Source of the DNA: a virus
Strand: one strand, 5' to 3'
Virus record (IMG/VR): IMGVR_UViG_3300049448_000712
DNA: 64,000 bases
This document shows, piece after piece, positions 1 through 64,000 of the stretch. Each line of letters starts with the position of its first letter. Positions within the stretch are counted from its first letter, which is position 1. The position numbers and the translations under genes were made by a program. The notes beneath the pieces were generated by a model. It had not been told where the DNA came from, did not search any database, and saw only the letters and a program-made list of their open reading frames with translations.

Positions 1-1061
1 AGGACCGCGGCGGGCAGAAGAAGGTCGAGAGCGCGCGACCGATGCTGCAGGACTGCCGCTGGTGCGGAGCTCGGCGAATCGACGCGCAGATCGGGCTCGA
101 GGCCTCCGTTGAGCTCTACGTGCAGCGGCTGGTCGAGGTGTTCCGCGAGCTGCGCCGCGTGCTCACGGACGATGGCACGCTGTGGCTCAACATCGGCGAT
201 AGCTACATCACCCGCCCTGGGCAGGGCACGCGTGGCCAGGCGACGAAGCAGTCGTCCACGCTCTCAGGGGGCGTGGGCAACGATGGCGGCAGCGAGCTCC
301 TTGGGCAGGTGCGAGGTGACCGAGACCCGAAGCAGAAGCCGGGTCTGCGCCGGGTCGGCCACCGACCGAACCGTGGAGGCGAGGCGCAGGGGCTCAAGCA
401 CAAGGATCTCATCGGTGTGCCCTGGCGCGTCGCGTTCGCGCTGCAGGCTGACGGCTGGTGGCTGCGCGATGACATCATTTGGGAGAAGCCGAATCCACTG
501 CCGGAGAGCGTGCGCGACAGGCCGACGCGGGCTCACGAGTACGTGTTCCTTCTCTCGAAGAGCCAGAACTACTTCTACGACGCCGATGCGATCAAAGAGC
601 CCGTCGCTGGCACAGCGAAACCGAGAGGAAAAGGTGTCCATCCGAAGGCGGGGAAGAACGAGGCCGTCGAGACCGCGACTGCCACATTGGGTACTAAGCA
701 CCATCGGCTTGAGGGCTTCAACGAGCGGTGGAACGTGCGAGCGAACGCTCGGTTCAGCGCATCGGTGACTGCGCTCGTCGAGAAGCGCAACCGCCGCGAC
801 GTGTGGCGCATCGCTAGCGAGCCGTACAAGGGCTCCCACTACGCCGTCATGCCCTCGAAGCTCGTCGAGCCGTGTGTGCTCGCGGGCTCGGCGACTGGCG
901 ACCTCGTGTTGGACCCGTTCTTCGGCAGCGGCACGGTGGGCGCGGTCGCCATGCGTCACGGTCGCAATTTCGTCGGCATCGATCTCGACCCGAAGAACGT
1001 GGAGCTCGCCAACGCACGCATCATCAGCGAGCTCGTCTCTCAGGAGAAGGCGAGCGCATGA
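1..1061 (+). CDS. DNA methyltransferase, N4/N6 (beta-class) family, 5' end outside window
   Basis: ORF 42..1061 has no in-frame stop upstream to base 1, so the gene likely starts outside the window. It has the LWLNIGDSY segment typical of the region after DPPY, and DPFFGSGT (FxGxG SAM-binding motif I) near the C-terminus. Confidence 0.7.
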   Translation, partial: DRGGQKKVESARPMLQDCRWCGARRIDAQIGLEASVELYVQRLVEVFRELRRVLTDDGTLWLNIGDSYITRPGQGTRGQATKQSSTLSGGVGNDGGSELLGQVRGDRDPKQKPGLRRVGHRPNRGGEAQGLKHKDLIGVPWRVAFALQADGWWLRDDIIWEKPNPLPESVRDRPTRAHEYVFLLSKSQNYFYDADAIKEPVAGTAKPRGKGVHPKAGKNEAVETATATLGTKHHRLEGFNERWNVRANARFSASVTALVEKRNRRDVWRIASEPYKGSHYAVMPSKLVEPCVLAGSATGDLVLDPFFGSGTVGAVAMRHGRNFVGIDLDPKNVELANARIISELVSQEKASA

Positions 1062-1474
1062 ACCGGTTCTTCGCCCTGCAGAAAATGGTCAAGAAAAAGC
1101 CGAAGGGCCGGCTCGAGAAGGACGTGCAGGCCGGCGTCATTGCGTATCTCGAAATGCGCACCGACTGCTGGAGTTGGCGTTCAAACACCGGAGGCGCGTT
1201 CTTCGGCAATTTCTTCGTGAAGTTCGGCAAGCGCGGAGCTCCCGACATCCACGGGCTGCAGGCCCCCGAGGGGCGCTTCTTCGTCGTTGAGTGCAAGCGG
1301 GAGGTCGGCGGCGGGCTCTCCGATGATCAGAAGGCCTGGCGCGACAATTTCGTCAATCACGGAGGCCTCTACATCGGCCCGGCTCGGTCAGTCGACGACG
1401 TGGTCGCAGGTCTGGGACCTGTGCGAGTTCACGTCGTGAAGATCCCGATGAGGAAGCGGGCCATCAGACGATGA
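1058..1474 (+). CDS. VRR-NUC domain nuclease (PD-(D/E)XK superfamily)
   Basis: ATG overlaps the upstream stop as ATGA. The segment APDIHGL...FFVVECKRE resembles the VRR-NUC catalytic core (D...E-x-K). Confidence 0.65.
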   Translation: MNRFFALQKMVKKKPKGRLEKDVQAGVIAYLEMRTDCWSWRSNTGGAFFGNFFVKFGKRGAPDIHGLQAPEGRFFVVECKREVGGGLSDDQKAWRDNFVNHGGLYIGPARSVDDVVAGLGPVRVHVVKIPMRKRAIRR

Positions 1475-1650
1475 GCGAAAAGACCCCAGCGGAGCGCCTC
1501 ATCGCGTTCATGCACTGCGTGCAGCAGCGCGGCCATGACTTCTCGATCTCGGACACCTGCTCGCGCTGCCAGGCACACAAAGGTGATGCGACGATGCTCG
1601 ATCTCCTACGCCACGCGCGCGTGAAGAAGGAGAACCCCTATGCGCAGTAG
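1471..1650 (+). CDS. small hypothetical protein (59 aa), Cys/His-containing
   Basis: ATG 1471 overlaps the upstream stop. It is shorter than the ORF-track cutoff and fills the gap between its neighbours. Confidence 0.3.
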   Translation: MSEKTPAERLIAFMHCVQQRGHDFSISDTCSRCQAHKGDATMLDLLRHARVKKENPYAQ

Positions 1651-1873
1651 CAACGTGCTCGAGGTTCAGCGGGTGCTCGTGAGCTTCATGCGCCACCGCA
1701 GCCTCACCGCCCAGGAGATCGCCCAGCGAGCGAAGTGCAGCTTGCCGTCGGTGTATCGGCGCCTGGAGCGTCTGCGCGAGCTGGGCGTCGAAATCGAAGA
1801 GACGCGAGAGCCGGTGAAGCAGACAGGACCCACGCCGACGAAGTACAGGTTGCTGCGGTATAAGCCGTTCTAG
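1640..1873 (+). CDS. winged-helix DNA-binding protein
   Basis: AQEIAQRAKCSLPSVYRRLERLRELG has a helix-turn-helix pattern. Confidence 0.5.
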   Translation: MRSSNVLEVQRVLVSFMRHRSLTAQEIAQRAKCSLPSVYRRLERLRELGVEIEETREPVKQTGPTPTKYRLLRYKPF

Positions 1874-1888
1874 AGGGAGGAGCACACA

Positions 1889-2260
1889 ATGAATCTGAAG
1901 GACATCGACGTTGAAGTGTTCAAGCGACAGATCGACGAAGAGGTGAAGCGGCGGTTGACCAACTTCGAGAGCGAGCTCAAGTATCGCGCCGACGCGCTGA
2001 AAGTGGCGGCCGAGGACATCACGAAGGCCAGCACAGAAGGCGTGTTCAACCTGCTGAGCCAGATCAGCGACCCACGGTCGCTCGTGTTCACCTCGACGAT
2101 CCCCATGCCGGACGGCTGGCTCAGCAGCGGCGGCGAGCGTCCGGTGCGGCTGAACTTCGGCAGCGGGGACTACCTGCTGGGCGACGTTCAGGACATCACC
2201 CAGTTCTTCGGCGCACGGGTCATTCTCACGGTGATTCCGGCGAAGGGCTCGAAGCCATGA
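1889..2260 (+). CDS. hypothetical protein
   Basis: ORF with GGAGG-like sequence upstream (agggaggagcacacaATG) and coding-like third positions. Confidence 0.5.
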   Translation: MNLKDIDVEVFKRQIDEEVKRRLTNFESELKYRADALKVAAEDITKASTEGVFNLLSQISDPRSLVFTSTIPMPDGWLSSGGERPVRLNFGSGDYLLGDVQDITQFFGARVILTVIPAKGSKP

Positions 2261-2586
2261 GCGACACGAGCGGTCCGGGGCAGCCGGAAGAGCGAAAAAA
2301 CCTCCACGACGGCAGCGATCTCTGCTTTGAGCAGAAACAGCGCGCGAAGCAGGTCGAGCACGAGCTTCACAAGCTCGCCAACCGCCTTGAGCGGGACAAG
2401 GTCGCGAACATCTTTCACCTGCAGGTCTTCGCGTTCAACTGCGACGACAAGAAGCACGACAAGCCCCACACGCTGCATTTCGACTACGTCGCGGGCGGCG
2501 GACGGCTCGACGTGCCGAACAGCCTGCAGACCACCATCAAGGCGCTCGAGCATGCGCTGGCTCAACTCAAGAAGCAGGTCCAGTAG
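2257..2586 (+). CDS. hypothetical protein
   Basis: ORF with ATGA-type overlap with the upstream gene. Confidence 0.45.
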   Translation: MSDTSGPGQPEERKNLHDGSDLCFEQKQRAKQVEHELHKLANRLERDKVANIFHLQVFAFNCDDKKHDKPHTLHFDYVAGGGRLDVPNSLQTTIKALEHALAQLKKQVQ

Positions 2587-3278
2587 TGGAGTCACGACGT
2601 TGGTTCCACACCGAGGCGCAGGCCGAGGTCGCCTCGTTGGGCGGCTACGACGTGCTGTACTCAGATCCTTGCTGGAAGTACCGCGTGCAGGGCGGTCGTG
2701 GCGCAGCTGACAAGCAGTACAAGACGATGAGCCTGGCGGAGCTCTGCCTGCTGCCGGTGGAGAAGCTCGCGTCGGAGAACAGCGTGATGTTCATGTGGGG
2801 CGTCTTCCCGATGCTGTTCGAGGCCGGCGCGCTGATGAAGGCGTGGGGCTTCGAGTACCTGAACTGCGGCTTCATCTGGGTGAAGACGAACCCCATCTCG
2901 CCGACGCCGTTCGTCGGCATGGGGCACTGGACGCGCGGGAACGCCGAGTTTTGCTTGATGGGCAAGCGCGGAAAGCCGAAGCGGGTCGACGCGGCCGTGC
3001 AGCAGATCGTCGAAGACAACCTCGTCGTCGCGCCCGTGGCCGAGCACTCGGCGAAGCCGGCCGAGGTGCGCAACCGCATCACGCGCCTGATGGGAGATGA
3101 CGTGTCGCGGGCCGAGCTCTTCGCCCGAGAGCGTGTGCCCGGCTGGGATTTATGGGGGAATGAAGCACCGCAGTCCAACGTCGTTCTTTTGCCTGAAGGA
3201 GCACAGCATGGGAAAGCAATTGGTGTTCAACAAAGCGTCGGAGAAGGCCTCGGCATCGGAGCTCGCACCGTCGGCTGA
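2586..3278 (+). CDS. MT-A70 family DNA N6-adenine methyltransferase (putative)
   Basis: YSDPCW resembles the catalytic (D/N)PP(W/Y) motif, here non-canonical DPCW. EHSAKPAEV matches the EHSRKP signature of MT-A70 enzymes. The 3' end overlaps the next gene. Confidence 0.6.
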   Translation: MESRRWFHTEAQAEVASLGGYDVLYSDPCWKYRVQGGRGAADKQYKTMSLAELCLLPVEKLASENSVMFMWGVFPMLFEAGALMKAWGFEYLNCGFIWVKTNPISPTPFVGMGHWTRGNAEFCLMGKRGKPKRVDAAVQQIVEDNLVVAPVAEHSAKPAEVRNRITRLMGDDVSRAELFARERVPGWDLWGNEAPQSNVVLLPEGAQHGKAIGVQQSVGEGLGIGARTVG

Positions 3279-3678
3279 TGCGTCTCCGTCACCCCAGGTG
3301 AGCGCTCCGGTCGAGGCTCCGATCGTGGCGCCGCGGACGTTCGAGGAGTGCATGGAGCTGGCTCGCAAAGCCCAGCAGACCGAGAAAGCGATGCTCTGGG
3401 CGACGCTTGCGCAGGCGCATGCCACCAACCGCATCGCTGACAAACTCGACGCGTTCAACGAGTTCGTGGGCGTCTACGACGAGGCCGAGGAAGACGACAA
3501 CGAAGATGCTCCCGACACGCGCTTCGCCGACGTCGTGGCCGAGGGCGTGGCGAGCGCGTACGCTTTGATCAAGGACGACATCTTGAGTCACCCGCTCGTT
3601 CAGATGGCGCTCGCCGCCGCGCAGACGCAGGCGGCTGCGGCCATCGCCCAGATGAAAAACGACAGCACGAAACCGTAA
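3208..3678 (+). CDS. hypothetical acidic protein
   Basis: RBS gaaggag sits 7 nt before ATG 3208. The protein is rich in Ala/Glu/Asp. Confidence 0.5.
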   Translation: MGKQLVFNKASEKASASELAPSADASPSPQVSAPVEAPIVAPRTFEECMELARKAQQTEKAMLWATLAQAHATNRIADKLDAFNEFVGVYDEAEEDDNEDAPDTRFADVVAEGVASAYALIKDDILSHPLVQMALAAAQTQAAAAIAQMKNDSTKP

Positions 3679-3686
3679 CCGCTTGA

Positions 3687-3706
3687 CCATGGCCAAATGG
3701 CCATGG
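3687..3706. terminator. inverted repeat CCATGGCC-AAAT-GGCCATGG just downstream of the stop at 3678; terminator or operator
   Basis: Perfect 8-bp arms with a 4-nt loop, read directly from the sequence. Confidence 0.35.
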
Positions 3707-3782
3707 TAGTCAAGTCGACGGCAGCTTCATCTTCTGAGCGCTCTACCTTCGCACCGTAGAGTTCAATGACGGTGGGGCTGCC

Positions 3783-3995
3783 GTGCCGTTTTCGAGGGGA
3801 GGATCGTTGAAGTTGTCGCAGTGGCTCAAGCAGCAGGGCATGTCCCAGGCCGCGTTCGCGGAGCTCATCGGTTCTGATCAGGGCCATGTCTCCGACCTCG
3901 TGCTGGGCAAACTCCGCCCCCGCGTGAAGAACATCGAGCGCATCGAGAAGGCGACCAAGGGACAAGTGCGGTTCGCGGACTGGGTGAAAAAATGA
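3783..3995 (+). CDS. Cro/CI-type (XRE-like) HTH regulator
   Basis: LSQWLKQQGMSQAAFAELIGSDQGHVSDLV is a typical HTH_XRE/YdaS-like core. The true start may be an internal alternative codon. Confidence 0.5.
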   Translation: MPFSRGGSLKLSQWLKQQGMSQAAFAELIGSDQGHVSDLVLGKLRPRVKNIERIEKATKGQVRFADWVKK

Positions 3996-4213
3996 AGACA
4001 GCAGATGAGTTGGTTCGGCAGATTTGTTCCGAGGTGCTCGGGTCGATTTTCCCCTACGACAGCGAGAAGGACGTGGCGCCGAGACTGGTCGATGATCAGA
4101 TGTACGAGTTGAGCCTGCTCGCGCTGCGCTTGCAGCGCATCCAACTCGAAGTGCGGCAGCGCGGCTGCACCGCCGAAGCTCTTCGCCAGACGCTCTACGA
4201 GGTCATTCGATGA
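3992..4213 (+). CDS. hypothetical protein
   Basis: ORF overlapping its neighbour in operon-like fashion. Confidence 0.4.
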   Translation: MKTADELVRQICSEVLGSIFPYDSEKDVAPRLVDDQMYELSLLALRLQRIQLEVRQRGCTAEALRQTLYEVIR

Positions 4214-4428
4214 GCGAGCACATCATTCTCGCGGTGATCACTACGGGCGGAGCGCTGTTTGGAGTCTTCATGCTCTGTTTGTTCATGAGCGCCAACGGCA
4301 AAGCCACGGTCGATCAGTGGATCGAGGCCCGCAAGGTAGTCAGGCTCGCAGAGCTCGAGGTGAAGAAGATCGAGGCCGAGCACGCGCTGAAGTGCCCGCG
4401 TCTCACTGACACACCGAGGCGCCCATGA
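4210..4428 (+). CDS. small membrane protein
   Basis: Hydrophobic segment ILAVITTGGALFGVFMLCLFM. Confidence 0.4.
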   Translation: MSEHIILAVITTGGALFGVFMLCLFMSANGKATVDQWIEARKVVRLAELEVKKIEAEHALKCPRLTDTPRRP

Positions 4429-4598
4429 GAGCCAAATCGGGAAAGGTGAAGATCTCGATGTCCCTCGAAGAGGCGATCAAACTGATGCAGTGCTTCAAAA
4501 GCTTCAATGAAGGCCGGAACGACTACACGCTGATGCAGGAAGTCGGGGCACCGCTGCTCCGAGAGCTCGAAGGGCTTCTCGCAGGGAGAAATACATGA
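4425..4598 (+). CDS. small hypothetical protein (57 aa)
   Basis: Fills the gap, and its stop overlaps the next ATG (ATGA). Confidence 0.3.
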   Translation: MRAKSGKVKISMSLEEAIKLMQCFKSFNEGRNDYTLMQEVGAPLLRELEGLLAGRNT

Positions 4599-6421
4599 AG
4601 CGTATCCAATTCGCCAAAGGGCTCTCGTTCCCCGACGACGCTGCCACGCAGACGTTCGGCTTCGTCGCGCGCAAGGGCGCCGGCAAGTCGTACGCGGCCG
4701 GCAAACTCGTCGAGGGCCTGTACGCGCACGGAGATCAGTTCGTCGTGCTCTCTCCGCTGCCCAACTGGTACGGCCTGCGCCTGGCAGCTGATGGAAAGCG
4801 CCCGGGGCTCGATGTCGTCATTCTCGGCGGCCTGCGCGGAGACATTCCCCTCGACCCCGGCGCCGGCATGCTCGTGGCCAACGCGGTGCTCGATTCAGGG
4901 CGGAGCTTCGTGCTCGACGTGAGCCAGTTCTCGCTGGGCGAGCGCAAGCGCTTCGTCGCGGCTTTCGGCGAGCAGCTCTGGCAGCGGCAGAAGGCGCTTG
5001 AGGACCCTCGGCCCATTCACATCGTGCTCGAGGAGGCGCAGCTCTTCTTGCCCCAGCAGATCTACAAGGGCGACGAGCACATGGTGGGGATCTGGAACGA
5101 GATCGTCCGCCTGGGCCGCAACTGCGGCATCGGCGTGAGCCTCATCACGCAGCGGCCCCAGAGCGTCACGAAGGAGGCCCTCACGCAGGTCGAGTGCCTC
5201 GTGGTGCTGCAGGTCAACGGCCCCCCGGAGAAGAAGGCGCTCAGGGAGTGGATCGTCGAGAAAGGCGCCGACACGAACCTTCTCGAGGAGCTGCCGTTCT
5301 TGAAGCAGGGCGTCGCGTACATCTGGAGCCCCCAATGGCTGGAGCACTTCGGCAAGCATGAGATCTTCCCGAAGTGGACGTTCGATTCTGGTGCCACGCC
5401 GAAGAGCGGCAAGGCGCGGGTGAAGGCGGAGCTCAAGCCGCTCAACCTCGACGAGCTCAAGGCGCAGATGGCGGAGACGGTGAAGAAGTTGGAAGCCAAC
5501 GACCCGGCTGCGCTGAAGAAGCGCGTGCGTGAGCTCGAGCTCGAGGTTGCGAAGAAGGGCGGAGGCGCGAGCGCCGCAGAGCTCAGCCACCTGCAGGCCG
5601 ACGTCAAACAGCAGCTGCGCGCGGCGGACATCTTCCGAGAGTCGCAGCTCGCTCGGTTTCGCCAAGACATGCAGGAGCAGTTGAACGCCCTGTCGAAGTT
5701 CCTTGCGGCGTGGATCTTCACCGAGAAGGGTTTGATGGCCGAGCTCAAGGCGGCCAGCGACGCCGCGTTACCGAACTTTATGCCCTCGAAGCTCAATGGA
5801 AGCACGTCGCGGTCAAAGACTGCCGTAGGCTCTATGGCAGTGGGCTCTCCGCGAAACGGCGACCAGCGCGAGCACCCGGTTCGTAACCGGGCGGTGCCTG
5901 TACGGGAGGTAAAAGCCGAGAGTAGCGCCTCGGCCGAGGGCTCCATCAACAAGGGTGCGCGGGCGATGCTGCGCGCGCTCGCGTCGCGCGAACCGAACGG
6001 GCTCACGAAGAGCCAGGTCGCGACGCTCGCAGGCCTTTCACCGAGCTCCGGCACGTTCAGCACGTACCTCTCGAAGCTCCGAACGCTGGGCTTCATCTAC
6101 GAGAACCCTGCGACGAGTGAAATCACCATTACTCCGACGGGCTCGGGCGCGCTCGGTGAGCGGGTGAGCCAGCCGAGCTCGACAGAGGAGCTCGTCGCGC
6201 AGTGGAAGACGAAGTTCTCCGGCAAGGTCGGCGAGATGCTGCAGGAGCTCGTCGGGGTTTTCCCGGCTTCGCGCAGCAAGGAGGAGCTGGGCGAGATCGT
6301 CGGCATCACGCCGACGAGCGGTACGTTCAGCACGTACCTGTCGAAGCTTCGCAGCAATGGACTTGTCACCGTTGACCGCAGCACGGGGCAGTTGAAGGCG
6401 AGTGAGGATTTGTTCCTGTAA
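4595..6421 (+). CDS. P-loop NTPase with C-terminal tandem winged-helix repeats (DNA-translocating/segregation or packaging-type ATPase candidate)
   Basis: Deviant Walker A FVARKGAGKSY and Walker B HIVLEEAQLF, followed by a coiled-coil region and two repeated segments, GLSPSSGTFSTYLSKLRTLGF and GITPTSGTFSTYLSKLRSNGL. Confidence 0.7.
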   Translation: MKRIQFAKGLSFPDDAATQTFGFVARKGAGKSYAAGKLVEGLYAHGDQFVVLSPLPNWYGLRLAADGKRPGLDVVILGGLRGDIPLDPGAGMLVANAVLDSGRSFVLDVSQFSLGERKRFVAAFGEQLWQRQKALEDPRPIHIVLEEAQLFLPQQIYKGDEHMVGIWNEIVRLGRNCGIGVSLITQRPQSVTKEALTQVECLVVLQVNGPPEKKALREWIVEKGADTNLLEELPFLKQGVAYIWSPQWLEHFGKHEIFPKWTFDSGATPKSGKARVKAELKPLNLDELKAQMAETVKKLEANDPAALKKRVRELELEVAKKGGGASAAELSHLQADVKQQLRAADIFRESQLARFRQDMQEQLNALSKFLAAWIFTEKGLMAELKAASDAALPNFMPSKLNGSTSRSKTAVGSMAVGSPRNGDQREHPVRNRAVPVREVKAESSASAEGSINKGARAMLRALASREPNGLTKSQVATLAGLSPSSGTFSTYLSKLRTLGFIYENPATSEITITPTGSGALGERVSQPSSTEELVAQWKTKFSGKVGEMLQELVGVFPASRSKEELGEIVGITPTSGTFSTYLSKLRSNGLVTVDRSTGQLKASEDLFL

Positions 6422-7141
6422 ATGCCCGGAGGGGTAATGACCGCTGAAGAAGGTGCGTTGCGAGAGGCGATTCGTCTGGCAGTCAACCGCGTGCTGAACG
6501 ATGGCGAGCTCGATTCGGATCGGATGCGCCGTGTGGAGTTTGCCTCGCGCGGGGGCGCCGAGCTGCTGGCTGCGGTCTATCCGCGTGGTGCGGATATGGT
6601 GCTTCCGAGCGGAGGCGAGCTCGCCGCGCGTATTCAGGCAGAGCGCTACCGGCAGTTGGGCTTCACGCCGGAGCAGATGCGCCCTCGTCCATGGGACGAA
6701 CGCCAGCGCCAAGCCTCGGCCGACGCGCTTACGCGTCTCGCCGCGCTGCAAGGCGTCGGTGAAGATGAGGAAGAGTTGGAAGTCGAAGAGATCGCCGTTG
6801 CCGTCACGCCCAGCCGCGACATCTGGCTGACCGTCGGGCTGGTCTGGAAGGTCTGCAACGCGCTCGATGGCAGCGATGGAGACGTCGTGGAGCATCTCGT
6901 CGAGTTGTTGAACAGCTGCGACGCCAGACCCGACTCGGCGCCCGATGCCATCGTGCCGGTGAACCTGGGAATCTTGCACCTCGCCGCGCTCGCTCTCACG
7001 GACCCAGCCGTTATCGCCAAGCACCCCGAGGCTCCGCAGGTTGCCGACGAGATCGCGAAGGACGTGCTCGAGGCGACGGCGAAGCTCAACGAAGAGGCGT
7101 TGCAGAACGAGTTCGCCGCGAAGGTTGAAGCAAAAGCGTAG
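6422..7141 (+). CDS. hypothetical protein
   Basis: ORF starting immediately after the ATPase stop; acidic and Ala-rich. Confidence 0.45.
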   Translation: MPGGVMTAEEGALREAIRLAVNRVLNDGELDSDRMRRVEFASRGGAELLAAVYPRGADMVLPSGGELAARIQAERYRQLGFTPEQMRPRPWDERQRQASADALTRLAALQGVGEDEEELEVEEIAVAVTPSRDIWLTVGLVWKVCNALDGSDGDVVEHLVELLNSCDARPDSAPDAIVPVNLGILHLAALALTDPAVIAKHPEAPQVADEIAKDVLEATAKLNEEALQNEFAAKVEAKA

Positions 7142-7160
7142 TGCCTACAGGAGAACGACA

Positions 7161-7631
7161 ATGGCCAAGAAGAAAGTGGTGCTCCCCGAGGTGAAGCCGG
7201 GGCAGGTGTGGATCGACAACGATGCGCGTCAAGGCGGCCGGCGCGAGTTGAACGTACGTGAGGTCGTCAAGGGCGAAAAGAGCAAGTCGGACCCGCGCTG
7301 GGTCTGCCAGATCTTCTACGGCGGACGGGACACGGGTCGCATGGCCAAGGTGCGCCAGTCGCGCTTCAAGCCGACGAGCACGGGCTACCGGTTGAAGGAG
7401 GAGAAGCCGAACAAGTCGCCCGCCGCGAGTCTCCCGCCGTGGGCGCCCGTGCATGCCACTGAGCCCTCGGGTACGCCGCAGAGCGGCATGGTGGGCTCGG
7501 TTGGCCCCACGGTCGAGATGATCAAGGTGCCCGTCGAGGTGCCCGTGAAGATGGTCGACCCCGTGACTGAGTGGGGCGCGGGTGGTGCGGCGGCGCTCGA
7601 TGTGGACTCTGGGTCGGAGACGGGGACCTGA
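7161..7631 (+). CDS. hypothetical protein
   Basis: ATG 7161 is preceded by ggagaacgaca. Confidence 0.45.
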   Translation: MAKKKVVLPEVKPGQVWIDNDARQGGRRELNVREVVKGEKSKSDPRWVCQIFYGGRDTGRMAKVRQSRFKPTSTGYRLKEEKPNKSPAASLPPWAPVHATEPSGTPQSGMVGSVGPTVEMIKVPVEVPVKMVDPVTEWGAGGAAALDVDSGSETGT

Positions 7632-8164
7632 TGGCGCTCACGTTCAAGCAGTTCCGAGAGATCAACGTCGAGCGCGCGAAGACCTTTCCGTCGGCGAAGC
7701 AGAACTGGACGCCGGCCGATTGGATGGTCGCGCTCATGGGCGAGGTCGGTGAGCTCGCGGCCGTCATCCCCAATGTGGCCATCGTCGCCGACGATGCAGA
7801 GATGATGAAGCGGGTCATCGCAGCGCTTGGCGCAGTCACAAACACGATGAAGAAGTTGCGCCGGGGCATCGATTACACGAAGGGCAAAAGCGAGGAGACT
7901 TTGCGCAGGGACCTCTTCGTTCAGTTCGCCGGCTTCCTGTGGTGGTCGAACCGGATGGCCGAAGCGTTGTTCGATGGCAGCGTTCCTGTACCGTCGCTGC
8001 TTCCAGTTCTCGAAGAGGGAGACTCAGGTGCCGAGGTCGCCGACGTGCAGACGTACCTCGACCTGCTCGCGAACAGCCTCGCCGTGCCGCCGACAGCTGC
8101 CCTGGTGAAAAAGTTCAACGAGGTCTCGAAGCGCGTCGGCTCGCCGCTGATGCTGGAGGAGTGA
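7631..8164 (+). CDS. MazG-like nucleoside triphosphate pyrophosphohydrolase
   Basis: ALMGEVGELAAV matches the MazG EExGEL motif. Start overlaps the upstream stop. Confidence 0.65.
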   Translation: MALTFKQFREINVERAKTFPSAKQNWTPADWMVALMGEVGELAAVIPNVAIVADDAEMMKRVIAALGAVTNTMKKLRRGIDYTKGKSEETLRRDLFVQFAGFLWWSNRMAEALFDGSVPVPSLLPVLEEGDSGAEVADVQTYLDLLANSLAVPPTAALVKKFNEVSKRVGSPLMLEE

Positions 8165-9087
8165 TGGGCGAGCCCTTCGACCCGGATGCCTGGCAGTTCA
8201 AGCGCGTGCTCGATCACGGCTACGTGAAGCTCATCGACAGCATGGGCAACGACTCGACGGTCGTCGAGGCCGCGCGCATGTCGACGGGGAAGGGCTTTCT
8301 CGGTTGGGAGCCAGCCAAACTCTGCGTGAAGTGCGGCTGTCACGAGTGCTCGCCAGAGGCAGACCTTGGTCCGTGTGGTCCCGAGGGCAAGGACGCGCAT
8401 CGTTTCGCGCAGACGAAAGGCGACGCCCACCTCCTCGAGTTCCTCTACCGCAACAAGCACATGACGCCGTTCGAGATGTGCGAGCTGTCCGTTGAGATAT
8501 ACGCGCCGATCTTCGTCTTCCGAGAGTTGATGCGGCATCGCACGTTCTCGTTCAACGAGTTCTCGGCGCGCTACGCCCAGATGCCGAACGAGCACTATGT
8601 GCCGGATCTGGACCGCTTCACGCCGAAGCAGACGGGCAACAAACAGGCAGATAGCGCCCGGCTCAACGAAGTGGTGAAGGGCCGAGACATCGTTCAACGC
8701 GACTGCGTCGAGAAAGAGCAGCAGCGCCTGTACGAGACCTACGATGCGCTCATCAACGAAGGCGTCCCGAAGGAAGTCGCGCGCATCAACACGCCGGTCT
8801 CTCGCATGTCGCGGGCTCGCATGAAGGGGAATCTTCGCAACTTCCTTCAAATGCTGGCGCTGCGGCTTCCCGAGAGCGCACAGTGGGAGACGCGGCAGTA
8901 CGCGAACGCGGTAGCGGAGCTCGTCAAGCGGCTCTGGCCGCGGACCTGGGCGCTGTTCGAGGAGTACACGCTCGGAGCTGTGACGTTCTCCCGGAGCGAG
9001 ATGCAGGCGCTCAAGCACATGCTCAACCCGGAATGCCTCGATGACTCGCCGGAAGCGAAGGCGGTCTGGAAGAAGGCCTCCCCGTGA
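8164..9087 (+). CDS. thyX: FAD-dependent thymidylate synthase ThyX
   Basis: Exact ThyX signature RHRTFSFNEFSARY (RHRxxSxxxxSxRY). Confidence 0.9.
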   Translation: MGEPFDPDAWQFKRVLDHGYVKLIDSMGNDSTVVEAARMSTGKGFLGWEPAKLCVKCGCHECSPEADLGPCGPEGKDAHRFAQTKGDAHLLEFLYRNKHMTPFEMCELSVEIYAPIFVFRELMRHRTFSFNEFSARYAQMPNEHYVPDLDRFTPKQTGNKQADSARLNEVVKGRDIVQRDCVEKEQQRLYETYDALINEGVPKEVARINTPVSRMSRARMKGNLRNFLQMLALRLPESAQWETRQYANAVAELVKRLWPRTWALFEEYTLGAVTFSRSEMQALKHMLNPECLDDSPEAKAVWKKASP

Positions 9088-9290
9088 TCTGGCAGGAGCA
9101 GCAGTTGCGCGACGACAAATCGCCGCTACAACCGTGGGAGCAGAGACGTGAGCTCTTCCGAGAGATCGACATGCTCCGCGACTATCTCATGCGCATCCGT
9201 GACCAGGCTCAAAGCCATGTGGACGACAAGAACCCTGGCTGGGGTCGCTGGGCTACGACGCTACGGCTCGCCAAGGAAGCGCTCGAGTAA
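9084..9290 (+). CDS. hypothetical protein
   Basis: ORF overlapping thyX in operon style. Confidence 0.4.
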   Translation: MIWQEQQLRDDKSPLQPWEQRRELFREIDMLRDYLMRIRDQAQSHVDDKNPGWGRWATTLRLAKEALE

Positions 9291-9562
9291 TGCTCATGTA
9301 CATGCGCATCGAGGGCAACAAGCGGGAGCTCAACGCGCGCGGGCGGCGGCTCGCCGATCTCGTTTCCGGTCGCGTCTCCTTCTCGAACAAGCAGAAGCGC
9401 AACGGGCTCCACATCTCCGGCGACGGGCTCGTGATGGCAGTTGACCTGCTGCGCTCTCAACTGATGTGGACTGCAGCTGCAGCGCTCATCGACGCGTACG
9501 GCTTCAAAGAGAAAGAGTTCACCGAGGCCGAGTATGCGGCCGACTGCCTGGAGCGGAGATGA
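9290..9562 (+). CDS. hypothetical protein
   Basis: ORF in the operon. Confidence 0.4.
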   Translation: MLMYMRIEGNKRELNARGRRLADLVSGRVSFSNKQKRNGLHISGDGLVMAVDLLRSQLMWTAAAALIDAYGFKEKEFTEAEYAADCLERR

Positions 9563-9888
9563 CGGTTCCAGCGCTGAAGAAGGGTGTCATCCGTCACGTA
9601 GTGCAGTTGAGCCACGACATCACGGTCTACCAGCGAACGTGTGACTTCTGTGATGCGCTGACCCCACTGCCGACGGTGGAGCAGCTTGACGCCGCGACCA
9701 TTGCGGCGAACACGCGGGGCCTCGGAGCAATGGTTCCGAGCATCGCGGACGAGACGGGCTCCGAACAGGGGTACGCGCCGTTCGGTCGCAATTGCCTGTT
9801 CCGGCTGGTGGGGTGGGAGCTCTTCAACAAGAAATGGGCCTGCCCGGAGTGCGTCTCACGGGCGCAGAAAGCACTGGAGAAAAAATGA
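9559..9888 (+). CDS. hypothetical protein with Cys pairs (possible Zn-binding)
   Basis: CDFC...CPEC motifs; ATG 9559. Confidence 0.4.
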   Translation: MTVPALKKGVIRHVVQLSHDITVYQRTCDFCDALTPLPTVEQLDAATIAANTRGLGAMVPSIADETGSEQGYAPFGRNCLFRLVGWELFNKKWACPECVSRAQKALEKK

Positions 9889-10769
9889 TCATCGGGCTGA
9901 TGGGGCAGAAGCGCGTCGGTAAGGACACGGCCGGCGCCGTCATTGCGGCCGAGCTCGGAGGCTCCGTGATGGCTTGGGCCGATCCGATCAAGCGGTGGTG
10001 CATGCTCGCGTTGAATCTCAACGAGGAGCAGCTCTGGGGCAAAGCGAAGGAGAAGCCACTTACGAAGCCCTGGCTTAAGTCGTGGTCGAAAAAGACGGCG
10101 TGGCTCAAGCCGCGCGACATCGGGCCACTTCCGCCTTGGGCCGACTACCTCGCCGACGCCTGCTGCGTCCCGCCGCATCAGCGAGGCATCGTCGGCAGCC
10201 GTGCTTACGCGACGCTCCGGTGGTGGGTGAACGACGACATCAATCGCGAGATGTGCGTGTGGTGGGAGGGCCTTCGCGTCGAGCCCGGCCTCACCCCGCG
10301 GCGGGTGATGCAGCACTTCGGCACCGAGTTCGTTCGGCGTCGACTTGGGCCCACGTTCTGGATCGACCAGGGGCTACGCATCGCCGACACGCTGCTCAAG
10401 GGCGGCTTTCGCTACACGCCGGCCCAGGGGCTCATCGCCAACGAGAAGTCGATGATGAACGCGGCCGTCTTCACCGACGTGCGTTTCCGCAACGAGGTGC
10501 TCGCGCTGCGACGAGTTGGCGCGCTCATCTATGGCATCGAGCGCCCCATCACATACGCGCTGCACCCGGAGTCGAAGACCTCCGTCATGGTGAAGGCGGG
10601 CAAGGAGAAGATCCTCCTCCACGCCAGCGAGCAAGAGCAGCTCAGCGTGCCGCAGTTCTGGCTCGACGGGCGCTTCATCAACCGGTTCGGCTCGAAGGAA
10701 GAGTTCGAGCACACCGTGCGGTATGTGGCTCGGCATCGCATCGCGACTCGGGGACCGGTGGTCTACTGA
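9885..10769 (+). CDS. deoxynucleoside monophosphate kinase (phage dNMP kinase-like)
   Basis: N-terminal MIIGLMGQKRVGKDT matches the dNMP kinase P-loop (GxxGxGKDT). Confidence 0.6.
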   Translation: MIIGLMGQKRVGKDTAGAVIAAELGGSVMAWADPIKRWCMLALNLNEEQLWGKAKEKPLTKPWLKSWSKKTAWLKPRDIGPLPPWADYLADACCVPPHQRGIVGSRAYATLRWWVNDDINREMCVWWEGLRVEPGLTPRRVMQHFGTEFVRRRLGPTFWIDQGLRIADTLLKGGFRYTPAQGLIANEKSMMNAAVFTDVRFRNEVLALRRVGALIYGIERPITYALHPESKTSVMVKAGKEKILLHASEQEQLSVPQFWLDGRFINRFGSKEEFEHTVRYVARHRIATRGPVVY

Positions 10770-11152
10770 TGGGCACCAACTACTACCTCGTCAAGCCCGA
10801 GGAGCGCTGCGCGGCGTGCGGCACCGTGCTGGGCCACGACAACAACACGTACCTGCACATCGGTAAGAGCTCGGGCGGCTGGCACTTCTGTTTCGACGGC
10901 CGAAAGCACAAGACCGTCGAGGAGTGGCGGGCGTTCATCGACAAGTGGATCTCTGAGGGCGGGTGGATCGCCGACGAGTACCAGCGCGACTACGTCAGCG
11001 ACGATGATCCGCAGAAGACGCGCCCCGAGCAGTTCTGGGAGATGGTCGAGGCCAAGCGGAAGGCGCCGGGGTGCCAGGCGAAGTACAGCAGCCACTGGCA
11101 CAAGACGGTCTGCGTCAACGGCGTCGACTTCAATGACCATTCGTTTTCTTGA
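10769..11152 (+). CDS. hypothetical protein
   Basis: ATG overlaps the upstream TGA. Confidence 0.45.
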   Translation: MGTNYYLVKPEERCAACGTVLGHDNNTYLHIGKSSGGWHFCFDGRKHKTVEEWRAFIDKWISEGGWIADEYQRDYVSDDDPQKTRPEQFWEMVEAKRKAPGCQAKYSSHWHKTVCVNGVDFNDHSFS

Positions 11153-11187
11153 CGTGGAGCTCGCGCGTCCTAACAGAGGGGTTGTCG

Positions 11188-11304
11188 ATGAACGTTTTGT
11201 ACGGCGTGTTGTTGTTCGGAGGGCTCGTCGTTGGTGGGCTCTGCGTGGCTTGGTGGCTGCGCAGGGCGCAGCTGCGCGAGCTCGAGCGGAGGGACAATGG
11301 GTAA
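11188..11304 (+). CDS. small membrane protein (~38 aa)
   Basis: MNVLYGVLLFGGLVVGGLCVAWWL forms a single TM helix. Confidence 0.3.
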   Translation: MNVLYGVLLFGGLVVGGLCVAWWLRRAQLRELERRDNG

Positions 11305-11530
11305 GATCGTCGAGGTGAAGCGCTTCCTGCTCCGGCTCGTCGGAGCCGTGGTACTGGGCGCGCTATGCATCGGACCGGTCCCGCGGCTGTTGAATGCGCG
11401 GGACTCTTTTCTGAACGCCATCGGGCTGTTCATCGTCGTCACGGCGTTTCTGTTTCTGGCGACTGTCGGTTTCGAGGAATTTCGGAAGTGGTACTTCAAG
11501 AAGGACAAAGAGGGAGGAAACAAACAATGA
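11297..11530 (+). CDS. small membrane protein
   Basis: Two hydrophobic segments. Confidence 0.4.
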   Translation: MGKIVEVKRFLLRLVGAVVLGALCIGPVPRLLNARDSFLNAIGLFIVVTAFLFLATVGFEEFRKWYFKKDKEGGNKQ

Positions 11531-12540
11531 AGACGTTCCTGGCGGTACTGGTGTTGGCGAGCTCGGCGTGCACCTGCGGCAAGGTGGACCCAGGTCACGT
11601 GGGCGTCGTGGTGCCGCTGAGCGGCGATGACAAGGGGAAGCTCGAGACGACGAGCAACGGCTGGTACTTCTACTCGTTCAACACGAACGTGTACGAGTTC
11701 CCGGTCTACAACCAGCAGCACAACTGGACCGCATCGCTCGCCGAGGGCAAGCACGGAGTCGACGAGCGGCTGTACTTCGGCGACAAGAACGGTCTGCGGC
11801 TGGGCGCCGACATCGGCGTGCAGTTCCACGTGCCGGCCGACAAGGTGACGCTGCTGTTCAAGACCTACCGCCAGGACCTCGACACCATCCGCGACTCGGT
11901 GCTGAAGATGAGCGTGCGCAACGCGCTGAGCATCACGGCGCAGAACTACACCGCCGAGGAGATCTTCGGCGATAAGCGCGGCGAGTTCTTCGCGAAGGCG
12001 CTTGATCACGTGAAGGAGGAGATGTCGCCGAACGGCATGGAGGTGACGAACCTCTACTTGAACGGCGAGCTCGAGCTCCCTGAGCAGATCAAGGCGACCA
12101 TCCAGGCGAAGCTCCAGGCCACGATGATCGCCCAGCAGAAAGAGAACGAGAAGCGAGCTGTAGAAGCCGAGGCCGCGAAGACTGTCGCTGCAGCGAAGGG
12201 CGTCGCCGAGGCCCAGGTGGCGACCGCCGAGGGTCAGGCCAAGACGGACATCGCCAAGGCCAACGGCGAAGCTGCAGCGTTGGTCGCCGCTGCCAAGGGC
12301 CGCGCTGACGCGCGTGTGCTCGAAGCGACGGCGGAGGCGGCGGCGAACCAGAAGATTGCGGCGAGCCTGACCGGGCCGATCCTCGACTTGAAGAAGCTCG
12401 AGATCGCGGCCGGCGTGCAGAAGGCCTACGCCGCGAAGTGGACGGGCGGAGTTCCGACCACCGTGCTCCCGTCGCAGGCGAACGGGTTTCTGATGGACAT
12501 GCGCGGCATGGACTTGAAGACCGCGCAGGCGTCAAAGTGA
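11527..12540 (+). CDS. SPFH/band-7 (prohibitin/HflK-like) domain lipoprotein
   Basis: Signal peptide MKTFLAVLVLASSAC with a lipobox Cys. The body is band-7-like, followed by an Ala/Glu-rich coiled coil. Confidence 0.65.
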   Translation: MKTFLAVLVLASSACTCGKVDPGHVGVVVPLSGDDKGKLETTSNGWYFYSFNTNVYEFPVYNQQHNWTASLAEGKHGVDERLYFGDKNGLRLGADIGVQFHVPADKVTLLFKTYRQDLDTIRDSVLKMSVRNALSITAQNYTAEEIFGDKRGEFFAKALDHVKEEMSPNGMEVTNLYLNGELELPEQIKATIQAKLQATMIAQQKENEKRAVEAEAAKTVAAAKGVAEAQVATAEGQAKTDIAKANGEAAALVAAAKGRADARVLEATAEAAANQKIAASLTGPILDLKKLEIAAGVQKAYAAKWTGGVPTTVLPSQANGFLMDMRGMDLKTAQASK

Positions 12541-12884
12541 TGGACGCCGAGCGGATTGCGGAGGTCTGCCACGAGGCGAATCGAGTGCTGACTCGGTTCG
12601 CGGGCGACGTGCCCGTGCAGGCACCGTGGGCGAGCATCGACGAGGACATGCGGCAGTCGAGCATCAAGGGCGTTCGGTTCACGCTCGAGAACCCGGATGT
12701 CACCCCGGAGGAGCTTCATGAGGCGTGGTGTGCGGAGCGCCGCTCTCAGGGTTGGGTGTTCGGTGAGACGAAGGATGCCGAGAAGAAAAGGCACCCGGCG
12801 CTGCGTCCATTTGCGGAGTTGCCCGAGGGCACTCGCATCAAAGACGCAGTGTTCCGCGCGGTCGTGAAAGCGCTATCGCCATGA
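12540..12884 (+). CDS. RyR-domain protein
   Basis: HEAWCAERRSQGWVFGETKDAEKKRHPALRPFAELPEGTRIKD matches the RyR domain consensus (GW.yG...D...K.hP.l.pf.eLpe). Confidence 0.5.
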   Translation: MDAERIAEVCHEANRVLTRFAGDVPVQAPWASIDEDMRQSSIKGVRFTLENPDVTPEELHEAWCAERRSQGWVFGETKDAEKKRHPALRPFAELPEGTRIKDAVFRAVVKALSP

Positions 12885-13090
12885 CCAGCGAGTTCGATGT
12901 GGTGCTGAAGGTCAAGGCCGACGGGGGCTACTTCACCTCTCGCGCGATGCTGCACGAGCGAGGCTCGTCGGAGTCTTCGCCGATCGGTTCGACGGGCGAA
13001 TGCACGTCGCGCGAACGCTCGACCGCCGTGTCTTATGCGCTGACCGAGCTGGCCACGCTGCTCGATCGCGGTGCGATCAAACTGCCATGA
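12881..13090 (+). CDS. hypothetical protein
   Basis: ORF in the operon. Confidence 0.4.
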   Translation: MTSEFDVVLKVKADGGYFTSRAMLHERGSSESSPIGSTGECTSRERSTAVSYALTELATLLDRGAIKLP

Positions 13091-13368
13091 GTTGGGCGAA
13101 AGACTGGCCAGACGAGCGGGTCGATCCGTGCTTCGAGAAGCTCAAGCGGGCGCTCGATGTGAGGTGGTGCTTGGATCCAGCGGCGTCCGGTCCTCGAGCT
13201 CGGGCGTTCCTCGGTGACTATGAGCTCGTCATCTACCTCGAAGACGGCGCGTGGTACCTGCATCGAGAAGGTGATCAGGTCGCTGGCGGAGCCAACACGG
13301 AGACCTTCGACGTCGGCATGAAGCGGCTCGTCGCGGTCTACAAGGCCTTCATCGCGACGGATCCGTAG
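13087..13368 (+). CDS. hypothetical protein
   Basis: ATG overlaps the upstream stop. This is the last gene before the terminator. Confidence 0.45.
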   Translation: MSWAKDWPDERVDPCFEKLKRALDVRWCLDPAASGPRARAFLGDYELVIYLEDGAWYLHREGDQVAGGANTETFDVGMKRLVAVYKAFIATDP

Positions 13369-13377
13369 ACAAGAAGA

Positions 13378-13412
13378 AGCCCCCTCGCTCCATGGCCGGG
13401 CGCGAGGGGGCT
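13378..13412. terminator. bidirectional rho-independent-type terminator between convergent genes
   Basis: Perfect 11-bp stem AGCCCCCTCGC / GCGAGGGGGCT with a 13-nt loop. Confidence 0.6.
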
Positions 13413-13433
13413 CTCGACGGGAACGAAGCCGTC

Positions 13434-13685
13434 TTACTGGATGATGCTGTGCGGCATCTGCACTTCGATGTCGACGCCGATGGTGTCTCCCAGCGCGCCG
13501 AACGTGACGACGTTCGTGCCCAGCGTCAGGATGCCCGGCACGGCGGTCATCGACGCCGTCGCGTTGTGCTGGAAGATGCGAGCCACCATCGAAGCCGGCG
13601 TCGCCGACAGGTTGTGAGTGAACGTCAGAGCCAGCAGCTTTGAGATCGACTGGTTGATGGCCCAAGTGTAGTACGCGCCCATGTG
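13434..13685 (-). CDS. hypothetical protein (83 aa)
   Basis: Strong RBS AAGGAG 6 nt before the ATG. Sole leftward gene between the terminator and the divergent promoter. Confidence 0.5.
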   Translation of the reverse strand, partial: HMGAYYTWAINQSISKLLALTFTHNLSATPASMVARIFQHNATASMTAVPGILTLGTNVVTFGALGDTIGVDIEVQMPHSIIQ

Positions 13686-13811
13686 AAGCTCCTTTTGGCC
13701 CCAAGGGCCGAGTGAAGCTCTACCGTACCGAAACAGATTGCGTTTGAGAGCGGGTTGTTGGTCGATTTCTATTACAAACCGGTTACAGTGTGATAGTTGG
13801 CCGCCCCCGGC

Positions 13812-13988
13812 ATGCGCAAGCCTCCAAAGCTCATCTCGAAGACGGTGCGGTTCTTCGCCGATGACGTCGAAGAGCTCCAGAAGCTCGCCTTCGCGAAGCG
13901 CTCGAAGTGGCAGACCGAGCTCCGACACCTGGTGCACCGTGCGCTCGGGGATCAAAAACGACTCGCAGCAGGAGGCATCATCAGATGA
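13812..13988 (+). CDS. ribbon-helix-helix (CopG/Arc-like) regulator
   Basis: N-terminal beta-strand KTVRFFADDVEEL followed by two helices. Confidence 0.5.
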   Translation: MRKPPKLISKTVRFFADDVEELQKLAFAKRSKWQTELRHLVHRALGDQKRLAAGGIIR

Positions 13989-14653
13989 GCAACCCGGAGG
14001 GGGAGCTGTCAGTCATAGAGCAGATGTACCGCCAGGCGTGCGAGACGCCCTCGGACATCAACGAGCACTTGCCGCTGCTGCGCGAGCTCGCCTCGAAGTG
14101 CAAGCACGTCACCGAGTTCGGCATGCGCTGGGCGAACGGCAGCACTATCGCCTTCCTCGCCGCGCAGCCCGAGACGTTCATCTCCTGGGACCTCGATCCG
14201 CAAAGCGTCGTCTCGCAGCAAGTGTTCAACCTCGTTCAATCTCGGGGCAAGACGGCCTTCCAGCCGCGCTGCGGCGACACGTTGAAGATCTCCCCCATCG
14301 AGAGCACGGATCTGCTCTTCATCGACACGCTGCACACGGGGAGGCAACTCTTCGCCGAGCTCTGTCGGCATGCCGAGCCCAGGCGCTCGCCACTGCCGGT
14401 GCGGAAGTACCTCGTGTTCCACGACACGGAGACGTTCCGCTACATCGGCGAAGACGGTCAGCCAGGCGGGCTCGTCGATGCGATCCGCGAGTTTCAGGAG
14501 CACTTCGCTTTCCCGCACTGGGTGCTGATCGAGGATCGGAAGAACAACAACGGCCTCGCGGTGATCAAGCACATCTGCGCCGATGGGCACAGCCCCCAGC
14601 GCGTCAACAGCCACTGCGTCAACTGCGCCACCGTTCCCCCGGAGGGCGAGTGA
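13985..14653 (+). CDS. class I SAM-dependent methyltransferase (Methyltransf_24-like)
   Basis: SDINEHLPLLRELA...VTEFGMRWANGSTIAFLAA...LLFIDTLH. ATG overlaps the upstream stop. Confidence 0.5.
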   Translation: MSNPEGELSVIEQMYRQACETPSDINEHLPLLRELASKCKHVTEFGMRWANGSTIAFLAAQPETFISWDLDPQSVVSQQVFNLVQSRGKTAFQPRCGDTLKISPIESTDLLFIDTLHTGRQLFAELCRHAEPRRSPLPVRKYLVFHDTETFRYIGEDGQPGGLVDAIREFQEHFAFPHWVLIEDRKNNNGLAVIKHICADGHSPQRVNSHCVNCATVPPEGE

Positions 14654-15483
14654 GCGATACGACCGAGCTGTACTTGAGCCTGCTCAAGGAAGCGCTGATG
14701 GGCACGATCTACCGGGACCCACCCGTAGACCCGTGGAACGGCATCGTGAAGAACGACAAGGGCGAGGTGGTTAAGTGGGGCCGCGCGCCTGGGGTGCTGT
14801 CCATCGAAGCCGGGCCGTACAACGAGACGATGCGAGTCAAGGGTCTCGACTGGCCCGCCACTGCGCACACGATGATCGGACGACAGAGGCTCGGCGAGCT
14901 GGAGCGCGCGTGCATGGAGGTTCTGCGCGACGGCGTACCGGGCGACTTCGTGGAGACCGGTGTGTGGCGTGGTGGCGCGTGCATCTTCATGGCGGGGCTG
15001 CTGCGCGCGATGCAGTCACCTGACGACGTCCTACGCCGCGTCTTCGTATGTGACTCGTTCGAGGGCCTGCCTCCGCCGAACGTGCAGAAGTACCCGTACG
15101 ACAAGAACGACATCCACTACATGGTTGCGCCGCTCTTGGCTGTGAGCGTGGATCAGGTGCAGGACAATTTCAGGCGGTACGGCCTGCTCGACGAGCGCAT
15201 TGTTTTCGTCAAGGGCTGGTTCAAAGACACGCTGCCCGATCTCGACACGAACCACATTGCGCTGCTTCGGCTAGACGGCGACATGTACGAGAGCACGTGG
15301 GACGCGTTGACCGCGCTGTACTCGAGGGTCTCTCCAGGCGGATGCGTGGTCGTCGATGACTACAACGCAGTGAGAGGATGTCAGAAAGCGGTGCATGCTT
15401 TTCTGGACCAGATCGGCCTGAGTCCTTCCGTTCTTGAAGTGTTCGACAACGGCGGTGCCCATTGGAGAAAGAGCGCAACATGA
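14650..15483 (+). CDS. TylF/MycF-family (macrocin-type) O-methyltransferase
   Basis: ETGVWRGGACIFMAGLL...CDSFEGLP...GWFKDTLP...LLRLDGDMYESTWDAL...VSPGGCVVVDDY matches the TylF family core. GTG start overlaps the upstream TGA. Confidence 0.8.
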   Translation: MSDTTELYLSLLKEALMGTIYRDPPVDPWNGIVKNDKGEVVKWGRAPGVLSIEAGPYNETMRVKGLDWPATAHTMIGRQRLGELERACMEVLRDGVPGDFVETGVWRGGACIFMAGLLRAMQSPDDVLRRVFVCDSFEGLPPPNVQKYPYDKNDIHYMVAPLLAVSVDQVQDNFRRYGLLDERIVFVKGWFKDTLPDLDTNHIALLRLDGDMYESTWDALTALYSRVSPGGCVVVDDYNAVRGCQKAVHAFLDQIGLSPSVLEVFDNGGAHWRKSAT

Positions 15484-16835
15484 TCGAAGCATCGAAGCCG
15501 AACGAACCGTTGGTCGACATCGTGATGCTGGTGCACGACCAAGCGAGCTGGGCCGACCTGGCGATCCGCGCCGTCGAGCACCACACGAAGAACCGCTACC
15601 GGCTGATCATCGTCGACATGGCGAGTCAGGAGCAGAAGACGAAGAATCTGCTCATCACGGCGCAGAGCAACGGGCACACCGTCGTGTGGCTCAACGAGAA
15701 CCGCTCCTTCTCGAACGGCGTCAACGCGGGTGTGCGCGCTGGCAGCGCGAAGTACATCGTGCTCCTCAACGATGACGCGCTCGTGACCGAGGGCTGGGAC
15801 ACGGCGATGCTGCAGGACTGCAGCGAGAAGGGCGTGGGGCTCGTCGGAGCTCGCAGCAACTACGCCTCCGGCGCGCAGGGCGACCCGAGCTTCGTCGGCG
15901 AGCCGCCGTTCCTCGTCTTCGTCTGCGTGGGCCTGCGGCGCGAGGTCTGGAACCACGTCGGGCCGATGGACGAGGAGACCTTCGATGGCTTCAGCTCCGA
16001 AGACCTCGACTACTCCTGGCGGGTGAAGAAGGCCGACCTGCGGCTTAAGGTGAGCAACGCGTACGTGCTCCACGCCGGCAGCCGCACCATCGCGTCGAAG
16101 CACACGACGCCCGAGGCCCAGGAGCGCAACAACCGGAAGTACAACGAGCGGCTGGTGAAGAAATGGGGCGAGGAGTGGTGCCAGCAGAAGTTGAAGCTGA
16201 AGCCGAAGATCCTCGTCTGCTCGTTCCACGCGGAGGAGCACACCCGCGTCGCGTTCCTCGCGAACCTCGTGATGCTCCGTAAGACGGGCGGGCTGCCGTT
16301 CGACTACCACCAGATGACGCGCATGCACATTCAGGTGGCGCGGCAGCTCGTGTGCGATCTCGCGATCGACAACGACTACGACGCGCTGTTCATGCTGGAC
16401 GACGACGGCACGTTCCCGCCCGACACCCTCGCGCGGCTCTACCGGCACGACAAGGAATGCGTCACGGCGCTCGCCTACCAGCGCTTCCCGCCGTACCAGC
16501 CCTGCATCTTCGACACGAACGAGGAGGGCATGGGGCGCCCGGTGGAGGGCGTCGAGAGCACGGGCCTGCGCGAGATCGGGGCCTCGGGCCTGCACTGCGC
16601 GATGATCCGCGTTCCGCTCATCAAGCGTATGCGCGAGGCGAAGATCTCGCACTTCTTCGGCGGCTTCGAGAACAAGTTCGGCGAGGACATCGCCTTCAGT
16701 GCCAACGTGAAGAAGGTCAACGGGAAGATCTACTGCGACACCGACTTCATCGCCGGCCACATCGGCAGCCCCATCGTGGTGAACGACGCGTTCCGCAAAG
16801 ACTGGATCGCGCGCGGCCGGCCGGGGCTCGGATGA
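15480..16835 (+). CDS. two-domain family-2 glycosyltransferase
   Basis: N-terminal GT-A domain (DIVMLVHDQ...IIVDMAS...VLLNDDALVTEGW) and a second GT-A-like domain (FMLDDDGTFPPDTL). Confidence 0.75.
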   Translation: MIEASKPNEPLVDIVMLVHDQASWADLAIRAVEHHTKNRYRLIIVDMASQEQKTKNLLITAQSNGHTVVWLNENRSFSNGVNAGVRAGSAKYIVLLNDDALVTEGWDTAMLQDCSEKGVGLVGARSNYASGAQGDPSFVGEPPFLVFVCVGLRREVWNHVGPMDEETFDGFSSEDLDYSWRVKKADLRLKVSNAYVLHAGSRTIASKHTTPEAQERNNRKYNERLVKKWGEEWCQQKLKLKPKILVCSFHAEEHTRVAFLANLVMLRKTGGLPFDYHQMTRMHIQVARQLVCDLAIDNDYDALFMLDDDGTFPPDTLARLYRHDKECVTALAYQRFPPYQPCIFDTNEEGMGRPVEGVESTGLREIGASGLHCAMIRVPLIKRMREAKISHFFGGFENKFGEDIAFSANVKKVNGKIYCDTDFIAGHIGSPIVVNDAFRKDWIARGRPGLG

Positions 16836-17407
16836 CCACCGTCACGCACCACGACGCCGCCTTCTTCAAGGAGCTGCCCGAAGGCGTGTCGGCCGGCGAA
16901 TGGAGCTACGGCAACCTCCGGGCGCTTCGTCAAGCTGGACCGTGGAAGCGCACCGACATGCGTGTCGGCAAGTTCTGCTCATTGGGCATGGGCTTCTGCG
17001 CGCTGCTGGGCAGCGAGCACAACACCGATTGGGTGTCGACGTACCCGTTCGCTATTGCCGGCCTGAGCGAGCACATCGAGGGACACCCGAAGACGTTCGG
17101 CGACATCGAGATCGGCAACGACGTGTGGGTCGGCATGAACGTCACCGTGTTCTCCGGCACGCGCGTCGGCGATGGAGCTGTCATCGCAGCTGGCTCGTAC
17201 CTGCGCGGCGATGTGCCCCCCTACTCCATCTACGGCGGCAACCCGGCCCGGCTGCTCTCGTTCAGGTTCCGGCCTGAGGTGATCCAGCGCCTGCAGCAGA
17301 TCGCCTGGTGGAACTGGCCCCTCGAGCGCATCAAGAAAGCGGTGCCGCTGCTCAGCCAGAAGAAGGTGGAGCTCTTCATCGAAGCGGTTGAGCGAGGTGA
17401 GCTTTGA
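16832..17407 (+). CDS. hexapeptide-repeat acetyltransferase, Vat/CatB (xenobiotic acetyltransferase) type
   Basis: GKFCSLGMGFCALLGSEHNTDWVSTYPF and a left-handed beta-helix repeat segment. Confidence 0.75.
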   Translation: MTTVTHHDAAFFKELPEGVSAGEWSYGNLRALRQAGPWKRTDMRVGKFCSLGMGFCALLGSEHNTDWVSTYPFAIAGLSEHIEGHPKTFGDIEIGNDVWVGMNVTVFSGTRVGDGAVIAAGSYLRGDVPPYSIYGGNPARLLSFRFRPEVIQRLQQIAWWNWPLERIKKAVPLLSQKKVELFIEAVERGEL

Positions 17408-17628
17408 GCCCGGAAGACTTCGAGGAGCTCCAGGCGATCGTCGCCGAAGAGCTCGGCATCCCCTTTGAGGATTTGCGTACGACGACCGAGCTCGTCGGCG
17501 ACTCCCTGACGCTCACGGAGATCATTGTGCGCGTCGAGACGGAGTTCAGCATCCTCATCTCGGACGAAGAGTCGTCGAAGGTGAAGACGTTCATGGATCT
17601 GCACTCGCTGGTGGAGAGCAAGCGATGA
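17404..17628 (+). CDS. acyl/peptidyl carrier protein-like
   Basis: LVGDSLTLTEIIVRVETEF resembles the ACP DSL phosphopantetheine site in a four-helix context. TTG start overlaps the upstream stop. Confidence 0.5.
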   Translation: MSPEDFEELQAIVAEELGIPFEDLRTTTELVGDSLTLTEIIVRVETEFSILISDEESSKVKTFMDLHSLVESKR

Positions 17629-17849
17629 TCTGCTGGCTCATGGGTTGGCAGAAAGCAAAGGCCACTGAGCTTCCGCTCTGGAAGCCCGTCGTCTATGGCC
17701 AGCTGCCTGACCTTTTGCCGGGCGAGCCCTGCAAGCCGACGCTGGTGGCACCGCTGAAAGAGAACGTGACCTGCACGCGCTGCAGAGAGGCGTACGCGAA
17801 GCGCAACGAGACGCTGATCGACGCGTACCTCAAAGGACACGGGCGATGA
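17625..17849 (+). CDS. hypothetical protein
   Basis: ORF in the operon. Confidence 0.4.
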   Translation: MICWLMGWQKAKATELPLWKPVVYGQLPDLLPGEPCKPTLVAPLKENVTCTRCREAYAKRNETLIDAYLKGHGR

Positions 17850-18109
17850 CGAAGTTCACGCAGAAGTCGTTCACCGTCGGCGGCTCGAGCAAGGCGTACA
17901 GCGACAACTACGATTCGGTCTTCCGTCGAGAGCCTGAGCCTGCGCCTTCGGAGTGCAAGCCAGGCTTCGCGCTGCCCAAGGCCGACATTCACTACGGATC
18001 CGAGCTCAAGTACGTGTACACGGCCGGCGTGACGCACTCGAAGTTCAAAGCGGGCACTCGCGTCGAGGTCTACGAGTGCGTCGACTGCGGCGACCGGTGG
18101 GAAGTCTAA
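17846..18109 (+). CDS. hypothetical protein
   Basis: ORF in the operon; carries CVDCGD. Confidence 0.4.
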   Translation: MTKFTQKSFTVGGSSKAYSDNYDSVFRREPEPAPSECKPGFALPKADIHYGSELKYVYTAGVTHSKFKAGTRVEVYECVDCGDRWEV

Positions 18110-18372
18110 TGAAGACCTTCCCGATCATGGCGGTACGCGATGGCCATCGCGCCAAGACGAAGGACTTCACGATCCCTTGGGCGCTGATCGCCCCTCACGA
18201 GAAGCAAGCGCAGCGGAATCATTACCAGACGCTCGAGAGGCTGGCGGAGCGTGGTGGTCTCTCGGCGCGGGAAGCGCTCGCCGTCATCGAAGACCGGCCC
18301 TTCGGAGACTGCCTTGAAGATGAGGAAGCCGAGTTGATGCTTGCCTCTCTGGCGCAACCCCACGTAATGTAG
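18109..18372 (+). CDS. hypothetical protein
   Basis: ATG overlaps the upstream stop. Confidence 0.4.
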   Translation: MKTFPIMAVRDGHRAKTKDFTIPWALIAPHEKQAQRNHYQTLERLAERGGLSAREALAVIEDRPFGDCLEDEEAELMLASLAQPHVM

Positions 18373-18398
18373 AGCTCGGTGGCGCCAAGGAGACTCTC

Positions 18399-18620
18399 AT
18401 GGCGCGGAAGAAGCATCGTCGTTCTCGTCACGCTCGTTGCAAGTACGGCAAGCTGAAGCACCCGCGCGGTCGGCGGATCTGTCGCGTGCGTCCGTCGCGT
18501 CGGCGTCGTCCGCTGACGAGCTCGCGTCGCGAAGCGATCAAGTACGAGCGCGACCTCGAGCGCGAGATGATCGCCCGCCACAAGGCGTCGCTCGGCCGGC
18601 TGCGTCGGCGCCGTCGCTAA
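18399..18620 (+). CDS. small highly basic protein, copy 1 of the CKYGKLKHPRGRRIC family
   Basis: RBS aaggag upstream. The protein is about 40% Arg/Lys. Confidence 0.45.
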   Translation: MARKKHRRSRHARCKYGKLKHPRGRRICRVRPSRRRRPLTSSRREAIKYERDLEREMIARHKASLGRLRRRRR

Positions 18621-18644
18621 CCCGTTCCCCCGGAGACCACCAAC

Positions 18645-18824
18645 ATGGCTCGTCGGCGTTGCAAGTACGGGAAGCTGAAGCACCCGCGCGGTCGTCGCAT
18701 CTGCAGGCTCCGCCCCACGCGGCGGAAGCGCTGGAGCGAGAGCCGGCGCTACAAGAAGGACCTGCAGCGCGAGTTCGATCGCCGTGAGAACGCGGCGATG
18801 GGTCGGCACCGGAAGAGGCGGTAG
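18645..18824 (+). CDS. small highly basic protein, copy 2 (tandem paralog)
   Basis: RBS ggagaccaccaacATG. Shares the motif RCKYGKLKHPRGRRICR with copy 1. Confidence 0.45.
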   Translation: MARRRCKYGKLKHPRGRRICRLRPTRRKRWSESRRYKKDLQREFDRRENAAMGRHRKRR

Positions 18825-18827
18825 CCC

Positions 18828-19568
18828 GTGGCCTTCTACGGAAACCGCGCGCTGCGCGGCAGCCTGGGCGCCTTCGGAGCGTTCGCCGGCGGAGGTCGCC
18901 CCATCTTCGGGCCCTTCGCTTTCGCAGAGTCGTGGAGCTCGGACGACTTCGAGAGCGCCACCCAGTTCACCAACTGGGTGAAGCCGTTCCTCGATCAGGT
19001 CGCACGCACGGACCTCACGTTCTCGCCGCTGAGCGCTTTCACCAAGGCTCGAGCGGAGGCGAACTACAACCTCTGGGCGAAGGCGGCGCTCAACGGAGAC
19101 CCCCAGGCGCAGGCGTACAAGGACAGCATCGACTCGCAGATGACTTCGCTCATCCATCAAGCCGACTCGCTCTCCCTGTCCGGCGCGAACGGCCACCGCA
19201 GCGAGGGCACGGAGGTCGCGCGGTACGACGCGTTCAACTCCATCATCGCCCTTGCCTCGCAGCTCGCTTCGTCTTCTCCGTCGCCCGTGGCGCCGAAAGC
19301 GAACGTGGATCTCACCGGCCGGGTGTTGGTGGGCAGCGACACGAGCTCGGGCGGCACCGCCGCGAGCAAGGCGCAGGCTGCGGCGACAGGTGGCGACATC
19401 GTCACCAACGGCTCCCTGCAGCAAGGGAACCCCTTGCCCTCGAGCGGCCCGCCGTGGGCGCTCATCATCGGCCTGGGCAGCGTGGCCCTCGTCGGGGGAG
19501 TGATGCTCCTGCGGCGGCACAAGGCCGCGTCCGTGAGCGGGTACCGACGTCGAAGGAGCCACCGATGA
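18828..19568 (+). CDS. membrane protein with C-terminal GPPW-TM-GYRRRxRR tail
   Basis: C-terminus ...GPPWALIIGLGSVALVGGVMLLRRHKAASVSGYRRRRSHR; GTG start. Confidence 0.5.
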   Translation: MAFYGNRALRGSLGAFGAFAGGGRPIFGPFAFAESWSSDDFESATQFTNWVKPFLDQVARTDLTFSPLSAFTKARAEANYNLWAKAALNGDPQAQAYKDSIDSQMTSLIHQADSLSLSGANGHRSEGTEVARYDAFNSIIALASQLASSSPSPVAPKANVDLTGRVLVGSDTSSGGTAASKAQAAATGGDIVTNGSLQQGNPLPSSGPPWALIIGLGSVALVGGVMLLRRHKAASVSGYRRRRSHR

Positions 19569-19918
19569 GACGCCTGGGGCGGCACTACTTCGGCGAGGGA
19601 GTTGCGCCCAGCGACGCGGCTGTCGCTGACGCGGGCCCGGCGTCCGGGGACTACTCGGACCCGTACGCCTGGAACCCGAACTGGAACCAGCCGACGCCGA
19701 CGACGGGCGCGACCGTCAGGACGCCGGCTGGCATGGTGCCGCAGCTGCTGGCGGACCCGAGCCAGGTCGACATCAACCCCGACGGCACGCCGACGTACCT
19801 CGCTGCTCCAGGCCTGCCGAGCTGGGTGCTGCCGGTGGCGATCGGCGCCGGGGCCTTCCTGCTGCTGGGCGGCGGGGCTCTCATTTGGGGCGTGAGTCGT
19901 CGGAAGCGGAGGCGCTGA
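19564..19918 (+). CDS. membrane protein with C-terminal TM plus poly-Arg tail
   Basis: C-terminus ...PGLPSWVLPVAIGAGAFLLLGGGALIWGVSRRKRRR. Confidence 0.5.
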
Positions 19919-20253
19919 TGGCGCTCTACAAGTTGGACCGGATGGGGCTCGTCGCGGCCGGCGCGAGCACGGTGCTGTTCAGCAAGTCACCGATGCTCAG
20001 GGTGAACGTGCCTTCGATCAGCCCTGCCGCGCCGCTGTCCGCCCCTGTCAACACGCCGGGGCCGGTCGACAGCGCTGCAGTCACCGCCTCGGGGGCAGCG
20101 AGCGGCGACCCTGGCGCGATGTCCGATGGTCCTCCCTGGGGGCTGATCGTCGGCCTGGGGCTCGCTGGCGTGGCGGCCATCGGCGGCGTGGTGTATTGGC
20201 GCCGTCGGAAGAAGAGCTCGACAGCCGGCTACCGGCGCCGAGCGCGTCGGTGA
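19918..20253 (+). CDS. membrane protein with C-terminal GPPW-TM-GYRRRxRR tail
   Basis: C-terminus ...GPPWGLIVGLGLAGVAAIGGVVYWRRRKKSSTAGYRRRARR. Confidence 0.5.
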   Translation: MALYKLDRMGLVAAGASTVLFSKSPMLRVNVPSISPAAPLSAPVNTPGPVDSAAVTASGAASGDPGAMSDGPPWGLIVGLGLAGVAAIGGVVYWRRRKKSSTAGYRRRARR

Positions 20254-20492
20254 GCTCCGAGATCGACGAGGAGCTGCGGCTGCGCATCGAGGCGGCCGAG
20301 CTCCGGCTCTCCGCCGCCGAGGCGCGGCAGGCTCGCATCGAGCGCATGCTGCTGGACCACGAGGGCGAGCACCGAACCACGAACAAGCTCCTCACCGCGC
20401 TCTCAGGGCACGTGGAGTCGCTCAACGGCCGAGTTGCGTCGCTGGTCGAGGCTGTGCTGCAGATCGCTGCTCCAAAAAAGCCGCAGCCCTGA
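20250..20492 (+). CDS. coiled-coil hypothetical protein
   Basis: High GC3. GTG overlaps the upstream TGA. It converges on and overlaps the 3' end of the gene at 20403..20783. Confidence 0.35.
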   Translation: MSSEIDEELRLRIEAAELRLSAAEARQARIERMLLDHEGEHRTTNKLLTALSGHVESLNGRVASLVEAVLQIAAPKKPQP

Positions 20493-20783
20493 CGAGTCGG
20501 TGAACGGGCCGAGCTTCCACGCTCCCGCTCGCTGGCACTTCTCGCAGTAGCCGGAGCGGTTGCCGCGATTGAGCGTCTTGCTGCAGCCGCTGCAGGCCCG
20601 GCGCTCGAGTGGGGGAGGGACGTAGCCGTTGAGCACCGCGATGCGCTCGACAGCTCGTCTGCTTTTGAGCCGCTGGCAGTAGGAGCACACGCCCTTCGTG
20701 TTTCGTGCGGTGAGCTCTTGGACGCAGCCGGGCATAGAGCAGACCCCGACTTTGGCTCGCACGTAGCCCTTGGCGACGCTCAT
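20403..20783 (-). CDS. Cys-rich zinc-ribbon protein
   Basis: Several CxxC pairs (CSMPGC, CSYCQ, CSGCS, CEKCQ). Confidence 0.4.
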   Translation of the reverse strand: MSVAKGYVRAKVGVCSMPGCVQELTARNTKGVCSYCQRLKSRRAVERIAVLNGYVPPPLERRACSGCSKTLNRGNRSGYCEKCQRAGAWKLGPFTDSSGLRLFWSSDLQHSLDQRRNSAVERLHVP

Positions 20784-20926
20784 CAGGGCCGCGCTCCTTT
20801 CAGCGTGCCAAAGTCGAACACGAGACCGATGCAGGGGAAAGGAAGCACGTAGAGCCTGCGGTTCTTCTGGTCCCAGAACGCACCGACCCAAAGGTCGTAC
20901 CAGGCAAAGAGGGGCCGCACCTTCAT
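20783..20926 (-). CDS. small hypothetical protein (47 aa)
   Basis: ATGA overlap with the upstream gene; hydrophobic. Confidence 0.3.
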   Translation of the reverse strand: MKVRPLFAWYDLWVGAFWDQKNRRLYVLPFPCIGLVFDFGTLKGARP

Positions 20927-21195
20927 CGTGCTCCGCCCTTGTTCGTGAGCGCGTCGACCTCGTCGACCGCCATGCGCAGCAGCCGCAAGGGAGCGTCGTT
21001 GCCCTTGGCCTCGTAGTACCCGGCGACCGGGGCGTAAGCGAGGCCTTCCACGAATCGGGCGAGGCTGTTCGCCTTGTCGACGAGGAGGTCGTAGCGCTTC
21101 TTCTGCACTTCGAGCTCGAGCTCGGAGCAGAGAGAGCAATGCCCGTCGACCTCGACCGCGTCGAGCTTCTCCTCGAACTTGTGCGGGCAGGTCAT
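20923..21195 (-). CDS. hypothetical protein
   Basis: ORF carrying a CPHK...CSLC Cys pair. Confidence 0.4.
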   Translation of the reverse strand: MTCPHKFEEKLDAVEVDGHCSLCSELELEVQKKRYDLLVDKANSLARFVEGLAYAPVAGYYEAKGNDAPLRLLRMAVDEVDALTNKGGAR

Positions 21196-21479
21196 CGGCG
21201 CGGCCCGTGCTCTTTCATGATCTGGTTGAAGAACTCGTGCCCTTCATCGCTGAGCTTCTCGAGGATCTGCGCCGCGTGCAGCTCCTCGAACTTCGTCGAG
21301 GCGTCGTTCACGATCTTGAAGCATTCGATGAAGCCCGCGTAGAACGCCTTGCGCATGTCCTGCCGCTGGCCGTCGGAGGCGCCGAGCGGGAGCACGACGC
21401 CCGCGAAGTGCGTCCATAGGTGCGCGATGGAGAGATCCTCGGGCTTGATGACGTCGAAGTAGTTGGGCTGTGGGCTCAT
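21192..21479 (-). CDS. hypothetical protein
   Basis: Internal Met taken as the start; the N-terminal Arg-rich extension is probably out-of-frame read-through. Confidence 0.4.
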   Translation of the reverse strand: MSPQPNYFDVIKPEDLSIAHLWTHFAGVVLPLGASDGQRQDMRKAFYAGFIECFKIVNDASTKFEELHAAQILEKLSDEGHEFFNQIMKEHGPRR

Positions 21480-21679
21480 GGGTCTTTTCTTTCTTCGATG
21501 ACGAGGCGCATCACGCCCGTCACCGGCATGGCGTCGAGCCAAACGTCGATGTTGTCGCCGCTTTCGTCCGACACTGCATTGCCGATGACGCGGTCATGCC
21601 GCTCCTCTCCGACGAGCGGAAGCCGATGATCCGCGGAGCAGACGACCTTGTAGCGGTTGTAGTAGTTGCGTTCTTTGCT
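21476..21679 (-). CDS. hypothetical protein
   Basis: ORF in the leftward operon. Confidence 0.35.
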   Translation of the reverse strand, partial: SKERNYYNRYKVVCSADHRLPLVGEERHDRVIGNAVSDESGDNIDVWLDAMPVTGVMRLVIEERKDP

Positions 21680-21810
21680 CATCGCCGGAACCAGAGCCCC
21701 TTCAGCACGCACTGCTCATCGCAGATGAACTCGCTCTGGCAGTACGGGCAGCAGCTTTGTCGTACGCGAAGCTTCTCCAGCAGCGCGATGAGAATTGCCT
21801 CGGGCGTCAT
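21679..21810 (-). CDS. small Cys-rich protein (43 aa)
   Basis: SCCPYCQSEFICDEQC. Confidence 0.3.
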   Translation of the reverse strand: MTPEAILIALLEKLRVRQSCCPYCQSEFICDEQCVLKGLWFRR

Positions 21811-22118
21811 CGCTTCTCCATCTTCCGCAGCGCCTTCTCGTAGAGCGCCTTGATGCCGGCCGCCGAGGTCTCGCTCGAGCGCGCCAGCTCCTCGTCTTGG
21901 TATGTGAAGATGAGCGTGGGGACCGCTTTCACGTTCCACTTGTCGGCGAAGGCCTCCCAGCGCTTGTTGCCGCCGGCCTCCACGTCGTCGTGTACCTCGA
22001 TCTTCACGTCGGGGTGCTCGTCCGCGAACTTCTCGAGCGTGCCGCGCTTCGCGAGCGCCAGGCAGGGACCGCACCAAGCTGCTCCGATCTTCAACAACGT
22101 CAACTTCGCCATGTTCAA
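21807..22118 (-). CDS. thioredoxin
   Basis: WCGPC active-site motif in a ~100-aa protein. Confidence 0.8.
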   Translation of the reverse strand: MNMAKLTLLKIGAAWCGPCLALAKRGTLEKFADEHPDVKIEVHDDVEAGGNKRWEAFADKWNVKAVPTLIFTYQDEELARSSETSAAGIKALYEKALRKMEKR

Positions 22119-22124
22119 CCTCCG

Positions 22125-22490
22125 TTAGTGCAGCAGTGAAAGTTGCTCTTCGAGCCACGTGAGCTCGTCGGCGCCGCTGGGGATGCCGTACTTCTCGCAG
22201 AGCCGTCGTAGGTCCAGCACCTGGTGTTTCGTCTCGGCGGTGGCCGTCATGCTGGTGAGCTCGGCGCGGAGATGCGCCTCGCGCTCTTCCATGCGGCCGA
22301 TCTCCGCGCGCAGGCCGTCGCGGGCCGAGGTCATCTCGACGAGTTGAGCGTGGTTCTTGCGGTTCAACTCGAAGAGCTCGTGGTACTCGGCCTTGAGCGC
22401 TTCACGTTCTGCCAACTGCCCAGCGACCCAGTCGATGATGTGGGCGGAATCGGCGATGCGCCGCGCTTTCTCGTATTCGTCAGCGTTCAT
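22125..22490 (-). CDS. coiled-coil hypothetical protein
   Basis: ORF. Confidence 0.4.
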   Translation of the reverse strand: MNADEYEKARRIADSAHIIDWVAGQLAEREALKAEYHELFELNRKNHAQLVEMTSARDGLRAEIGRMEEREAHLRAELTSMTATAETKHQVLDLRRLCEKYGIPSGADELTWLEEQLSLLH

Positions 22491-22749
22491 GAACGGCTCC
22501 TTTCGCAGCCTTCCAGGCCTTCCACGCCAGCGCGGGAGTCAGATGGATCGCCGTGTGCTGGGCGACGCTCGTGGCGCCGCCATCGACTGTGCCGCCGTAG
22601 TCCACGATGTGGAGCTGCCAGTCGTGGTGCGTGCCGACGTAGTGCTTCGCCTCGGGGTGGTCCGGGTGAGGCTCGCCGACCTTCCACTGTGTCTCCGTGG
22701 AAGCGACGACGACCTCGAGCTCTTCAAGCATGCGTGCTGAATTGAACAC
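22480..22749 (-). CDS. hypothetical protein
   Basis: GTG start with RBS AGAGGAG 5 nt upstream. Confidence 0.4.
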   Translation of the reverse strand: MFNSARMLEELEVVVASTETQWKVGEPHPDHPEAKHYVGTHHDWQLHIVDYGGTVDGGATSVAQHTAIHLTPALAWKAWKAAKGAVHER

Positions 22750-22755
22750 TTTGTC

Positions 22756-22819
22756 TCCTCTCTCGCCCTCATCGTCCGCGATGAGAGAAAGAGAGGAGGC
22801 CCGAGTTACGGCTCGGGCC
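22756..22819. terminator. two adjacent hairpins: imperfect IR at 22756-22797 (CTCCTCTCT...CTCATCG-TCCG-CGATGAG...AGAGAGGAG) and GGCCCGAG-TTACGG-CTCGGGCC at 22798-22819
   Basis: Read directly. They sit between the leftward genes 22904..23272 and 22480..22749 and overlap the RBS of the downstream gene. Confidence 0.35.
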
Positions 22820-22903
22820 CCCAATGCCGGTCACGCGCGGAGGGCCGGCACCCCTGGACGACCTCGACCCCCGGAGACCGAGGGGGAGGCCTTGACGCAG
22901 CCG

Positions 22904-23272
22904 CTATTCTGCATGGTCTCGAAGATCCTCAAAGGCCTCTCTGACGCCCTCGGTGATTTTGTCGATGTCGCCCTTCGTGAGGTTGCCCTCGAGCCGCCCG
23001 GCCTCGAGCTTCACCACGTGCTTCAGCATCTTCTCCGTGGCGTTCTTCACGGCGGCCTTGAGGTCCTTGCAGGTCTCCTTGCTTTCTTCGGCCAGGGTGA
23101 GCGCTGCGTCGCGCTCTTTCTCCACCTTGTCGTTGGCCTCGGCGATGTCAGCGAGCTCCTCGAACAGCACCCGCCATTCCCAGGGCGCCTCGAGCGCGTA
23201 GTCGCGAAGGACCTGAATGTCGTGCTCACAGAGCGAGTCGCGAACGTGGGTGTTGAGCATCGAGGTCGTCAT
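22904..23272 (-). CDS. hypothetical protein
   Basis: Internal Met start (MTTSMLNTHV...). The upstream extension is Arg/Pro-rich and probably artefactual. Confidence 0.4.
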   Translation of the reverse strand: MTTSMLNTHVRDSLCEHDIQVLRDYALEAPWEWRVLFEELADIAEANDKVEKERDAALTLAEESKETCKDLKAAVKNATEKMLKHVVKLEAGRLEGNLTKGDIDKITEGVREAFEDLRDHAE

Positions 23273-23655
23273 GGGGTCTCGGACTTCGCAAGTCGAGCGA
23301 TGAAGTGGTCCACTTCGCAAATGCGCTGGGTGACGAGCGAGATCTCTTCGTTCACTGCCGCGATGAGCGCGACAACGAGGTTTTCGAGATGGCCGACAGC
23401 GTGCGTTCGCTGGACGCGAGTGCCGCGGACGAGCAGGAGCTCTTGATCGACAGTGATGAGCATCAGATGCCAAGCGTTGTCGTTTTTCGCCCACGCCAAC
23501 CAGAGGTTCTCCATAACTTGCACTCGTGCGGGCACTGGGAAATGCATCTCTAGCAACTGTTGCTCGGCTGCAATAATGCGCTGGTTGAGATCGTCGGTGG
23601 CGGCGTTGAGCATGGCGATCTGTTTTTTGGCTGCGGCCATTTGCTCAGGCGTCAC
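23269..23655 (-). CDS. hypothetical protein
   Basis: ORF. Confidence 0.4.
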   Translation of the reverse strand: MTPEQMAAAKKQIAMLNAATDDLNQRIIAAEQQLLEMHFPVPARVQVMENLWLAWAKNDNAWHLMLITVDQELLLVRGTRVQRTHAVGHLENLVVALIAAVNEEISLVTQRICEVDHFIARLAKSETP

Positions 23656-23834
23656 GGCTTCTTCACTCCAGCTGCGACCTCGACCACCTTCTCCATCGCC
23701 GGCCCGACCTCGATAGAGATCTCCAGCATCTTCTTCACCGCGACCGGGTTCTTCGGCCCGGCCTTCTGGGCGGTCGCGATGAAGCGGTCTACCGCATCAC
23801 GCAGCACTGCGATCTTCTGCTCGAGCTCGGTCAT
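23652..23834 (-). CDS. small hypothetical protein
   Basis: Internal start MTELEQK. Confidence 0.3.
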   Translation of the reverse strand: MTELEQKIAVLRDAVDRFIATAQKAGPKNPVAVKKMLEISIEVGPAMEKVVEVAAGVKKP

Positions 23835-24097
23835 TTTTTCTCCTTGAAGATGTCGATGATGGAGTCTGCCAGGCGGTGGGTGTTCCGCGCGTTCTTTGAG
23901 ACCTGCTCCTGCACGGTGAGCTCCTGCTGCGGCGTGTACTTGAGCAGCGCCCAGCAGCGCTGGATCTCGTTCATCATCAGGTGCTCGTCCTCGATGCGCC
24001 GGCGAACCTCTGGGCTGAGCGGGAACTCCTGGCGCTGCAGCGGCCCCTGGTACGCCTTGAGCCGGCGCTGGATGCGATCGATGTCGGTTTGGGTCAT
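23831..24097 (-). CDS. hypothetical protein
   Basis: Internal start MTQTDIDRIQ. Confidence 0.35.
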   Translation of the reverse strand: MTQTDIDRIQRRLKAYQGPLQRQEFPLSPEVRRRIEDEHLMMNEIQRCWALLKYTPQQELTVQEQVSKNARNTHRLADSIIDIFKEKK

Positions 24098-24327
24098 CGA
24101 TTGCCTCGGCGATCCAACTCCATGGCAAGCCGGCGTGCCGCGAGTTGTATGCGGCGCCGGGACGGTAGGTCTGTGACGCCGCCCAGCAGCCACCCCGCTT
24201 CGGTGCCTTTGAACACGAGCAACTCGTTGAGCAGCATCTGGGCGGCGACTCTCATCACGTAGCGCCGCGCCTGCCCGTTGCTCATGAGCACGTGCGCGCC
24301 ATCCGCGTTGTCGGCAAGGAGCGTCAT
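24094..24327 (-). CDS. hypothetical protein
   Basis: Internal start MTLLADN. Confidence 0.3.
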   Translation of the reverse strand: MTLLADNADGAHVLMSNGQARRYVMRVAAQMLLNELLVFKGTEAGWLLGGVTDLPSRRRIQLAARRLAMELDRRGNR

Positions 24328-24494
24328 TTCGTTTTCCGCTTCTGCGGGCGGCACCGTTCGCACAGGTCCTTCTCGTCTGACAACAGCCACCCTTGCTTCT
24401 TGCAGACAGCGAGCGTCCAACGTGCGTCGCATTTGTCGCAGCGGGCGAGCTCGTAGCGCTCGAAGGTTTCGCTCATGACGGTTTCGCGGCTCAT
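24324..24494 (-). CDS. small zinc-ribbon protein
   Basis: CDKCDARW...CERC. Confidence 0.3.
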   Translation of the reverse strand: MSRETVMSETFERYELARCDKCDARWTLAVCKKQGWLLSDEKDLCERCRPQKRKTK

Positions 24495-24783
24495 GGCGTT
24501 GGCAGGTACTTCATGTCTTCGTTGATGGTGTGCAGCTCCGCCTTGACGCGTTGAATGATCGTCGCCTTGGCCATTTGGTGGCTCGCGTTCGGTGCCGAGG
24601 TGATCTCGATGCGCAGCGCGTGGCAGCGAAGGAGCCACTTGTCTGCCGGCAGTAGGATGTGACGCGTTACGATGAGCTCAAGCCTGCCCAACTGGAGCAC
24701 CCAGGTGCGCGGCGTCTTGCGCGCCTCCGCATCGTCGGACTTCGACCATGAGGTAATGTCCTTCCACTGCAGCGTCACGCGCT

Positions 24784-25020
24784 TCACGAGCGCACCCGCT
24801 GGCCGCTGGCGGTGACGTACTCGTGCTTCCGTTGCACCCGACACACGAAGCCGAAATCGGCGAGATCGAGTCGGTGCCTTGGACAGAGGTAGAGCGCGTC
24901 GTTGAGTCGACTGGTGATGACCGCCCACCCATCGCTGTGCGGTGTCTCCTGCTCAAGGTTGAACAGCGACACCGAGCAACGGCATCCGCGGACTGCGCAA
25001 CGACAGCGTTTCTGAGCCAT
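24784..25020 (-). CDS. Cys-rich small protein
   Basis: CRCAVRGCRC...CPRH. Confidence 0.3.
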   Translation of the reverse strand: MAQKRCRCAVRGCRCSVSLFNLEQETPHSDGWAVITSRLNDALYLCPRHRLDLADFGFVCRVQRKHEYVTASGQRVRS

Positions 25021-25072
25021 GTCTCCCTCAAAAGCGGCACCGTCCCCAGCGCCGATGAAACGCTTCTATGGC

Positions 25073-25303
25073 CTATTGGCCATGACTGTCAAGCCACTCG
25101 AGCTCGAGCTCTTCCCACGGCCGGAAGGCGGGCTTCATGCTCGCTTTCTGGTGGTACTGCACGCGCTCCATCGCCCTGTCGAGCGAGCGCTGCAGGTCCG
25201 TCGGCAGCACGCCTTGGCGCGCGAGGAACAGCGTGAGCTGCTCGTCGTTCGCGGTGGTGGGGTCAAACGCTTCGTCTTCGGGGCTCATATTTCCCATGTC
25301 CAT
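25073..25303 (-). CDS. hypothetical protein
   Basis: ORF. Confidence 0.35.
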   Translation of the reverse strand: MDMGNMSPEDEAFDPTTANDEQLTLFLARQGVLPTDLQRSLDRAMERVQYHQKASMKPAFRPWEELELEWLDSHGQ

Positions 25304-26559
25304 ACGTGGAGCTCGCGGCCATCGATGACGACGACGCCGACCTCTTCACCAAAGTCTTCCTCTCGCACGTCGGCGAGGTCCCAGTCCACCTCGAGCGCTT
25401 CGTTCCACCGTCGCGGGTTCACGTAGTGGCCGTCATCGTCGGGCGTGTGCGTGCTCTGGAGATCGATGGTGTACGCCTCCCCGGTGAGTGGGCGCTCGGC
25501 CGCGACGAACGTCGTGCCCTGCGGAAACCGGGGCTCGTCGCGGTACGGATCCCTCTCCTCTTCTTCCTCTTCGTCGGGCACCAGGGCGTAGACGTACTCG
25601 CCGCCTTCGCCGACGTACAGGTACCCGTGCTCTTCGCCGAGGTCGGCTTCGCAGAAGCGGCACTTTTCATGCGGGTACTCGCCGTAGAGCGTGTCGTGGT
25701 CGGTGCAAACGCGGTCGCGCTCGTCTTCGCGTTCCTCGTCGTTCCAGTTCTTGAACGGACACTCCACCTCGGGGTTGTACGAGCCGCCGTGCACGCGCTG
25801 CCAGAGCTCATTCGTCTTGAGATCCACGAACGCGATGTCGAGCTCGTTCTGGTACCCGCCGCCATACGTGTAGAGCGTGCGGAACCTCGTGTCGGTGCGA
25901 TTGACCTGCCGCTCGAGTTGGCGCTCCAGATACTCCGGTGGATAGTCCAGCCAGAGGCCGAATTCGACGGGCTCACGAGTGTTGTAGAAGAGCTCACCCT
26001 CGAGCCCGACCCAGGGCGCGTCGTCGTGCTCGGCCTGCAGCACAGCGCGCTGAACGGCCTGGCGCTCGTCGACAGCGAACGGGTACGGGGGAACGGGGCC
26101 TTGGTGGTCTCTCAGCGTCTCCCAGTCAGGCCACACGTGCCAAGTCTCGCTTGACGACGTGCGAAACCTCACCATGCCGGGGTGGCTGTCAACGCGCGCC
26201 GGCCGCCCGGGGCTGGCGAGCTCCACAGCGACGACCGCCTGCATGCCGCTGTTTGGGTCGTCGACTTGAACGTGCACGAGACGGGTTGAGGGCTCGTCGT
26301 ACGAGAGCCACTGCACGCGCAGCGGCTTCGTTTCGAGGTTTCCCTGCTCGCGGAGCACCTCTTCCATGTGCATGAGAAGGACGCGGTGCGCGTTGAGCTC
26401 CTTGAACGCCTCGACGACCGGCTCCGGCTCGATGCCCTGCTCGAGCAGCCAGTCGGTGAAGATGCGGAGCACACCTGGGTCCTTCTCTTTGGCCCAGTCT
26501 TTCAGGAAGGCCTGGGGCAGCCGCTGCTCAAGGAGGGCTGCGATCTCGTCGTCGCTCAC
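25285..26559 (-). CDS. large acidic hypothetical protein (424 aa)
   Basis: Long ORF with coding-like composition. Contains a Cys cluster CPFKNW...CTDHD...CRFCEAD and a poly-Glu stretch. Confidence 0.55.
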   Translation of the reverse strand: MSDDEIAALLEQRLPQAFLKDWAKEKDPGVLRIFTDWLLEQGIEPEPVVEAFKELNAHRVLLMHMEEVLREQGNLETKPLRVQWLSYDEPSTRLVHVQVDDPNSGMQAVVAVELASPGRPARVDSHPGMVRFRTSSSETWHVWPDWETLRDHQGPVPPYPFAVDERQAVQRAVLQAEHDDAPWVGLEGELFYNTREPVEFGLWLDYPPEYLERQLERQVNRTDTRFRTLYTYGGGYQNELDIAFVDLKTNELWQRVHGGSYNPEVECPFKNWNDEEREDERDRVCTDHDTLYGEYPHEKCRFCEADLGEEHGYLYVGEGGEYVYALVPDEEEEEERDPYRDEPRFPQGTTFVAAERPLTGEAYTIDLQSTHTPDDDGHYVNPRRWNEALEVDWDLADVREEDFGEEVGVVVIDGRELHVWTWEI

Positions 26560-26708
26560 GCTGTTCTTTCTACCACGGCTGTCAGACGTGTCGTTGTGCT
26601 ACGTCTCCTTCTCGCGACCGCCCGGCCGCCGATGCCCTACACGCTGCCCTTCACCGGGCAACCGATTGCGGATCGATTCGTGGCTTCGTCACTCGGGCGG
26701 TCGCGTCC

Positions 26709-26975
26709 CTACTCTTCGGTGACGAACTTCCACGTCTGAGCCATCTGCCAGTGCCGGCGAACGCCGCGGGAGTCGCGTACCAGGGGCATCGGCCAGGTGA
26801 CGGTCCACAGCGTCGTCTTCTGCCGCGTCGACACCTTCTTCAGGTGGAAGTACCCGCGCTCCAGCTTCCTGCAGTAGTCGAGCACGGCGGCTCGGCCGGC
26901 GAGCGGGGAGAGCACAGAGGTTTGAAGCCCAGCGGTGCCTGCGTCGGAGATCGGATACGGCTGTACGAGGGTCAT
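26709..26975 (-). CDS. hypothetical protein
   Basis: ORF. Confidence 0.3.
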   Translation of the reverse strand: MTLVQPYPISDAGTAGLQTSVLSPLAGRAAVLDYCRKLERGYFHLKKVSTRQKTTLWTVTWPMPLVRDSRGVRRHWQMAQTWKFVTEE

Positions 26976-26995
26976 GCGAAGCCGACGCGCAGGCG

Positions 26996-27355
26996 CTACT
27001 CGCCGGACAAAAACTTATTGCTCGCGCTGAGTGCCTCGACGGCCTGCTCGATCACCTGCTCGATGCTGTCGCCGGGGTCCGCTCCGACGAGCCGCGCCAG
27101 TCGCAGCGCGGTCTCGACAGGGATCTTCGGGCTCACGTCCGAGGCATCGAGGTACCGAATGGCGGAACAGGTGAGGCACTCGAACACGAAGATCTCGCGC
27201 GGTCGGCCACTCTCCCATTTCATCTCGATGAAGTAGACCTTCCACTTGTTCGGACACGTTAACGATCGGCACTCGAGGGCGTCGCGTTCCGTCAACAGGC
27301 TCTTCAGATCCATCGTCGTCACCATGTCGTTTTCACCTCGCTCGGGGTGCACCAC
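26996..27355 (-). CDS. hypothetical protein with CxxC pairs
   Basis: ORF. Confidence 0.35.
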   Translation of the reverse strand: MVHPERGENDMVTTMDLKSLLTERDALECRSLTCPNKWKVYFIEMKWESGRPREIFVFECLTCSAIRYLDASDVSPKIPVETALRLARLVGADPGDSIEQVIEQAVEALSASNKFLSGE

Positions 27356-27786
27356 ACCCTGACGAGCTCGACGCCGGCCTTCTTCAGGTTCTCGAACACC
27401 TTCGGGAAGCGCTCGCGACCAGCCGCGAGCACCGCCTCCGCGTCATGCATACCCTGCAGCAGGATCGTGCTGTTGCAGCCGCCGCGCGTGTCTCCCTGTG
27501 TGCGGTCCCACCACTGCACGGCGCTGTAGCCGTTCGGCAGCACGTGGTGTAGGTACTGCCCCTGCGGGCACTCCTCGGAGCGGTACTGGCGGTTGTCGTC
27601 GCGCGGCCCGTAGCCGCTGAAGAAAATCTGCTCGGTGCGGTCACCGCGACGCGGTGCCAGCGTGCCGTCGATGTGCCGGCGCTCGGGGCCGTACGTCGTC
27701 ACGCGTTCATCGTACGGCGCGGGCCCGCCTGAATCGTGAAGGTAGTGCCCTGCGCGACCGACTACGCCGAAGAAGAAGCAGTTCAT
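27319..27786 (-). CDS. hypothetical protein
   Basis: Internal start MNCFFFGVVGRAGHYLHD. Confidence 0.4.
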   Translation of the reverse strand: MNCFFFGVVGRAGHYLHDSGGPAPYDERVTTYGPERRHIDGTLAPRRGDRTEQIFFSGYGPRDDNRQYRSEECPQGQYLHHVLPNGYSAVQWWDRTQGDTRGGCNSTILLQGMHDAEAVLAAGRERFPKVFENLKKAGVELVRVWCTPSEVKTTW

Positions 27787-27965
27787 TTTCGCCCCGCCCA
27801 TGCGTAGTTGACGTTGTGCCTTCGGTTCCACGCGCCCGCGCACTTGTGGGTGCAGACGACGGCGTGGGCGTTGGCGAGCCCCTGGTAGAGCTTCAGCGGT
27901 TCGCCGCACACGGCGCACGCTCGGGCCGTGTGCTTGGGCGGCCGGTGGAGCAACCGGTCTTTCAT
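27783..27965 (-). CDS. small zinc-ribbon protein
   Basis: CAVCGEP...CTHKC. Confidence 0.3.
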   Translation of the reverse strand: MKDRLLHRPPKHTARACAVCGEPLKLYQGLANAHAVVCTHKCAGAWNRRHNVNYAWAGRK

Positions 27966-28261
27966 TCGCTCCTCCGCAGCAGTTGCCACGCCTTCTCCAT
28001 GGCCTTGTGGTAGTCCGCGCGCCCGCGCTGCATGCCGTCGAGGTACCCTTTATCGACGGAGGCGAGCTCCTTCACGGTACCGACCTGCTCGAGTGCCCAG
28101 CGCAGCAGCCGGCGCATCGCGACAGCTTGCGGCATCGGCTCCCCATCGACGAGCTGCCGCTCGCGCCAGGCCTCGAACCCGTCATAGAGGTCCGGCTCGA
28201 CGCGGACGTTCAACGGCACGAGGCCCTGTCCGCTGCCCTTCGGTCTACCCGGCTTTGCCAT
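27962..28261 (-). CDS. putative DNA-binding protein (AT-hook-like N-terminus plus RHH-like strand)
   Basis: MAKPGRPKGSGQGLVPLNVRVEPDLY. Confidence 0.35.
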   Translation of the reverse strand: MAKPGRPKGSGQGLVPLNVRVEPDLYDGFEAWRERQLVDGEPMPQAVAMRRLLRWALEQVGTVKELASVDKGYLDGMQRGRADYHKAMEKAWQLLRRSE

Positions 28262-28477
28262 GGCTCTCTTTCGCATGCTTCACGCAGGCACGGAAAGCGG
28301 CCGTGCGCGCGTCGCTCCATCGAGCTCGTACGCCCTGCGCTGGCTCCATGGAGCTCGCCGCCCGCGCGCTCCACTTCCAGCGTCCCTCGACGCTCCACAC
28401 ATCCACGAGGTACAACTCGTCGGAGACCTTGAGTTGGAGCTGCACGCTGCCGCCCGTGACTGAAATGGTTCGACTCT

Positions 28478-28774
28478 TCATCGCTCCGCCTTCGCTTTCC
28501 GCAGCACTTCACGGGCGATGTCCCCCGCCCTGTCGCTGTTGACCCAGGCGCTCAGGCACCTGCCGTGACAACCGAGAATCGACTGGCAGTGGTACGTGCA
28601 GTTGCCGGCCGCGCAGCGCGGGTCCGAGCGGCTGCTGCAGAGTGAGTTGCCGCACCCGGTGGGCTTTTGCAGCGAAGCGAGGGGTACCGTCTGGCGCCGG
28701 CCGAAGAAGTACCCGAGCCAGAGCCCGCCGGCGGCAATGACAGCGGGAAGGACGACAGCGAGCAACACCATCAT
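28478..28774 (-). CDS. membrane-anchored Cys-rich protein
   Basis: N-terminal TM MMVLLAVVLPAVIAAGGLWLGYFF, then eight Cys. Confidence 0.4.
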   Translation of the reverse strand: MMVLLAVVLPAVIAAGGLWLGYFFGRRQTVPLASLQKPTGCGNSLCSSRSDPRCAAGNCTYHCQSILGCHGRCLSAWVNSDRAGDIAREVLRKAKAER

Positions 28775-29898
28775 GGGGTCTCCTTCGTGCAGCTGCACTC
28801 CAACCAGTCGAAGTGGCCTCCGCCGATAGCGCCGCGCTTTAGAGGCTGGTTGCATCTCGCGCACGTCGGCGCGGTCGCCGATGGCGGGGGGAGGGCGCGA
28901 ATCATCCGCGCCAGACGCGCCCTTTCGGACCGTGGCTGAGCGCTATCGATTGCTTTCGCCGCCGCCTCTCGGCAGTCGAGCCAACTCGCGCACGTCGGCT
29001 CCAGCCGCACGCTCGCGAGACGTCCCTTGATGATGCCGCCGAGCGCCGGCTGGATTCGCGAGAAGTCACCGTTGAGAGCGTCGATGACACGCGCACGCTC
29101 TTCCTCGCGCACTCGCTCCTCGAATGCCGCTCGGGACTTGCGGAAGTCGTCTGGGGTCAGTGTTTGACCGGACGTCAGCGGCACGCATGTGCCGAACGCT
29201 TCGTCAAAGGCCGTGGCGGTCGCCCATCGCTCTTGCTCGCGCACCCGCTCCCGCTCCCGCTCGGCCTCCAGGGCGGCGCCGGTCTTGTGGTTGGCGAGGG
29301 CGGACTCGATGACCTCCAACTCCGCCGCGAGTAGACGCTCCCGGTCGATGCGTCGCAGCGCCCCCGCTAGAGCTTCGGCGTCGGCCTCGGCGGCGAGGGC
29401 GCGAGCCGTCCACGTGGCCAAGTCGCGACTCAGGTCGCCGATGTTGCCGACATTGAGGTAGGGGTTTCGATGCCAACCGCCCGGACACGCCGAGCCGCCG
29501 CCATCGGTCCATTGCAATTCGAGGCCGGCGCGTCGCAGTTCGGCCTCTATGCGGTCGGTCACCCACGCTTTACGCGCCACCTCGGACTTTGCGCGCTCGA
29601 CTGCCTCGTCCCTCTCCGCCGTCACCTTCGCTGCGTAGTGGGCATCGAGCTCGGCGCGGTCTCGAGCCGCTTTCGTCTCCGCCTTTGCGTGCTCGAGCTC
29701 GAGTGCGTGGCTCTTCTCCGCCTCGGCCGCGAGCGCCTTCACGCCTTGAAGCTGCAACCGGTAGCCATCGCGCTCTGACACGAGTTGCTCAATCGAGCCC
29801 ACCAGAAGATCACAGTCGATCGTCACCTCGCTGCCCATGGTTTGGGCTCGGAGTGCAGCGACCAGCAACTTCTCCACGTCCCACCGTTTCTTGCTCAC
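28771..29898 (-). CDS. coiled-coil hypothetical protein (375 aa)
   Basis: Long ORF, Ala/Glu/Arg-rich. Confidence 0.5.
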   Translation of the reverse strand: MSKKRWDVEKLLVAALRAQTMGSEVTIDCDLLVGSIEQLVSERDGYRLQLQGVKALAAEAEKSHALELEHAKAETKAARDRAELDAHYAAKVTAERDEAVERAKSEVARKAWVTDRIEAELRRAGLELQWTDGGGSACPGGWHRNPYLNVGNIGDLSRDLATWTARALAAEADAEALAGALRRIDRERLLAAELEVIESALANHKTGAALEAERERERVREQERWATATAFDEAFGTCVPLTSGQTLTPDDFRKSRAAFEERVREEERARVIDALNGDFSRIQPALGGIIKGRLASVRLEPTCASWLDCREAAAKAIDSAQPRSERARLARMIRALPPPSATAPTCARCNQPLKRGAIGGGHFDWLECSCTKETP

Positions 29899-30518
29899 TC
29901 GAGCTCCTTGACGATGCCCGCCATGACCCTCTGCCCTTCGACGAGCCGCTTGCCCACCACCTCGGCGTAGACCTGGGTGCTGCCAGGGTCCTTGTGTCCG
30001 AGCCAGTCCTGCACGAACACGAGGTCATCACCGCGCTCGAGCATGTGCGTCGCGACGGAGTGCTTGAGCACGTGGGGGTGCCCGTGGACGTTCAAGTCGA
30101 GGCCGGCGCGCTGAGCAGCTCGGCGCCAGTACCGGTACACGTTCCACCTGTCGAGCGGTGCTTTGGGCTCGTCGGGGTGAGGGAAGAGGTAGGGGCTCTT
30201 CGGCCGCTCTTTGACCCAGGCCTTCAAGTCGGCGAGCACCCACGGCTCGAGTTTGTAGGTCCGGCCCATGGAGCCTTTGAGCCGCAGCACGTCGAGCGTC
30301 CCGCGCTTGGTGTCGAAGTGCTCCAGCGGCTGCAGGCCGACCTCAGAGGCGCGCAGCGCGCAGTAGTACATGACCTTGATGATGCAGCGCTCCTCGAGCT
30401 CGAGCGTGCGTTCGATGGCCAGGCGCAGCTGCTCGACGGTGAGATAGCCCTTGCGGATGCGCCCCTTCGCGCTGCCGTCCTGGGTGCGGAGCTTCGGGTA
30501 GCTCTTAGGGGGCATCGG
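29895..30518 (-). CDS. tyrosine recombinase/integrase (short, catalytic-domain type)
   Basis: HVLKHSVATHMLERGDDLVFVQDWLGHKDPGSTQVYAEV matches box II of the tyrosine recombinase family (H..R..H...LGH......Y). Confidence 0.8.
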   Translation of the reverse strand, partial: PMPPKSYPKLRTQDGSAKGRIRKGYLTVEQLRLAIERTLELEERCIIKVMYYCALRASEVGLQPLEHFDTKRGTLDVLRLKGSMGRTYKLEPWVLADLKAWVKERPKSPYLFPHPDEPKAPLDRWNVYRYWRRAAQRAGLDLNVHGHPHVLKHSVATHMLERGDDLVFVQDWLGHKDPGSTQVYAEVVGKRLVEGQRVMAGIVKELE

Positions 30519-30792
30519 ACAGCATCTTTCCCAGCCATTCGGCTGCTTCCTTGGAGACTGAGCTGTCGCACCACCACTCGCCGTTCCTGGCCTCCAGAAT
30601 GAACAGCAGGCCTCGGCTCTCTGCACAGGTGAGCCCGAACGGCTCTACGAGGCACACGGTCGCCGCGATGTAGCCGAACATCGACGGCACGAGCACCCTC
30701 GTCCCCACCGCGAGCTCGATGATGGGCTTTCTACGCTCGGGGTCGAGCACGCGCGCGCCGCGCTGGCTGGTGAAGGTGAGCTCAGGGGGCAT
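30505..30792 (-). CDS. hypothetical protein
   Basis: ORF. Confidence 0.35.
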   Translation of the reverse strand: MPPELTFTSQRGARVLDPERRKPIIELAVGTRVLVPSMFGYIAATVCLVEPFGLTCAESRGLLFILEARNGEWWCDSSVSKEAAEWLGKMLSDAP

Positions 30793-31006
30793 GCTTCTTC
30801 TCCGCTCTCTTCCTGTACCGCGTCGCGGTTTCGCGTACCTCGTCTCCGGTGACGGGAAGGCGCTTGGCGAGGGCCGCGAGCTCCTTCGCCGTGTCCATGT
30901 CGGCGAGGTACTCCGCCGAGTCCACGACGTGCCCGAGCCCGTGGGCTCTCAGTGCGATAACGAGGTGCTCCATCTTCACCGCAGGTGGTTCGAGTTTTTC
31001 AGGCAT
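30782..31006 (-). CDS. hypothetical protein
   Basis: Internal start MPEKLEPPAV. Confidence 0.3.
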   Translation of the reverse strand: MPEKLEPPAVKMEHLVIALRAHGLGHVVDSAEYLADMDTAKELAALAKRLPVTGDEVRETATRYRKRAEKKHAP

Positions 31007-31203
31007 CAGGGCTTCCTCTCGATGCAGGGCGTGCAGTCGTATGTGTACGGCACCAGCACCTTGTTGATCTCGTGGAAGCCGGAGCACATCTGCTGCGCGC
31101 CGTAGCGCAGGCAGGGGTGGCGGATCTCGTTCACGATGGCGACGACGACACCGACGAGCAGCACCGCACAGGCGAGTGCGATAGCCACTTCGACGAGCTC
31201 CAT
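31006..31203 (-). CDS. small membrane protein
   Basis: MELVEVAIALACAVLLVGVVVAIV forms a TM helix. Confidence 0.3.
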   Translation of the reverse strand: MELVEVAIALACAVLLVGVVVAIVNEIRHPCLRYGAQQMCSGFHEINKVLVPYTYDCTPCIERKP

Positions 31204-31360
31204 GCCTCGGGGGCTACGCATCGCTCGCCTCATCGCGTCCTCTTGCAGTCGAAATCGTGAGTCTCTCGCGATGGCGGCGCGTGCTCGGTGAGCCTGTAGA
31301 TATACAGCAGGCCCGCCACGCCCAACAGCAACACGCCCGCGCGAATCAGGGAGTGCATCT

Positions 31361-31858
31361 TCAATTGGGCCTCTCTCGACGGCGGCGCTGGAGTCCGACG
31401 CGCTCGCGCTGGGGGCGGCTCGGCAGCGCGTAAGGGGCGGGCTCAGCGAGCTGACGACACCACTCCTCCATGCCCGCGAGCGACTCCGCGATGAACTGCT
31501 CCTGCGACTTGCTCAAGATGGCGGCGCACTCTTCCTCGTGCTCGGTGTGATCCAACCCCAGACCGAAGCACACGCCCGCGACCATGTTCAGCCGCTCTTC
31601 ATCGCTGGCGCGCATCGTCCAGTGTTTCACGAAGCTCTGGGCGCTGATGGCCGCGAGTTCTCGGCTCCTCCGCACGGCCCGCTTCTTCTCTTCAGGCAAC
31701 GCGTGGAACCGATCCATGTCCATCAGCACGAGCCCCTCACGCGTCAACTCGAGGATCCGCGCGCAGTAGCCGCAGAGCGCGATGATGCCGTGTGCCCCGC
31801 GCTGAAAGAGCACGTCGAACTCCGGGGGGCAGGGGTAGCAGCAGTCAGGGCAGTTCAT
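31361..31858 (-). CDS. Cys-rich hypothetical protein
   Basis: N-terminal CPDCCYPCPPEF...CGYC. Confidence 0.4.
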   Translation of the reverse strand: MNCPDCCYPCPPEFDVLFQRGAHGIIALCGYCARILELTREGLVLMDMDRFHALPEEKKRAVRRSRELAAISAQSFVKHWTMRASDEERLNMVAGVCFGLGLDHTEHEEECAAILSKSQEQFIAESLAGMEEWCRQLAEPAPYALPSRPQRERVGLQRRRRERPN

Positions 31859-32169
31859 GTCGTTTCGCTCCCGGGTGCGTCGATCGCCTCGACGGAGATC
31901 ACCAGCGAGTCACCGACATGCAGCGCGAGGGGCATTCGGCTGATCACGGGGAAATCTCCACCGTCGGTGCCCAGCGTCAGGTAGCGCACGAGCGCCACGC
32001 CGCTGGTCTGGACCTCCCCGAGAGGCAGCGCGCCCCTCTCTTTTGACTGAACCTTGAGCACCACCCGCTTGGGGCGGGGGTCGGGAGGCTTCCGCTCGGG
32101 AGGCTTCCACTCGCTGTCGGGCGCGGGCAGCGGTTGGTTCTGCAGGGCATCGAAATCGCTTCTGGCCAT
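31855..32169 (-). CDS. hypothetical protein
   Basis: First gene of the leftward block, next to the AT-rich control region. Confidence 0.4.
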   Translation of the reverse strand: MARSDFDALQNQPLPAPDSEWKPPERKPPDPRPKRVVLKVQSKERGALPLGEVQTSGVALVRYLTLGTDGGDFPVISRMPLALHVGDSLVISVEAIDAPGSETT

Positions 32170-32227
32170 GCGCCGGATCTACCACGGGTGCCAGGCGCTT
32201 GCACAATTACCGCTAAATGTGCAGCGG

Positions 32228-32268
32228 CAGATATTTAATGTATCTTAAGATACAAAAACTATATCGGG
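32228..32268. promoter_or_regulatory. AT-rich island with perfect 14-bp palindrome GTATCTTAAGATAC (32240-32253) in a divergent intergenic region
   Basis: Striking AT-rich stretch in a GC-rich genome, between the leftward gene ending at 32169 and the rightward gene starting at 32425. Confidence 0.45.
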
Positions 32269-32424
32269 GTAATGTGTAGACAGCGGATCGCCGATCCGGT
32301 ATAAGGGTTCTCGCAGGTCGAACGGGGCAACGGGTTGGTCGGCGGGTCTAGAGCGTCGCAGTCGAAGGGCGCCCGTTCGTGAGAGCAGCACCGCTGGGGA
32401 CGGCGGAAACCGCAGTGCAAGGAG

Positions 32425-32631
32425 ATGAACACCATGACGAGGAAGGACTTTCAACTGATCGCGAAGACGATCGCTGGGCTCTCGTTGCCCTCGCGAGCCG
32501 GATTCGGGCCTCCGCTGACCACCGATGGGGAGCTGAAGGTGGTCATCGCGGTGGCCTTCGCCAAGTCGCTGCAGGCGACCAACGCGCAGTTCGACGCCGA
32601 GCGGTTCATCGCGGCGTGCAGGGCGGCGTGA
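32425..32631 (+). CDS. hypothetical protein
   Basis: RBS AAGGAG directly upstream of the ATG; first gene of the rightward block. Confidence 0.5.
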   Translation: MNTMTRKDFQLIAKTIAGLSLPSRAGFGPPLTTDGELKVVIAVAFAKSLQATNAQFDAERFIAACRAA

Positions 32632-32889
32632 TGGCGACCCCGATCCCGTACAAGGAAGGCGACATCATCGTGCCCACGGAACCGAGTTCCTTCTTGATGG
32701 CGCTCATGGCCGCTGTTGCACGGTCGCGAGCCTTGGCCTTGCGCGGGCACCCGTTGCGTCGCTGACGACCAACGAAGCCTCGGCAGTCGCGGACCTGATC
32801 GACGCGTTCGCCGATGGCGCACCCCAAGACATGCTCAAGGAGCTTTCAAGCGCGCGGAAGAAACTGACGTGAAGGACAAGGAGACAACG

Positions 32890-33402
32890 ATGCAGATCGA
32901 ACTCAAGCGCTTCACCAGCAACGAACGGCTCTCGCAGGAGACCCTCGCCTACGCGGCCGACATCTACGTCAACGGCAAGAAGGCGGGCGTCACCCAGAAC
33001 AACGGCACGGGCGGCTCCGACGACATCCGCTGGACGGACACCGAGCTGGGCTCGCAGGCGGAGAAGTGGATCGCCGAGCAACCGCCGCTCCCCGCCGACC
33101 CGGAGAAGGGCTACGGCTCGCTGCCGATGACCGTCGACCTGTTCTTCGGCCTGCTCGCCGACAAGCAGCACAAGGCGAAGCGCGACGCGGCGACGGAGCG
33201 CAAGGCGAAGAAGTTCGCCGCGAGGGCTCGCACGCGCGGCTTCAAGGCTTTCATCGCGCGGCTCACGAAAGACGGCTCGAAGCACGTCTACGAAGAGTTG
33301 CTCTTCGAGGCGAAGACGCTCGAGAAGGCGCAGGAGACCGTCAACGTCTACGAGAAAGAACACAAGACGGCCTGCTTCTTCATGGACGAGGTGACGCCTT
33401 GA
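32890..33402 (+). CDS. hypothetical protein
   Basis: RBS gaaggacaaggag before ATG 32890. Confidence 0.5.
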   Translation: MQIELKRFTSNERLSQETLAYAADIYVNGKKAGVTQNNGTGGSDDIRWTDTELGSQAEKWIAEQPPLPADPEKGYGSLPMTVDLFFGLLADKQHKAKRDAATERKAKKFAARARTRGFKAFIARLTKDGSKHVYEELLFEAKTLEKAQETVNVYEKEHKTACFFMDEVTP

Positions 33403-33581
33403 GCGCGAAGGACGAGAGGCTCTTGCAGTTCAAGTTTCTCTTGGAGGACTCCACCGCTCTTTGGAGCGAGTGGCCCGTGGGCTCGGCTCCGTCGCTGGAG
33501 CAGTTGGAGATCATGCGGACCAACTTCGAGAAGATGCTCATGCTCCTCGTCGCGGAGTTGAACGAGCGGAGGCAGCCTTGA
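33399..33581 (+). CDS. hypothetical protein
   Basis: TTG start overlaps the upstream TGA. Confidence 0.3.
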   Translation: MSAKDERLLQFKFLLEDSTALWSEWPVGSAPSLEQLEIMRTNFEKMLMLLVAELNERRQP

Positions 33582-33790
33582 GCATTCGCACCCCGGGCAA
33601 GAAGGTCTACCGCGTCACGCAGCGCGAGGTGATCATCTCCGTGTTCCACATCGAGGCGAAGAACAAGCGCGAGGCGATGCGCATGCTCAGCGGAGAGCTC
33701 TCCCTCGAGACGTCCGAGGCGATGAGCAACGGCGAGCAGGAGACGGAGAGCCTCGAGACCGTCGAGATCACGCTGTTGGAGGAAGACTGA
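33578..33790 (+). CDS. hypothetical protein
   Basis: TTG start in the same agccTTGagc context as the previous gene. Confidence 0.35.
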   Translation: MSIRTPGKKVYRVTQREVIISVFHIEAKNKREAMRMLSGELSLETSEAMSNGEQETESLETVEITLLEED

Positions 33791-33793
33791 CCC

Positions 33794-34213
33794 ATGGCCG
33801 CGACCCCGCTCTACGATCACGTCAAGCACGCCTACTGCTCGGTGCATGATCCCTGCGACGACAACGACGCCGAGCGCTGCCCGAAGGAGCCCGCGCGCAA
33901 GCGCCGGAAGGCCTACCGGCAGTTCGAGTGGGCGCAGCTGGTAATGCGCTCCGAAGTCGGAGGCCTGCGCCACTACCTCGACGGAGAGCCCGTGCACTGC
34001 GGCCAGGCGCTCCAGCTCCAGCACCGAGGGCAGCGTAACGACGACTACGGTACCTTCAGCGTCCCGCTGCAGGAGGGGACGATGGTGCGCTACGAGGCCT
34101 CGCAGCACGGCGGGAAGATCGACGCGACGCTTCACGTCGACATCGGCGACAACGAGTTCGTGTCGGTGCTGGAGCCGTGGATGCGCTTCCGCTGGCCGAA
34201 AGGAGCTCGCTGA
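33794..34213 (+). CDS. hypothetical protein
   Basis: ORF. Confidence 0.4.
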   Translation: MAATPLYDHVKHAYCSVHDPCDDNDAERCPKEPARKRRKAYRQFEWAQLVMRSEVGGLRHYLDGEPVHCGQALQLQHRGQRNDDYGTFSVPLQEGTMVRYEASQHGGKIDATLHVDIGDNEFVSVLEPWMRFRWPKGAR

Positions 34214-34425
34214 TGGCGATGATGCTCAACTCAGGCAACATCACGCTGGTCGACTACCGAGAGAACGAGGTAGCGCTCGCGATCAACGTGATGGAAGAGC
34301 ACCTCTACTGCATGTCTCCGCAGCTCGCGCTCGAATTGGCGCTGCTGCTCGAGAACAAAGCCCGCGAGGTCATCGCCCAGCAGAACAACGCGCTGGCCAA
34401 CTTCGAGAAGCGGAAGCCGAGATGA
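34213..34425 (+). CDS. hypothetical protein
   Basis: ATG overlaps the upstream TGA. Confidence 0.4.
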   Translation: MAMMLNSGNITLVDYRENEVALAINVMEEHLYCMSPQLALELALLLENKAREVIAQQNNALANFEKRKPR

Positions 34426-34763
34426 GGACCGCAATCATCCTCGCGCTACTGTCGGCGGACCTGTGGGAAGTGGCTCCCAAAGAGCACTCTATGGGGCCGC
34501 CATACTCGGCGCGTCGTGCGTCGCATCGTAGCCCCTACTGCTTCAACAACGCCGAGTTCATGGACTGCTACGGTCGGCTCTCGGTCGAGAGTGACGACGC
34601 CGGTCAGCAGTACACCGTCTGCCGTCAGCTGTCCCTTTGCTTCAACGGCGCGCGACTCAAGATCGAGTATCGCGACGCCGGCTGCTCCTCCGATGTCCAT
34701 GGCGGTTGGTGGTGCTCCGAGGCGCCCTGGTACGTCTGCGACGCGCGGGACGGTGGGCGATGA
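34422..34763 (+). CDS. secreted Cys-rich protein
   Basis: N-terminal hydrophobic signal MRTAIILALLSADLW and eight Cys. Confidence 0.4.
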   Translation: MRTAIILALLSADLWEVAPKEHSMGPPYSARRASHRSPYCFNNAEFMDCYGRLSVESDDAGQQYTVCRQLSLCFNGARLKIEYRDAGCSSDVHGGWWCSEAPWYVCDARDGGR

Positions 34764-35065
34764 AGAAGCTTCTGCTCGGTCTGGCTGGGCTGCTGCTCTT
34801 CGCGTTCGGCTTCGCGTGGCCGCTTCTGCTCGGCGATGGCGTCTCGACCGTGCACCACGCATGGAACGTCGGAGGCACGGGCCCCTTCATCATCTCGTTG
34901 GGTGTCCGCTGGCGCCCGGCAGATGAGCCGAAGGACTGGTGTCAACCGGAAGGGCGCGGCTTCACGTGTGGCGGGGGCTTCGGTTGGTGCGACGTATGGC
35001 ATGAGGACTGGCACGACTGGAATTGCGACATCTACGACGTTCCGAGTCAGGCGCCCAAGCCGTGA
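34760..35065 (+). CDS. secreted/membrane Cys/Trp-rich protein
   Basis: Signal-like N-terminus MKKLLLGLAGLLLFAFGFAWPLLLG. Confidence 0.45.
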   Translation: MKKLLLGLAGLLLFAFGFAWPLLLGDGVSTVHHAWNVGGTGPFIISLGVRWRPADEPKDWCQPEGRGFTCGGGFGWCDVWHEDWHDWNCDIYDVPSQAPKP

Positions 35066-35521
35066 AGCTCAACTGGCAGATCAGCCGCCACGGCAACCCG
35101 TGGGTGAAGCTCGACGGCGCCACCCTGACCGTGTTTCGCAGCAGCGAACGCCGACTCGCGGGCTGGAAGTGGTGCATCGCGCGCTCCGCGAAAGAAGGGC
35201 CGATCTACGGCGGCAAGTTGCACGACACGCAGGAAGAGGCGAAGAGCGCCGCTCTCTCGTTGTACTTCGCGCTCCAAACGCCCAATGAAAAAACCCTGGA
35301 AGACCCCCACCCTCACAAGCCGAAGGCTCACCGACATGGACACGATCATTCTGCACGGCAAGGAAGTCAGCCGCGTAACGCTGGTGCGGTTCAAGAAGCT
35401 CTACATGGAGGCGCTGCAGAAGGAGAAGACGCTGTTCGTGTTCGACGGCCAAGAGGTGCTGACGTCGTACGCAAAGTACGTCGTCGAGTACGCCGAAAAT
35501 AGCTTCGGGACGCTGAAATGA
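35062..35521 (+). CDS. hypothetical protein, apparently frameshifted at an A6 tract (35288-35293); two overlapping ORFs 35062..35502 and 35285..35521
   Basis: Coding-like GC3 follows frame 1 up to about 35290, then frame 2 (ATG 35285) to 35521. Deleting one A from the GAAAAAAC run fuses them into one ~153-aa protein. Confidence 0.35.
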
Positions 35522-35853
35522 GCTTCCCCTACGACAAGCACGGCCCGACAGACTTCATTCACTGGCTCTGGCGCACCGACTACAACACCCCATGTGGTGT
35601 CAGCGACTCGTTCCTCGAAGCGTACGGCGAGTGGCAGACGCGGCCTGATGGATACAAGTTCCGCGACTGGAAGTACCGCACCGAAGACATCGACAAGGTG
35701 ACGTGCCCCTACTGCATCGCGGCGCTGCCGGACCTGCTGAGCTCGATGATCGCGTTTACGGACAAGAACCTCGAAGCAGTCCAGCGCCACCGGGCTCACC
35801 TCGACGCGCTGGTCGCCAAGGCGCTCCGCAAGCAAGGATCGAGCGGCACGTGA
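35518..35853 (+). CDS. hypothetical protein
   Basis: ORF; ATGA overlap. Confidence 0.45.
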   Translation: MSFPYDKHGPTDFIHWLWRTDYNTPCGVSDSFLEAYGEWQTRPDGYKFRDWKYRTEDIDKVTCPYCIAALPDLLSSMIAFTDKNLEAVQRHRAHLDALVAKALRKQGSSGT

Positions 35854-36116
35854 CCGACTGCTTCTCATGCGGCCAGCCGATCGTGCCGGGGCTCTTTGAT
35901 CAGAAAGGGCTCAAGACCCTGCTGCGCGACTGGAAACTGGCCTGCGCCGAGCTCCGCGTCGCGCGAGACATGAAGCTCGCCTGCGAGCTGCGCCTGGACC
36001 AACGGGTGGCGAAACTGGAGCGCGACATCGTCCGCTGGTGCTGGTCTCACGCCTTTCTGGGCGGGCGCGGTCTGGACCTGCCGAAGACCTCCCGACCGCT
36101 CTCGAGGCGAGCATGA
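35850..36116 (+). CDS. hypothetical protein
   Basis: GTG overlaps the upstream TGA; CFSCGQP. Confidence 0.4.
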   Translation: MTDCFSCGQPIVPGLFDQKGLKTLLRDWKLACAELRVARDMKLACELRLDQRVAKLERDIVRWCWSHAFLGGRGLDLPKTSRPLSRRA

Positions 36117-36328
36117 AGAGCTACATCTTCGACACCATCGCCTTCGTTCGGCACCCCGTGGAGCGGAAGGTCTGGTTCCGCGTTCACGTCTGCGCGGCGC
36201 ACACCGCTTGCCCCGAGTGCGGCAGCGAGGCCGGCGCACCGTGCGTGGGTAAGCACGGCTACATGGTGGCAACCCACTACGACCGACGCCAGCAGTACAA
36301 AACCGACTTCGCATTGCACCGCGGATGA
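36113..36328 (+). CDS. small zinc-binding protein
   Basis: CAAHTACPECGSEAGAPC; ATGA overlap. Confidence 0.4.
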   Translation: MKSYIFDTIAFVRHPVERKVWFRVHVCAAHTACPECGSEAGAPCVGKHGYMVATHYDRRQQYKTDFALHRG

Positions 36329-36398
36329 CCCGAATCGAGGAGACACAGTGGTGCGAAGGCTTTGACGCCGATGCCCCGCGGCGCAAGGGACGAAAGCG

Positions 36399-37049
36399 AT
36401 GAGTTTCACCCTCGCGCCCATCTACCTCGACGACGCGCGCGAGCTCTGCGTGCGCTACCACGGGTACGCCTCGGCTGGCGGAGTCGCGGTCTACGCGTTC
36501 GGAGTTCACGAGGGCGGCCGGCTAGTCGCCGCGTACGCCTGGCAGCCCCCGCCACCAGGTGCAGCCTCCTCGGTCTGCCCTGAGGCGCCGTACGGAGTGC
36601 TCGCGCTGTCGCGCATGGTGGCGGTGCCGAAGGCGGAGCGGGCTCTCAAGCACGTGAGCAAGCCGCTCAAGTACCAGATGAAGCGGCTGATCGATCGCAC
36701 CCGCTGGCCCGTGCTGGTGACGTACAGCGACGAGGGCGAGGGGCACAACGGGTTCGTCTACCAGTGCAGCGGCTGGGAGAAGACGAACCGCGCCGAGGTG
36801 AAGGTCTTCGAGAAGGACGGCAAGCGCGCCTCGGCGTACTCCAACGGTGGCTTCGGGAAGCGCGAGCTGGACGCGGCGGGCAAGACTTGGGTACAGCGGT
36901 GGGAGAACTGGGTCTGCCCAAGGGGTGAGGCGAAGAAGTGGATGATGGAGGGCGGCTGGGAGCGCGTGGCGATCGAGGGGAAGGTGTGGCGCTCGGGCAA
37001 CCCGGCTCACACGCTCCGACGCAGGCCGAAGCAGATGACGTTGCTGTGA
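36399..37049 (+). CDS. hypothetical protein
   Basis: ORF. Confidence 0.45.
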   Translation: MSFTLAPIYLDDARELCVRYHGYASAGGVAVYAFGVHEGGRLVAAYAWQPPPPGAASSVCPEAPYGVLALSRMVAVPKAERALKHVSKPLKYQMKRLIDRTRWPVLVTYSDEGEGHNGFVYQCSGWEKTNRAEVKVFEKDGKRASAYSNGGFGKRELDAAGKTWVQRWENWVCPRGEAKKWMMEGGWERVAIEGKVWRSGNPAHTLRRRPKQMTLL

Positions 37050-37067
37050 ACTCGAGGGAGGAAAAAC

Positions 37068-37328
37068 GTGACGATTACGCATACTGATTTGGAAGACGCG
37101 GCGCTTCTGCTCCGAAACGAGATCAAAGACGTCGATGCCAGTCTGGAGCAGATCCTCGAGAAGATGCCCAGCGAGCGCACGCTCGTCGCTGCGTTGGCAC
37201 TCAACGGGCTACTGAGCGACATGAAGTTCGAGTCGGCTCCGACGGAGGCTGCGGACACGGCCGTCAAATACGCCGACGCGCTCCTGCGCCGGCTCGCGAA
37301 GCAACACCCGATGGAGGGCGCACCTTGA
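37068..37328 (+). CDS. hypothetical protein
   Basis: GTG start; RBS gagggaggaaaaac upstream. Confidence 0.4.
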   Translation: MTITHTDLEDAALLLRNEIKDVDASLEQILEKMPSERTLVAALALNGLLSDMKFESAPTEAADTAVKYADALLRRLAKQHPMEGAP

Positions 37329-37804
37329 AGCTCGAGCGCACGTACGAAGCAGAGGCAGCGCACCAACTCTCGGCCGGCGTCCCCGACGGCCACCCGTGCA
37401 AGCGGCTCCACGGGCACCGCTACGTCTTCACGGTGGGCATCGCGGGCGACATCGATCCCGCGACGGGGATGATTCTCGAGTACGCCGAGATCGACGCGGC
37501 GGTGCTCGATACGCTCGACTACGTCGACCACCGGTTCACCAACAGGCTCGGAGAGAACGTTCGCGTCGAGGGCAGCGCGCTCATATACGAGCCCATAGAA
37601 GGCAAGATGCTCATGGCCTTCGAGCAGGCCTCCAAGGTCCGTGAGAACAGCACCGTGGAGAACCTGGGCGTGTGGTTCGTGGCAGAGCTCAAGGCCCGCT
37701 TCAAGCGCCTGCACGCGGTCGGCAAGCGGGTGCCGCAGGTGACCTCGGTGAGCATCCAAGAAGACTCGCGCAGCGTGTTCGAGGTCTGGGTCGGCGAGCA
37801 TTGA
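37325..37804 (+). CDS. queD: 6-carboxy-5,6,7,8-tetrahydropterin synthase QueD (6-pyruvoyl-tetrahydropterin synthase family)
   Basis: CKRLHGH (Cx3HGH zinc/catalytic motif) plus a downstream Glu/Asp/His region, in a ~160-aa protein. Confidence 0.75.
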   Translation: MKLERTYEAEAAHQLSAGVPDGHPCKRLHGHRYVFTVGIAGDIDPATGMILEYAEIDAAVLDTLDYVDHRFTNRLGENVRVEGSALIYEPIEGKMLMAFEQASKVRENSTVENLGVWFVAELKARFKRLHAVGKRVPQVTSVSIQEDSRSVFEVWVGEH

Positions 37805-38457
37805 AGGTCTACGTCGGGCAAACCCGCTCGAGAGAGCTCGTCGCCCGGCTGACCGAGCTCGGCTGGGGGGAGATGACGCAGCCGAAGGAGGTGCCGCCTC
37901 GCCGGCGACCCTTCGTGCTCGACAACTACGCCTTCGCTTGCTTCAAGCAGGGCAAGCCGTGGGACGAGGCCACGTTCCTGCGTTCCATCGAGCAGCTGCG
38001 CGAGCGCCGGCTCAAACCCGACTTCGTCGTCGCGCCGGACATCGTCGCGGGCGGCTGGAGCTCGCTGGCCGTGTCGCTGTCCTGGCGGAGCCGTCTGCAG
38101 GGCTTCGCTCCGGTGTACCTCGCCGTGCAGGACGGCATGACCCTCGACGGGGTCTCTCCCCAGCTCCAGGCATTCGACGGGGTGTTCGTCGGCGGGAGCA
38201 AGGAGTGGAAGTTGACCTCGGGGTACTGGTGGGTGCAGGTTGCCCACGGGATGGGCAAGCCTTGCCACATCGGTCGCATCAGCGGCCGAGAGCACACGCG
38301 GCTCGCGAAGAGTTGGGGCGCCGACTCCATCGACTCCTGCGTGCCGCTGTGGAGCGAAGAGAATCGACAGGCTGTTGTACGAGGCCTGGCCGATCCTCCG
38401 GTAGACTTCGATCCGCCGTTCATCGAGCAGTTCCTCACGGGCTGGGAGGCCTTGTAA
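37801..38457 (+). CDS. tRNA-guanine transglycosylase-like protein (DpdA-type DNA-guanine transglycosylase candidate)
   Basis: VFVGGSKEW and IDSCVPLWS resemble the TGT (A/G)IGG and DCV.P motifs. It lacks the TGT zinc-binding C-terminus, as DpdA does, and its TTG start overlaps the queD stop. Confidence 0.45.
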   Translation: MKVYVGQTRSRELVARLTELGWGEMTQPKEVPPRRRPFVLDNYAFACFKQGKPWDEATFLRSIEQLRERRLKPDFVVAPDIVAGGWSSLAVSLSWRSRLQGFAPVYLAVQDGMTLDGVSPQLQAFDGVFVGGSKEWKLTSGYWWVQVAHGMGKPCHIGRISGREHTRLAKSWGADSIDSCVPLWSEENRQAVVRGLADPPVDFDPPFIEQFLTGWEAL

Positions 38458-38664
38458 ATGGCATCGCAAGCGAAGCTGATGGCGGAGTTCAGGAGCATCG
38501 CCGACGAGCTGCTGGAGCAGGGGTATGACCAAGCCCTCTCCAACATGCTCGACATGCTCGACGCCCTCTCCGGGGAGCATGGCGTCGACTTCTACACGCA
38601 CATCGCCGCGCGCGTCGATCCGCGCGCGGCGCCACACCTCCGTTACCCCGCCAAGAGAGGCTGA
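38458..38664 (+). CDS. hypothetical protein
   Basis: ORF. Confidence 0.4.
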   Translation: MASQAKLMAEFRSIADELLEQGYDQALSNMLDMLDALSGEHGVDFYTHIAARVDPRAAPHLRYPAKRG

Positions 38665-38665
38665 G

Positions 38666-39310
38666 ATGGCTCGCAACGCACCGACCGACGACGAAGTGAG
38701 CCGCGCGAAGGACGTGCTCGAGCGCGCGTACCGCTCGTGGGTCAACGACCTGGCCGAAGAGATCCTCTACGAGTGCTTCACCGAAGACCTCGACGACAGC
38801 GATGTCCAAGAACGAGTCGATGAGCGCACCGACTCCGGGCTCATCTACACTCACGATCAGTGGACCGCCCTCACTGCGTCGCGCAGCACCCAGCAGGGTT
38901 GGGACGAGCTTCGCGACATGGGCAGCACCGACACCGAAGACCCGGTGCCCGCCTGGGCGGTGCTCACGTACCGCATCGACGTGCAGGAGATCGTCTTCAA
39001 CAGCGAGCTCTACGTGCAGGTGTCCGAAGGCTCGCGCCTCGGCGAACGCGTGCAGTGGCTCATCGAGGAGCACGGTGGCCATGAGTACCCGCTGGGCGAG
39101 GGCAGCTCGGCGTACATCGTCGGCGAAGTCGAAAACGTCAACTTCGGCATCCTCGTCACGAAAAACGACTACCACGATCACGAGTTCATCGGCCGCAGCA
39201 TGGAGCCGGAGAACCTGAAGGTGCTGATGGACCTCCTCCTCGAAGAGGGCGGCGACACAGGCAGCGAACGGGTGAGGTCCTTCCTCCGCCGCGCTGCAGG
39301 AGCGCGCTGA
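38666..39310 (+). CDS. hypothetical acidic protein
   Basis: Internal Met start; the upstream S/T-rich extension is probably artefactual. Confidence 0.45.
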   Translation: MARNAPTDDEVSRAKDVLERAYRSWVNDLAEEILYECFTEDLDDSDVQERVDERTDSGLIYTHDQWTALTASRSTQQGWDELRDMGSTDTEDPVPAWAVLTYRIDVQEIVFNSELYVQVSEGSRLGERVQWLIEEHGGHEYPLGEGSSAYIVGEVENVNFGILVTKNDYHDHEFIGRSMEPENLKVLMDLLLEEGGDTGSERVRSFLRRAAGAR

Positions 39311-39313
39311 GCC

Positions 39314-40495
39314 GTGCCGCTCTACGAGATCCACAACCAGTGGCAGGGCGCCGAAAATGAGCCGCCAGCGAACACGCCGAAGACGGTCATGCTGGGGCCC
39401 GAGTGGGACGACGACGCAATCCTCGAAGCGCTGCGCAACGTGGGGCGCAACATTTTCCTCGGAGCGGGCTACATGGTGCGCCTGCCCAACACCATCTTCA
39501 TCCCCTACCGAGGCGGTGAGCTCCACCTGAAGCGGCTCGCCGGCCGCCCAAACACGAAGGCCTTCTTTCGCGAGGAGATCGGCGTGTACGCCCAGCAATG
39601 GGCCGACAAAGAGCCCGCGACGGCTGTGCTCGAGCTCAGATGGAGCCAGGCGGACCCGACCGTCGTCGACTCGTACGTGGACGGAGACTTCTTCGGCACG
39701 TACAAGTTCCCCGCTGACCTGCTGGGCGGCCAGGTGCTTGGCATCGGCGCCAACGAGCCGCGCGAGGGGCAGGTGATGCTCGACGACGAGCCCGACGTCG
39801 TCTCGAAGGCCCGCATCGCTCTGGACTCCTTTCTCGAGCGTGGCATGCAGCCAGACCCCAGGTTCGCGCCGAAGGAGCTCGCCGCGAATGGGTCGGAGCC
39901 GGTGGTTGGAGACCGGGTGCGCTTCGCCACGCCCGAGTACAAAATCATCTCGAACTACGACATCGAGATCAGCGGGATGACTGGCACCGTCACGCAGGCC
40001 GACGACGAGCACTTCATAGTCAAACTCGACGTGTTCGAGGAGGAGCTCATCGAGTGGGAGAACGAGTGCATCTGGGACTTCTTCAACGAAGACGAGATGC
40101 CGAAGCTCGAGCTCCTGCCGGCCGAGTCCGTCGAGCTCACCGTCGCGCGCCGGTTCGCCTGGAACGTGCGCGAGTACCTCATGAACCCTCGCGACGGTCT
40201 CGGACGTCAACCGGAAGCCATCGGTTTGAAAAAGCTGCGCGAGATGGTGAAGCGCAACGCCACCGAGAACAAAGACACCGACATGTGCGCGAGCCAGGAC
40301 TTCTGCGACGCAAACATGTCGATGTCGGCGGCTATCGGCCTCGTGCTGTACGGCGATGCCGAAGACGAAGACGCCGTCGTCGACAACTTTGAAGACCCGA
40401 TGCAGAACCAGATCTGGAACGACGCCTGGGAGCTCGCCAAGCGTAACCACTTCTTCGTCGGTCCGACTTTCTACCCCCCGTACACGAAAGAGTAA
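39314..40495 (+). CDS. hypothetical protein (393 aa), paralog of the next gene
   Basis: GTG start. Shares MP(L/R)YE(I/V) and SKARIALDSFLERG with the downstream gene. Confidence 0.5.
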   Translation: MPLYEIHNQWQGAENEPPANTPKTVMLGPEWDDDAILEALRNVGRNIFLGAGYMVRLPNTIFIPYRGGELHLKRLAGRPNTKAFFREEIGVYAQQWADKEPATAVLELRWSQADPTVVDSYVDGDFFGTYKFPADLLGGQVLGIGANEPREGQVMLDDEPDVVSKARIALDSFLERGMQPDPRFAPKELAANGSEPVVGDRVRFATPEYKIISNYDIEISGMTGTVTQADDEHFIVKLDVFEEELIEWENECIWDFFNEDEMPKLELLPAESVELTVARRFAWNVREYLMNPRDGLGRQPEAIGLKKLREMVKRNATENKDTDMCASQDFCDANMSMSAAIGLVLYGDAEDEDAVVDNFEDPMQNQIWNDAWELAKRNHFFVGPTFYPPYTKE

Positions 40496-40499
40496 GGCG

Positions 40500-41435
40500 A
40501 TGCCGCGCTACGAGGTGAGCTCTCTCGATGTCTGGGGCAACGCGGTCGACGGGTACGATGTCAACAACCAGTTCCGAGAGGGCACCCTGCTCATACGGCC
40601 CGGGGCCGGCGACGCAGACTTGGTGAAGGCGCTGGTCGACAACGGCTACCTGAATCGAGCCGCCATCGGAGCTTTCGTGACCGGCGACCTTGAGGTCGGA
40701 GACAACGTCGACTTCCTCGAGATCTCCGAGCCGGACCCCACGTTCTCAGCTGTCGATGAAAACGGCGAAGCTCGCTACCTCGACGCGAACACCCGGGCCC
40801 AGGCCGAGGCCCAACTCCAAGACGGAGAGCAGGTCGAAGACGTTCAAGGCATGCGGCCCGTGCTCCACCTGGAGCTCATCCAGGGCGAGTCGGGGGCCAA
40901 GCCGTTCCTCGTGAAGCTTTTCACATACGACCAGTTGTACCGCGCGCTGCACGAGCCCAGGGGCTGGTATCCGAAAAGCGCGGTGGTCGAGCTCCGGGCC
41001 GTGCCGGGCAAGGCGAGCTCGAAAGACCTGCTGGTCGAGTCCTGGGTCAACGGCGACTACTACAACGAGCTCGAGCTCGGTGGGCTCGAGGGCGCCGAGC
41101 TGGGCATCGATCCGAACGGCAGTGTCATCAAAGGTTGGACGGACATCAACAGCCAGGCGCGCGTCGCGATGGACGCGTTCCTCGAGCGCGGCGGCGTGGG
41201 GTTGCCCACGTTCGTGCAGATCCCCGGGGTCGAGGCGCTCGGCAAAGCGATCCGAAAAAACACGGACGACTACTTTGACCAGACGATCAGCCACGAAGAG
41301 TTCGGCCGGCGCAACCGGGCCATCTGGGACAAGGCCTCTGCAGAAGGGCTCAACGCCTTGGTGCAGGAGTGGCTGAACGAGAACCCGACTCGTGAATCGC
41401 CAGAGGCCGCAGCACGACGGAGGAGGCACGACTAA
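40500..41435 (+). CDS. hypothetical protein (311 aa), paralog of 39314..40495
   Basis: MPRYEVSSLD... and SQARVAMDAFLERGG. Confidence 0.5.
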   Translation: MPRYEVSSLDVWGNAVDGYDVNNQFREGTLLIRPGAGDADLVKALVDNGYLNRAAIGAFVTGDLEVGDNVDFLEISEPDPTFSAVDENGEARYLDANTRAQAEAQLQDGEQVEDVQGMRPVLHLELIQGESGAKPFLVKLFTYDQLYRALHEPRGWYPKSAVVELRAVPGKASSKDLLVESWVNGDYYNELELGGLEGAELGIDPNGSVIKGWTDINSQARVAMDAFLERGGVGLPTFVQIPGVEALGKAIRKNTDDYFDQTISHEEFGRRNRAIWDKASAEGLNALVQEWLNENPTRESPEAAARRRRHD

Positions 41436-42019
41436 TGGCTCGGAAAACGAAGGCGCAGAAGCAGCAGGAAGAAGAAGCACGAGCGCGCAAGAAGGCGATC
41501 GAAGAGCGAGACTGGATGGTCCGAAAACTCGTCTACCAGTACGAGCACTGCCATCGCAGCCTGTTGGGGCCTCTGCCGCCTGCGCTCGTCGAGGCGGCGT
41601 ACACCAGCTTTCCGGCGCGCGGTGTTCTCGATGACTGGCTACTGGAGCACGGCATCGACGTGATGGAGTTGTCCGACCTGATCAGCGAGGCGGACTACCT
41701 GCAGCCGTATGGGCTCTCGGAAGCCGGCCGACGCGCTCACCGCATCATCCTCGACTTCCTGAAGAAGCGCGGCCTGCTCTACAGCGGTGGCACCTGCAAC
41801 GTGTTTCGCACCCCAGACGAGTGGGAGCGACATGAGAACACTGAGCTCCCCGGCGTCGAGCTCGTCGTCATCTACGATGGGGGCTCGCACAACATCGCGT
41901 TCAACTCGAGTTACGAAGACCCCGAGTTCAGCACGGCGCTTGCGGCTCAACTCGAGGCCGAAGGGCTGTATCTGCAGCCGATCAACCACTGGTCTTCAGC
42001 GGTTCACCGGCTCGAGTAG
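41435..42019 (+). CDS. hypothetical protein
   Basis: N-terminal Lys/Glu-rich helix; ATG overlaps the upstream stop. Confidence 0.45.
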   Translation: MARKTKAQKQQEEEARARKKAIEERDWMVRKLVYQYEHCHRSLLGPLPPALVEAAYTSFPARGVLDDWLLEHGIDVMELSDLISEADYLQPYGLSEAGRRAHRIILDFLKKRGLLYSGGTCNVFRTPDEWERHENTELPGVELVVIYDGGSHNIAFNSSYEDPEFSTALAAQLEAEGLYLQPINHWSSAVHRLE

Positions 42020-42044
42020 ACTCAGCGCTAGAGCGGGTACTTCA

Positions 42045-42602
42045 TCACGCGTGCGCGAAGAACAGCGGCTTGATGAGTAGGCCGAAGCCGTTCTGCAGCG
42101 AGCCCTGGTTGAACGTCGCCGCGCCAGCCTGGGCGATCTGCATCGGCGACGTCGCGATCGGCAGCACCAGCGCCACGTGGCCGTGTCCGCCTGGGTTGTA
42201 GTACGCGGCCACGACGACCTGGCCCTGCAGCGCGAGGGCCTGCGCGTCATCGGGAGAGCTCACCGCGTACCAGCCGTCAGCGCCCGAGGCCATGTAGCTG
42301 ATCTGGTTGTTCGCCAGCGTGTCGGCCGGCATCGGCACGCCCAGGTCGTCGAGCATCAGGTACAGCGCCTTGTTGCACCAGTCGGCGCCGCCGTTCGCGC
42401 CCGGCTGCAGGTCCGGGTTGTGGCCTGGGTCAACGACGGCGACCGCGTCCAGAATCGTCTGCGGATCTCTCTGGAAGACGCTGGGCGCTACCTCGTACGC
42501 GGCCGTCTTGATCTTGTTGACGAAGAACGCGATGGCAGCTGCGGCTCCGCCGACGCCGACGAGAGTGCCAACGGTGACCCATCCGCCTTTGCCCTTGCTC
42601 AT
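42045..42602 (-). CDS. membrane-anchored CHAP-like cysteine amidase/peptidase (putative peptidoglycan hydrolase)
   Basis: N-terminal TM VTVGTLVGVGGAAAAIAFFV. Candidate catalytic Cys (GGADWCNKALYL) and His (GGHGHVALVL). Paralog of 44560..45033. Confidence 0.45.
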   Translation of the reverse strand: MSKGKGGWVTVGTLVGVGGAAAAIAFFVNKIKTAAYEVAPSVFQRDPQTILDAVAVVDPGHNPDLQPGANGGADWCNKALYLMLDDLGVPMPADTLANNQISYMASGADGWYAVSSPDDAQALALQGQVVVAAYYNPGGHGHVALVLPIATSPMQIAQAGAATFNQGSLQNGFGLLIKPLFFAHA

Positions 42603-42943
42603 GTGTACCTCATGCGCGCTTCAGGAGACCGCTCGCCTGCTCTGCGGCATTCCTCCTTGAAGAAGTGGTACCTCGAAACGACTTGCCCGTCGTCATCGAG
42701 GTACTCAAGCACCTCTTCACCGGGCACGAACTCCCATCCACACGCGGCGCAGGCATGTGGACCCGTGGAGCGCTTCGGAGGAATGCGATTCGGACCATAG
42801 CCCGCTCGCTTGTGACGCGAATCATACGCCTGATGCTCCAGCGAATGCCGGAGCTCGATCTCAAGACGGCGCTGCTCGGCGCGCTTCTCTCGGATGAGCT
42901 CCAACTGCTTGAGCGCCCTCCGCGCTTTTTCCCTGTCGCTCAC
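42599..42943 (-). CDS. hypothetical protein
   Basis: ORF; CAACGWEF. Confidence 0.4.
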   Translation of the reverse strand: MSDREKARRALKQLELIREKRAEQRRLEIELRHSLEHQAYDSRHKRAGYGPNRIPPKRSTGPHACAACGWEFVPGEEVLEYLDDDGQVVSRYHFFKEECRRAGERSPEARMRYT

Positions 42944-42949
42944 GAGCAG

Positions 42950-43210
42950 CTACCACTTCGCGTAGAGGGCGTTGTGGACCTTGGTGTAGTTGAGGCCGTG
43001 ATGCGAGGCCTCGCGCAACACCGCTTCGAGATCGGCGATTCGAGCTCGGAGACGCGCGTTCTCCGCCTCAAGGGGAGATGGCGTAATGGCGGCGACGGGC
43101 GCATCAACGGAGCCCTGCTCATCCGAGCTCGGCGGAGGCGGAGGAATGATCACCGAGGGCGGAGCCGCGCGATCATCCGGCTTCGGCTTCTCACTTTTCA
43201 GTTTGCCCAT
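42950..43210 (-). CDS. hypothetical protein
   Basis: Internal start MGKLKSEKPKPDD; Pro-rich and coiled. Confidence 0.3.
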   Translation of the reverse strand: MGKLKSEKPKPDDRAAPPSVIIPPPPPSSDEQGSVDAPVAAITPSPLEAENARLRARIADLEAVLREASHHGLNYTKVHNALYAKW

Positions 43211-43610
43211 TTCTGCCTCCTTGCGCCTGCGTCCAGTGCCTACGAGCTCGTGTACCCCAACCGATGGCCAAATTGTGGGCCACATGTGCCCCAATGGCCC
43301 CCAGGAGCCCGAACTGGCGGAAGGCTGTCTCGTAGAGCGCTCCACCCAAGAGCACGTCGCCGAAGCGCGCTGCGGCGGCGTTCGGCTGCAGAGAGCCGCG
43401 CTTGAGCTCGCCCATGACGTGATCGGCCGCGAAGGTGACGGCGGTCGAGCCGTACGGCAGGTTCGGCGCCGCCCAAAGCGGCACGCCGCGGTAGAGGAAC
43501 TCTTCCTTCGCCGGCCCGAACAGGTCCTGCTCCGCGTGGAAACGCTCGCGCCCCACCTGGGTCAGCCCCTTGAGGAAGCCGTACGCGGCGCTGGCGAGCA
43601 CTGGGAGCAC
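43191..43610 (-). CDS. CPBP-family (CAAX protease/Abi) intramembrane glutamic protease, C-terminal catalytic part
   Basis: All three CPBP motifs are present: EEFLYRG (EExxxR), FAADH (FxxxH) and HVAHN (HxxxN). Confidence 0.65.
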   Translation of the reverse strand: MLPVLASAAYGFLKGLTQVGRERFHAEQDLFGPAKEEFLYRGVPLWAAPNLPYGSTAVTFAADHVMGELKRGSLQPNAAAARFGDVLLGGALYETAFRQFGLLGAIGAHVAHNLAIGWGTRARRHWTQAQGGRNGQTEK

Positions 43611-43611
43611 C

Positions 43612-44070
43612 TTACGGGCTCAGCTCCGGCAGGTACTGCTCGAGCTCTTTCTGCCGCTGCACCACCTCGACAGCGCGGACGAAGCCCAGTGCGGCGGCTC
43701 CGACACGAACGAACCCTGGCATCCGCGGGTGCAGCGCGATGTACGCCATGAAGGGGAGCTCGACGAAGAGCGACAGCGCCCGCGCGCGCTGGTCCATCGC
43801 GAGCGACAGGAGCTGGTCAGCGACCTCCGACGGCACCGCGTTGCCCTGGCCGTACGAGTACGCGGGGGCGGCCGGCTGCGCAGCCTGCTGGGCAGGAGCT
43901 CCACCCCCGAGGATCGTCGTGCCGCCGCCCGACGCCTGCACGGGGGGCTTCGTGGTGGAGTAGATGGTGCCGGACCCCATGCGGGCCTGGCCGTCGACTT
44001 CTTCGTACTCGGCGTCTTCCTCTTCGCCGAACGGCCCAAGAACGTGTCGCATGCGACTCCATTCTCCCAC
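43612..44070 (-). CDS. hypothetical protein with one hydrophobic segment; possibly the detached N-terminal part of the CPBP protease
   Basis: Its stop lies 1 nt from the CPBP ORF start, in a different frame. Confidence 0.35.
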   Translation of the reverse strand: MGEWSRMRHVLGPFGEEEDAEYEEVDGQARMGSGTIYSTTKPPVQASGGGTTILGGGAPAQQAAQPAAPAYSYGQGNAVPSEVADQLLSLAMDQRARALSLFVELPFMAYIALHPRMPGFVRVGAAALGFVRAVEVVQRQKELEQYLPELSP

Positions 44071-44078
44071 GAATCAGC

Positions 44079-44558
44079 TCAGAAAGGGATACCGGCCTCA
44101 AGCAGTTGATCGGCGAAAACTCGCATGCCCGCGGTGCGATCTGCTGGCGTTTCTGCAGTGCGAATCGCTTCTACAACGTGCCTCATCGGTCGCAGGTCTT
44201 CACGCTCCAGCCACACCATGTAGAGCAACGCCCTATGCTGCCGCTCATGAAACGCCAAGCGAACCGTTCGCTCAAGCTCCTCAACCGACCGAGGGTCGAA
44301 GCGCCACTCGGCAATGGCCCGTGCGCCGTGTGCATCGGTTTCTGTCACCCATATGATCACTTGTTTCTGGCCGCGAGCCTCTGACGGCTTCCATACCGAC
44401 GCTACGACCTGAAACACCACAGGAGCACCAGGGCCGGGATAGTCGAAGCGCCGAAGAGGCTCGCCCTTCGGGGCGCGCTGAACGACTCGTCCGTTGCCGT
44501 TCACACGAACGAAACTGAAGCCCAAGAAAAGGTCCGTGAATTCTGCCTCGGAGATCAT
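44079..44558 (-). CDS. hypothetical protein
   Basis: Internal start MISEAEFTDLF. The upstream 130 codons are S/R/T-rich and overlap the next gene out of frame. Confidence 0.4.
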   Translation of the reverse strand: MISEAEFTDLFLGFSFVRVNGNGRVVQRAPKGEPLRRFDYPGPGAPVVFQVVASVWKPSEARGQKQVIIWVTETDAHGARAIAEWRFDPRSVEELERTVRLAFHERQHRALLYMVWLEREDLRPMRHVVEAIRTAETPADRTAGMRVFADQLLEAGIPF

Positions 44559-44559
44559 T

Positions 44560-45033
44560 TCAGAGGTGCCAGAAGAAACGAACCGGCAGGTTCCCGAAGC
44601 CCTTCTCGAGCGGCGCATCGAGGTAGTTGTGCGCGCCGGCCTGCGTGATGTGCGGACGCAGCGTGCTCTCCGAGGGGACGACGAGCCCGATGTGGCTGTG
44701 CCCCTCGGGCGGGTTCTTCGAGTTGCGGTACGTGACGATGACCGGGTAGCCCTTGTTCGCGAAGGCGACCGCCTCACCGGAGCTGCACTCGCTCCAGCCG
44801 GCCGCCTCGCCTGCGTCGGAGGCCAGCCAGTCGATCTGCTGGTGCGCGAACCAGCCCGGCGTCGGGAACGGGACCTCGAGGTCTTCCAGCAACCCCTGCA
44901 CGTACAGGTTGCACCAGGTGGTGCCTGGAGCGGGGTGGTTGGGCGCATAGCGCGGCTCGCTCTCGACCTTCCGTGCCGCGACGAGCTCCTTTGTCTTTTC
45001 CGGGGATCTGACGCACTGCAGGGTGTCCGTCAT
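44560..45033 (-). CDS. CHAP-like cysteine amidase/peptidase paralog
   Basis: RBS AGGAG before the ATG. TTWCNLYVQ and EGHSHIGLVVP align with the Cys and His regions of 42045..42602. Confidence 0.45.
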   Translation of the reverse strand: MTDTLQCVRSPEKTKELVAARKVESEPRYAPNHPAPGTTWCNLYVQGLLEDLEVPFPTPGWFAHQQIDWLASDAGEAAGWSECSSGEAVAFANKGYPVIVTYRNSKNPPEGHSHIGLVVPSESTLRPHITQAGAHNYLDAPLEKGFGNLPVRFFWHL

Positions 45034-45060
45034 GTCGCAGTCTCCTGTTAGGCTCCCAGA

Positions 45061-45423
45061 GTGGCACGAATCCTCGTGGTTGACGACGACTTCTCCATCG
45101 CCCGCGTGCTCACCGAGCTCTTCGAGCGCTGGGGGCACGAGACGTTCATGTGCAGTGACGGCCTCGACGCTATCGCCACGCTTGAGGTGCGCCGGCCGGA
45201 TGCCGTCGTCACCGACTGGCAGATGGGTGAGGTCTCAGGCGTCGATGTGCTCGAGGTGGCACGCACGCGCGTACCCGACTGCAGGCGCATTCTCATCACC
45301 GCCTCGCCAACAGCTGACGAGGTCCGCGAGGCGGTGCGCTCGGGTGTCGCGGAGTACCTGATCGAGAAGCCGTGGAGCCTCGTCGACTTCAAGGTCGCTC
45401 TGCGCGGCCTTCCCGCCGACTGA
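45061..45423 (+). CDS. stand-alone response regulator receiver (REC/CheY-like) domain protein
   Basis: ILVVDDD, phosphoacceptor-region VVTDWQM and conserved Lys LIEKPW. GTG start. Confidence 0.7.
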   Translation: MARILVVDDDFSIARVLTELFERWGHETFMCSDGLDAIATLEVRRPDAVVTDWQMGEVSGVDVLEVARTRVPDCRRILITASPTADEVREAVRSGVAEYLIEKPWSLVDFKVALRGLPAD

Positions 45424-45841
45424 GCTCTTCGCGGAGCACCTCGCGCACGGTGCGCTCGAGCTCAGAGTTGAGGACCCCGGTGAGCTTTCGGTTGAGCTCC
45501 GTCGTCACGTCGGCCAGCCCCTTCTCGAGCCGCTCCTCATGAGACTTGCCGGACTTCTCGATGCGCGTGTCAAGGTGGCCGATGCTCGTCCTTATGCCGT
45601 TGAGCTCGGAAGCGATGCTGCTGCTCGAGGCGTCCATCTTGATCTGGACCTGGCCTTGCGTCTTCTCGAGATCATTGAGCCGGAGCTCGTGCTCGTCGAG
45701 CTTCTTCTGCTGGGCCTTCTCCGCATCATCTCTGGCCTGCACGTTGCGCGCGAAAGAGCCCTTCACGAGCGGCAGCAGCATCTCCTTGCCGACCCAGACT
45801 GCGATGGCACCGTAGACTGCGAGCTCGGCGTTCTCGGTCAT
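45389..45841 (-). CDS. membrane coiled-coil protein
   Basis: TM AELAVYGAIAVWVGKEMLL, then a coiled coil. Confidence 0.4.
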   Translation of the reverse strand: MTENAELAVYGAIAVWVGKEMLLPLVKGSFARNVQARDDAEKAQQKKLDEHELRLNDLEKTQGQVQIKMDASSSSIASELNGIRTSIGHLDTRIEKSGKSHEERLEKGLADVTTELNRKLTGVLNSELERTVREVLREELSRREGRAERP

Positions 45842-46293
45842 CGCGGCCCCATGCACGCCCACGAGAACTTGTCGTTCGCCGTGCCGTTGAACACCGCCTG
45901 CGACGTCGAGATGGTAGCGATCGGCACGTCACACGCGGCGACCGCGGTCCCGTCGGAGCAGAAGCAAGCGGGGTTGTCGGTGAACGCGTTCTTGAACGTG
46001 ACCGTCTTCGTACCGCCCGCGCTGAGCACATCTCGGCCGACTTCCATGTAGAGCGCCTGGGTGCCACCGTCTGTGAGCGCCCCAACGACGTTGATGCGAC
46101 CGTTCGCGATGTTGTTGCCACCCGCCTGCCAGTCGCCGCCGACCATGCCGGTGCCGCCGTCGAAGATGCCCGAGTAGGTCGTGTTGCCGATCACCCCCGG
46201 CGTCCCGTTGGGGATGGTGAAACCAGCGAACGCAGCTCGGACTCCGATGCTGCCCACGACAACGCCAACGAGAAACAACGAGAGCTTTTTCAT
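45838..46293 (-). CDS. secreted protein
   Basis: Signal peptide MKKLSLFLVGVVVGSIGVRAAFA; Gly/Thr-rich. Confidence 0.45.
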   Translation of the reverse strand: MKKLSLFLVGVVVGSIGVRAAFAGFTIPNGTPGVIGNTTYSGIFDGGTGMVGGDWQAGGNNIANGRINVVGALTDGGTQALYMEVGRDVLSAGGTKTVTFKNAFTDNPACFCSDGTAVAACDVPIATISTSQAVFNGTANDKFSWACMGPR

Positions 46294-47810
46294 CGGGCGC
46301 AGATCCTCGAGCCGTAGGGAGAAGAAACAAGACAGGAGCCAGCCGGCAGGTCGCTGAAGTTCGCAGCGACCCACGCATCGACCGTGAGCGCGAACGCGCC
46401 GCCCGGCGTCAGCGTCACGCCAGATGCCAAGAATGAGATCTGCGACCCCGCCAACGCGGAGAACCCGTTGCTGTTCGTCGACCCAGTCATAGCGAGGACA
46501 TTCACAGTGCTTCCGCCGTAGGCCTGCAAGGCAGTCTGGCATCCGGTGATGTTCGTCGTGTCGATATTCGGCACGGTCGACACCGGCTGAAACTGCCCCG
46601 AGGCGTTGGAGCCGACGACGATGCCGTTCGTCGGGGCTGAACAGTCGATGCGCGTGTTACTGAAGGTTCCAGTGTTGCTGGTCGTGCGCCCGAATGTGAC
46701 ACCCGTCGACCAACCAGAGATCTCGTTTCCGGTGAAGGTGTTCGTGAGGGTGTTGGCCCCGAATGCCCCGTTGCCGAGCTGAAGAGCTACTCCGCTCGTC
46801 TGCACATTGCGAAGGAGAGAATTGGAGACGCCAATGGACGACCCTCCGACGCTCAGTCCGTTGTTCGGGGAATTGAGCGAGAGATCGACCTTGGAGAACG
46901 AGATAGTGCTGGTCAACCCGGCTGAGCGAGCACCGATGAATGCCCCACTGGCAGACACTGCGCTCGGACGAATCTGAAGGACGTTGAACAGAAACGAGCT
47001 TGCATCATCAATCGCGAGACCAGCGCCGCTTACGTTGGCCAGCCTCAGTTGAGTCATCTGAATGGCAGAAGACGTGTAGTTGACCGTGTTGCCACCGATG
47101 ACGACAGCAGCACGCGTCGTAACGGCCGCTACGCTAGGCGACGCCGCCAGCACCGCTACGCCCGTGACGATCGCCGACGGGTCCTGAATAGCGTACGTCG
47201 TCGAGCCCGTCGGCGCGCTCCACGAACCAGCGATCGTGATGCTCGTCCCTGTGTTCGAGATGATGGGAAAGCTCACGTTCGCTGGCGTCGCCGTGGTGAT
47301 GAATCGCCCGACGAGGTCGTTCACCGTCCACGTCGCACCGGAGTCGACGAGCGTGCCGAAGGTTGGAGCCGTGCCGGCAGTGCCTCCTGTCGCGGTGCCG
47401 GTCGCCGAGCCCGACGCGAGCGTGCTGTTCACCAGCGACCCTGTGATCAGCAGGCCGCCTGTCGTCTGCTGCACGCTGTTGTCGGCCATGAAGCCGGAGA
47501 TGACGAAGCCGGGGTGATTGCCGGCGAGCAGGTTCACCGTGACCTGCTGGCGCAGCAGCTTCGGAATCTTGTTGAGCGCGCCCTGCGGCGTCGCGCAGCA
47601 GTTCGTCGTCGTGCCGATGCACGTGCTGCTGTCGCTGCCGGCGCTCGGGTCCACGCAGTAGTTGACGACCGTCGGCTGCCCATCGGTCTCGTACACAGGG
47701 ATCTTGAGGAAGTTGCCACGGCCGACACGCGACACGGCAGGTCCTGCGGTGCCCTGCGCGAACGCGGACAACCCCAGCAGCATGAGACAGAGAGCGCTTC
47801 GCATGTTCAT
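46290..47810 (-). CDS. secreted Thr/Ser/Gly/Asn-rich beta-helix-like protein (506 aa)
   Basis: Signal peptide MNMRSALCLMLLGLSAFAQG. Repetitive composition with N-x-(S/T)-rich turns typical of parallel beta-helix adhesin/fibre proteins. Confidence 0.55.
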   Translation of the reverse strand: MNMRSALCLMLLGLSAFAQGTAGPAVSRVGRGNFLKIPVYETDGQPTVVNYCVDPSAGSDSSTCIGTTTNCCATPQGALNKIPKLLRQQVTVNLLAGNHPGFVISGFMADNSVQQTTGGLLITGSLVNSTLASGSATGTATGGTAGTAPTFGTLVDSGATWTVNDLVGRFITTATPANVSFPIISNTGTSITIAGSWSAPTGSTTYAIQDPSAIVTGVAVLAASPSVAAVTTRAAVVIGGNTVNYTSSAIQMTQLRLANVSGAGLAIDDASSFLFNVLQIRPSAVSASGAFIGARSAGLTSTISFSKVDLSLNSPNNGLSVGGSSIGVSNSLLRNVQTSGVALQLGNGAFGANTLTNTFTGNEISGWSTGVTFGRTTSNTGTFSNTRIDCSAPTNGIVVGSNASGQFQPVSTVPNIDTTNITGCQTALQAYGGSTVNVLAMTGSTNSNGFSALAGSQISFLASGVTLTPGGAFALTVDAWVAANFSDLPAGSCLVSSPYGSRICAR

Positions 47811-47813
47811 CTC

Positions 47814-48971
47814 CTAGTAGCCGACCCACTCGCAGACGCCTGCGAACCCGACGTTGCCCGCGGTCGTCGCACCGGAGTCCGCTCCACTGCTGATCATGCC
47901 GCGCCAGATGAGCTGCTTCGTCGCCTGCGGCAGATCAGAGGCCAGCGTTCCGCCCGTCCACGTCGGGTTGACGCCCGAGCCGTTCGTGCGCGAGAGCAGC
48001 CAATGCACCACCGCCTCGTTCGGCGCCCCCCAGAACCAGCCATCGAAGGTGTACTCGACGCCACGGCACGTGAAGGGATCGCCGCCATCTGCCGGACCCA
48101 CGTCTACGCAGGTCGCCGTGCCAGCCGCGTCGTTGCTGCAGATCTGCAGATTCACCTGCGCAGCGATGTCATCACACCCGAAGTAGAAGGTGTTCGTCTG
48201 CGCGGAAGGCTGCACGGTGCCTGAAGGAGCACCGCTCGTATCTCCCCAGCCCATGTACATGGCCCACGCCGTCTTGCCGTCCCAGATGAGAGGCGACCAG
48301 CGCTCCCAAGCAACGAAGCCCAAACTCATCACCAAGGGCTCCTGTGAGGTCGTCTCGGTGATGCCGGTCCACGTGTTCACAGTCGACCCGAGCGCGTGGA
48401 ATGCGTGCCGGTGCTTGCGGATGTTGGACCCTGCGTCCCAGCCCGAGATGCCACCCGTCGCGCCGAACTGGTTGGTGTTGGTGTTGGTGCCAACGTTCAC
48501 CAGCAAGTTGCCGCCACCACCTGCAGTGCCGTCGGGGAAGTGGCACTCCATGTGAACCATGTCGGGCGTCGAGTAGACAGCGCCCTCGCCCGGCGTCAGA
48601 AACGACCAGGGCGTCGGCAGCGCAAGCACAGAGTCGATGCGCACCTGCGTCTGCGGCATCGACGCCTGTTGCGCGAAGTCGTATTCGAGGCTGCCACCAT
48701 CGGGCGGCGCGACCTCGGCGTACTCGGGCGCGTATCTCTCGTGCGTACCGTCGGAGGTCACGTTGGCGATGCCGCCGAACGTGCCGGCCTTGTTGTACTG
48801 CACCTCGGCGTTGGCGCCGCCTGGAGGGCCGCCATCACTGACGCCAGGGCCCGCCGTCGAGCCGTGCCGTGAGATGCGACCGTTCGCCTGCCCCGGCAGC
48901 GCCTGCGCGAGCGCGAACGCCGCAATGAGGAGCACACCCAGAAGCCACAATCTTCCTAGCGATAGACCCAT
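47814..48971 (-). CDS. secreted protein, paralog of the next gene
   Basis: Signal peptide MGLSLGRLWLLGVLLIAAFALAQALPGQANGRISRHG. The upstream ORF extension is Arg/His-rich junk. Confidence 0.5.
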   Translation of the reverse strand: MGLSLGRLWLLGVLLIAAFALAQALPGQANGRISRHGSTAGPGVSDGGPPGGANAEVQYNKAGTFGGIANVTSDGTHERYAPEYAEVAPPDGGSLEYDFAQQASMPQTQVRIDSVLALPTPWSFLTPGEGAVYSTPDMVHMECHFPDGTAGGGGNLLVNVGTNTNTNQFGATGGISGWDAGSNIRKHRHAFHALGSTVNTWTGITETTSQEPLVMSLGFVAWERWSPLIWDGKTAWAMYMGWGDTSGAPSGTVQPSAQTNTFYFGCDDIAAQVNLQICSNDAAGTATCVDVGPADGGDPFTCRGVEYTFDGWFWGAPNEAVVHWLLSRTNGSGVNPTWTGGTLASDLPQATKQLIWRGMISSGADSGATTAGNVGFAGVCEWVGY

Positions 48972-50419
48972 GAGATGTTCCCCAAGCTCACCGTGATGCA
49001 GTTGACATCGTTCACTCTGAGGTCGATGTCGTCGGCCGCCAATACCGTCGCAGTCGAGCACGCAACACGCGTGACGACGCCCGCCGCGACGTTGCAGGCG
49101 ATGTTGCCCGTGACGCAGAGCTGCGTGCCGCTCGACCTGTTGAAAGCCTCGACCGTGAACGTGTGCGCACCGTCCGCTCCGGCCTTCGTCGGAGTGAACG
49201 CGAGCGAGACGCCCGTCACGACGAGCCCCATCCGCGTCTCCATCACCACAGTACCGGTGCCGATGGTCTGCCCGTCGTAGTACGCGCTCATCGTCGAGGG
49301 CGCGATGAGGTTGAGCGAGTTCCGCGAGGTGACGACCTGCGCGTAGTCCGTGCCGTCGTGGTAGTACCAGTTGTGCGTGTCGACGGCGTAGCGCCAAGTC
49401 GACTCGAACGTCCCGAAGAAATACTGCCCCAGGCTCGTCGCGATGTTGGTCACGAGGGGCGGAAAATCCGCGCGCTGAAGTCCGCTGATGATGCCGAAGC
49501 CGGCCCAAGGGTCGATGAACCAGCTCGAAGCACCACCCACCAGCGGCGTGTTCTGGACCTGAACGATCAGACCGCCCTGGCGGTTCGCTGAAGGCACCAA
49601 CCCAATGTCTCCGTGCAGACCTCCGTAGTAGTAGTAGGTGCCTCCGTCCGAGAACTGGCCCACCCACGAGCCACCGTCGTACGGCGGCTTTCCACCATCC
49701 ACCATCACGGCGCTCACGTTGTCGCCAAGACGCCCTTGCAGCACGAGGTACTGCTCGGACGCGGCGCGCAGCGCTACAGCTCCGCTGCCTCGCCCCGAAG
49801 AGACCTCAAAGCTCGAGGCCGAATATTGGCTGCCTCCGAACACCGTGCCGTCGACCGTGATGCGAGCCACAGGCAGGCCGTTTTCGACTACGCCCAAAGC
49901 CACCGCCGTTCCGTCAGTGCCGGCCGGATTGCGATTGCCGTGAATCTCCCAATCGGCCCCCGGATCGCCAGCACCGCGGTTGCTCTGCGAGAACAGACCG
50001 GCGACTCCAACGGCGAACCAGTAGTCGCCGTATAAGATGTTCGCGCCGAGCACGAGATTGCCGTTGTTTACAAGCTGCTGTGTGCCGTCCCAATACGCGT
50101 ACTCGACGCCGCCCGCCTGCACCGACAGCACCTTGGCGTTCGACGTCGAGCGGGCGTTGGCCGAACCGATGATGATGTCGGGGAACCCGGTGTTGCCGGT
50201 TTGCGTGCCCAGCAGGTAGGTCGTCGTGTTCGAGTTCACCGACTCGATCAGAGGCGTCGAGACCTGCGACGCGACGAGGAGGCCACCGTCGAACCCAGAG
50301 CCTCCGCCTCCGATGCTCACCGCACGGCGTGAGACACGACCGTTACTCTGACCGGGCAGCGCCTGCGCGAGAACCACGCCGCCGACGACCAGCGCCAGAA
50401 GAACGAGGGCCGCGCGCAT
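48956..50419 (-). CDS. secreted protein (487 aa)
   Basis: Signal peptide MRAALVLLALVVGGVVLAQALPGQSNGRVSRRAVS; the mature N-terminus parallels 47814..48971. Confidence 0.5.
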   Translation of the reverse strand: MRAALVLLALVVGGVVLAQALPGQSNGRVSRRAVSIGGGGSGFDGGLLVASQVSTPLIESVNSNTTTYLLGTQTGNTGFPDIIIGSANARSTSNAKVLSVQAGGVEYAYWDGTQQLVNNGNLVLGANILYGDYWFAVGVAGLFSQSNRGAGDPGADWEIHGNRNPAGTDGTAVALGVVENGLPVARITVDGTVFGGSQYSASSFEVSSGRGSGAVALRAASEQYLVLQGRLGDNVSAVMVDGGKPPYDGGSWVGQFSDGGTYYYYGGLHGDIGLVPSANRQGGLIVQVQNTPLVGGASSWFIDPWAGFGIISGLQRADFPPLVTNIATSLGQYFFGTFESTWRYAVDTHNWYYHDGTDYAQVVTSRNSLNLIAPSTMSAYYDGQTIGTGTVVMETRMGLVVTGVSLAFTPTKAGADGAHTFTVEAFNRSSGTQLCVTGNIACNVAAGVVTRVACSTATVLAADDIDLRVNDVNCITVSLGNISWVYR

Positions 50420-50422
50420 GGC

Positions 50423-50881
50423 TTACGGCACGCATTCAGTCGAGAGGAGCGAGATGTTGCTCCCGTTGCAGATGCACCACGGCACGCCTGCGTCCTGCCG
50501 CGTGATGTTGTACGTGGCGCAGTCGCCCGTCGCGAGCGTGTCGCCGGGCGAGCCTGCAGAATAGGTCGGCTGCCCGTTGCTCTGGCAGATGCACGACGCG
50601 CCGTTGGAGTTCAGCTGCGAGTTGCAGATCTGAATCCACACCCGGTTCGCGGTGGGGACGGAGGGCACGGTGAGAACTGCGGTGCCAGCGTCGGTCACCT
50701 TCTGCGCAAGCCCCGTGCACGGAGCCGAGGTGACGTACGTCGAGCCACCGTCGCCCGAGCTCCCCACGATCTTCACCGGCCAGGGGCCCTGGTTGCCGGG
50801 CTTGCCTTGATCCGCAGTGACGACAGTGCTCGCCATGGCCGACCAACAGAAGAAAACCGCGATCACGAACACTCGTCTCAT
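50423..50881 (-). CDS. secreted Cys-rich protein
   Basis: Signal peptide MRRVFVIAVFFCWSAMASTVVTA; ten Cys. Confidence 0.45.
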   Translation of the reverse strand: MRRVFVIAVFFCWSAMASTVVTADQGKPGNQGPWPVKIVGSSGDGGSTYVTSAPCTGLAQKVTDAGTAVLTVPSVPTANRVWIQICNSQLNSNGASCICQSNGQPTYSAGSPGDTLATGDCATYNITRQDAGVPWCICNGSNISLLSTECVP

Positions 50882-51150
50882 GTGAAGACCTTTCCGAGCC
50901 AGCGATTGATGAGGAACGTCACAACGCCCGTTGTCACACCGATGGCGATGGCACGAAACGCAGCATCGCCTCCGGCGCTGTCCATGGCGGCAGTCTCGGC
51001 TCCGATGATGGAGCTCACCTCGGCAGACGGGTCACCTCCGCCGCCTCCGAGGAACTGGGCGTAGCCCTGCAGCCCGCCATGCCCCATCGACCAGCGGCGC
51101 CGACGCCGCCACTCGACGTACTGCTTCGCATTCTCGAACTGGCCGTACAT
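50878..51150 (-). CDS. small membrane protein
   Basis: C-terminal TM AIAIGVTTGVVTFLINRWL. Confidence 0.4.
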   Translation of the reverse strand: MYGQFENAKQYVEWRRRRRWSMGHGGLQGYAQFLGGGGGDPSAEVSSIIGAETAAMDSAGGDAAFRAIAIGVTTGVVTFLINRWLGKVFT

Positions 51151-52118
51151 CAGATCATCCCGTAGCGAGCGATGTCGATGTAGGCCCCGACGAGCGAGCC
51201 GCCGCTCGTGTCGAAGAGTTGCACGCCGCCATCGTCGGCGGCCAGGCGCACGAGCTCCGTTGGAGCCTCGACGACAGGGAACTCGTTGGCGAAGTTTCCG
51301 GCTGCGCCGCTGGGCGCGTACGAGCCCCAGGTGTAGTCGATGAAGCGCACGGGCGTCGCGATGACCGCGTTGTTGATGTCGAGGTCAAAGTCGTTCGAGC
51401 TCTGAATGTCGAAGCGCACCGTCGCGGGCGCAGCGAGCGTGTTCAGCCGCAGCGACATGAGGATCTTCGTCGGCCGAGAGATGGCGATGGTCGGCAGGCC
51501 CTTCTGGCTGATGGTGCCGACGCGCACGGCCTGGGTCCACGGGAAACGCAGCGGCCAGTTCTTCGGCGCGTTCGCAGGCGGCGCGGCGGGGTCGGCGATC
51601 AGCATGCGCTGGCGGTGGAACAACACCTCGGCATCACCGGGCCACGCGACGTCGGCGTCCGGCGAAGGGAAGACGTACAGCGTCGCAAGACCGCCGCCCA
51701 GCCACCCGAACGGCAGGCCCCAGTTGAGCCCGGAGAAGTTGCCCGACACGCCCCATGGCCGACCGTGCGGGCGGTAGATCTGGCCCGGCCGCAAGACGAT
51801 CGGCTGCGGCGAGGTCGTCTGCCCCGCGACGAGCGGCTGCACCGCGACGGGAGTCTGCGAGCTGGGGTGAAGCCCGAACGTGTAGCCGGGGATGTTGATC
51901 TGCTGCGCGGGCGACACGCTGTTGTTGACGATCAGCTCGTTCTGCGACTGCTGCTGCAGCGCGTTCTGCAGCCCGGCGTTGTCGTAGTAGCTCTGGAAGC
52001 CGAAGACGGTGGTGACGGAGACTCCAGGCGAACCCGAGTCGGGCAAAAGCGTGTGCTTCTGCACGACGGGTTGTCCCATGCCCTTCGCCATCGCTCTGAA
52101 ATTGGCAAACGCGGTCAT
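51150..52118 (-). CDS. hypothetical protein (structural candidate)
   Basis: Long ORF with coding GC3. Start taken at MTAFANFRAMAKG. Confidence 0.45.
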   Translation of the reverse strand: MTAFANFRAMAKGMGQPVVQKHTLLPDSGSPGVSVTTVFGFQSYYDNAGLQNALQQQSQNELIVNNSVSPAQQINIPGYTFGLHPSSQTPVAVQPLVAGQTTSPQPIVLRPGQIYRPHGRPWGVSGNFSGLNWGLPFGWLGGGLATLYVFPSPDADVAWPGDAEVLFHRQRMLIADPAAPPANAPKNWPLRFPWTQAVRVGTISQKGLPTIAISRPTKILMSLRLNTLAAPATVRFDIQSSNDFDLDINNAVIATPVRFIDYTWGSYAPSGAAGNFANEFPVVEAPTELVRLAADDGGVQLFDTSGGSLVGAYIDIARYGMI

Positions 52119-52173
52119 CAGGCCTCCAGGCCGAAATGACAGCGCCACCAGAAGTTCTAGCAGGTCTGCACGC

Positions 52174-52464
52174 CTACAGAAAGCGCTTCAGCGCGTCGAA
52201 GAACTGGAGCCCGCTAAGCACAGGCGACGCGCAGACGCCACACACTCTCACGCTGAGCGGACCGAGTTGCACCTGGGCATCTGCCGGACGCAGACCGCAC
52301 ACAGGGCAGCGTTGCTTCTTCGGCGCTCGGTGCGCCTGGAGCTCAACGACCGACAGGTCGCCGGCAGCAGGAGCCCTTGCCGACTCGCTTGGAGGAATTC
52401 GCGCCAAAGAGGCGGGGCCGAAAACGACGGGGGGCTGCTGCTTCCTCTTCGCCTTCGTCTTCAT
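52174..52464 (-). CDS. Lys-rich N-terminus, zinc-ribbon-like protein
   Basis: MKTKAKRKQQ...CPVCG...CGVC. Overlaps the 3' part of ORF 52343..52645. Confidence 0.3.
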   Translation of the reverse strand: MKTKAKRKQQPPVVFGPASLARIPPSESARAPAAGDLSVVELQAHRAPKKQRCPVCGLRPADAQVQLGPLSVRVCGVCASPVLSGLQFFDALKRFL

Positions 52465-52645
52465 CGTCGGAGCCGCCCGCGAAAAAATGCACGCCCGCCA
52501 TCGCGAGCTCGCCCAAGCCCCCGAGGAAGTGCAGCGTCGAGGCCTGCGAGTTGCCGGGCTGAACCTGAGGGGCCTGCTGCGCCTGTTGCGGCTGAGCCTG
52601 CTGGCCTTCGTACAACGGGGTGCTCGGATCGTACGGGTTTCCCAT
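52343..52645 (-). CDS. Gln/Pro-rich hypothetical protein
   Basis: Coding-like GC3 in its 5' two-thirds. The 3' third overlaps 52174..52464, so a frameshift or nested gene is possible. Confidence 0.3.
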   Translation of the reverse strand: MGNPYDPSTPLYEGQQAQPQQAQQAPQVQPGNSQASTLHFLGGLGELAMAGVHFFAGGSDDEDEGEEEAAAPRRFRPRLFGANSSKRVGKGSCCRRPVGR

Positions 52646-52661
52646 GGACCACTACCTTACA

Positions 52662-53756
52662 TCAGTTCACGTGAGCGCTGTAGTAGTTGGCCTCGTCTTG
52701 GGCACTCGTGATCCACGTGCCATCTGGCATCTGGTACGGAACGAACGACTCGCCCACGTAGGCTCCGCCGCTCGGCATCGGCAACAGGCCTCCAGTGATC
52801 GCGCCATGCTGCTGCGCCGGAGCCACATACGCGCTCTGCCGCTGCCCCATGAAATACGCCGCCACGCCGCCCAGCAGCGTTCCCACCACGCCTCCACGAA
52901 TTCCGCCGAGAAAGAAGCCCAGAGCACCGAGGCCGCCCGCCGCGACGACCGGGCTCACGCTGAACCCCGGCACCATCACCTGCTGCGTCGCACCAGGGGG
53001 CAGGAGTTGCCCCGGCGTGCTCAGCAGTTGATCGATGGACGCAGCGTCGGCTTGCTGCACCGCCTGCTCGTTCGCCTGAATGTGCGCGTCCTGGGTCTGC
53101 GCGAGCGTGTCGAAGGCCTGCTGTGCATTCGCGGCGGACGCATCTGCCTGCTTCGACACCTGCACCGCCTTCGATGCCGCAGTGTCCGCCTTGCCCTGCG
53201 CGATGGTCGCTCGAGCAGCAGCCGCAGCAGCTGCAGCCTGCGCGTCGAACGTGGGCGTCATCGTCGCATGTGAGGCTGCCTGGTCGGCCGTGAACGCCGC
53301 CGCATCAGCCTTGCGCTGCAGGTCGCTCGCGACGTCCGCGTGGACCTGCGCTGCCTGGTTGAGCTCGATCGCTTGTGCAGCCTTCACCGCCACGTGGGTG
53401 TTGAAGATGTCCTTCACAGGAGCCGGAGCCGAAACGGGCGACACCGGCTGCGGCGGCGCGGGCAGTGGCGCAACGGAAGACCCCGCCGTCAGGCTCGGGA
53501 AGAGCGACATGAGCGAGCTCGCGTCGAACATGCCCGGCACGATGCCCTTCGTCACCGGAGCACCGATGAGCTCCGGCCGAATCTGGTAGGGCGCGAACCC
53601 GGCCGGCGCTGACGGATCAGTCGACGGAGCCGCAGGCATCGACTCAGGGGGCACCAACGCATCGGTGCGAACAACCGGCACCGTCGCCGTCACGAGCGTT
53701 TTGCCGATGACCGGCAACCCGTACGCGGAGTACCGCTGGCCGTAGAACCTGCCCAT
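52662..53756 (-). CDS. Ala/Gln-rich coiled-coil protein with C-terminal Gly-rich hydrophobic segment
   Basis: Start at MGRFYGQRYSAYG. Long AQ-rich helix, then VVAAGGLGALGFFLGGIRGGVVGTLLGGVAAYFMG. Confidence 0.5.
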   Translation of the reverse strand: MGRFYGQRYSAYGLPVIGKTLVTATVPVVRTDALVPPESMPAAPSTDPSAPAGFAPYQIRPELIGAPVTKGIVPGMFDASSLMSLFPSLTAGSSVAPLPAPPQPVSPVSAPAPVKDIFNTHVAVKAAQAIELNQAAQVHADVASDLQRKADAAAFTADQAASHATMTPTFDAQAAAAAAAARATIAQGKADTAASKAVQVSKQADASAANAQQAFDTLAQTQDAHIQANEQAVQQADAASIDQLLSTPGQLLPPGATQQVMVPGFSVSPVVAAGGLGALGFFLGGIRGGVVGTLLGGVAAYFMGQRQSAYVAPAQQHGAITGGLLPMPSGGAYVGESFVPYQMPDGTWITSAQDEANYYSAHVN

Positions 53757-53922
53757 CACCGCCTCCTTCTGCTGTGCCGGCGCTTGCGGCGGGGGCACTT
53801 CGTCTTCACCTTGTGCGACGTGCGCCACAAGCACAGGCCGATGAGCGGCACCTTGAGCGCACAGCGACGGCGGGTCGCCGTACACCTGCGCGTCCGCCGT
53901 CTCGAGCTCCTCCGGCGCGTGC

Positions 53923-54327
53923 TCATCGGCGGCTCCGGCGACGGTAGCCGGCCGTCGACCGCGACTTCTTCATCGAACGAGCGATGACGCCCAGCACCAC
54001 GACGCCCCCGACGCCGATCACAACCCAGCCCCAGAGCGGAAGCCCCGGCTGCACGGCAGTCACCGTGGGCTGCACCGGGCGGCCGAAGATGTCGACCACA
54101 CCGGAGACGATCGACTTCCCCAGGCCCAGGTAGTCGCTCGCGCTGAGCCCGCTGGGCGAGCCTGCGGTCGTCTGCACGGGCGGGCTGAAGTAGTCGCCGG
54201 GCACGCCCTGCGCGACGCTGTAGCCCTGCCCCGTGTTGACGACCGGCTCCGGCGTCGTCGTCACGTACTCGATGTCGGTCGAACCAGCGGCAGGATCGTA
54301 CGGCTGGTAGTCATCACCAAAACGCAT
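53923..54327 (-). CDS. protein with C-terminal GLPLW-TM-GYRRRSRR tail
   Basis: C-terminus ...QPGLPLWGWVVIGVGGVVVLGVIARSMKKSRSTAGYRRRSRR. Confidence 0.5.
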   Translation of the reverse strand: MRFGDDYQPYDPAAGSTDIEYVTTTPEPVVNTGQGYSVAQGVPGDYFSPPVQTTAGSPSGLSASDYLGLGKSIVSGVVDIFGRPVQPTVTAVQPGLPLWGWVVIGVGGVVVLGVIARSMKKSRSTAGYRRRSRR

Positions 54328-54340
54328 TGTGCTTCTCCTT

Positions 54341-54640
54341 TTATCGTACTGCTCGAATCACGAGAACTGCAGCCACCGCGCCGCCAACGACGAGCCACAG
54401 CGGTGGCCCCTGATCAACGGGCACGAGCACCGGCTGCGGAGCCAGAGCTCGCTGCGTCGCGTTGGCGAAGACGTTCACCCAGAAGCTCGGCTGCTGGTAG
54501 TACGGCACCTGCTGCGGAGGCGGGTCCGCGTGCATGTAGCCGTCCGGCCACAGGTAGCCCTGCGGCAGAGGCGGCGGCGCCGCATCGACCAGCGGGGGCG
54601 ACGTGAGATCGTCGCCGAAGGTGAACGACCTGAAGCTCAC
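54341..54640 (-). CDS. Pro-rich protein with C-terminal GPPLW-TM
   Basis: C-terminus ...DQGPPLWLVVGGAVAAVLVIRAVR. Confidence 0.4.
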   Translation of the reverse strand: MSFRSFTFGDDLTSPPLVDAAPPPLPQGYLWPDGYMHADPPPQQVPYYQQPSFWVNVFANATQRALAPQPVLVPVDQGPPLWLVVGGAVAAVLVIRAVR

Positions 54641-55119
54641 CGCTGCGCCTTCCGCTTGTAGCCCTCGAGCCGTCGCTCAGGCTCGAACTCGTACTTGTCG
54701 CTCTTGTCGCCGAAGCGGCCCATGCCGCGCGGACGGCAGCTCGCCATTCGCGACGAGCTCGAGCTCGAGCTCCGACCGAGACCGCCGACGCGGAGATGCG
54801 ACATCGTCTTCGTCATGCGCCGGAGGTTGTGCTTCGGATCCTCCGACTCGGGGTAGTCGTACGCGTCGATCTGCTTGGGCTTCTGGTAGTGCCGCCAGAT
54901 CAGGTACAGCGCGACCGCGCCGCCCGCGAGCCCGAGAATCATCAGCGGCGACATCGACGGCGGGCTCACCTGCTGCGCGAGGGCCTGAGCGGCAGCCGGG
55001 TTCTGCTGCTGGTACGTCGCCCATGCGCTCATCACGGTCTGATCGCTCGCGTTCGGCTGAATGACGCCGATGGCGGAGAGCGCAGCACGGAGGTTTGCAA
55101 CCAAAGTCGGATCCATCAT
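54637..55119 (-). CDS. membrane protein with central TM and basic Ser-rich tail
   Basis: SPPSMSPLMILGLAGGAVALYLIW, then a Lys/Arg-rich region. Confidence 0.4.
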   Translation of the reverse strand: MMDPTLVANLRAALSAIGVIQPNASDQTVMSAWATYQQQNPAAAQALAQQVSPPSMSPLMILGLAGGAVALYLIWRHYQKPKQIDAYDYPESEDPKHNLRRMTKTMSHLRVGGLGRSSSSSSSRMASCRPRGMGRFGDKSDKYEFEPERRLEGYKRKAQR

Positions 55120-55649
55120 CGTCTCCCTGAAACGCGCTTCTTCGCGCTGCGGAACACCCGCGACAGCCCGGCGACCTCGAAGAGAATCGGAGCAAGGACG
55201 ACGGCTCCGACCACCACCGCGCCCGCGATGAACAGCGGCTTCAACTTGGCGAGCGTGTCATCGGGCGGGCTGACGTACGGGCTCTGCGCAGGCGGCACGT
55301 AGGCGTTCTTCTGAGCTCCCACCGAGTCGAGCAGCCCCTGCATCGAGTCCGAAGCAGTGTCGAGCGTCGCCGTAACCTGCGCGCAGGCATCGTCACTCTC
55401 GATGACAAGGTTCTGGTTGACGACGTTGTCGTACGTGTCTTGCGCGGCCACCGCGACAGGGTGCCCTTCGTTCGCCGTGAACCAGTGCGTGACGAGCAGC
55501 TTCGCCGCCGTCGCCTGGTCGAGCAGCGACTTCAGCCGCGCCTGCGCGTTGCGCACGTCGTCGCAGGCGTAGGTGAGACCGAAAGCGCCGAAGCCACCCT
55601 CGGCGGTCGGCGAGCGAAACCTCGGGTCTGGGAAGAGCATCGTCGGCAT
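55116..55649 (-). CDS. protein with N-terminal MPTMLFPDPRFRSPTA motif and C-terminal TM plus basic tail
   Basis: Shares its first 16 residues with 58862..59560. Confidence 0.45.
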   Translation of the reverse strand: MPTMLFPDPRFRSPTAEGGFGAFGLTYACDDVRNAQARLKSLLDQATAAKLLVTHWFTANEGHPVAVAAQDTYDNVVNQNLVIESDDACAQVTATLDTASDSMQGLLDSVGAQKNAYVPPAQSPYVSPPDDTLAKLKPLFIAGAVVVGAVVLAPILFEVAGLSRVFRSAKKRVSGRR

Positions 55650-55651
55650 GG

Positions 55652-56680
55652 TCAGAACTTGTTGTTCGGGTAGAGCCGCGGGTCGAGCTTCGGGAGGTTC
55701 GGCCTCGACGGCGCCATCGGCACCTGGGTGGGAAGCTCGCGCTGCGCGTAGGGCACGTTGCGCCAGCCGATCATGCTGAGCGCAGGAGAAGCAGACACGG
55801 TCGTGCCCGTGTACGCGCTCCACAGCCGCTCGAGAGTGAACGTGTAGAACCCCTTCGGCGGGAGCACCGCGTTCACCGTCCACGCGAAGTCGTTGAAGTT
55901 GAAGAGATGCGCGAACGGCGTCGGGTCTCTGACGAGGATGTTGTTGAACGAATCCTGCGCCGTGACGAGCGTGCCCGTCGTGGTGATCCCGCTGACGGAG
56001 TCGACGTTTTCTGAGGCGAGCGTCATGTACGAGAACTCGTCGAGATGCTCTTGCACGAGCAACTGGCCGAGGAAGCGCTGCACATGCAGGTCTTCGTTCC
56101 ACGGGTTGTAGATGTCCGACGGAGTCGACACCTGCACATCGTCCGACACGCCGGCCTGAAGGAACGGCGGAACGAACGCGGTGGCCCACGGCAATTGCAG
56201 CGTTCTCGGAGTCGGTGTGCCCTTCGGCAGCGGCCGGACCGCGTAGCAGATCGTCACCACCTGATCGACTTGCGCGTGCCCCGAGAGCGGGAAGGTCGGC
56301 GCGTAGTAGACGATCGGCCGCAGAAACTCGCGCGCCGGGATGAACAGCGGCTTGGGGAGCTTCCACGTGAAGACGGTCTGACCGCCCGTCGTGGCCGGAA
56401 ACTGCGCCCTGTAGTTGAGGTTCTTGCCGAAAAGCCCGATGGGCACGTTGCCCGACGTGAGAGGAAGCGAGCCCAGAAGCAGCTTCAGGTAGATGCTCGA
56501 GCCCCAGTACCCGTAGGTCTGCTGGCCTCCAGGGTTGGTCGGGAGACGAACGCGAACTTCATCGAGCCACATCGGCGCCTGAAAGGGGTTCTCGAGCCGG
56601 GTGGGATCAGCCAGTCCCACCTCGCCGCCGCCCGAGGGAAGCGTGATCTGCGCCTGCAGCAACTGCGGAGAGTAGCTCAT
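55652..56680 (-). CDS. paralog A of a three-gene family (342 aa)
   Basis: Shares motifs with B and C: W(K/R)LPxP(L/M)(F/Y), KVQRF-like, LPPKG, and a C-terminal IGWR. Confidence 0.5.
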   Translation of the reverse strand: MSYSPQLLQAQITLPSGGGEVGLADPTRLENPFQAPMWLDEVRVRLPTNPGGQQTYGYWGSSIYLKLLLGSLPLTSGNVPIGLFGKNLNYRAQFPATTGGQTVFTWKLPKPLFIPAREFLRPIVYYAPTFPLSGHAQVDQVVTICYAVRPLPKGTPTPRTLQLPWATAFVPPFLQAGVSDDVQVSTPSDIYNPWNEDLHVQRFLGQLLVQEHLDEFSYMTLASENVDSVSGITTTGTLVTAQDSFNNILVRDPTPFAHLFNFNDFAWTVNAVLPPKGFYTFTLERLWSAYTGTTVSASPALSMIGWRNVPYAQRELPTQVPMAPSRPNLPKLDPRLYPNNKF

Positions 56681-57624
56681 AGCAGTTCGTCCCTCGTGCC
56701 GATGATCGCCATGTGGAGCTGCTCCGTCGACACCATGTTGAAAGCGCGCACGTCGTACTGCCCCTTCGGCGGAAGAATGGTGTCGACGGTCCACGCGCAC
56801 CGCGGCGCGTCGGCGACATCGTTGGGCCCGGTCAGATCATTGACCATCTTCCCGCCCCACGAGTCGAACATCTGGATCTGCATCGTGCTGACGAAGCTGC
56901 CAGGCGTGGTGGTGCTCGCAGGCGTGAGCGCCTGCTTGAGATCGAAAGCGCCAATCTGGGCGTTGAGCACGCGCGCAGTGATGCGCTGCACCTTGATCTC
57001 CTTGTCGAACGGGTTGAACAGGTTGTACTCGTTCGACTGCTGGTAGCCGTTGCCGAACGTCGTCACCCACGGAGCGACGTACGGGACCGCGATGACGCGA
57101 GGCAACGGAGCGCTGGTCGGCACCGTGTAGCCCGCGTACGTGACCTGCACCGTGATGTCGCCAGCGGGGACGCCGAGACTGTTCGGGTCGACGCGCTGGA
57201 AGGTCGACTGCAGCACCTGCCCGGCCTCGACGTAGAGCGGCTCAGGCAACCTCCAGCGGTAGGCAGAGAACGCCTGCCCGCTCGCAGAATCGTACGTCTC
57301 GTCTTCCGAGTTGGCGTTGACGCCGAGGTCCATCAGCGGGCTCAGCAGCCACACCGGAACGAAGTCGCGCATCAAGTAGTAGCGACCGATCTGCAGTTTG
57401 GTCCAGATCGCCGCGCCCAACGCGAGTGTGGCCGCGTTGGTGGCCTTCATCACCCAGCGGATCTCCGTGATGATGATCGGCTTGCGGTACGGGTACGTGA
57501 GCTGAAGGCTGCTCGGCACCGCAGTCTTGTTGAGCGACACGTTCGCGGAAGCCGACAGCAGCACAGGCGAGCGACGATCAAACGTCGGTGAGACAGCGAC
57601 CGGCTTGTTCGGAACGGGGCTCAC
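56677..57624 (-). CDS. paralog B of the three-gene family (315 aa)
   Basis: GTG start overlaps the TGA of paralog C (GTGA). The upstream ORF extension is out-of-frame junk. Confidence 0.5.
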   Translation of the reverse strand: MSPVPNKPVAVSPTFDRRSPVLLSASANVSLNKTAVPSSLQLTYPYRKPIIITEIRWVMKATNAATLALGAAIWTKLQIGRYYLMRDFVPVWLLSPLMDLGVNANSEDETYDSASGQAFSAYRWRLPEPLYVEAGQVLQSTFQRVDPNSLGVPAGDITVQVTYAGYTVPTSAPLPRVIAVPYVAPWVTTFGNGYQQSNEYNLFNPFDKEIKVQRITARVLNAQIGAFDLKQALTPASTTTPGSFVSTMQIQMFDSWGGKMVNDLTGPNDVADAPRCAWTVDTILPPKGQYDVRAFNMVSTEQLHMAIIGTRDELL

Positions 57625-58703
57625 AACGCCACCTCTCTCCACCCAATCAACGAGATGAAAGCCTGGCCCTGAATTCCGGTGTAGCCGAAGCCACCGATGC
57701 CAGGCAGCGCGGCGGACTTCAAGAGCGCGAGGTAATACGCCCCCGGGTCGAGCTCGACGCCGGAGCCCTCGAGCTCCCAGGACCGCGTGAGACCTGAGAA
57801 CACCGAAGTGAAGGGCGTGTAGTAGCGCACGGTGGGACGACCGTACGAATCCATCATGCGAACGGTGAGACCGTCCTCTCGAAACGCGGCACCGAACGTG
57901 GGTCCTTCGTACGCGTGATCGCCTGACTGAATGACGATGGCCCGGCCGACGAAGCGCTGAACCTTGAGTATCTGCGCAGCGCCCTCGAAACCGGTCGAGT
58001 CGTTGACGAGGTCCACGTGACCCGACTGATCCGTCCCCGCCGTGGTGAGCGGGTTGAAGACCTTCGACGTGAACGCGCTCGCCCACGGCAGGCACACGAC
58101 CTTGGGCTTGATGAAGAGCGAACGCGCCGACATGCTGAAGCGCACGTTGATGGGGAGCGCGATGAGCCCCGTGTGAGTGAAGTTGGCGATCACGGTCGCA
58201 CCGGCCGGAACGAACATCGGCCGCGGCAGGCGCCACGAGAACGTGTTGTAGAGATTGAGCGACGCGAGAGTCGCGTACTCCGCCGTGAGATTCTCCGCTC
58301 GTCCGAGCGAAAACACAGGCACCGCGCCGTTCGTGAGCTTGTAGTTGCCCAGCTTCAGTTCGACGGCGATCGATGCACCCAGGACCGCGTCCAGCGCGAA
58401 GCCGCTGTTGCCCAGCGACAGCAATTGAAACTTGAGCTCCGTCACCTCCATGTCCTGCCCCATGGGGTTGGTCATCACCGAGGGCTGAACGCTCCCTGAC
58501 GTGCCAGGCTGAAGCAGCAGCGAACCAGACAGGTGGATCGGCGCGGCGGGCGGCGGCTGGTGGTAGACGGGGTTCTGGTTGTACCCGGGCAGCGGGCGAG
58601 GCAACGCGCCTTGCGGAACGATGAAAGGCATCTCGTCAACCCCCCCACATGCGGAGACCGCAGCAGCGGCCATCAACACATCTCGACGCCGAAGATTCGA
58701 CAC
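57621..58703 (-). CDS. paralog C of the three-gene family; predicted Tat-type lipoprotein
   Basis: GTG start with GGAGGAG 10 nt upstream. N-terminus SNLRRRDVLMAAAAVSAC has a twin-Arg segment plus a lipobox Cys. Confidence 0.5.
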   Translation of the reverse strand: MSNLRRRDVLMAAAAVSACGGVDEMPFIVPQGALPRPLPGYNQNPVYHQPPPAAPIHLSGSLLLQPGTSGSVQPSVMTNPMGQDMEVTELKFQLLSLGNSGFALDAVLGASIAVELKLGNYKLTNGAVPVFSLGRAENLTAEYATLASLNLYNTFSWRLPRPMFVPAGATVIANFTHTGLIALPINVRFSMSARSLFIKPKVVCLPWASAFTSKVFNPLTTAGTDQSGHVDLVNDSTGFEGAAQILKVQRFVGRAIVIQSGDHAYEGPTFGAAFREDGLTVRMMDSYGRPTVRYYTPFTSVFSGLTRSWELEGSGVELDPGAYYLALLKSAALPGIGGFGYTGIQGQAFISLIGWREVAL

Positions 58704-58861
58704 GCACTTGCAACTCCTCCTGGGCTCACCGCTCCAGGGACTGCGAGGAAAAACTCCCCTTGAACTTCAGGCCGCCCGCCAGAGGGGGGAAAGGCGGGCG
58801 GCCTCGAGCCCGAGGTGAACGAGAGCGTGGCGCTAGCCCCTCGTTCTCTCGAGCAAACCGA

Positions 58862-59560
58862 TTACGCGCGGACGTCGGCCATCACGCCGCACCACAGGTT
58901 GCACCAGACGAGCGAGCTCTGGCCGACACCCGTGGAGACGCTGAACGTCAGCGACACGCCGCCCGCCGTGCCGAACTCGACCTCGAGCTGGTCGGTGCGC
59001 GCGGCCGGCAGGAACACCTTGAGCCGGCGCCCACCGTTCGGCCAGCCGTTGTTGAGGAACGACACGAGCGAGTTGTTCTGCGTGGTCGAAACCGCGCCGA
59101 ACGTCGCGCCCGGGGCCGGGAAGAACTGCGTCGGACCTTCGATCTGCTTCGTTCCGCTGATGCGGAAGATCAGGAAGGTCTTCGCCTGCATCTCCGAGAC
59201 CTCCTGCTGCCCCATGCCGTACGTGTTGAGCACGCCGACGCTGGAGTAGTAGCCAGTCTCGTACCCGATCCCGATGCTGCGGATCGAGAGCTCACCGATG
59301 GCCGAACCCACCTCGCCGGCCTTGCCGAGGTTGGTGTTCAGCTTCGTCATCGTGAGCAGGTGCTGAGCGGTCGGCGCGATGCCGGCGCCCATCAGGCGCG
59401 GAATCGACTGACCCTCGGGCACCGTGAAGATCTTCTGGGTGCCCGAGCCACCGTGGCCGACGACGAGGGACGAGTAGATGTTCTCGTCGCGACCACCGGA
59501 CTGGCCGGCAGCGGCGGTGGGAGAACGGAAGCGGGGATCGGGAAACAGCATCTGAGGCAT
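58862..59560 (-). CDS. protein with N-terminal MPQMLFPDPRFRSPTA motif (232 aa)
   Basis: Same N-terminal motif as 55116..55649; Gly/Ser/Thr-rich. Confidence 0.45.
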   Translation of the reverse strand: MPQMLFPDPRFRSPTAAAGQSGGRDENIYSSLVVGHGGSGTQKIFTVPEGQSIPRLMGAGIAPTAQHLLTMTKLNTNLGKAGEVGSAIGELSIRSIGIGYETGYYSSVGVLNTYGMGQQEVSEMQAKTFLIFRISGTKQIEGPTQFFPAPGATFGAVSTTQNNSLVSFLNNGWPNGGRRLKVFLPAARTDQLEVEFGTAGGVSLTFSVSTGVGQSSLVWCNLWCGVMADVRA

Positions 59561-59677
59561 GTGGTGCTCCTTCATGCGCCATGGGTCTGGCGCGGGGGTT
59601 GGACTGCGACGAGCTCAAAAGTGCTGAAGGGCGGCGGCCAGCTCACCTCCGCCGCCCCGAATGGCTGTGGAACTGCG

Positions 59678-60232
59678 TTACGGCGCCGGGAAGAGGCCGT
59701 CCTCGTTCTCATCGCCGAAGCCCTGCAGCCGGCCGATGCGAGCGAGGTTGGTGTTCGGGTTGTTGAAGATCGGCCCGCCCATGCCCGCGGGCAGGGTGCG
59801 CGGCGCGAAGCCGTAGCCCTGCATGCGGGGGTTCATGAACAGCGGAGCTCCGAAGCCCGCCGTCGCGGCAGTGCCCGGAGACGCAGCAGCGACCAGACCC
59901 TGAACGACGCCGAAGAGCCACACGCCGGCTCCTGCGAGCGCCGCCCCGAGCGCGTGACCAGCCGCCCGAGTCGGGTTCTTCTTCTTCTGGGCGAGGTACA
60001 GCACCCCGCCCGTGGTGAGGCCGCCCACAACCGGGCTGCCAGAGGCGACAGCCGAGGGGATGGGCAGACCGGCCGCGATGGCCTTCGAGGCGCCGATCTG
60101 GAGACCGACGCTGCCGATGGCGCCCAACAGGCCGCCGACGACAACATCAAGAGGCTTCACCGAGCTCGGCATCGAAAGCCTGCCGAGGCCGGGAAAGCGG
60201 ACGAGACCGCGGTAGTGACGACGACGAGCCAT
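59678..60232 (-). CDS. Gly/Ala-rich membrane protein with PRMQGYG repeats
   Basis: N-terminal MARRRHYRG, several Gly-rich hydrophobic segments, and a C-terminal GFGAPLFMNPRMQGYGFAPRTLPAGMGGPIFNNPN. Confidence 0.45.
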   Translation of the reverse strand: MARRRHYRGLVRFPGLGRLSMPSSVKPLDVVVGGLLGAIGSVGLQIGASKAIAAGLPIPSAVASGSPVVGGLTTGGVLYLAQKKKNPTRAAGHALGAALAGAGVWLFGVVQGLVAAASPGTAATAGFGAPLFMNPRMQGYGFAPRTLPAGMGGPIFNNPNTNLARIGRLQGFGDENEDGLFPAP

Positions 60233-60290
60233 GTTTCTTTTCTCCTTGTGATGACTGCGTGAAAACTTCGGTTGAGGGTGGGACTGCGAA

Positions 60291-60410
60291 TTACCGACGC
60301 GAGCGGCGACCCGGGCGCTTCTTGCGGCAGATCCGGCGACCGCGCGGGTGCTTCAACTTGCCGTACCGGCAGTGAGTCTTCTTCGAGTGACGACGCTTCC
60401 TGCGAGCCAT
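60291..60410 (-). CDS. small highly basic protein, copy 3 of the C(K/R)YGKLKHPRGRRIC family (39 aa)
   Basis: RBS GGAGAAG before the ATG. Translation MARRKRRHSKKTHCRYGKLKHPRGRRICRKKRPGRRSRR. Not in the ORF track (below 60 aa). Confidence 0.4.
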   Translation of the reverse strand: MARRKRRHSKKTHCRYGKLKHPRGRRICRKKRPGRRSRR

Positions 60411-60449
60411 GTTGCTTCTCCTTCGTGAACTTCGGGGGAACTGCGACGA

Positions 60450-60929
60450 CTACTTCCGCGACTTGCGACCACGCTTGAGGTTCTTCCTCATGCACGCCTG
60501 GTAAGAGCCCTTCCGCTTTCCGCGCGAGCTCCGCGCGCACTTCTTGGCGACCTTCTTGAAGCGCGACTGCGCCTTGGTGTTGCGACCCTTCTTCACGTGG
60601 TACCCCTTCCGTTTGAGTTTGCGAGTGAGACGTCCGCTCTCGGTCGGAGGTCCGTACGAGCCGCGGCTCGAGTACAGCGGCTCGACGTAGTAGGGGCGCC
60701 GGCCGTACGAGCCCATGCCCGCGGGCATCGTGCGCGGAGCGAAGCCGTAGCTGCTCGGCATCTCGCGCGGGTCGAACCCGTAGCCCTGCACGCGCGGGTT
60801 CTGAAAGAGCGGAGCTCCGTACCGCTGCATCCGCGGGTTCTGAAAGAGCGGAGCTCCGTAGCGCCGGGACGAACGACGCGAGGGCCGACGACCCATGCCT
60901 TCAAAAACAGCGATGCGAGTGCGGCTCAT
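60450..60929 (-). CDS. extremely basic protein with GAPLFQNPR(M/V)Q(R/G)YG repeats (candidate nucleic-acid-condensing protein)
   Basis: Start at MSRTRIAVFEGMGRR. Two tandem GAPLFQNPRxQxYG repeats and a C-terminal third that is more than 40% Lys/Arg. Confidence 0.45.
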   Translation of the reverse strand: MSRTRIAVFEGMGRRPSRRSSRRYGAPLFQNPRMQRYGAPLFQNPRVQGYGFDPREMPSSYGFAPRTMPAGMGSYGRRPYYVEPLYSSRGSYGPPTESGRLTRKLKRKGYHVKKGRNTKAQSRFKKVAKKCARSSRGKRKGSYQACMRKNLKRGRKSRK

Positions 60930-61303
60930 CGACGTGCTCTCCTGTTTCTCCGGTGGTAGCCGGACATCTTCTTCGCGGCAGGCGGCTTGAGCGCGGCGAC
61001 AACGAGCAGCGCGCCAGCGAGGCCGGCTCCAACAAGCAGCACCATGCGAAGCGTCGACTGCTGCTCCGCCTGCTGCATGGCGACAGCCTGGGCCTGAATC
61101 TGTGCCTCGGCCTCTTGCGCCTGGGCCTGGGCGATCGGCTTGTCGACGAAGACGCCCTTGAGGAGATCCCAGGGCGAGGCCTTCTGCACGAGGTTCGCGC
61201 CTGCGTTGAGCAGATCGGACGCCCAGTCGCCGTAGTGACGAAAACCACTGAGCGACTTGAGCTGCGCGGGGAACTCGCGCTGCGTGTAGAACTGGACGCT
61301 CAT
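60926..61303 (-). CDS. protein with C-terminal TM-GYHRRNRRARR tail
   Basis: C-terminus ...MVLLVGAGLAGALLVVAALKPPAAKKMSGYHRRNRRARR; ATGA overlap. Confidence 0.45.
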   Translation of the reverse strand: MSVQFYTQREFPAQLKSLSGFRHYGDWASDLLNAGANLVQKASPWDLLKGVFVDKPIAQAQAQEAEAQIQAQAVAMQQAEQQSTLRMVLLVGAGLAGALLVVAALKPPAAKKMSGYHRRNRRARR

Positions 61304-61470
61304 CGACGGAGCACCGAGTAAGCGAGGCCGCCCAGCAGCGCGACCCCGGCAATGGCACCGAGCACCACGTACGGGCTGGTCGGCACCCGGTAGAGATCAG
61401 GGTTCGGCGCGCTCACGTTGACCGGTGCAGTCGCGGCGCCCAGAACGCTGGAGAAGATCGTGCCCCACAT
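61300..61470 (-). CDS. small membrane protein (56 aa) with C-terminal TM plus RR
   Basis: Translation MWGTIFSSVLGAATAPVNVSAPNPDLYRVPTSPYVVLGAIAGVALLGGLAYSVLRR. Its stop overlaps the next ATG (ATGA). Not in the ORF track. Confidence 0.35.
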   Translation of the reverse strand: MWGTIFSSVLGAATAPVNVSAPNPDLYRVPTSPYVVLGAIAGVALLGGLAYSVLRR

Positions 61471-61473
61471 GGC

Positions 61474-62013
61474 TCACTCCCCCGTGATCGCTGCGGTGAG
61501 GGTGAACCCGCCAGGAGGCTCCCAGCCGGGGTACGACTCTTCGACGGTGGTATCGAGCGCGATCCAATCGTTGGGATCGAGCTTGGGGAACGCGACGATC
61601 GGATAGACGTGCGTGTACTCGCCCTTCTTCTTCCCCCATGCGCGAGCCCCGGTGACGAATCCCAGCGAGCCCAACAGCGCCATGATGAGCGCAGTGGAGT
61701 CGTCGCAGTCGCCGCCGTTGTAGCCATCGGCGAGCTGGCGCAGCATCCGCGAAGGCGAAGAGAAGAAGTCGGCCCAGCGCGGGTCGCTCATGTATCGCAG
61801 GCCTTTCTCGAGGCCCTTCACCCGGTCGTCGCCGTTCTTCACCGCGTTGAAAATCGCGTGAATCTCGCACTCGTCGTCGCGCGCATCGCAGTCGCCCGTG
61901 ATGGCGAGCGCCGCGTTCCGCACGAGAGGATCGACGGTCGACTTCTCAGCGAGCTCCGCAAGCTTCTGCAGCGCTGCTTTCTGATCAGCGACCTCGAGAA
62001 CTGAAACGCGCAC
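61474..62013 (-). CDS. transglutaminase-like cysteine protease/peptidase domain protein
   Basis: Cys in GGDCDDSTALIMALLGSLG, His in GEYTHVYPIV and Asp in WIALDTT are spaced like the transglutaminase-like Cys-His-Asp core. Confidence 0.5.
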   Translation of the reverse strand: MRVSVLEVADQKAALQKLAELAEKSTVDPLVRNAALAITGDCDARDDECEIHAIFNAVKNGDDRVKGLEKGLRYMSDPRWADFFSSPSRMLRQLADGYNGGDCDDSTALIMALLGSLGFVTGARAWGKKKGEYTHVYPIVAFPKLDPNDWIALDTTVEESYPGWEPPGGFTLTAAITGE

Positions 62014-62130
62014 AGGGCTCCACCGGACGATTGCTCATCCGAAGATGCCTGGAACTTCCCTGGTGACTGCGCCGATCAAGAAGGTATGGGAACTTGCACG
62101 TGCGCGTCAACTGTATATGACGCGCGACCC

Positions 62131-62349
62131 ATGTCGAACTTCTTGACTCTGGTTCTGCTCACGCTGGTCGCGTTCGGATTTGGAGCCGTCGTCGGAGAAG
62201 CATTCGCGCCGCTGTCAGGCGGCACAGTGCAGTCGCTCAGCCGGCGCTTGAACTCGGCGGAGACCGAGATCGATCGACTGAGCTCGAAGTACGAGCGGCT
62301 CAACGCGCGCACGTGCAAGATGAATGTCGATGGAGACGAGAGCCAGTAG
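62131..62349 (+). CDS. small membrane protein
   Basis: TM MSNFLTLVLLTLVAFGFGAVVG, then a short coiled coil. Confidence 0.35.
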   Translation: MSNFLTLVLLTLVAFGFGAVVGEAFAPLSGGTVQSLSRRLNSAETEIDRLSSKYERLNARTCKMNVDGDESQ

Positions 62350-62451
62350 GCCGCGAGCTCGCCACGCTTCGTTCATCGCTTGCATCGCCACGGGTGACAT
62401 GAGGGAGGCGCGCGTGTAGTCTGCTTCACGGCGCTGCGCAAGGGAGACGAC

Positions 62452-62799
62452 GTGCAGAAAACCTACGGTGCCTACGGCTTGGACATCAACAGCATCCTGC
62501 AGCCGGGCGGCAATCTGAACGTCCCCGGCATCATCTCGCAGGCGTACAACCAAGTGACGGTGCGCACGGCGGTGACGCCGGACATCGTGTTCCCCATCAG
62601 CGCGAACGGTCCGCCCTCGAGCGCCGCGACGCAAGAGCTGCTGAACCAGCTCCAGCCAACGGTCATCATCTCCGGTCCAGCCGGTTCTTTCGTGCTCGCG
62701 CCGTACGGCCAGGCTGTGGGACAGACGTCATGGGTGCCGATCGCGCTGTTCGGTTTGGGCGCAGCTGCGTTCATCGGCTGGGCGCTGTTCGGGAAGTGA
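62452..62799 (+). CDS. protein with C-terminal TM (SWVPIALFGLGAAAFIGWALFGK)
   Basis: ORF. Its C-terminus loosely resembles the W-TM members of the tail family but lacks an Arg tail. Confidence 0.4.
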   Translation: MQKTYGAYGLDINSILQPGGNLNVPGIISQAYNQVTVRTAVTPDIVFPISANGPPSSAATQELLNQLQPTVIISGPAGSFVLAPYGQAVGQTSWVPIALFGLGAAAFIGWALFGK

Positions 62800-62911
62800 G
62801 CTCGCCGTGTTTCAGGACATGACCGAGCTCGAGAAGTGGTGGTGGCTCGCAAAGACGGCCGCGCTTCTCGGCCTCGGCGGCGTCACCGTCTACGCGCTGG
62901 TGAGGAAGTAG

Positions 62912-63943
62912 ATGGCCCGCGTCGAGTTTACGCCGCAGGAGTGGGCGGCCTTCGTACGACAGAATAACGGCGACGACGCTCGATCCGCCTACCGCTGGTA
63001 CCGGCGAATGGAGGCCGCGCAGCGCAGGCAGGCACACGGTTTGATGGACGAGTTGGCCGAGTACCTTCAGGCACCCGACGAAGTTCGAGGGCTTTTCGCG
63101 CGCGACGGCCAGGTCGTCCTAGACCCGTGGGACGCCGAGCATCTCGTCGACTACATCGGCATGGGAGACACGTACGACGCGACCCTGCTCTACAATCCCC
63201 AGCGCGATTTTTTCTTTCTCGGGACCTATGGCGGCATCATCGAAGCCTGGGAGCAAGAGCATCAACTAGAAGCGCCAGAAGGCATGACGCGCTGCGAAGG
63301 CTGCGGAGACGACGTTCCGTTCGATGAAATAGAAGACACTCTCTGCTCTCGGTGCGCTACTAAGCAACGACGCTCCATCGACCTACCTACGTGGGTACCT
63401 CATCATACGGACGCGCTCGTTGCGGTCCTCAAGTCTGTTGAAGGAAATGCAGTCGACGTACGAGCACTAGAAGGCGACCCAGCGAATCTCGCGTTCTCCG
63501 TGCGCATGGGCGAGCATGAATACTCCGCCAAAGAGCCGGGCGTACCGTATCGCGTGTCGCTCACGCAGCTCCATGAGCGTTTCGCGCGAAGCGATTCGAC
63601 AGCGGTAGCGACATTCCTACACAACGATGTCGTGATCGAGCGCGAGCAGTACAACAGGCTCCGTGTTGCGCTCGACTACTTCATGGAGAACCTCAAGGCC
63701 TTTCCCGCGATGCTCGAAGTGCCCGACGCGTTGTGGCCGTGCTCTCGATTGCGCGTGGACTGGTGGCAGGAGCGCGGCCGAGCCGTGGTCACCGCCTACG
63801 GATCGCGCCACGATGGCGAGGAGTACGCCATCTGGGCCGCAAGCGACGAGGAAGTTCAGCAACTGATTGACGACGGCTTCATCCGCTGGAACCGCGACGC
63901 AGACGTACGGCGCTATCTGTTGGAAAACATGCTCTGCAAATAA
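62912..63943 (+). CDS. hypothetical protein (343 aa)
   Basis: Long ORF with coding-like composition; CEGCGDD...CSRC zinc-ribbon-like pair. Confidence 0.5.
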   Translation: MARVEFTPQEWAAFVRQNNGDDARSAYRWYRRMEAAQRRQAHGLMDELAEYLQAPDEVRGLFARDGQVVLDPWDAEHLVDYIGMGDTYDATLLYNPQRDFFFLGTYGGIIEAWEQEHQLEAPEGMTRCEGCGDDVPFDEIEDTLCSRCATKQRRSIDLPTWVPHHTDALVAVLKSVEGNAVDVRALEGDPANLAFSVRMGEHEYSAKEPGVPYRVSLTQLHERFARSDSTAVATFLHNDVVIEREQYNRLRVALDYFMENLKAFPAMLEVPDALWPCSRLRVDWWQERGRAVVTAYGSRHDGEEYAIWAASDEEVQQLIDDGFIRWNRDADVRRYLLENMLCK

Positions 63944-64000
63944 ACCGAGGCCCCGGGTCGAACGGGGTGCCGGGGGTTAGCCGGCGTTTTGCCCTGTAGC

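Follow-up and report, generated by a model that had tools for sequence, protein, structure and literature searches.

Positions 13812-17628 (plus strand) of IMGVR_UViG_3300049448_000712, an uncultured bacterial virus, form a genuine viral operon that builds and decorates a short sugar chain, adding methyl and acyl groups. We give roughly even chances to the reading in which this virus-encoded, cytoplasmic operon assembles and tailors a glycan carried most likely by the virus's own proteins, an acceptor that we infer. The interval contains six translationally coupled genes, encoding in order an RHH-like protein, a putative methyltransferase (MT1), a TylF-family methyltransferase, a double GT-A glycosyltransferase (GT2), an XAT-class acyltransferase and an acyl carrier protein (ACP). 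Their open reading frames lie at the coordinates first assigned, with 4-nt start/stop overlaps at 13985 (ATGA), 14650 (GTGA), 15480 (ATGA), 16832 (ATGA), 17404 (TTGA) and 17625 (ATGA), and a codon-usage gene caller recovered the same cassette genes. The original prediction of a sugar-building and tailoring cassette on a viral contig is thus borne out by family matches, and the tight overlaps that it described are real, but it counted seven genes where the interval has six. The features of the region are listed below; the window, here and throughout, is the whole stretch of DNA analysed (64,000 nt).

13378..13412, GC-rich hairpin with 14-nt arms (93% complementary), between the convergent genes 13087-13368 (plus strand) and s82 (minus strand)
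13434..13682, minus strand, s82, a stand-alone 82-aa protein with a predicted beta-sandwich, transcribed away from the cassette
13683..13811, no strand assigned, divergent control region between s82 and the RHH-like gene
13812..13988, plus strand, RHH-like small protein (58 aa), conserved in all loci and always divergent to s82
13985..14653, plus strand, MT1, probable class I SAM-dependent methyltransferase (Methyltransf_24-like), core gene
14650..15483, plus strand, TylF/MycF/NovP-family sugar O-methyltransferase (TylF), accessory (slot) gene
15480..16835, plus strand, bifunctional glycosyltransferase with two GT-A domains (GT2), core gene
16832..17407, plus strand, XAT-class (Vat/CatB-like) hexapeptide O-acyltransferase (XAT; PF00132), accessory gene
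17404..17628, plus strand, ACP with a DSL site for phosphopantetheine attachment, an accessory gene found together with XAT
17625-17849, 17846-18109 and 18109-18372, plus strand, three small coupled ORFs with ATGA overlaps, outside the conserved core

The glycosyltransferase matches PF00535 at 51.6 bits (cut-off 23.3; residues 14-125), and its AlphaFold2 model shows two GT-A domains, each keeping an invariant DxD-type acidic motif, as anticipated by its first description as a double-domain GT2. The model resembles bifunctional polymerases, sharing the GT-A/GT-A arrangement of E. coli K4 chondroitin polymerase (2z86) and the Pasteurella heparosan synthase PmHS2 (8vh7) at an identity of about 15%; those two enzymes polymerise capsule glycosaminoglycans together with an export machinery that is absent here. 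GT2 would transfer sugars from nucleotide sugars to an acceptor, two in succession or as a short repeat.

Two further genes had been described as SAM methyltransferases, one of them TylF-type. The latter assignment is secure, with a match to PF05711 (E=1e-90; 304 bits against a cut-off of 23) spanning profile positions 2-264 of 264, and 233 bits to PDB 5i10/4cdz (NovP and MycF). The segments ETGVWRGG (the SAM-binding glycine motif), LRLDGDMYEST and VVDDY align with 5i10, and the acidic metal-binding residues D209, D211 and D236 are invariant in the family alignment, so that the protein is a full-length family member with its metal and SAM motifs intact. Its identity to MtfB of Mycobacterium avium glycopeptidolipid synthesis is 46%; TylF, MycF, NovP and MtfB belong to antibiotic or glycolipid clusters, whereas the context here is viral. 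TylF would O-methylate a sugar already attached, probably a 6-deoxyhexose. MT1 is probably a class I SAM-dependent methyltransferase to judge from its sequence, an assignment that is weak for the window copy, which scores 17 bits against a Methyltransf_24 cut-off of 26.3. Ten of 12 MT1 relatives match the same family at E<=0.1 (best 4.4e-6), and identity across loci is 51-80%; a search of the PDB gave no sequence relative, and an hhalign profile comparison with TylF was not significant. MT1 may methylate the glycosyltransferase product.

The last two genes of the interval would supply acylation. XAT aligns with CatB8 (E=3e-33) through its H-x-x-D-W loop and WWNWP tail, and matches phrog_16087 (E=2e-44); CatB, VatD and PaXAT share with it the left-handed beta-helix, the extended loop that bears the catalytic His, and the helix at the C terminus with its WWxWP segment. 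Against the NCBIfam equivalogs it scores 128.9 for Vat (cut-off 300) and 117.9 for CatB (cut-off 350), so that, of the Vat/CatB acetyltransferase originally called, the XAT class stands and the resistance enzyme does not. XAT also differs from characterised XATs in its place within a glycan cassette and in its recurrent pairing with ACP-like proteins, a pairing that is not characteristic of them. The carrier protein with a DSL site was called correctly: it matches PF00550 at 27.8 bits (cut-off 20.8), phrog_5934 (E=8e-9) and ACPs in the PDB (E=3e-7), and its DSL serine aligns with the DSL motif of E. coli ACP. ACP-like genes flank XAT in two relatives as well, L045 (phrog_5934, E=9.5e-5) and L017 (PF00550, E=0.003). 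No phosphopantetheinyl transferase or acyl-loading enzyme was found among the approximately 65 window proteins scanned, and host enzymes, rather than viral ones, could load ACP. XAT would then O-acylate the glycan, possibly with an acyl group taken from the adjacent ACP instead of CoA.

Comparison with relatives separates these genes into two kinds. In 24 distinct metagenomic loci with unrelated flanking genes the same core returns, made up of s82, the RHH-like gene and MT1, followed by a slot of variable content and then GT2. Among the loci the slot is empty or is filled by TylF, by XAT (with an ACP-like gene next to it in three cases), by a HAD-like protein or by an NDP-sugar dehydratase; in two relatives it includes a signal-peptide protein. 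TylF is present in eight of 23 loci and XAT in nine of 23, usually 5' of GT2. Relatives whose GT2 is 68-73% identical have five different slot contents, and accessory-gene identity (40-51%) does not follow that of the core. TylF, XAT and ACP are therefore swappable accessories of a conserved core, an organization that the original prediction overlooked, and the slot genes would serve to diversify the glycan. The slot enzyme of the NDP-sugar 4,6-dehydratase/epimerase family (PF01370, E=8e-41) links the module with the chemistry of nucleotide sugars and 6-deoxyhexoses.

Upstream of the operon lies s82, which was missing from the earlier gene list and which proves to be an invariant partner of the module, occurring in all 17 of the 17 loci that extend far enough. 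Its predicted structure is a beta-sandwich that most resembles H-type lectins (Helix pomatia agglutinin, discoidin I, SLL-2) and the lectin-like C-terminal tips of phage tailspikes and R-pyocin fibres, at an identity of at most 15%. The protein carries no signal peptide and never forms part of a larger fibre protein. We see in s82 a candidate lectin-like glycan binder, or else a candidate acceptor of the glycan. Next to its gene lies the hairpin 13378-13412, whose folding energies are -29.7 and -31.0 kcal/mol for the two strands (z between about -3.1 and -3.3); a U-rich tail follows it on the minus strand only. The hairpin is probably the terminator of s82; it is strong, as first described, but was called bidirectional, and the U-rich tail marks one direction only. 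As for the divergent promoter predicted nearby, no sigma-70 consensus promoter was found in the control region 13683..13811, although a divergent gene, s82, does face the cassette. That region contains a leader hairpin at 13697-13709, just 5' of the s82 Shine-Dalgarno sequence (leader fold -17.6 kcal/mol, z -2.0), and a GTACGGT element at 13722-13729 (minus strand) that occurs once in the window. Almost all relatives have a leader hairpin, with stem sequences that differ, and ACCGTA/GGTAC repeats are likewise recurrent. We picture s82 as expressed from its own promoter, its transcript stabilised by the leader hairpin and ended at the terminator.

The 58-aa protein across the control region was predicted to be an RHH regulator. 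Searches of Pfam, NCBIfam and PHROG returned no match, and a PDB profile search gave no RHH protein; the putative RHH fold is suggested only by a beta-alpha-alpha pattern in the sequence. We presume that the protein is a regulator, and it would probably control the divergent promoters. In one relative (L017), s82 and the RHH-like gene lie inverted together, as one block. Profile searches of the ORFs thus upheld the early family calls for TylF, GT2, the XAT class and ACP, placed MT1 weakly, and gave no support to RHH.

Several lines of evidence point to a viral glycan pathway: the identities of the enzymes, the recurrence of the core amid unrelated flanks, the apparent solubility of the cassette proteins (none has a hydrophobic segment of membrane-spanning length), and the likeness of the modelled s82 fold to H-type lectins and the carbohydrate-binding tips of receptor-binding proteins. 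Two known systems and the absence of close copies from the bacterial genomes searched point the same way. In mycobacteriophage Corndog (cluster O), modification of the capsid and tail tube has been reported for gp35-gp38 (Cresawn 2015, PMC4351075; Freeman 2023 as cited in PMC11600133, PMC12363180). Like TylF and GT2 in the window, the Corndog genes form a tandem, tightly packed O-methyltransferase and glycosyltransferase operon, in which gp35 matches Pfam TylF (7.6e-13) and Methyltransf_24 (1.8e-9), and the GT2-like and GT25 matches of gp37 and gp38 are weak, at or below Pfam cut-offs. The claim that the cassette is not a described module was therefore only partly right, a TylF-type O-methyltransferase adjoining glycosyltransferases being already known in Corndog. 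At the sequence level the two are distant: there is no tblastn match between the window glycosyltransferase and Corndog or Che8, and MT1 shows no BLAST-level similarity to Corndog proteins (hhalign against gp35, probability 0.3). Unlike Corndog, the window virus has its two GT-A domains fused in one protein, as well as XAT, ACP, a swappable slot and the s82/RHH partner.

The second parallel, by published description, is the chlorovirus PBCV-1, in which A064R (two rhamnosyltransferase domains and a methyltransferase) acts with A061L to cap the capsid glycan with di-O-methylated rhamnose; these proteins are soluble, cytoplasmic and expressed early (PMC9614988). The combination of two glycosyltransferase activities with two SAM-dependent O-methylations is like that proposed for the window cassette, but PBCV-1 is a eukaryotic giant virus with differently fused domains and neither acetyltransferase nor ACP. 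By analogy with Corndog and the chloroviruses, the acceptor would most likely be one or more viral proteins, and s82 may itself be that acceptor or may recognise and bind the glycan once it is complete. Among the roles first suggested, virion glycosylation is the best supported. Counting against it is the setting of the cassette among nucleotide-metabolism genes, whereas that of Corndog lies between portal and protease in a structural operon. The lack of sequence similarity to the Corndog and Che8 glycosyltransferases, the weak placement of MT1 in the window and the failure to find a loading enzyme for ACP weigh on the same side. No recognisable virion genes were found in this viral lineage.

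The soluble enzymes might instead modify the host envelope, using as cytoplasmic substrates the lipid-linked precursors of O-antigen, teichoic acid or EPS; such a change could exclude superinfecting phages, keep progeny from adsorbing to debris or bring about lysogenic conversion. O-antigens and glycopeptidolipids typically contain O-methyl and O-acetyl groups and 6-deoxyhexoses, M. avium mtfB is the best match in the "phages" collection, and the signal-peptide protein in the slot of two relatives and a small tyrosine recombinase encoded in the window are also compatible with such a role. We nevertheless regard it as rather unlikely, because the module has no flippase, Gtr-type membrane component or transporter, its proteins look soluble, and an invariant, cytoplasmic, lectin-like s82 without a signal peptide would be left unexplained. 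Moreover, a search of one genome per species across 185,579 bacterial and archaeal species found no close GT2 homologue, and thus no prophage copies, which speaks against the prophage and lysogenic conversion originally envisaged; cultured phages likewise gave no close copy of the cassette.

Anti-defence or host takeover, in which a host protein or small molecule is glycosylated, methylated or acylated, or a soluble glycan bound by s82 blunts host defence, seems to us improbable. The module does resemble a mobile accessory island with unrelated flanks, the quick replacement of slot genes points to an arms race, and L013 carries an Acb2/Tad1-type gene within 8 kb; against this, PADLOC returned no match and nothing found indicates a specific host target. 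We know of no anti-defence precedent for this enzyme set.

A further reading is DNA hypermodification, whereby the glycosyltransferase would decorate a modified base and sugar variety would evade modification-dependent restriction enzymes, consistent with a restriction arms race. The cassette follows genes for ThyX and a dNMP kinase, relatives also have MazZ-like and NUDIX proteins, and the window encodes Mom-like and QueD proteins. These last lie about 20 kb from the cassette, however, and the thymidylate synthase is ThyX (PF02511, E=1.5e-41) and not a ThyA-type hydroxymethylase, so that no hydroxymethyl handle is evident and the hypermodification pathway once proposed is not supported; a TAGT match was insignificant (E=0.036 over 26 residues). 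We know of no case in which a TylF-type enzyme or an ACP-linked acyltransferase works on DNA sugars, and we consider this reading very unlikely. Antibiotic or xenobiotic cargo, with a Vat/CatB-like enzyme resisting streptogramin or chloramphenicol and TylF, the glycosyltransferase and ACP tailoring or inactivating a macrolide-like product, is the least credible: CatB and Vat are the closest characterised relatives of XAT, its homologues in cultured phages are Vat genes of Streptococcus suis prophages, and TylF, MycF and NovP belong to antibiotic pathways, but XAT falls far under both equivalog cut-offs, occupies the glycan slot of nine loci, in the company of NDP-sugar enzymes, and has no polyketide or NRPS genes beside it in the module.

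The coupled chain runs on past ACP through the three small ORFs at 17625-17849, 17846-18109 and 18109-18372, for which searches of Pfam, PHROG and NCBIfam gave no significant family match. Relatives of the ORF starting at 17846 lie a few genes 3' of GT2 in four other loci (L013, L015, L019 and L044).

The cassette consists of six plus-strand ORFs that fill 13812–17628, neighbors being joined by 4-nt start/stop overlaps (ATGA at 13985, GTGA at 14650, ATGA at 15480, ATGA at 16832, TTGA at 17404, and ATGA at 17625); the same six genes came back from a gene caller that works on codon usage and had been trained on loci related to this one. The tightly overlapping run of the original prediction is thus borne out, with six rather than seven genes in this interval, and the coupling runs on past the cassette through three small ORFs without known function, as far as 18372. 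The relevant features are:

13378–13412: hairpin upstream of the cassette
13434–13682 (−): s82, divergent gene for an 82-aa protein
13697–13709: hairpin in the s82 leader
13722–13729 (−): GTACGGT element
13812–13988 (+): RHH-like gene
13985–14653 (+): MT1, putative Methyltransf_24-like methyltransferase
14650–15483 (+): TylF, O-methyltransferase
15480–16835 (+): GT2, glycosyltransferase with two GT-A domains
16832–17407 (+): XAT, acetyltransferase
17404–17628 (+): ACP, carrier protein

G+C content is ~64% over the entire window, with no distinct composition in the cassette, and no membrane-spanning segment was found in any cassette protein. The upstream hairpin, which had been taken for a strong bidirectional terminator, is indeed strong (~−30 kcal/mol, z ~−3) but has a U-rich tail on the minus strand only. 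As to the expected divergent promoter, no sigma-70 consensus was found near the cassette, but a divergent gene that had previously been overlooked, s82, is present.

To place the cassette among its relatives, we assembled 24 distinct loci (labeled L013, L017, and so on) from IMG/VR, JGI, NCBI, and Logan contigs, with uniform gene calling followed by clustering. GT2 has 206 metagenomic homologs at 52–73% identity, from soil and freshwater and from an uncultured high-GC virus lineage. None of 50,697 phage records matched when 12 kb of the window was used as a megablast query, and tblastn revealed no cultured phage relatives of GT2, MT1, or a 608-aa ATPase. Among 185,579 bacterial and archaeal species (one genome each), no close copy of GT2 was found; what the GTDB species representatives did contain were remote GT2 matches of a single domain (24–29% identity), and we therefore down-weight the lysogenic conversion that had been proposed.

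Every locus long enough has the same gene order: s82, which points the other way, is followed by the RHH-like gene and MT1, then by a slot of varying content, and last by GT2. Both s82 and the RHH-like gene occur in all loci reaching far enough (17/17; the RHH-like ORFs of L030 and L033 were recovered by reading the intergenic sequence), and in L017 the pair is flipped together as one unit. The flanks differ completely from locus to locus (helicases, nucleotide-metabolism genes, unknowns), indicating that the four-gene core travels as a module. In the 23 distinct loci where the MT1–GT2 interval was readable, the slot held the following.

Contents of the slot between MT1 and GT2
Nothing: 4 loci
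TylF: 8 loci (in L034, located after GT2)
XAT: 9 loci (after GT2 in the window only)
Small HAD-like protein: 5 loci
NDP-sugar 4,6-dehydratase/epimerase: 1 locus, plus a partial copy beside GT2 in L023 (PF01370, E = 8e-41)
Secreted protein, function unassigned: 2 loci

Besides the window, L017 (PF00550, E = 0.003) and L045/L046 (phrog_5934, E = 9.5e-5) also have an ACP-like gene adjoining XAT. The window's nearest relatives (GT2 68–73% identical) display five different slot contents, and the identity of accessory TylF and XAT to the window copies (40–51%) does not track that of the core (GT2 50–73%, MT1 51–80%). We conclude that TylF, XAT, and ACP are exchangeable accessories of a conserved core rather than steps of a fixed seven-gene pathway; the locus resembles a miniature O-antigen cluster, with its fixed core and exchangeable tailoring genes. 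A further family of 128–160 aa lies within or beside the slot in two relatives (L019:9561–9995; L021:4434–4820), and has a paralog elsewhere in the window (27319–27801(−)).

The assignments made for the individual enzymes held to differing degrees. TylF covers its Pfam profile end to end (E = 1e-90) and scores 233 bits against NovP and MycF, two O-methyltransferases of known structure; the alignment includes the metal and SAM motifs, confirming the TylF-type assignment. Of the two proposed SAM methyltransferases, MT1 is the less secure: its match to Methyltransf_24 is weak (17 bits, below the 26.3 cut-off), 10 of 12 relatives match that family (best E = 4.4e-6), and its profile had no significant match in the PDB. 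MT1 does not look like a diverged TylF; hhalign against the TylF family was not significant. In the window, L014, and L022, MT1 ends in an extension (window 14560–14650), missing from most relatives, with a C-x-x-x-H ... C-x-x-C pattern that may bind zinc. XAT aligns to CatB8, VatD, and PaXAT (E = 3e-33) across the catalytic-His loop and WWNWP tail, which supports the XAT class, but its scores fall far short of what NCBIfam requires of a genuine Vat or CatB resistance enzyme. The carrier likewise stands as predicted: with 74 aa and the DSL serine, ACP is a genuine acyl carrier protein. The RHH regulator fared worst, as the gene has no family support and a PDB profile search gave no RHH protein.

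The divergent gene s82 has 246 homologs, nearly all of 80–86 aa and on the same contigs as GT2, and none contains a Pfam domain. When an HMM was run over 1.84 billion representatives, s82 turned up only as a stand-alone small protein; the few large matches, considered as possible s82 domains of larger proteins, proved to be short repeated low-complexity sequence only. Residues T20, T22, H23, L25, R35, T46, G55-T56-N57, T60, D71, and E73 are invariant. AlphaFold2 predicts a confident six-stranded beta-sandwich (pLDDT 87), whose best structural matches are the lectin-like tips of phage tailspikes and H-type lectins; BFVD added weak matches of that same kind. A separate terminator hairpin serves the gene, as does a strong Shine–Dalgarno sequence, directly 5′ of which almost every locus carries a GC-rich leader hairpin (with equivalents of the window's in L013, L014, L015, L016, L019, L031, L044, and L047). 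The stem sequence varies by locus, with differences that look compensatory, and the hairpin probably serves in mRNA stabilization or translation control. The 64-kb window has a single GTACGGT, which lies between s82 and the RHH-like gene, and ACCGTA/GGTAC-type repeats recur at the same intergenic place in relatives; the RHH-like protein may use such elements as operators. This invariant lectin-like partner looks to be under dedicated control.

The cassette proteins make up a predicted soluble enzyme set able to transfer two sugars from nucleotide-sugar donors, to methylate once or twice with SAM and, with a carrier protein close by, to O-acylate; the nucleotide-sugar dehydratases of relatives point to 6-deoxyhexose chemistry. 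We favor the reading that the cassette glycosylates a viral protein, holding it at about even confidence, because Corndog, the one phage precedent backed by experiment, has like enzymes, because the chlorovirus proteins A064R and A061L follow the same logic on a capsid glycan, and because the module is missing from the cellular genomes searched (one per species). For mycobacteriophage Corndog, modification of capsid and tail tube is reported for the gp35–38 cassette (Freeman 2023, as cited in PMC11600133 and PMC12363180). Corndog gp35 is also of TylF/Methyltransf_24 type, and gp37 and gp38 have weak glycosyltransferase-family matches; hhalign of MT1 against gp35 was not significant. In chlorovirus PBCV-1, A064R and A061L supply two glycosyltransferases plus two methyltransferases for the capsid glycan (PMC9614988), the same pairing of activities as is predicted for the cassette.

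Under viral-protein glycosylation, the glycan would be assembled on a viral protein, s82 would be its acceptor or its reader, XAT might draw its acyl group from acyl-ACP, and the RHH-like protein would control the divergent promoters. More speculatively, and we think this rather doubtful, the module could be a self-contained "write and read" system of a type not seen before, in which the double glycosyltransferase, MT1, and the exchangeable tailoring enzymes make a lineage-specific methylated or acylated glycan that either sits directly on s82 or is recognized by it. The glycan–s82 combination would then form a diversifiable surface or recognition element of a lineage none of whose virion genes fits a known family, and the acyl group would come from the phage ACP, a donor that no XAT-class enzyme is known to use.

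Modification of the host envelope is possible but not likely: TarP and RmlT, structural neighbors of GT2, speak for it, but prophage copies were not found, the module has no membrane or export component, and its lectin-like partner s82 is cytoplasmic. Anti-defense chemistry has the module's mobility as its sole positive point and no PADLOC match to defense-system libraries, making it improbable. DNA glycosylation was weighed given the ThyX, dNMP kinase, Mom-like, and QueD genes in the window; with neither a hydroxymethylase nor homology to any DNA glycosyltransferase, it is very unlikely, as is the suggested hypermodification pathway. Antibiotic modification is barely credible, with XAT scoring sub-threshold and positioned in a glycan slot.

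The claim that this is not a described module was overstated, since phage O-methyltransferases with glycosyltransferases have already been described. What appears to be undescribed is the conserved core of s82, RHH, MT1, and double GT, the slot in which its tailoring genes are exchanged, the recurring XAT–ACP pair, and the spread of the module within an uncultured virus lineage. That giant viruses glycosylate with enzymes of their own is well documented; among phages, we know of experimental cases only in a few mycobacteriophages. The module places this chemistry in an uncultured high-GC virus lineage that is widespread, as a small defined system in which five enzymes and a carrier protein are joined by a candidate lectin or acceptor and a candidate regulator. 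It allows one to ask what phage glycans are for where the host bears no antibodies, and whether an XAT acyltransferase accepts an ACP-bound donor.

By gene content, the window looks viral, encoding a DNA methyltransferase, ThyX (PF02511, E = 1.5e-41), a dNMP kinase, a HerA/DUF87-like ATPase (a candidate packaging enzyme), Mom-like and QueD proteins, a short tyrosine recombinase (29895–30515(−); 206 aa, catalytic domain only; PF00589, E = 9e-29; a possible integrase or resolvase), and RyR-domain and SPFH proteins. It contains no tRNA or Rfam family, and Pfam and PHROGs recognized neither a terminase nor a portal nor a capsid of any known family, its large ORFs included; the lineage may be other than conventional tailed phage. 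The regions concerned in the virion-gene search are 4595–6421 and 42000–62000 (minus strand), and a putative structural block comprises several signal-peptide proteins (45838–50872) and unknowns of ~300 aa (55652–58478). The Mom-family gene (36399–37049; PF25680, E = 9e-15) adjoins the QueD/PTPS homolog (37325–37804; PF01242, E = 3.5e-20), a probable DNA-modification module apart from the cassette, followed by a 218-aa protein whose sole match is phrog_15826 (unknown function). Directly upstream of the cassette module lie an SPFH/band-7-like lipoprotein (11527–12540) and the RyR-domain protein (12540–12884; PF02026, E = 4e-11), the latter gene being the upstream neighbor in L013 as well. Downstream, two small, extremely arginine-rich adjacent paralogs (18399–18620 and 18645–18824) have KYGKLKHPRGRRICR in common, have relatives in L013 and L015, and could serve in DNA condensation. 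Several unrelated proteins across the lineage share a C-terminus in which a hydrophobic helix is followed, after ~10 residues, by a conserved (A/S)-G-Y-(R/K)-R-R-x-R-R tail; this signature could anchor the proteins in a membrane with a tail that binds DNA, or it could direct sorting:

Window: 18828–19568, 19918–20253, 53923–54327(−), 54637–55116(−), 60926–61303(−)
Relatives: L013:13677–14384, L013:15098–15454, L014:14357–14986, L015:6110–6844, L017:3127–4023, L019:13962–14651

Follow-up and report, generated by a model that had tools for sequence, protein, structure and literature searches.

Reverse (type III) signal-anchor proteins, among them the Pf3 coat protein and the N-tail of ProW, adopt an N-out/C-in orientation under the positive-inside rule. 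Basic C-termini are likewise familiar from phage membrane proteins: holins carry basic C-terminal cytoplasmic domains and the inovirus major coat protein ends in a basic C-terminus, yet to our knowledge neither possesses a conserved GY-polyArg motif. The known C-terminal sorting systems act on substrates that are Sec-exported (PMC11980579). One established C-terminal sorting protease, the myxosortase MrtX, is a member of the CPBP family, whose prokaryotic representatives are largely unexplored (PMC11980579), and SpdC illustrates that CPBP proteins can also work non-catalytically, as scaffolds (bioRxiv 10.1101/2020.05.21.109470).

The viral DNA analyzed here, a 64,000-nucleotide stretch from IMG/VR record IMGVR_UViG_3300049448_000712 (hereafter ‘the window’), had been noted for three consecutive open reading frames at 18828–20253 said to share a G(P/L)PxW motif, a Gly/Ala-rich transmembrane (TM) helix and an (S/T)AGYRRRxRR ending. 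All three reading frames are present, with the C-terminal sequences as quoted, and each has a PxW motif ahead of a Gly-rich TM helix that leads into a polybasic tail; the GY-polyArg ending, however, is found in P1 and P3 but not in P2. P1 (18828–19568, plus strand, 246 aa) consists of a conserved helical N-terminal domain, a disordered linker and the C-terminal module (~19446–19565), which runs GPPW – ALIIGLGSVALVGGVMLL – RRHKAASVSGYRRRRSHR and reads SGY in place of the proposed (S/T)AGY. P2 (19565–19918, plus strand, 117 aa) has an acidic, Pro-rich N-part, followed by its module (~19811–19915) of a G-L-P-x-W motif (GLPSW), a TM helix and the basic run RRKRRR (within SRRKRRR), with neither (S/T)AGY nor GY. 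P3 (19918–20253, plus strand, 111 aa) terminates in GPPW – GLIVGLGLAGVAAIGGVVYW – RRRKKSSTAGYRRRARR (module at ~20128–20250), and an 80-aa coiled-coil protein (20250–20492, plus strand) is encoded by the final gene of the array. P1, P2 and P3 are predicted to be translationally coupled: the ATG of P2 overlaps the P1 stop codon (ATGA), with an AGGAG lying within the P1 tail codons; the P3 start sits on the P2 stop (TGATG); and the coiled-coil gene begins with a GTG on the P3 stop (GTGA).

The three reading frames look like real genes. Third-position GC amounts to 0.84–0.88 in P1 and in the reading frame containing P3 (P2 was not scored on its own), and products identical to P1, P3 and two further proteins described below, P4 and P5, were recovered from independent assemblies, including an identical called gene for P3 in Logan SRR26077546. 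In L001, the counterparts of P3 and the coiled-coil protein are genes 201–536 and 533–775. Three orthologs of P1 (40–55% identity) all retain the TM helix and AGYRRRxRR, and have TPGW, GTNW or DNTML at the position of GPPW. Direct relatives of P1 were not found in IMG/VR or in GTDB genomes, and INPHARED returned neither a DNA nor a protein match. An AF2 model of P1 is helical over residues 25–150 (pLDDT 76–85) with a disordered linker, its confidence being limited to the N-domain; a comparison of this model, of moderate quality, with the PDB gave no significant match. Upstream of P1 lies a gene for a small basic protein of 73 aa (18399–18620, plus strand), which contains the motif CKYGKLKHPRGRRIC and ends GRLRRRRR; its 59-aa paralog (18645–18824, plus strand) has the same Cys motif and ends GRHRKRR. 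Homologs of the 73-aa protein in relatives come in two types, one with an AGYRRRSRR tail and no TM helix (L002:10753–10935), the other with a C-terminal TM helix (L002:12163–12393; L113).

Further members had been noted within 53923–61470, and five were confirmed there, on the minus strand. P4 (53923–54327, 134 aa) has an acidic, disordered N-part followed by GLPLW, a TM helix and RSMKKSRSTAGYRRRSRR. A 99-aa member (54341–54640) starts with MSFRSF and ends GPPLW – LVVGGAVAAVLVIRAVR directly before the stop codon, the tail being minimal, and a 177-aa member (55116–55649) combines the N-terminus MPTMLFPDPRFRSPTAEGGFGAFG with a C-terminal TM helix and the tail SRVFRSAKKRVSGRR. P5 (60926–61303, 125 aa) has a helical, Ala/Gln-rich N-part, a TM helix and KPPAAKKMSGYHRRNRRARR, without a PxW, and the 56-aa C-tail-anchored member next to it (61300–61470) ends in LLGGLAYSVLRR, its stop overlapping the P5 start by 4 nt. 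Two window proteins add to these five: a 160-aa protein (54637–55119, minus strand) with a TM helix in mid-protein and the GY-basic end RRLEGYKRKAQR (EGYKRKAQR), and a 115-aa member (62452–62799, plus strand) that starts with MQKTYGAYG and closes with TSW, a TM helix and a Lys before the stop. The L040 homolog of the 160-aa protein carries a repeated EFEPESRLEGH motif. Across the 117 predicted proteins of the window, GY[RHK]R[RK] occurs five times, always within the last 14 residues; as within-protein shuffles gave a mean of 0.006 occurrences and none of 2000 reached five, a chance origin of the GY-basic ends is excluded.

An exhaustive search with a profile of the tail (E ≤ 1e-3) retrieved 114 protein clusters out of 1.84 billion representatives; with few exceptions, these proteins span 50–285 aa and match at the extreme C-terminus. 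P3 (P0062) was the best match, and P4 (P0065) and P5 (P0066) were likewise retrieved. GY falls inside the last 24 residues in 88 of the 112 family members. The module is laid out as a PxW or NTMLY motif, a Gly-rich helix of ~20 residues, a Lys/Arg/Ser spacer of ~6–10 residues and a hallmark, [SA][VM][AS]GYRRR[RS][RS]R, that ends 6–9 residues past the Tyr; the tail logo reads S/A, V/M, A/S, G, Y, R, R, R. Ahead of the helix, 52 of the 112 members have P.{0,2}W and 24 have an NTMLY-type motif; the pre-TM motif is loose, and GPPW is the trait of a subfamily only. At their N-termini, the GY-tail proteins have M-[SRAI]-[FVI]-Y-[GFS] in common. The same tail is also found on soluble basic proteins that have no TM helix (L002:10753–10935, L061:3100–3363). 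Each genome encodes five to ten members, and the carriers are one clade of uncultivated phage-like elements with contigs of ~56–86 kb. Two proteins ending AGYRRRRRR (L065 and L073) were rejected as members, being true PEP-CTERM proteins with a PEP motif, no spacer and a different context.

The statement in the initial annotation that the motif matches none known still holds, in that no curated model describes the (S/A)(V/M)(A/S)GYRRRxRR ending, and a literature search for the tail motif turned up nothing relevant. A word-indexed search of 5.8 billion proteins with the tail HMM gave no match at E ≤ 0.01, the profile being too short for a database of this size. At the DNA level, a codon-restricted AGYRRRxRR-stop pattern had five matches in IMG/VR, none genuine, and at least 120 in metagenomes, six of which were genuine among the matches listed. 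A stricter codon-restricted pattern produced nine matches, none genuine, in 185,579 species genomes; for the pattern scanned, there is therefore no sign of a host sorting pathway.

Such a motif, TM helix and basic cluster had called to mind the exosortase, archaeosortase and myxosortase sorting signals. The likeness in layout is borne out, as the proteins end in a TM helix plus a basic cluster and several carriers occur per genome, but membership in the sortase, exosortase or myxosortase class is not: a signal peptide (Sec or Tat) is absent from all 89 GY-tail proteins, no conserved signature stands just before the helix—VAGYRRR is conserved after it—and the tail occurs on soluble proteins, too. 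Curated sorting-signal models applied to the 112 members yielded no PEP-, MYXO- or GlyGly-CTERM among the families listed, and weak, sporadic matches to the LPXTG_anchor model, of the TM-plus-basic type, in seven. P3 alone reaches the LPXTG_anchor score (19.7 bits, cutoff 15.9; model positions 10–34), and P3 contains no LPXTG.

We lean, with caution, toward reading the shared C-terminus as a membrane-anchoring module, that is, a reverse signal-anchor with a cytoplasmic handle, borne by small proteins that make up a mosaic family within one phage-like clade. TM helices and topology were called from hydropathy and the positive-inside rule. With a hydrophobic segment defined as a 12-residue window of Kyte-Doolittle ≥2.0, none of the 89 GY-tail proteins has one within the first 35 aa (median 0.91), and every one of them has such a segment at the C-terminus. 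The N-parts have a median net charge of −3 and the tails one of +10 (tail range, +6 to +14). The only Pfam domains among the 112 members are PG_binding_1, PG_binding_3 and DUF4214, and PG_binding_1 proteins with a PxW-TM-basic end adjoin the P1 orthologs in L002, L003, L141, L142 and L146. The lack of signal peptides, the strongly positive tails and the peptidoglycan-binding nature of the recognized N-domains thus argue for an N-out/C-in reverse signal-anchor; membrane insertion, this topology and recognition of the handle are what we infer from sequence. The Gly-rich helix would act as the reverse (type III) signal-anchor, and the polyarginine tail, kept in the cytoplasm, would push whatever N-terminal domain precedes it to the outer face of the inner membrane, whether this domain binds peptidoglycan, forms a helical bundle or an Ala/Gln coiled coil, or is a Pro-rich linker. 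In this view, the module is a portable cassette on diverse small proteins. It is possible that the target membrane is viral instead of the host’s.

Export of N-domains of 100–230 residues without a signal peptide would be unusual, however, and a purely topogenic role leaves the strict VAGY motif, and its presence on soluble basic proteins, unexplained. Among paralogs, the tail codons for Ala, Gly, Tyr and Arg vary synonymously; in L002, for example, three tails encode VAGYRRRSRR with differing codons. Because of this synonymous variation, and because the tail recurs on soluble basic proteins, it is under selection at the protein level. VAGY-RRR is, on this reading, more than a charge cluster, a peptide kept by selection, and is probably a cytoplasmic handle for another element-encoded component or for an anionic surface (membrane or DNA).

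A further gene encodes a candidate partner or processing enzyme. The initial annotation had proposed checking for a co-occurring CPBP, exosortase or rhombosortase gene, and a CPBP gene is indeed present, both at 43191–43610 (minus strand; 139 aa as a reading frame, 136 aa as P0005) and in every long related contig examined. In the window, this minimal CPBP (Rce1-like) glutamic protease homolog is encoded on the minus strand, in the array that includes P4 and P5. Its homologs fall into 57 clusters, with contigs reaching 86 kb, and display the family motifs (EExxxR; FxxxH; HxxxN/D) as EExxxR, FAxxH and HxxHN; R38, F57, A58, H61, H106, H109 and N110 are invariant among the 57, and E33/E34 are retained in at least 90%. 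Against Pfam PF02517, the window protein reaches 21.3 bits (gathering cutoff 22.4; E 3.4e-4), many of its homologs have a precomputed PF02517 match, and the fold matches SpdC and Rce1. None of its 19-residue windows attains a Kyte-Doolittle value of 1.6. In five relatives, the CPBP gene lies beside, or within ~2 kb of, an endolysin gene; these nearby endolysins are TM-anchored and of three types (Glucosaminidase, Peptidase_M15_4 and VanY), with a TM-anchored Glucosaminidase gene adjoining the CPBP homolog in L141, L143 and L145.

It is conceivable, albeit unlikely, that the module serves as a genuine signal for sorting or maturation, processed by this putative protease of the element itself, which would either cut the cytoplasmic tail at VAGY/RRR in an Rce1-like manner or clip the Gly-rich anchor and release the periplasmic domains, and which might free a membrane-tethered endolysin. 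Besides the conserved motifs, the fold and the proximity to anchored endolysins, the resemblance that we see between the Gly/Pro-rich helices and typical intramembrane-protease substrates is in line with such processing. CPBP and GY tails occur together in the window, L003, L141, L142, L146 and the 80,257-base contig holding L002 (P0026, P0004); the respective genes form an unbroken same-strand array in L003, L142 and L146, and share a strand in L141 and the window. As all these elements belong to one clade, though, this co-occurrence is inseparable from, and may simply mirror, shared ancestry, and no GY tail is encoded within 10 kb of the CPBP gene in L140, L143 or L147. The scaffold precedent of SpdC, the missing signal peptides and a signature on the side of the helix opposite to that in all known sorting signals likewise speak against processing. 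We are slightly more doubtful of a fuller version, in which the VAGY-polyArg tail and the Gly-rich helix would together be the recognition unit of the virus-encoded, putative ~130-aa CPBP protease, for the timed clipping or de-tailing of membrane-tethered periplasmic proteins, including the anchored endolysin.

Improbable, too, is that the Arg-rich tails bind nucleic acid, which the initial annotation had offered as an alternative for packaged DNA in an internal-membrane virion, and hold the genome, replicating or packaged, at a membrane, be it an internal or enveloping one of the virion or in the manner of the inovirus coat protein with its basic C-terminus; the small basic Cys proteins would then be DNA-condensing partners. 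The tail charge would suit this role, as would the recurrence of the tail on very basic, TM-less small proteins whose genes neighbor those of the anchored ones, and the presence of many small membrane proteins and an SPFH protein. Also in its favor, neither the 64 kb nor related loci showed a recognizable HK97-type capsid, portal or terminase gene, and no virion hallmark gene of another type was recognized: Pfam and PHROGs searches with ~50 large reading frames of the window and its relatives identified no capsid, portal or tail genes, the exceptions being a weak tail-fiber match, a partial terminase-like match that is really HerA-like, and a weak major-head-protein match (L143). Evidence for a double jelly-roll capsid or a packaging ATPase is absent, however, electrostatic DNA binding would not need the invariant GY and the small residues preceding it, and the peptidoglycan-binding N-domains better fit a role at the host envelope. 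A HerA/FtsK-like ATPase (4595–6421) was considered as a clue to a membrane virus and discarded, its homolog lying in a non-structural region of an ordinary tailed phage. The glycosyltransferase gene has a third-position GC of 0.95, which is uninformative as to the host.

We give still less credence to the tail proteins being lysis-timing or holin-like factors of an extended lysis cassette, with basic cytoplasmic C-termini as in holins. Gly-rich helices of this kind resemble those of pinholins and SAR domains. The same-strand array that holds the tail genes in L141, L142 and L146 also contains genes for peptidoglycan-binding proteins and small membrane proteins of 71–80 aa and, in L141 and L146, an endolysin gene. 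Against this stand the five to ten members per genome, the large and diverse N-domains (up to 230 aa), the single C-terminal TM helix of each protein, which is unlike known holin classes, and the location of P1–P3, 23 kb away from the candidate lysis region of the window.

Finally, the tail codons have a bearing on the genes that follow. Nine of 12 tail-coding ends inspected overlap, through their stop codon, the start of the next called gene (ATGA, GTGA or TGATG), mostly with AGGAG or GGAG within the last five codons, and CGN AGG AGC CGN CGA TGA recurs as tail codons in tandem arrays. The codons for RRSRR and the stop often contain the Shine-Dalgarno site, and the overlapping start, of the gene that follows, which helps to fix this ending. 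Coupling alone does not demand Arg runs, since 24 further overlapping gene pairs of the window have other endings. That the Arg-rich ending is a mere by-product of embedding AGGAG and an ATGA overlap, as the recurrent codons and overlapping starts might suggest, is highly implausible and already largely refuted: P4, P5 and the L003 ortholog of P1 keep the tail though no called gene begins at their stop, P3 lacks AGGAG/GGAG in its tail codons, the other coupled pairs lack Arg runs, AGY and Arg codons differ synonymously, and 88 clusters, more than 50% divergent in sequence, keep the motif.

What the analysis shows is the module—its existence, extent, conservation and composition, its overlap with coupling signals, and its absence from curated libraries and, for the codon-restricted pattern scanned, from cellular genomes. 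Should it work as proposed, (S/A)(V/M)(A/S)GYRRRxRR after a Gly-rich helix would represent a new, readily recognized C-terminal domain that marks more than 100 protein clusters in an unstudied clade of phage-like elements, and a signal-peptide-independent route by which such an element can bring many different domains to the outer face of the host inner membrane. The half-size CPBP next to membrane-anchored endolysins offers a directly testable model for a bacterial or viral CPBP; if it does recognize the module, the elements would encode a self-contained viral counterpart of sortase or myxosortase, or an anchor-release lysis switch. The tail also makes for a clear case of dual coding, with a peptide motif, a Shine-Dalgarno site and an overlapping start in the same 18 bases, and its profile is a sensitive metagenome marker for an otherwise unannotatable lineage.

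Compared with the tripartite sorting signals, the module shares a C-terminal motif, a helix and an Arg-rich cluster with the LPXTG/sortase, PEP-CTERM/exosortase, GlyGly-CTERM/rhombosortase and MYXO-CTERM/MrtX systems and, as in the last of these, where MrtX is a CPBP, the elements with VAGY tails also encode a CPBP-family gene. Unlike these signals, VAGY tails have no invariant Cys, VAGYRRR is predicted to be cytoplasmic and follows the helix while the pre-helix motif is loose, and the module is encoded by phage-like elements, with none found in cellular genomes by the pattern scan. Rce1 resembles the proposed processing in that it acts on membrane-proximal C-termini, and SpdC, a CPBP protein serving as scaffold for the membrane-anchored glucosaminidase SagB, finds a parallel in the homologs that adjoin a Glucosaminidase gene (L141, L143 and L145); yet the phage CPBP is half the size of either (115–169 aa) and only moderately hydrophobic, the type of endolysin beside it varies, and VAGY tails lack the prenyl-Cys of the Rce1 CAAX system. 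With holins and the inovirus coat protein, the tail proteins have in common that they are small phage-encoded membrane proteins with positive charges clustered at the C-terminus, but they differ in helix number and orientation and in the diversity of their N-terminal domains. As to the anchor itself, the Pf3 coat protein and the ProW N-tail likewise have a single helix and no cleavable signal peptide, with a strongly positive C-terminal flank and a neutral to acidic N-part. The N-domains of the VAGY-tail proteins are far longer, however, at up to ~230 aa, and their VAGYRRR is sequence-specific and conserved across more than 80 clusters.

ORF listing and translation reproduced exactly the three C-termini quoted in the initial annotation for the consecutive, coupled plus-strand genes P1 (18828-19568), P2 (19565-19918) and P3 (19918-20253). 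The description of their shared ending—a PxW-type motif, a Gly-rich transmembrane (TM) helix and a basic (S/T)AGYRRRxRR tail—was essentially right, except that P1 reads SGY and P2 has neither (S/T)AGY nor any GY, its C-terminus consisting of GLPSW, a TM helix and SRRKRRR. P1 overlaps P2 as ATGA, P2 overlaps P3 as TGATG, and the P3 stop is overlapped by the GTG start of an 80-aa gene (20250-20492). Third-position GC is 0.84–0.88 in P1 and the ORF holding P3 (window GC, 64%), and gene calls from independent assemblies include identical P1, P3, P4 and P5 products. P4 (53923-54327, minus strand, ending ...STAGYRRRSRR) and P5 (60926-61303, minus strand, ending ...MSGYHRRNRRARR) are two additional full tails returned by a mechanical six-frame scan of the whole window. 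Together with C-tail-anchored proteins bearing shorter basic ends (54341-54640, 55116-55649 and 61300-61470), they bear out the suggestion of further members in the 53923-61470 block; another such protein is encoded at 62452-62799, and the product of 54637-55119 ends in EGYKRKAQR. The 117 proteins predicted from the window contain GY[RHK]R[RK] five times, always inside the last 14 residues; within-protein shuffling yielded a mean of 0.006, with five reached in none of 2000 replicates.

Just upstream of P1-type genes lie very basic small proteins (window 18399-18620 and 18645-18824), with further members on related contigs (L002:8916-9194, 10753-10935 and 12163-12393; L113:762-1223; L003:4815-5051; L146:4832-5074). 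Several carry the motif C-K-[YWH]-G-K-L-K-x-P-x-G-R-R-I-C, the rest being Cys-rich and basic without it, and their endings vary by member between an Arg run, an AGYRRRSRR tail and a C-terminal TM helix. Neither of the two window proteins has a significant match in Pfam or NCBIfam.

Three P1 orthologs (40–55% identity) all retain the Gly-rich helix and end in AGYRRRxRR or RYGRHKRRSRR, while the pre-helix GPPW of P1 becomes TPGW, GTNW or DNTML. On the related contig L002, the run 9204-11955 comprises six genes, five of which encode a terminal TM helix followed by a basic tail. VAGYRRRSRR closes three tails of this run, one of them on the sixth gene, whose very basic, Cys-containing 60-aa product is devoid of a TM helix. 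Scanning with the codon-restricted DNA pattern AGYRRRxRR-stop recovered no genuine case in IMG/VR and at least six genuine TM-plus-tail ORFs among the 120 metagenome matches listed, where LAGYRRRR also closes another basic protein devoid of a TM helix; the stricter AGYRRRSRR-stop pattern found no genuine case in 185,579 species genomes. Two metagenome proteins (L065 and L073) are genuine PEP-CTERM proteins ending ...VTPEPATL.LLGFG.VGIVWAGYRRRRRR; with a PEP motif, no spacer and a different context, they fall outside the family. Their AGY-polyArg is chance convergence, a warning against searches by motif alone.

A 49-position profile built from seven tails was searched exhaustively against 1.84 billion cluster representatives, returning 114 proteins (E ≤ 1e-3), almost all of 50–285 aa and with the C-terminus at the end of the match. 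We analysed 112, leaving out the three longest matches (each >1,300 aa) and adding P0004. GY falls inside the last 24 residues in 88 of the 112. Among these 88, position −3 relative to GY is S (33) or A (33), −2 is V (60) or M (15) and −1 is A (65) or S (20); G and Y are each present in all 88, the three positions after Tyr are Arg in 79, 81 and 78, and usually 6–9 residues follow the Tyr. Before the helix, P.{0,2}W occurs in 52/112 and an NTMLY-type motif in 24/112. With the post-helix motif strongly kept and the pre-helix motif loose, the former is the hallmark of the family.

Tail-bearing proteins are alike at the N-terminus as well, where the motif M-[SRAI]-[FVI]-Y-[GFS] recurs and Tyr occupies position 4 in 49/112. 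Examples are MSFYG, MAFYG and MIVYG, and window carriers include P1, 54341-54640 and 62452-62799; the frequent S or I at its second residue fits an ATGA overlap imposing an A-initial codon. A second N-terminal motif, M(P)xMLFPDPR(F/D)RSPTA, is found on otherwise unlike proteins (window 55116-55649 and 58862-59575; L002:12593-12805).

Could the tail reflect nucleotide rather than peptide constraint? Typical tail codons read ...GCN GGN TAY CGN CGN AGG AGC CGN CGA TGA, in which AGGAG is a Shine-Dalgarno sequence and ATGA/GTGA provides an overlapping start for the gene that follows; such a start opens the next called gene at 9 of 12 tail-coding ends inspected. This dual coding partly accounts for the RRSRR-stop ending. 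Nevertheless, P4, P5 and the P1 ortholog of contig L003 carry the tail even though no called gene begins at their stop codon, and the P3 tail codons contain neither AGGAG nor GGAG. Ala, Gly, Tyr and Arg codons vary synonymously among paralogs of identical tail peptide, terminal Arg runs are missing from 24 other pairs of overlapping genes in the window, and the motif is kept across 88 clusters whose sequences differ by >50%. Dual coding therefore falls short of a full explanation, and selection acts on the peptide.

A hydrophobic segment is absent from the N-terminus of all 89 GY-tail proteins examined, and each has a strongly hydrophobic one at the C-terminus, with median net charges of −3 before the helix and +10 in the tail (range +6 to +14). 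The only Pfam domains across the 112 members are PG_binding_1 (two members, best E 1e-14), PG_binding_3 and DUF4214; PG_binding_1 proteins with a PxW-TM-basic end adjoin P1 orthologs in L002, L003, L141, L142 and L146, some of them containing AMAGY. Peptidoglycan-binding domains function outside the cytoplasmic membrane, and the positive-inside rule assigns the basic tail to the cytoplasm. Together with the charge asymmetry, this suggests that the module should be a reverse signal-anchor, whose polyarginine tail would remain cytoplasmic and whose N-terminal domain would be exported and tethered to the membrane, although N-domains of up to about 230 aa speak against easy export. The strict VAGY and the identical tail on soluble basic proteins show that this ending is not simply a source of charge. 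We read the VAGY-polyArg ending as a probable cytoplasmic handle, bound by a partner or by an anionic surface.

Three PG_binding_1 members (L142:5550-6038, L003:6309-6827 and L146:6605-7150) keep A-[GN]-Y after the helix, followed by a Cys-containing extension (e.g. AMAGYSDEDQCSCGPRH..., AMAGYRDCDCERR...) and the final basic run. A further one, P0111, has ANRRRR instead, then a lengthy extension that contains another run of Arg.

The initial annotation had proposed looking for a co-occurring CPBP, exosortase or rhombosortase gene. A gene of L003, encoding 124 aa, weakly matches Rce1, a member of the CPBP glutamic proteases, and the window encodes a homolog of it at 43191-43610 on the minus strand (phmmer 4e-17), which scores 21.3 bits against PF02517 (cutoff 22.4). 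Among 57 homologs of 115–169 aa, R38, F57, A58, H61, H106, H109 and N110 never vary, and at least 90% conserve E33/E34. CPBP and tail genes share one unbroken same-strand array in L003, L142 and L146, and CPBP lies on the strand of the tail genes in L141 and of P4/P5 in the window. Since no GY tail occurs within 10 kb of CPBP in L140, L143 or L147 and all elements belong to one clade, the association is at most suggestive.

In several relatives, CPBP lies a short way upstream of an endolysin gene of interchangeable type: Glucosaminidase (L141:10001-11379, L143:10001-11034 and L145:1127-2441), Peptidase_M15_4 (L146:10001-11259) or VanY, about 2 kb away (L140:10001-12648). One gene of 71–80 aa intervenes in L141, L145 and L146, and at four of the five loci—the four sequences read—the N-terminus of the endolysin is a hydrophobic anchor or signal-like segment. 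Two CPBP precedents point opposite ways: the CPBP MrtX cleaves the MYXO-CTERM sorting signal (PMC11980579), whereas the CPBP SpdC scaffolds the membrane-anchored glucosaminidase SagB non-catalytically (bioRxiv 10.1101/2020.05.21.109470). We consider a virus-encoded system for CPBP-dependent de-tailing or anchor release unlikely. CPBP is flanked by paralogous proteins of about 150–190 aa (window 42045-42602 and 44560-45138; L140:9164-9643; L147:8882-9343 and 10852-11373) with a common C-terminal motif, IAQAGA..F.Q.....GFG......F..H; a Gly-rich helix lies at the N-terminus of the 42045-42602 copy. These paralogs may represent a wall hydrolase that has escaped recognition.

The gene content of the window is that of a phage-like element, possibly temperate: it comprises a HerA-like ATPase, ThyX, a dNMP kinase, an SPFH protein, thioredoxin, a response regulator and a tyrosine integrase. 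A DNA N6/N4 methylase (42-1061), an MT-A70 methylase (2586-3278), a Mom-family protein (36399-37049) and a PTPS/QueD-type enzyme (37325-37804) suggest extensive DNA modification. No tRNA genes are present in the window, and INPHARED contains no DNA match to it. Its CPBP protein (P0005) lies on a 71,266-base JGI contig, and relatives lie on contigs of 56–86 kb with DNA polymerase A, NUDIX, HNH, RadC, thioredoxin and integrase genes. Pfam and PHROGs recognised no capsid, portal, terminase or tape-measure genes in the window, 64 kb of a 71-kb contig, and related loci (L140–L147), where weak structural matches were limited to a tail-fibre (52662-53885) and a major-head-protein (L143:3101-4204). 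The HerA-like ATPase is uninformative on virion type, because a 39%-identical homolog is encoded in a non-structural region of the genome of an ordinary tailed phage.

A family-2 glycosyltransferase gene (15462-16835), with third-position GC of 0.95, well above its neighbours, may have been recently acquired; 570 bases downstream lies a 74-aa phosphopantetheine-binding carrier protein (17404-17628). Runs of proteins with textbook signal peptides (window 46290-47810, 48956-50419, 50423-50881 and 57621-58703; L147:59-8026) are atypical for a phage late region and suggest heavy investment in envelope-targeted proteins. The window set includes one Tat-plus-lipobox lipoprotein; in L147, seven of eight consecutive genes encode a signal peptide and some products are Cys-rich.

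The initial annotation had likened the C-terminus to exosortase, archaeosortase and myxosortase sorting signals; the module resembles the anchor part of these tripartite signals and the anchor-type layout stands, but, unlike them, it lacks a signal peptide, a conserved extracytoplasmic signature and a match to curated models, the pattern scan found no genuine module tail in cellular genomes, and on these features it falls outside this class; the sorting-signal reading is only partly supported. No Pfam or NCBIfam model matched the cytoplasmic motif, and its strings were not found in a literature search. The C-terminal module is real, strongly conserved and previously undescribed, and it marks a large family within a lineage of phage-like elements that has gone unstudied. 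Closest in principle are the type III signal-anchors, to which the module adds a sequence-specific cytoplasmic motif.

Follow-up and report, generated by a model that had tools for sequence, protein, structure and literature searches.

The 64,000-nucleotide stretch of viral DNA analyzed here (hereafter the window; IMG/VR record IMGVR_UViG_3300049448_000712) contains a tightly packed operon, of which a Mom-like gene is the first recognizable member. Its features are as follows:

36399..37049, + strand: Mom-like DNA (adenine) modification protein, 216 aa (PF25680 Mom; PHROG 1384, Mom-like)
37068..37328, + strand: orf86, 86 aa, no assigned function (from the ORF list and the sequence)
37325..37804, + strand: queD, 159 aa, TTG start (Pfam PTPS; CxxxHGH motif)
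37801..38457, + strand: predicted minimal DpdA-like (TGT-superfamily) TIM-barrel protein, 218 aa, TTG start
38458..38664, + strand: 68-aa ORF, no assigned function, its ATG directly following the TAA of the DpdA-like gene

The Mom-like product matches PF25680 above the Pfam cut-off (E = 8.9e-15); this gene, separated from queD only by orf86, was absent from the preliminary description. Pfam and PHROG matches of orf86 were at noise level only, and the 68-aa ORF had none in either collection. A counterpart of orf86 is called as a gene on contig L082, where the order Mom–orf86–QueD–mini-DpdA is identical. The stop codon of orf86 overlaps the start of queD in a TTGA (37325–37328), and the TTG start of the DpdA-like gene (37801–37803) and the TGA stop of queD (37802–37804) also overlap in a TTGA. 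The coordinates (queD, 37325–37804; next ORF, 37801–38457) confirm the second of these overlaps, which had been noted before, and the DpdA-like gene is translationally coupled to queD. Its TTG start at 37801 is supported because homologs begin with MKVYVGQTR at exactly this position. No match emerged when the region was compared by blastn with 50,697 phage records.

The assignment of queD by its Cx3HGH motif (PCKRLHGH) was borne out. The product matches Pfam PTPS (E = 3.5e-20; 72.6 bits against a cut-off of 22.4) and PHROG 2389 (QueD-like). Its score against the NCBIfam equivalog TIGR03367 (QueD) was 60.7 bits (E = 1.4e-16), below the cut-off of 89.25, probably because the protein carries an insertion of ~40 aa relative to a 120-aa QueD. 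The motif P24-C25-K-R-L-H29-G-H31 (CxxxHGH, with the catalytic Cys) is intact, and H13 (the third zinc His), the D68-H69 dyad and the C-terminal E146 align with those of other QueD proteins. These motifs are conserved in 13 of 13 QueD proteins from the loci of the mini-DpdA family, the name used here for the 218-aa protein and its relatives; 12 of them adjoin a family member, and the other is that of Arthrobacter phage Sonali, at ~3.7 kb. DpdL, a QueD paralog that decarboxylates CDG, carries LxxxHRHxF in place of CxxxHGH (PMC10516641). It was ruled out for the window protein, which reads CKRLHGH instead, and none of the 13 proteins is this variant, because all retain CxxxHGH. Judged by its motifs and its Pfam and PHROG matches, 37325..37804 encodes a genuine QueD, the predicted 6-carboxy-5,6,7,8-tetrahydropterin (CPH4) synthase.

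FolE, QueE and QueC were not found in the 64-kb window, which is possibly only part of the genome. Pfam scanning of 93 of the 99 selected candidate ORFs, together with phmmer and hmmsearch over every six-frame ORF of 50 aa or longer, agreed with the preliminary description on this point. Three further ORFs of interest lie at the start of the window:

3..1061: N6_N4 DNA methylase (Pfam E = 3.4e-45)
2586..3278: MT-A70 methylase (Pfam E = 4.3e-26)
872..1474: ORF, VRR-NUC candidate (sub-threshold, 20.6 bits against a cut-off of 23.8)

Both DNA methyltransferases named earlier thus stand, whereas the VRR-NUC nuclease named with them does not reach its threshold.

The 218-aa ORF had been called TGT-like on account of two motifs, VFVGGSKEW (residues 128–136) and IDSCVPLWS (residues 177–185), and both Pfam (PF01702) and structure prediction had been suggested as ways to recognize the fold. 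Plain Pfam searching left the protein undetected: it matched no Pfam family, including PF01702, and no NCBIfam entry, and sequence and profile searches of the PDB gave noise only. DpdA1-type proteins likewise have no precomputed Pfam domain. Structure prediction, on the other hand, yielded an AlphaFold (AF2) model with a pLDDT of 95.9, a TIM barrel ((beta/alpha)8) resembling TGT, in which all conserved residues lie at the C-terminal ends of consecutive beta-strands. In Foldseek searches with this model, the top PDB matches were to Z. mobilis TGT (E ~5e-6), and nearly all named BFVD matches with E < 1e-2 were phage TGT or DpdA proteins, among them Sonali gp87, phiST DpdA3 (E = 1e-3) and nt-1 DpdA2 (E = 1.5e-3). 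Profile comparison using hhalign matched the family profile A3 with DpdA1-type phage DpdA at a probability of 95.8% (E = 7.3e-9), pairing DNGAF with DSGAF, PD with LD, Q110 with the DpdA His, GG with GG, H156 with His and DS with the nucleophile DS. In this alignment, the two motifs first recognized fall on the DpdA1 GG loop and on its motif with the nucleophile Asp. By way of DpdA1, the VFVGG and DSCVP segments align with the corresponding loop and Asp motifs of the TGT superfamily.

Among 95 diverse family members, 14 had weak, sub-threshold matches to Pfam TGT (PF01702; best E = 0.002) and no other Pfam family recurred; a weak TGT match was also the only recurrent one in NCBIfam. Pfam scans of ten longer proteins containing the domain, in a search for fusions, were uninformative. 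The model and the profiles together support placing the 218-aa ORF in the TGT/DpdA superfamily. It is improbable that the protein is a generic TIM barrel, or a decayed, inactive TGT relative beside which queD would serve alone as an auxiliary metabolic gene: the full set of TGT active-site residues is conserved across the ~3,000 clusters (at 50% identity) that make up the family, the hhalign match keeps these residues in register, TGT is the only recurrent Pfam match, and family genes are tightly coupled to Que genes on the same strand.

D41, D80 and D178 align with the corresponding DpdA1 Asp residues (hhalign), and G131-G132 aligns with the DpdA1 GG, the Gly-Gly loop after strand 6. F45, at D41+4, occupies the aromatic gate position within the family consensus DNGAF. 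D80, Q110, G132, H156 and D178 are invariant across the 95 members, and D41, G131 and K137 are each at least 90% conserved. The roles of the three active-site Asp residues (general acid/base, base-binding and nucleophile) have been described previously (PMC10164549). We propose from the alignment that D41 acts as general acid/base, F45 as gate, D80 and Q110 in base recognition and D178 as nucleophile, with G131-G132 as the loop and H156 as a further conserved site of the putative active site. The only Cys residues are at 47, 155 and 180 and the only His residues at 149, 156 and 165; owing to these few positions, a CxCxxC...H zinc site is absent, which confirms that the ORF lacks the zinc-binding C-terminus, as originally observed. 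Such a site is not universal in the superfamily, because it is absent from Cap10 and the DpdA1-type alignment has no invariant Cys and no evident conserved zinc site.

The family was then compared with the known phage enzymes. DpdA1, the type found in Enterobacteria phage 9g, Escherichia phage CAjan and Mycobacterium phage Rosebush, was represented by Sonali gp87 and phiG7_16. It shares with the 218-aa protein the TIM barrel, the same ordered motifs (D-x-G-A-F, x-D, GG, H-G and D-S) and a phage DNA-modification setting beside Que genes. However, the 218-aa protein is ~80 residues shorter, and Gln replaces the DpdA His. DpdA1 proteins reach only 12 bits with the family HMM, compared with 118 bits or more within DpdA1. 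Membership of DpdA1 was rejected in the reverse direction as well, since the DpdA1 HMM gives the mini-DpdA family at most 13 bits (5.5 bits for the member in Vibrio phage R29Z) compared with 118–432 bits for true DpdA1. Standard searches also miss DpdA2 (Vibrio phage nt-1, YP_008125322) and DpdA3 (Cellulophaga phage phiST, CGPG_00065), two divergent TGT-like phage proteins, neither of which has a significant HMM match to the family. DpdA2, which also lacks the DpdA His, was rejected because the 464-aa nt-1 protein is unmatched by the family HMMs. DpdA3 is also short and its STDSCFSVW locally resembles SIDSCVPLW of the 218-aa protein, but the family HMM gave ~1 bit and hhalign 3.6%, a weak test resting on a single DpdA3 sequence (phiST). 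DpdA4 (DUF6610, PF20314) matched neither the window protein nor its 95 relatives at E up to 10. The length of 218 aa, described at first as the size of phage DpdA, is below that of all three proteins measured (Sonali DpdA1, 296 aa; nt-1 DpdA2, 464 aa; phiST DpdA3, 259 aa). By these sequence comparisons, the 218-aa ORF belongs to a separate, smaller family, outside DpdA1, DpdA2, DpdA3 and DpdA4 as compared here.

This family is very common in metagenomic viruses. Besides bacterial phages, its carriers include contigs that have been assigned to archaeal genomes, and its members are frequently mis-annotated as 'ssDNA-binding protein' or 'DarB-like'. In GTDB genomes, the closest matches were short contigs placed in MAGs labelled Gemmatimonadota, Kofleriaceae and 'delta proteobacterium'. 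We surveyed ~6 kb around the gene in 78 other family loci. QueD was the commonest neighbor family, followed by DNA methylases, QueC and RecT: QueD abuts the family gene or lies one short gene away, on the same strand, in 11 of the 78 loci, and QueC abuts it in four and QueE in two. A Vut_1/YhhQ-type precursor transporter adjoins the gene in the cultured Roseobacter phage CRP-701. Among other cultured phages, Arthrobacter phage Aoka and Erythrobacter phage R6L also carry a family member, with no Que gene within 6 kb in R6L. The pairing of queD with the TGT-like gene is not due to chance, as it recurs in unrelated metagenomic phage contigs. In a reciprocal test, all three close relatives of the window QueD had an adjacent DpdA-type gene (two of the mini type and one DpdA1-type); precomputed Pfam lists contained no QueC, QueE or FolE within 10 kb of these three, or as far as the nearer contig end. 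No conserved partner gene was found across the family loci.

We therefore favor, with a probability of about 0.58, the reading that queD and the 218-aa gene together make up a module that modifies phage DNA with 7-deazaguanine. The DpdA/QueD interpretation put forward in the preliminary description is supported by the fold, the profile alignment and the Que and YhhQ-type neighbors. We infer that the protein is a transglycosylase, that it acts on DNA, that it inserts preQ0 and that the host supplies the remaining steps. In the proposed mechanism, QueD would convert dihydroneopterin triphosphate made by host FolE to CPH4, the first committed step to 7-deazaguanines, and preQ0 would presumably be completed by host QueE and QueC, so that the phage QueD would boost precursor supply and the host would complete it. 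The 218-aa stripped-down TGT/DpdA barrel would then swap guanine in DNA for the 7-deazaguanine base, with D41 as general acid/base and with D80, Q110 and the G131-G132 loop reading the 2-amino-6-oxo edge of the base. The expected outcome would be restriction-resistant DNA, beside the Mom-like gene and the two methylases of the same phage.

Several observations count against this module. The protein goes unrecognized by Pfam, NCBIfam and PADLOC at their thresholds, and the occurrence of family members beside DpdA1 in Sonali and R29Z, described below, is a further point against it. In about 60 of the 78 loci, the ~6 kb around the gene is free of Que genes. Annotation likewise places no Que gene within 6 kb of the family gene in cluster P mycobacteriophages, which infect M. 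smegmatis, a host that lacks the preQ0 pathway (PMC6884629). The bacterial DpdA of the S. Montevideo Dpd restriction-modification system (PDB 7UI4) has 413 aa rather than 218, four insertions, a CxCxxCx22H zinc site and a need for the DpdB ATPase, none of which is present here; the insertions and the zinc subdomain surround its DNA-binding face (PMC10164549), and their absence also speaks against the module. The published CAjan dpdA knockout, in which all dPreQ0 was lost, was considered as counter-evidence and found inapplicable, because CAjan has no mini-DpdA gene.

The protein could also be a base-exchange enzyme of the DpdA kind whose job differs from that of classical DpdA, which we consider rather unlikely. 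It may insert CDG, preQ1, ADG or an undescribed 7-deazaguanine derivative, may have another sequence specificity beside DpdA1, or may act on nucleotides before replication instead of on duplex DNA. Mini-DpdA coexists with DpdA1 in some phages: Sonali and R29Z carry it in addition to a DpdA1 gene (with QueC, QueD, QueE and FolE nearby in Sonali, and QueD and FolE in the examined stretch of R29Z), as do phiG7 and SHIN8, the only E. coli phages with the family gene. Its presence beside DpdA1 in Sonali and R29Z argues for a non-redundant role. In the same direction point the usual pairing of mini-DpdA with a single and varying pathway gene (QueD, QueC or QueE), compared with FolE, QueD, QueE and QueC together for DpdA1; the Gln where DpdA has His; W136-K137 after the GG loop, both invariant among close relatives (K137 at least 90% conserved in the diverse set); and the minimal barrel without the nucleic-acid-binding insertions of bacterial DpdA (PMC10164549). 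However, one QueD subfamily is paired with either mini-DpdA or DpdA1-type genes on different contigs, which suggests equivalent roles; every DpdA tested so far inserts preQ0 (PMC6884629, PMC10164549); and the sequence gives no pointer to a particular alternative base.

Bacterial TGT (Z. mobilis and E. coli, PF01702) provides the best PDB Foldseek matches and shares with the 218-aa protein a Gln at the Q203-equivalent position. The pair might be a tRNA module, in which QueD enlarges the pool of queuosine precursors in the host, and modification of host tRNA by the TGT-like enzyme improves translation of phage genes. The fold is indeed that of tRNA-guanine transglycosylases, and a queuosine boost in host tRNA has been proposed for phages with preQ0 genes but no recognized DpdA (Hutinet et al.; PMC6884629). 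We nevertheless regard this reading as very unlikely. The protein, ~160 residues shorter than bacterial TGT, lacks the N-terminal lid, the tRNA-binding extension, any C-terminal addition to the barrel, and the zinc subdomain, which in QTRT1 helps stabilize nucleic-acid binding (bioRxiv 10.1101/2025.04.06.647259). A tRNA scan of the window found no tRNA genes. Instead of translation genes, the neighborhood holds DNA methylases, Mom, RecT and DNA polymerase, a phage DNA-metabolism context that sets the family apart from bacterial TGT, and the nearest profile relatives are the DNA-modifying DpdA1 proteins.

A protein-directed TGT fold was also weighed. Cap10 of type IV CBASS (PDB 9NTN) acts on a deazaguanylated CD-NTase in a defense operon, and a comparable phage protein could be a counter-defense factor that binds or removes deazaguanine–protein conjugates. 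Cap10 lacks the zinc site and has H226 and D248 spaced by 22, as are H156 and D178 here (bioRxiv 10.1101/2025.04.06.647259), and the QueC-like gene directly upstream in four loci resembles the Cap9–Cap10 pairing. This too has little probability: no CD-NTase or Cap9-type partner appeared in the Pfam scan of the window, none of the 95 members had a PADLOC match to DpdA, Cap10 or CBASS or an NCBIfam match to DpdA or Cap10, the one adjacent QueC examined with Pfam gives a full-length match to the QueC profile (E = 2e-35), and QueD, the commonest partner, has no role in Cap9/Cap10 chemistry.

Modification with 7-deazaguanines shields phage DNA against restriction enzymes as well as Cas9. In a list compiled by Hutinet et al., 48 phages had genes of the preQ0 or G+ pathway without a recognized DpdA (PMC6884629), and a later paper filled part of this gap with DpdA3 and DpdA4. 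The mini-DpdA family is a further candidate for the inserting enzyme, one that is invisible to Pfam. It is a tentative suggestion that this family of ~200-aa proteins forms a fifth class of phage nucleic-acid transglycosylase, with a distinct function. If so, the base inserted may differ from preQ0, or the enzyme may work beside DpdA1 with its own sequence specificity; a single pathway gene encoded by the phage (QueD, QueC or QueE) or, alternatively, a YhhQ-type importer would suffice; and the reach of 7-deazaguanine-type DNA modification would greatly exceed that suggested by the published census of DpdA1 to DpdA4. The recurrent 'QueD only' arrangement raises the question of whether the first committed step is a bottleneck that phages relieve. 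If active, these proteins would be among the smallest TGT-fold transglycosylases compared here, more phages would be predicted to carry modified guanines, and the family would offer a compact tool for DNA base exchange.

The queD gene of the window lies in a tightly packed operon, two genes downstream of a Mom-like gene and directly upstream of the gene for the 218-aa TGT/DpdA-like protein (mini-DpdA).

36399-37049 (+): Mom-like gene (Pfam PF25680, E 8.9e-15), two genes 5' of queD
37068-37328 (+): orf86, an 86-aa ORF
37325-37804 (+): queD, 159 aa, TTG start at 37325, TGA stop at 37802-37804
37801-38457 (+): mini-DpdA, 218 aa, TTG start at 37801-37803

The arrangement claimed in the preliminary description, queD joined to the second ORF by a TTGA overlap, was found in the sequence at 37801-37804, and the orf86 stop and queD start overlap in the same four letters (37325-37328). 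Both queD and mini-DpdA start with TTG; for mini-DpdA this was confirmed by 75 homologues whose MKVYVGQTR N-terminus falls at the same position. A 68-aa ORF begins immediately past the TAA stop of mini-DpdA (TAAATG junction, 38455-38460); orf86, queD, mini-DpdA and this ORF are thus a translationally coupled series, separated from the Mom-like gene by 18 bp. The order Mom, orf86, QueD, mini-DpdA recurs on an independent metagenomic contig of 2.6 kb. At two other loci (L054 and L066) mini-DpdA likewise adjoins a Mom-like gene, and at a third (L005) the distance is 4.6 kb.

The QueD assignment, made earlier from CxxxHGH, was upheld by Pfam PTPS (E 3.5e-20) and PHROG 2389 ("QueD-like"). The match to the NCBIfam QueD equivalog (E 1.4e-16) fell under the strict cut-off, probably because of an insertion of ~40 residues. 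Besides the motif P-C25-K-R-L-H29-G-H31, the protein has a third zinc His (H13), a D68-H69 dyad and a C-terminal Glu (E146), and the catalytic Cys motif and all these residues align with their equivalents in 12 other QueD proteins from mini-DpdA family loci. DpdL, a CDG decarboxylase, is proposed to have LxxxHRHxF (PMC10516641); the window protein has CxxxHGH, the QueD form, instead, and the DpdL reading was rejected.

The two TGT-like motifs reported in the second ORF were located at residues 128-136 (VFVGGSKEW) and 177-185 (IDSCVPLWS). The only Cys residues are 47, 155 and 180 and the only His residues 149, 156 and 165; therefore, a CxCxxC...H zinc site is impossible, in line with the reported lack of a zinc-binding C-terminus. 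Pfam and NCBIfam scans gave no match for the window protein, including the suggested TGT family (PF01702), PDB sequence searches returned noise only, and the sole library match was PHROG 15826, "unknown function". Relatives are numerous, forming 403 clusters at 90% identity and, at 50% identity, 3,053 representatives at E <=1e-3 (2,220 of them at E <=1e-10). An AlphaFold2 model built from a 76-sequence alignment (pLDDT 95.9) showed an eight-stranded beta/alpha barrel. Its first Foldseek match in the PDB was the Z. mobilis tRNA-guanine transglycosylase (E about 5e-6), and nearly all named matches among predicted viral structures at E <1e-2 were phage TGT/DpdA, including Sonali gp87, phiST DpdA3 and nt-1 DpdA2; structure prediction thus yielded the TGT fold on which the earlier proposal depended. 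A 95-sequence family profile aligned by hhalign with a DpdA1-type profile over 149 columns (95.8% probability, E 7.3e-9); with the 76-sequence profile, which is less diverse, the probability was 64%. When the 95 members were scanned one by one, 14 matched TGT (PF01702) weakly, and every other Pfam family was matched by just one member.

The columns aligned between mini-DpdA and DpdA1 are the functional positions of TGT and bacterial DpdA (PMC10164549). By this alignment, D41 is the predicted general acid/base, F45, four residues on, the gate, D80 and Q110 the base-recognition residues, G131-G132 the Gly-Gly loop and D178 the nucleophile; H156 is also aligned. The Q110 position is Gln in mini-DpdA and bacterial TGT, whereas it is His in DpdA. 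Across the 95 diverse members, D80, Q110, G132, H156 and D178 are invariant, and conservation of D41 is 90% or higher; in the model, the aligned residues lie at the C-terminal ends of successive strands. The median pI of the family (8.4-8.8; DpdA1, 9.4) is mildly basic, which is compatible with nucleic-acid binding and proves nothing. Taken together, four lines of sequence and model evidence (structure, profile, Pfam recurrence and active site) placed mini-DpdA in the TGT/DpdA superfamily, as predicted.

The published phage DpdA subfamilies were then compared. The reference alignment seeded with Sonali gp87 is DpdA1-type; its HMM scores the "deazaguanosine inserting enzyme" of the CAjan-like phage phiG7 at 122 bits. 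This HMM gave mini-DpdA family members 13 bits or less; therefore, the family is only remotely related to DpdA1. DpdA2 from nt-1 (464 aa) was unmatched by the family HMMs, and phiST DpdA3 (259 aa, a single sequence) reached ~1 bit by HMM and 3.6% by hhalign, having just a local DSC..W motif in common with mini-DpdA. None of the 95 members scanned matched DpdA4 (Pfam DUF6610), and PADLOC models for DpdA and Cap10 gave no mini-DpdA match. The phage DpdA type proposed in the preliminary description must accordingly be revised: mini-DpdA falls outside DpdA1-DpdA4 by these comparisons, is not a classical phage DpdA, and belongs to a large, minimal, uncharacterised DpdA-like family. The SEA-PHAGES label "DpdA-like tRNA-guanine transglycosylase" is already on Sonali gp81, Aoka gp40 and GreaseLightnin gp55; our literature search found no paper on this short family or naming a fifth DpdA subfamily. 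GenBank labels two members "ssDNA-binding protein" (Roseobacter phage CRP-701) and "DarB-like antirestriction protein" (Erythrobacter phage ZS04), both mislabels.

The neighbourhoods of mini-DpdA were evaluated at 78 further loci (Sonali, Erythrobacter phage R6L, five close-homologue contigs, 52 IMG/VR and 19 GTDB contigs) by running queries for QueC, QueD, QueE and FolE, together with iterated HMMs, against every six-frame ORF. QueD lay on the same strand, adjoining or one short gene off, at 11 of the 78 loci, and QueC and QueE adjoined mini-DpdA at four and two; the majority had no nearby Que gene in this search. Unsupervised clustering also ranked QueD as the most frequent neighbour family (12 loci, counting the window), followed by N6/N4 methylase (8), C5 methylase (7), QueC (5) and RecT (5), although some loci are near-duplicates and these counts are not independent events. 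Sonali carries all four pathway genes and DpdA1 within 5 kb. In the cultured phage CRP-701 (3959-5084), a transporter of the Vut_1/YhhQ family, that of the preQ0 importer, lies directly 3' of mini-DpdA, and one metagenomic locus showed a weak match of this type. Reciprocally, three close relatives of the window QueD on long contigs each have a DpdA-type gene beside them: a mini-type gene adjoining it (L089), a mini-type gene ~600 bp 3', read in two frames and possibly split (L090), and a 238-aa protein scoring 82 bits with the DpdA1 HMM (L088, which also has a Mom-like gene nearby). That the same QueD subfamily stands beside either type argues that both do the same kind of job. QueC, QueE and FolE were absent from the precomputed Pfam lists of these contigs within 10 kb or to the nearer contig end; the pairing of QueD with a transglycosylase and nothing more therefore recurs as a design.

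Other carriers call for caution. In cluster P mycobacteriophages, the 6 kb around mini-DpdA contain no annotated Que gene, and M. smegmatis is without the preQ0 pathway (PMC6884629). Both mini-DpdA and DpdA1 occur in Sonali, in Vibrio phage R29Z and in the E. coli phages phiG7 and SHIN8.

Sonali, 5965-6582 and 8952-9842: the DpdA1-type and mini-DpdA pair, near QueC, QueD, QueE and FolE
R29Z, 1800-2750 and 3929-4513: the DpdA1-type and mini-DpdA pair, near QueD and FolE in the stretch fetched

In phiG7 (4941-5533) and SHIN8, both Seuratvirus, mini-DpdA is split in two (in phiG7, overlapping ORFs phiG7_20 and phiG7_21, just 5' of the DNA polymerase gene), which may reflect either a frameshift or a pseudogene; this stretch is absent from all other E. 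coli phage records. The co-occurrence indicates that mini-DpdA and DpdA1 are probably non-redundant and suggests a distinct role for mini-DpdA, e.g. a different base, target motif or substrate form. Homologues were also observed on seven GTDB archaeal MAG contigs (L063, L064, L065, L068, L073, L076 and L078) assigned to Methanomethylophilaceae, Methanogranum (including a 1.59-Mb chromosome), Thermoplasmatota and Methanocaldococcaceae, which may be archaeal proviruses.

Consistent with the preliminary description, QueC, QueE and FolE were found in the window neither by Pfam (93 of 99 selected candidate ORFs) nor by phmmer/HMM (all ORFs >=50 aa); the genome may extend beyond it. The two DNA methylases also reported were recovered by Pfam, but the VRR-NUC nuclease stayed below threshold.

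872-1474 (+): VRR-NUC-like ORF (20.6 bits, Pfam threshold 23.8; E 4.7e-4)
7939-9087 (+): ThyX thymidylate synthase (Pfam Thy1, E 2e-40)
9792-10769 (+): dNMP kinase (Pfam DNMK, E 3.4e-9)
29895-30626 (-): tyrosine integrase (Pfam Phage_integrase, E 1.6e-27)

The integrase indicates that the phage is probably temperate. A tRNA scan found no tRNA genes in the window, and no nucleotide-level relatives were found among 50,697 phage records. Three genes in a row at about 15462-17628 (+) make up a cassette for sugar or acyl modification; their products are a glycosyltransferase of family 2, an acyltransferase with hexapeptide repeats and a small protein resembling an acyl carrier (PP-binding match weak, E 2e-4). 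A receiver-only response regulator gene (45061-45423, +), unusual phage cargo, is flanked by ~190-aa paralogues (42045-42602 and 44560-45138, both -; 35% identity, E 5e-19) that had no Pfam match. Two adjoining long ORFs at 47814-50419 (-) with near-identical N-terminal starts (…ALPGQ(A/S)NGR(I/V)SR…) seem to encode paralogous proteins of the fibre or surface type.

The genes, the fold, the conservation of residues aligned with catalytic and base-binding positions of TGT/DpdA and the association with 7-deazaguanine genes are established. The fold, profile alignment and Que-gene neighbours support the 7-deazaguanine DNA-modification reading as a predicted activity. QueD would channel dihydroneopterin triphosphate of the host towards 7-deazaguanines, and host QueE and QueC would finish preQ0. 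Mini-DpdA, with DNA as its putative substrate, would swap guanine in phage DNA for preQ0; the covalent intermediate would be linked to D178, and D41 would serve as acid/base. At present the finding is moderately interesting; its interest would be high should the mini-DpdA family prove active or turn out to insert a different base.
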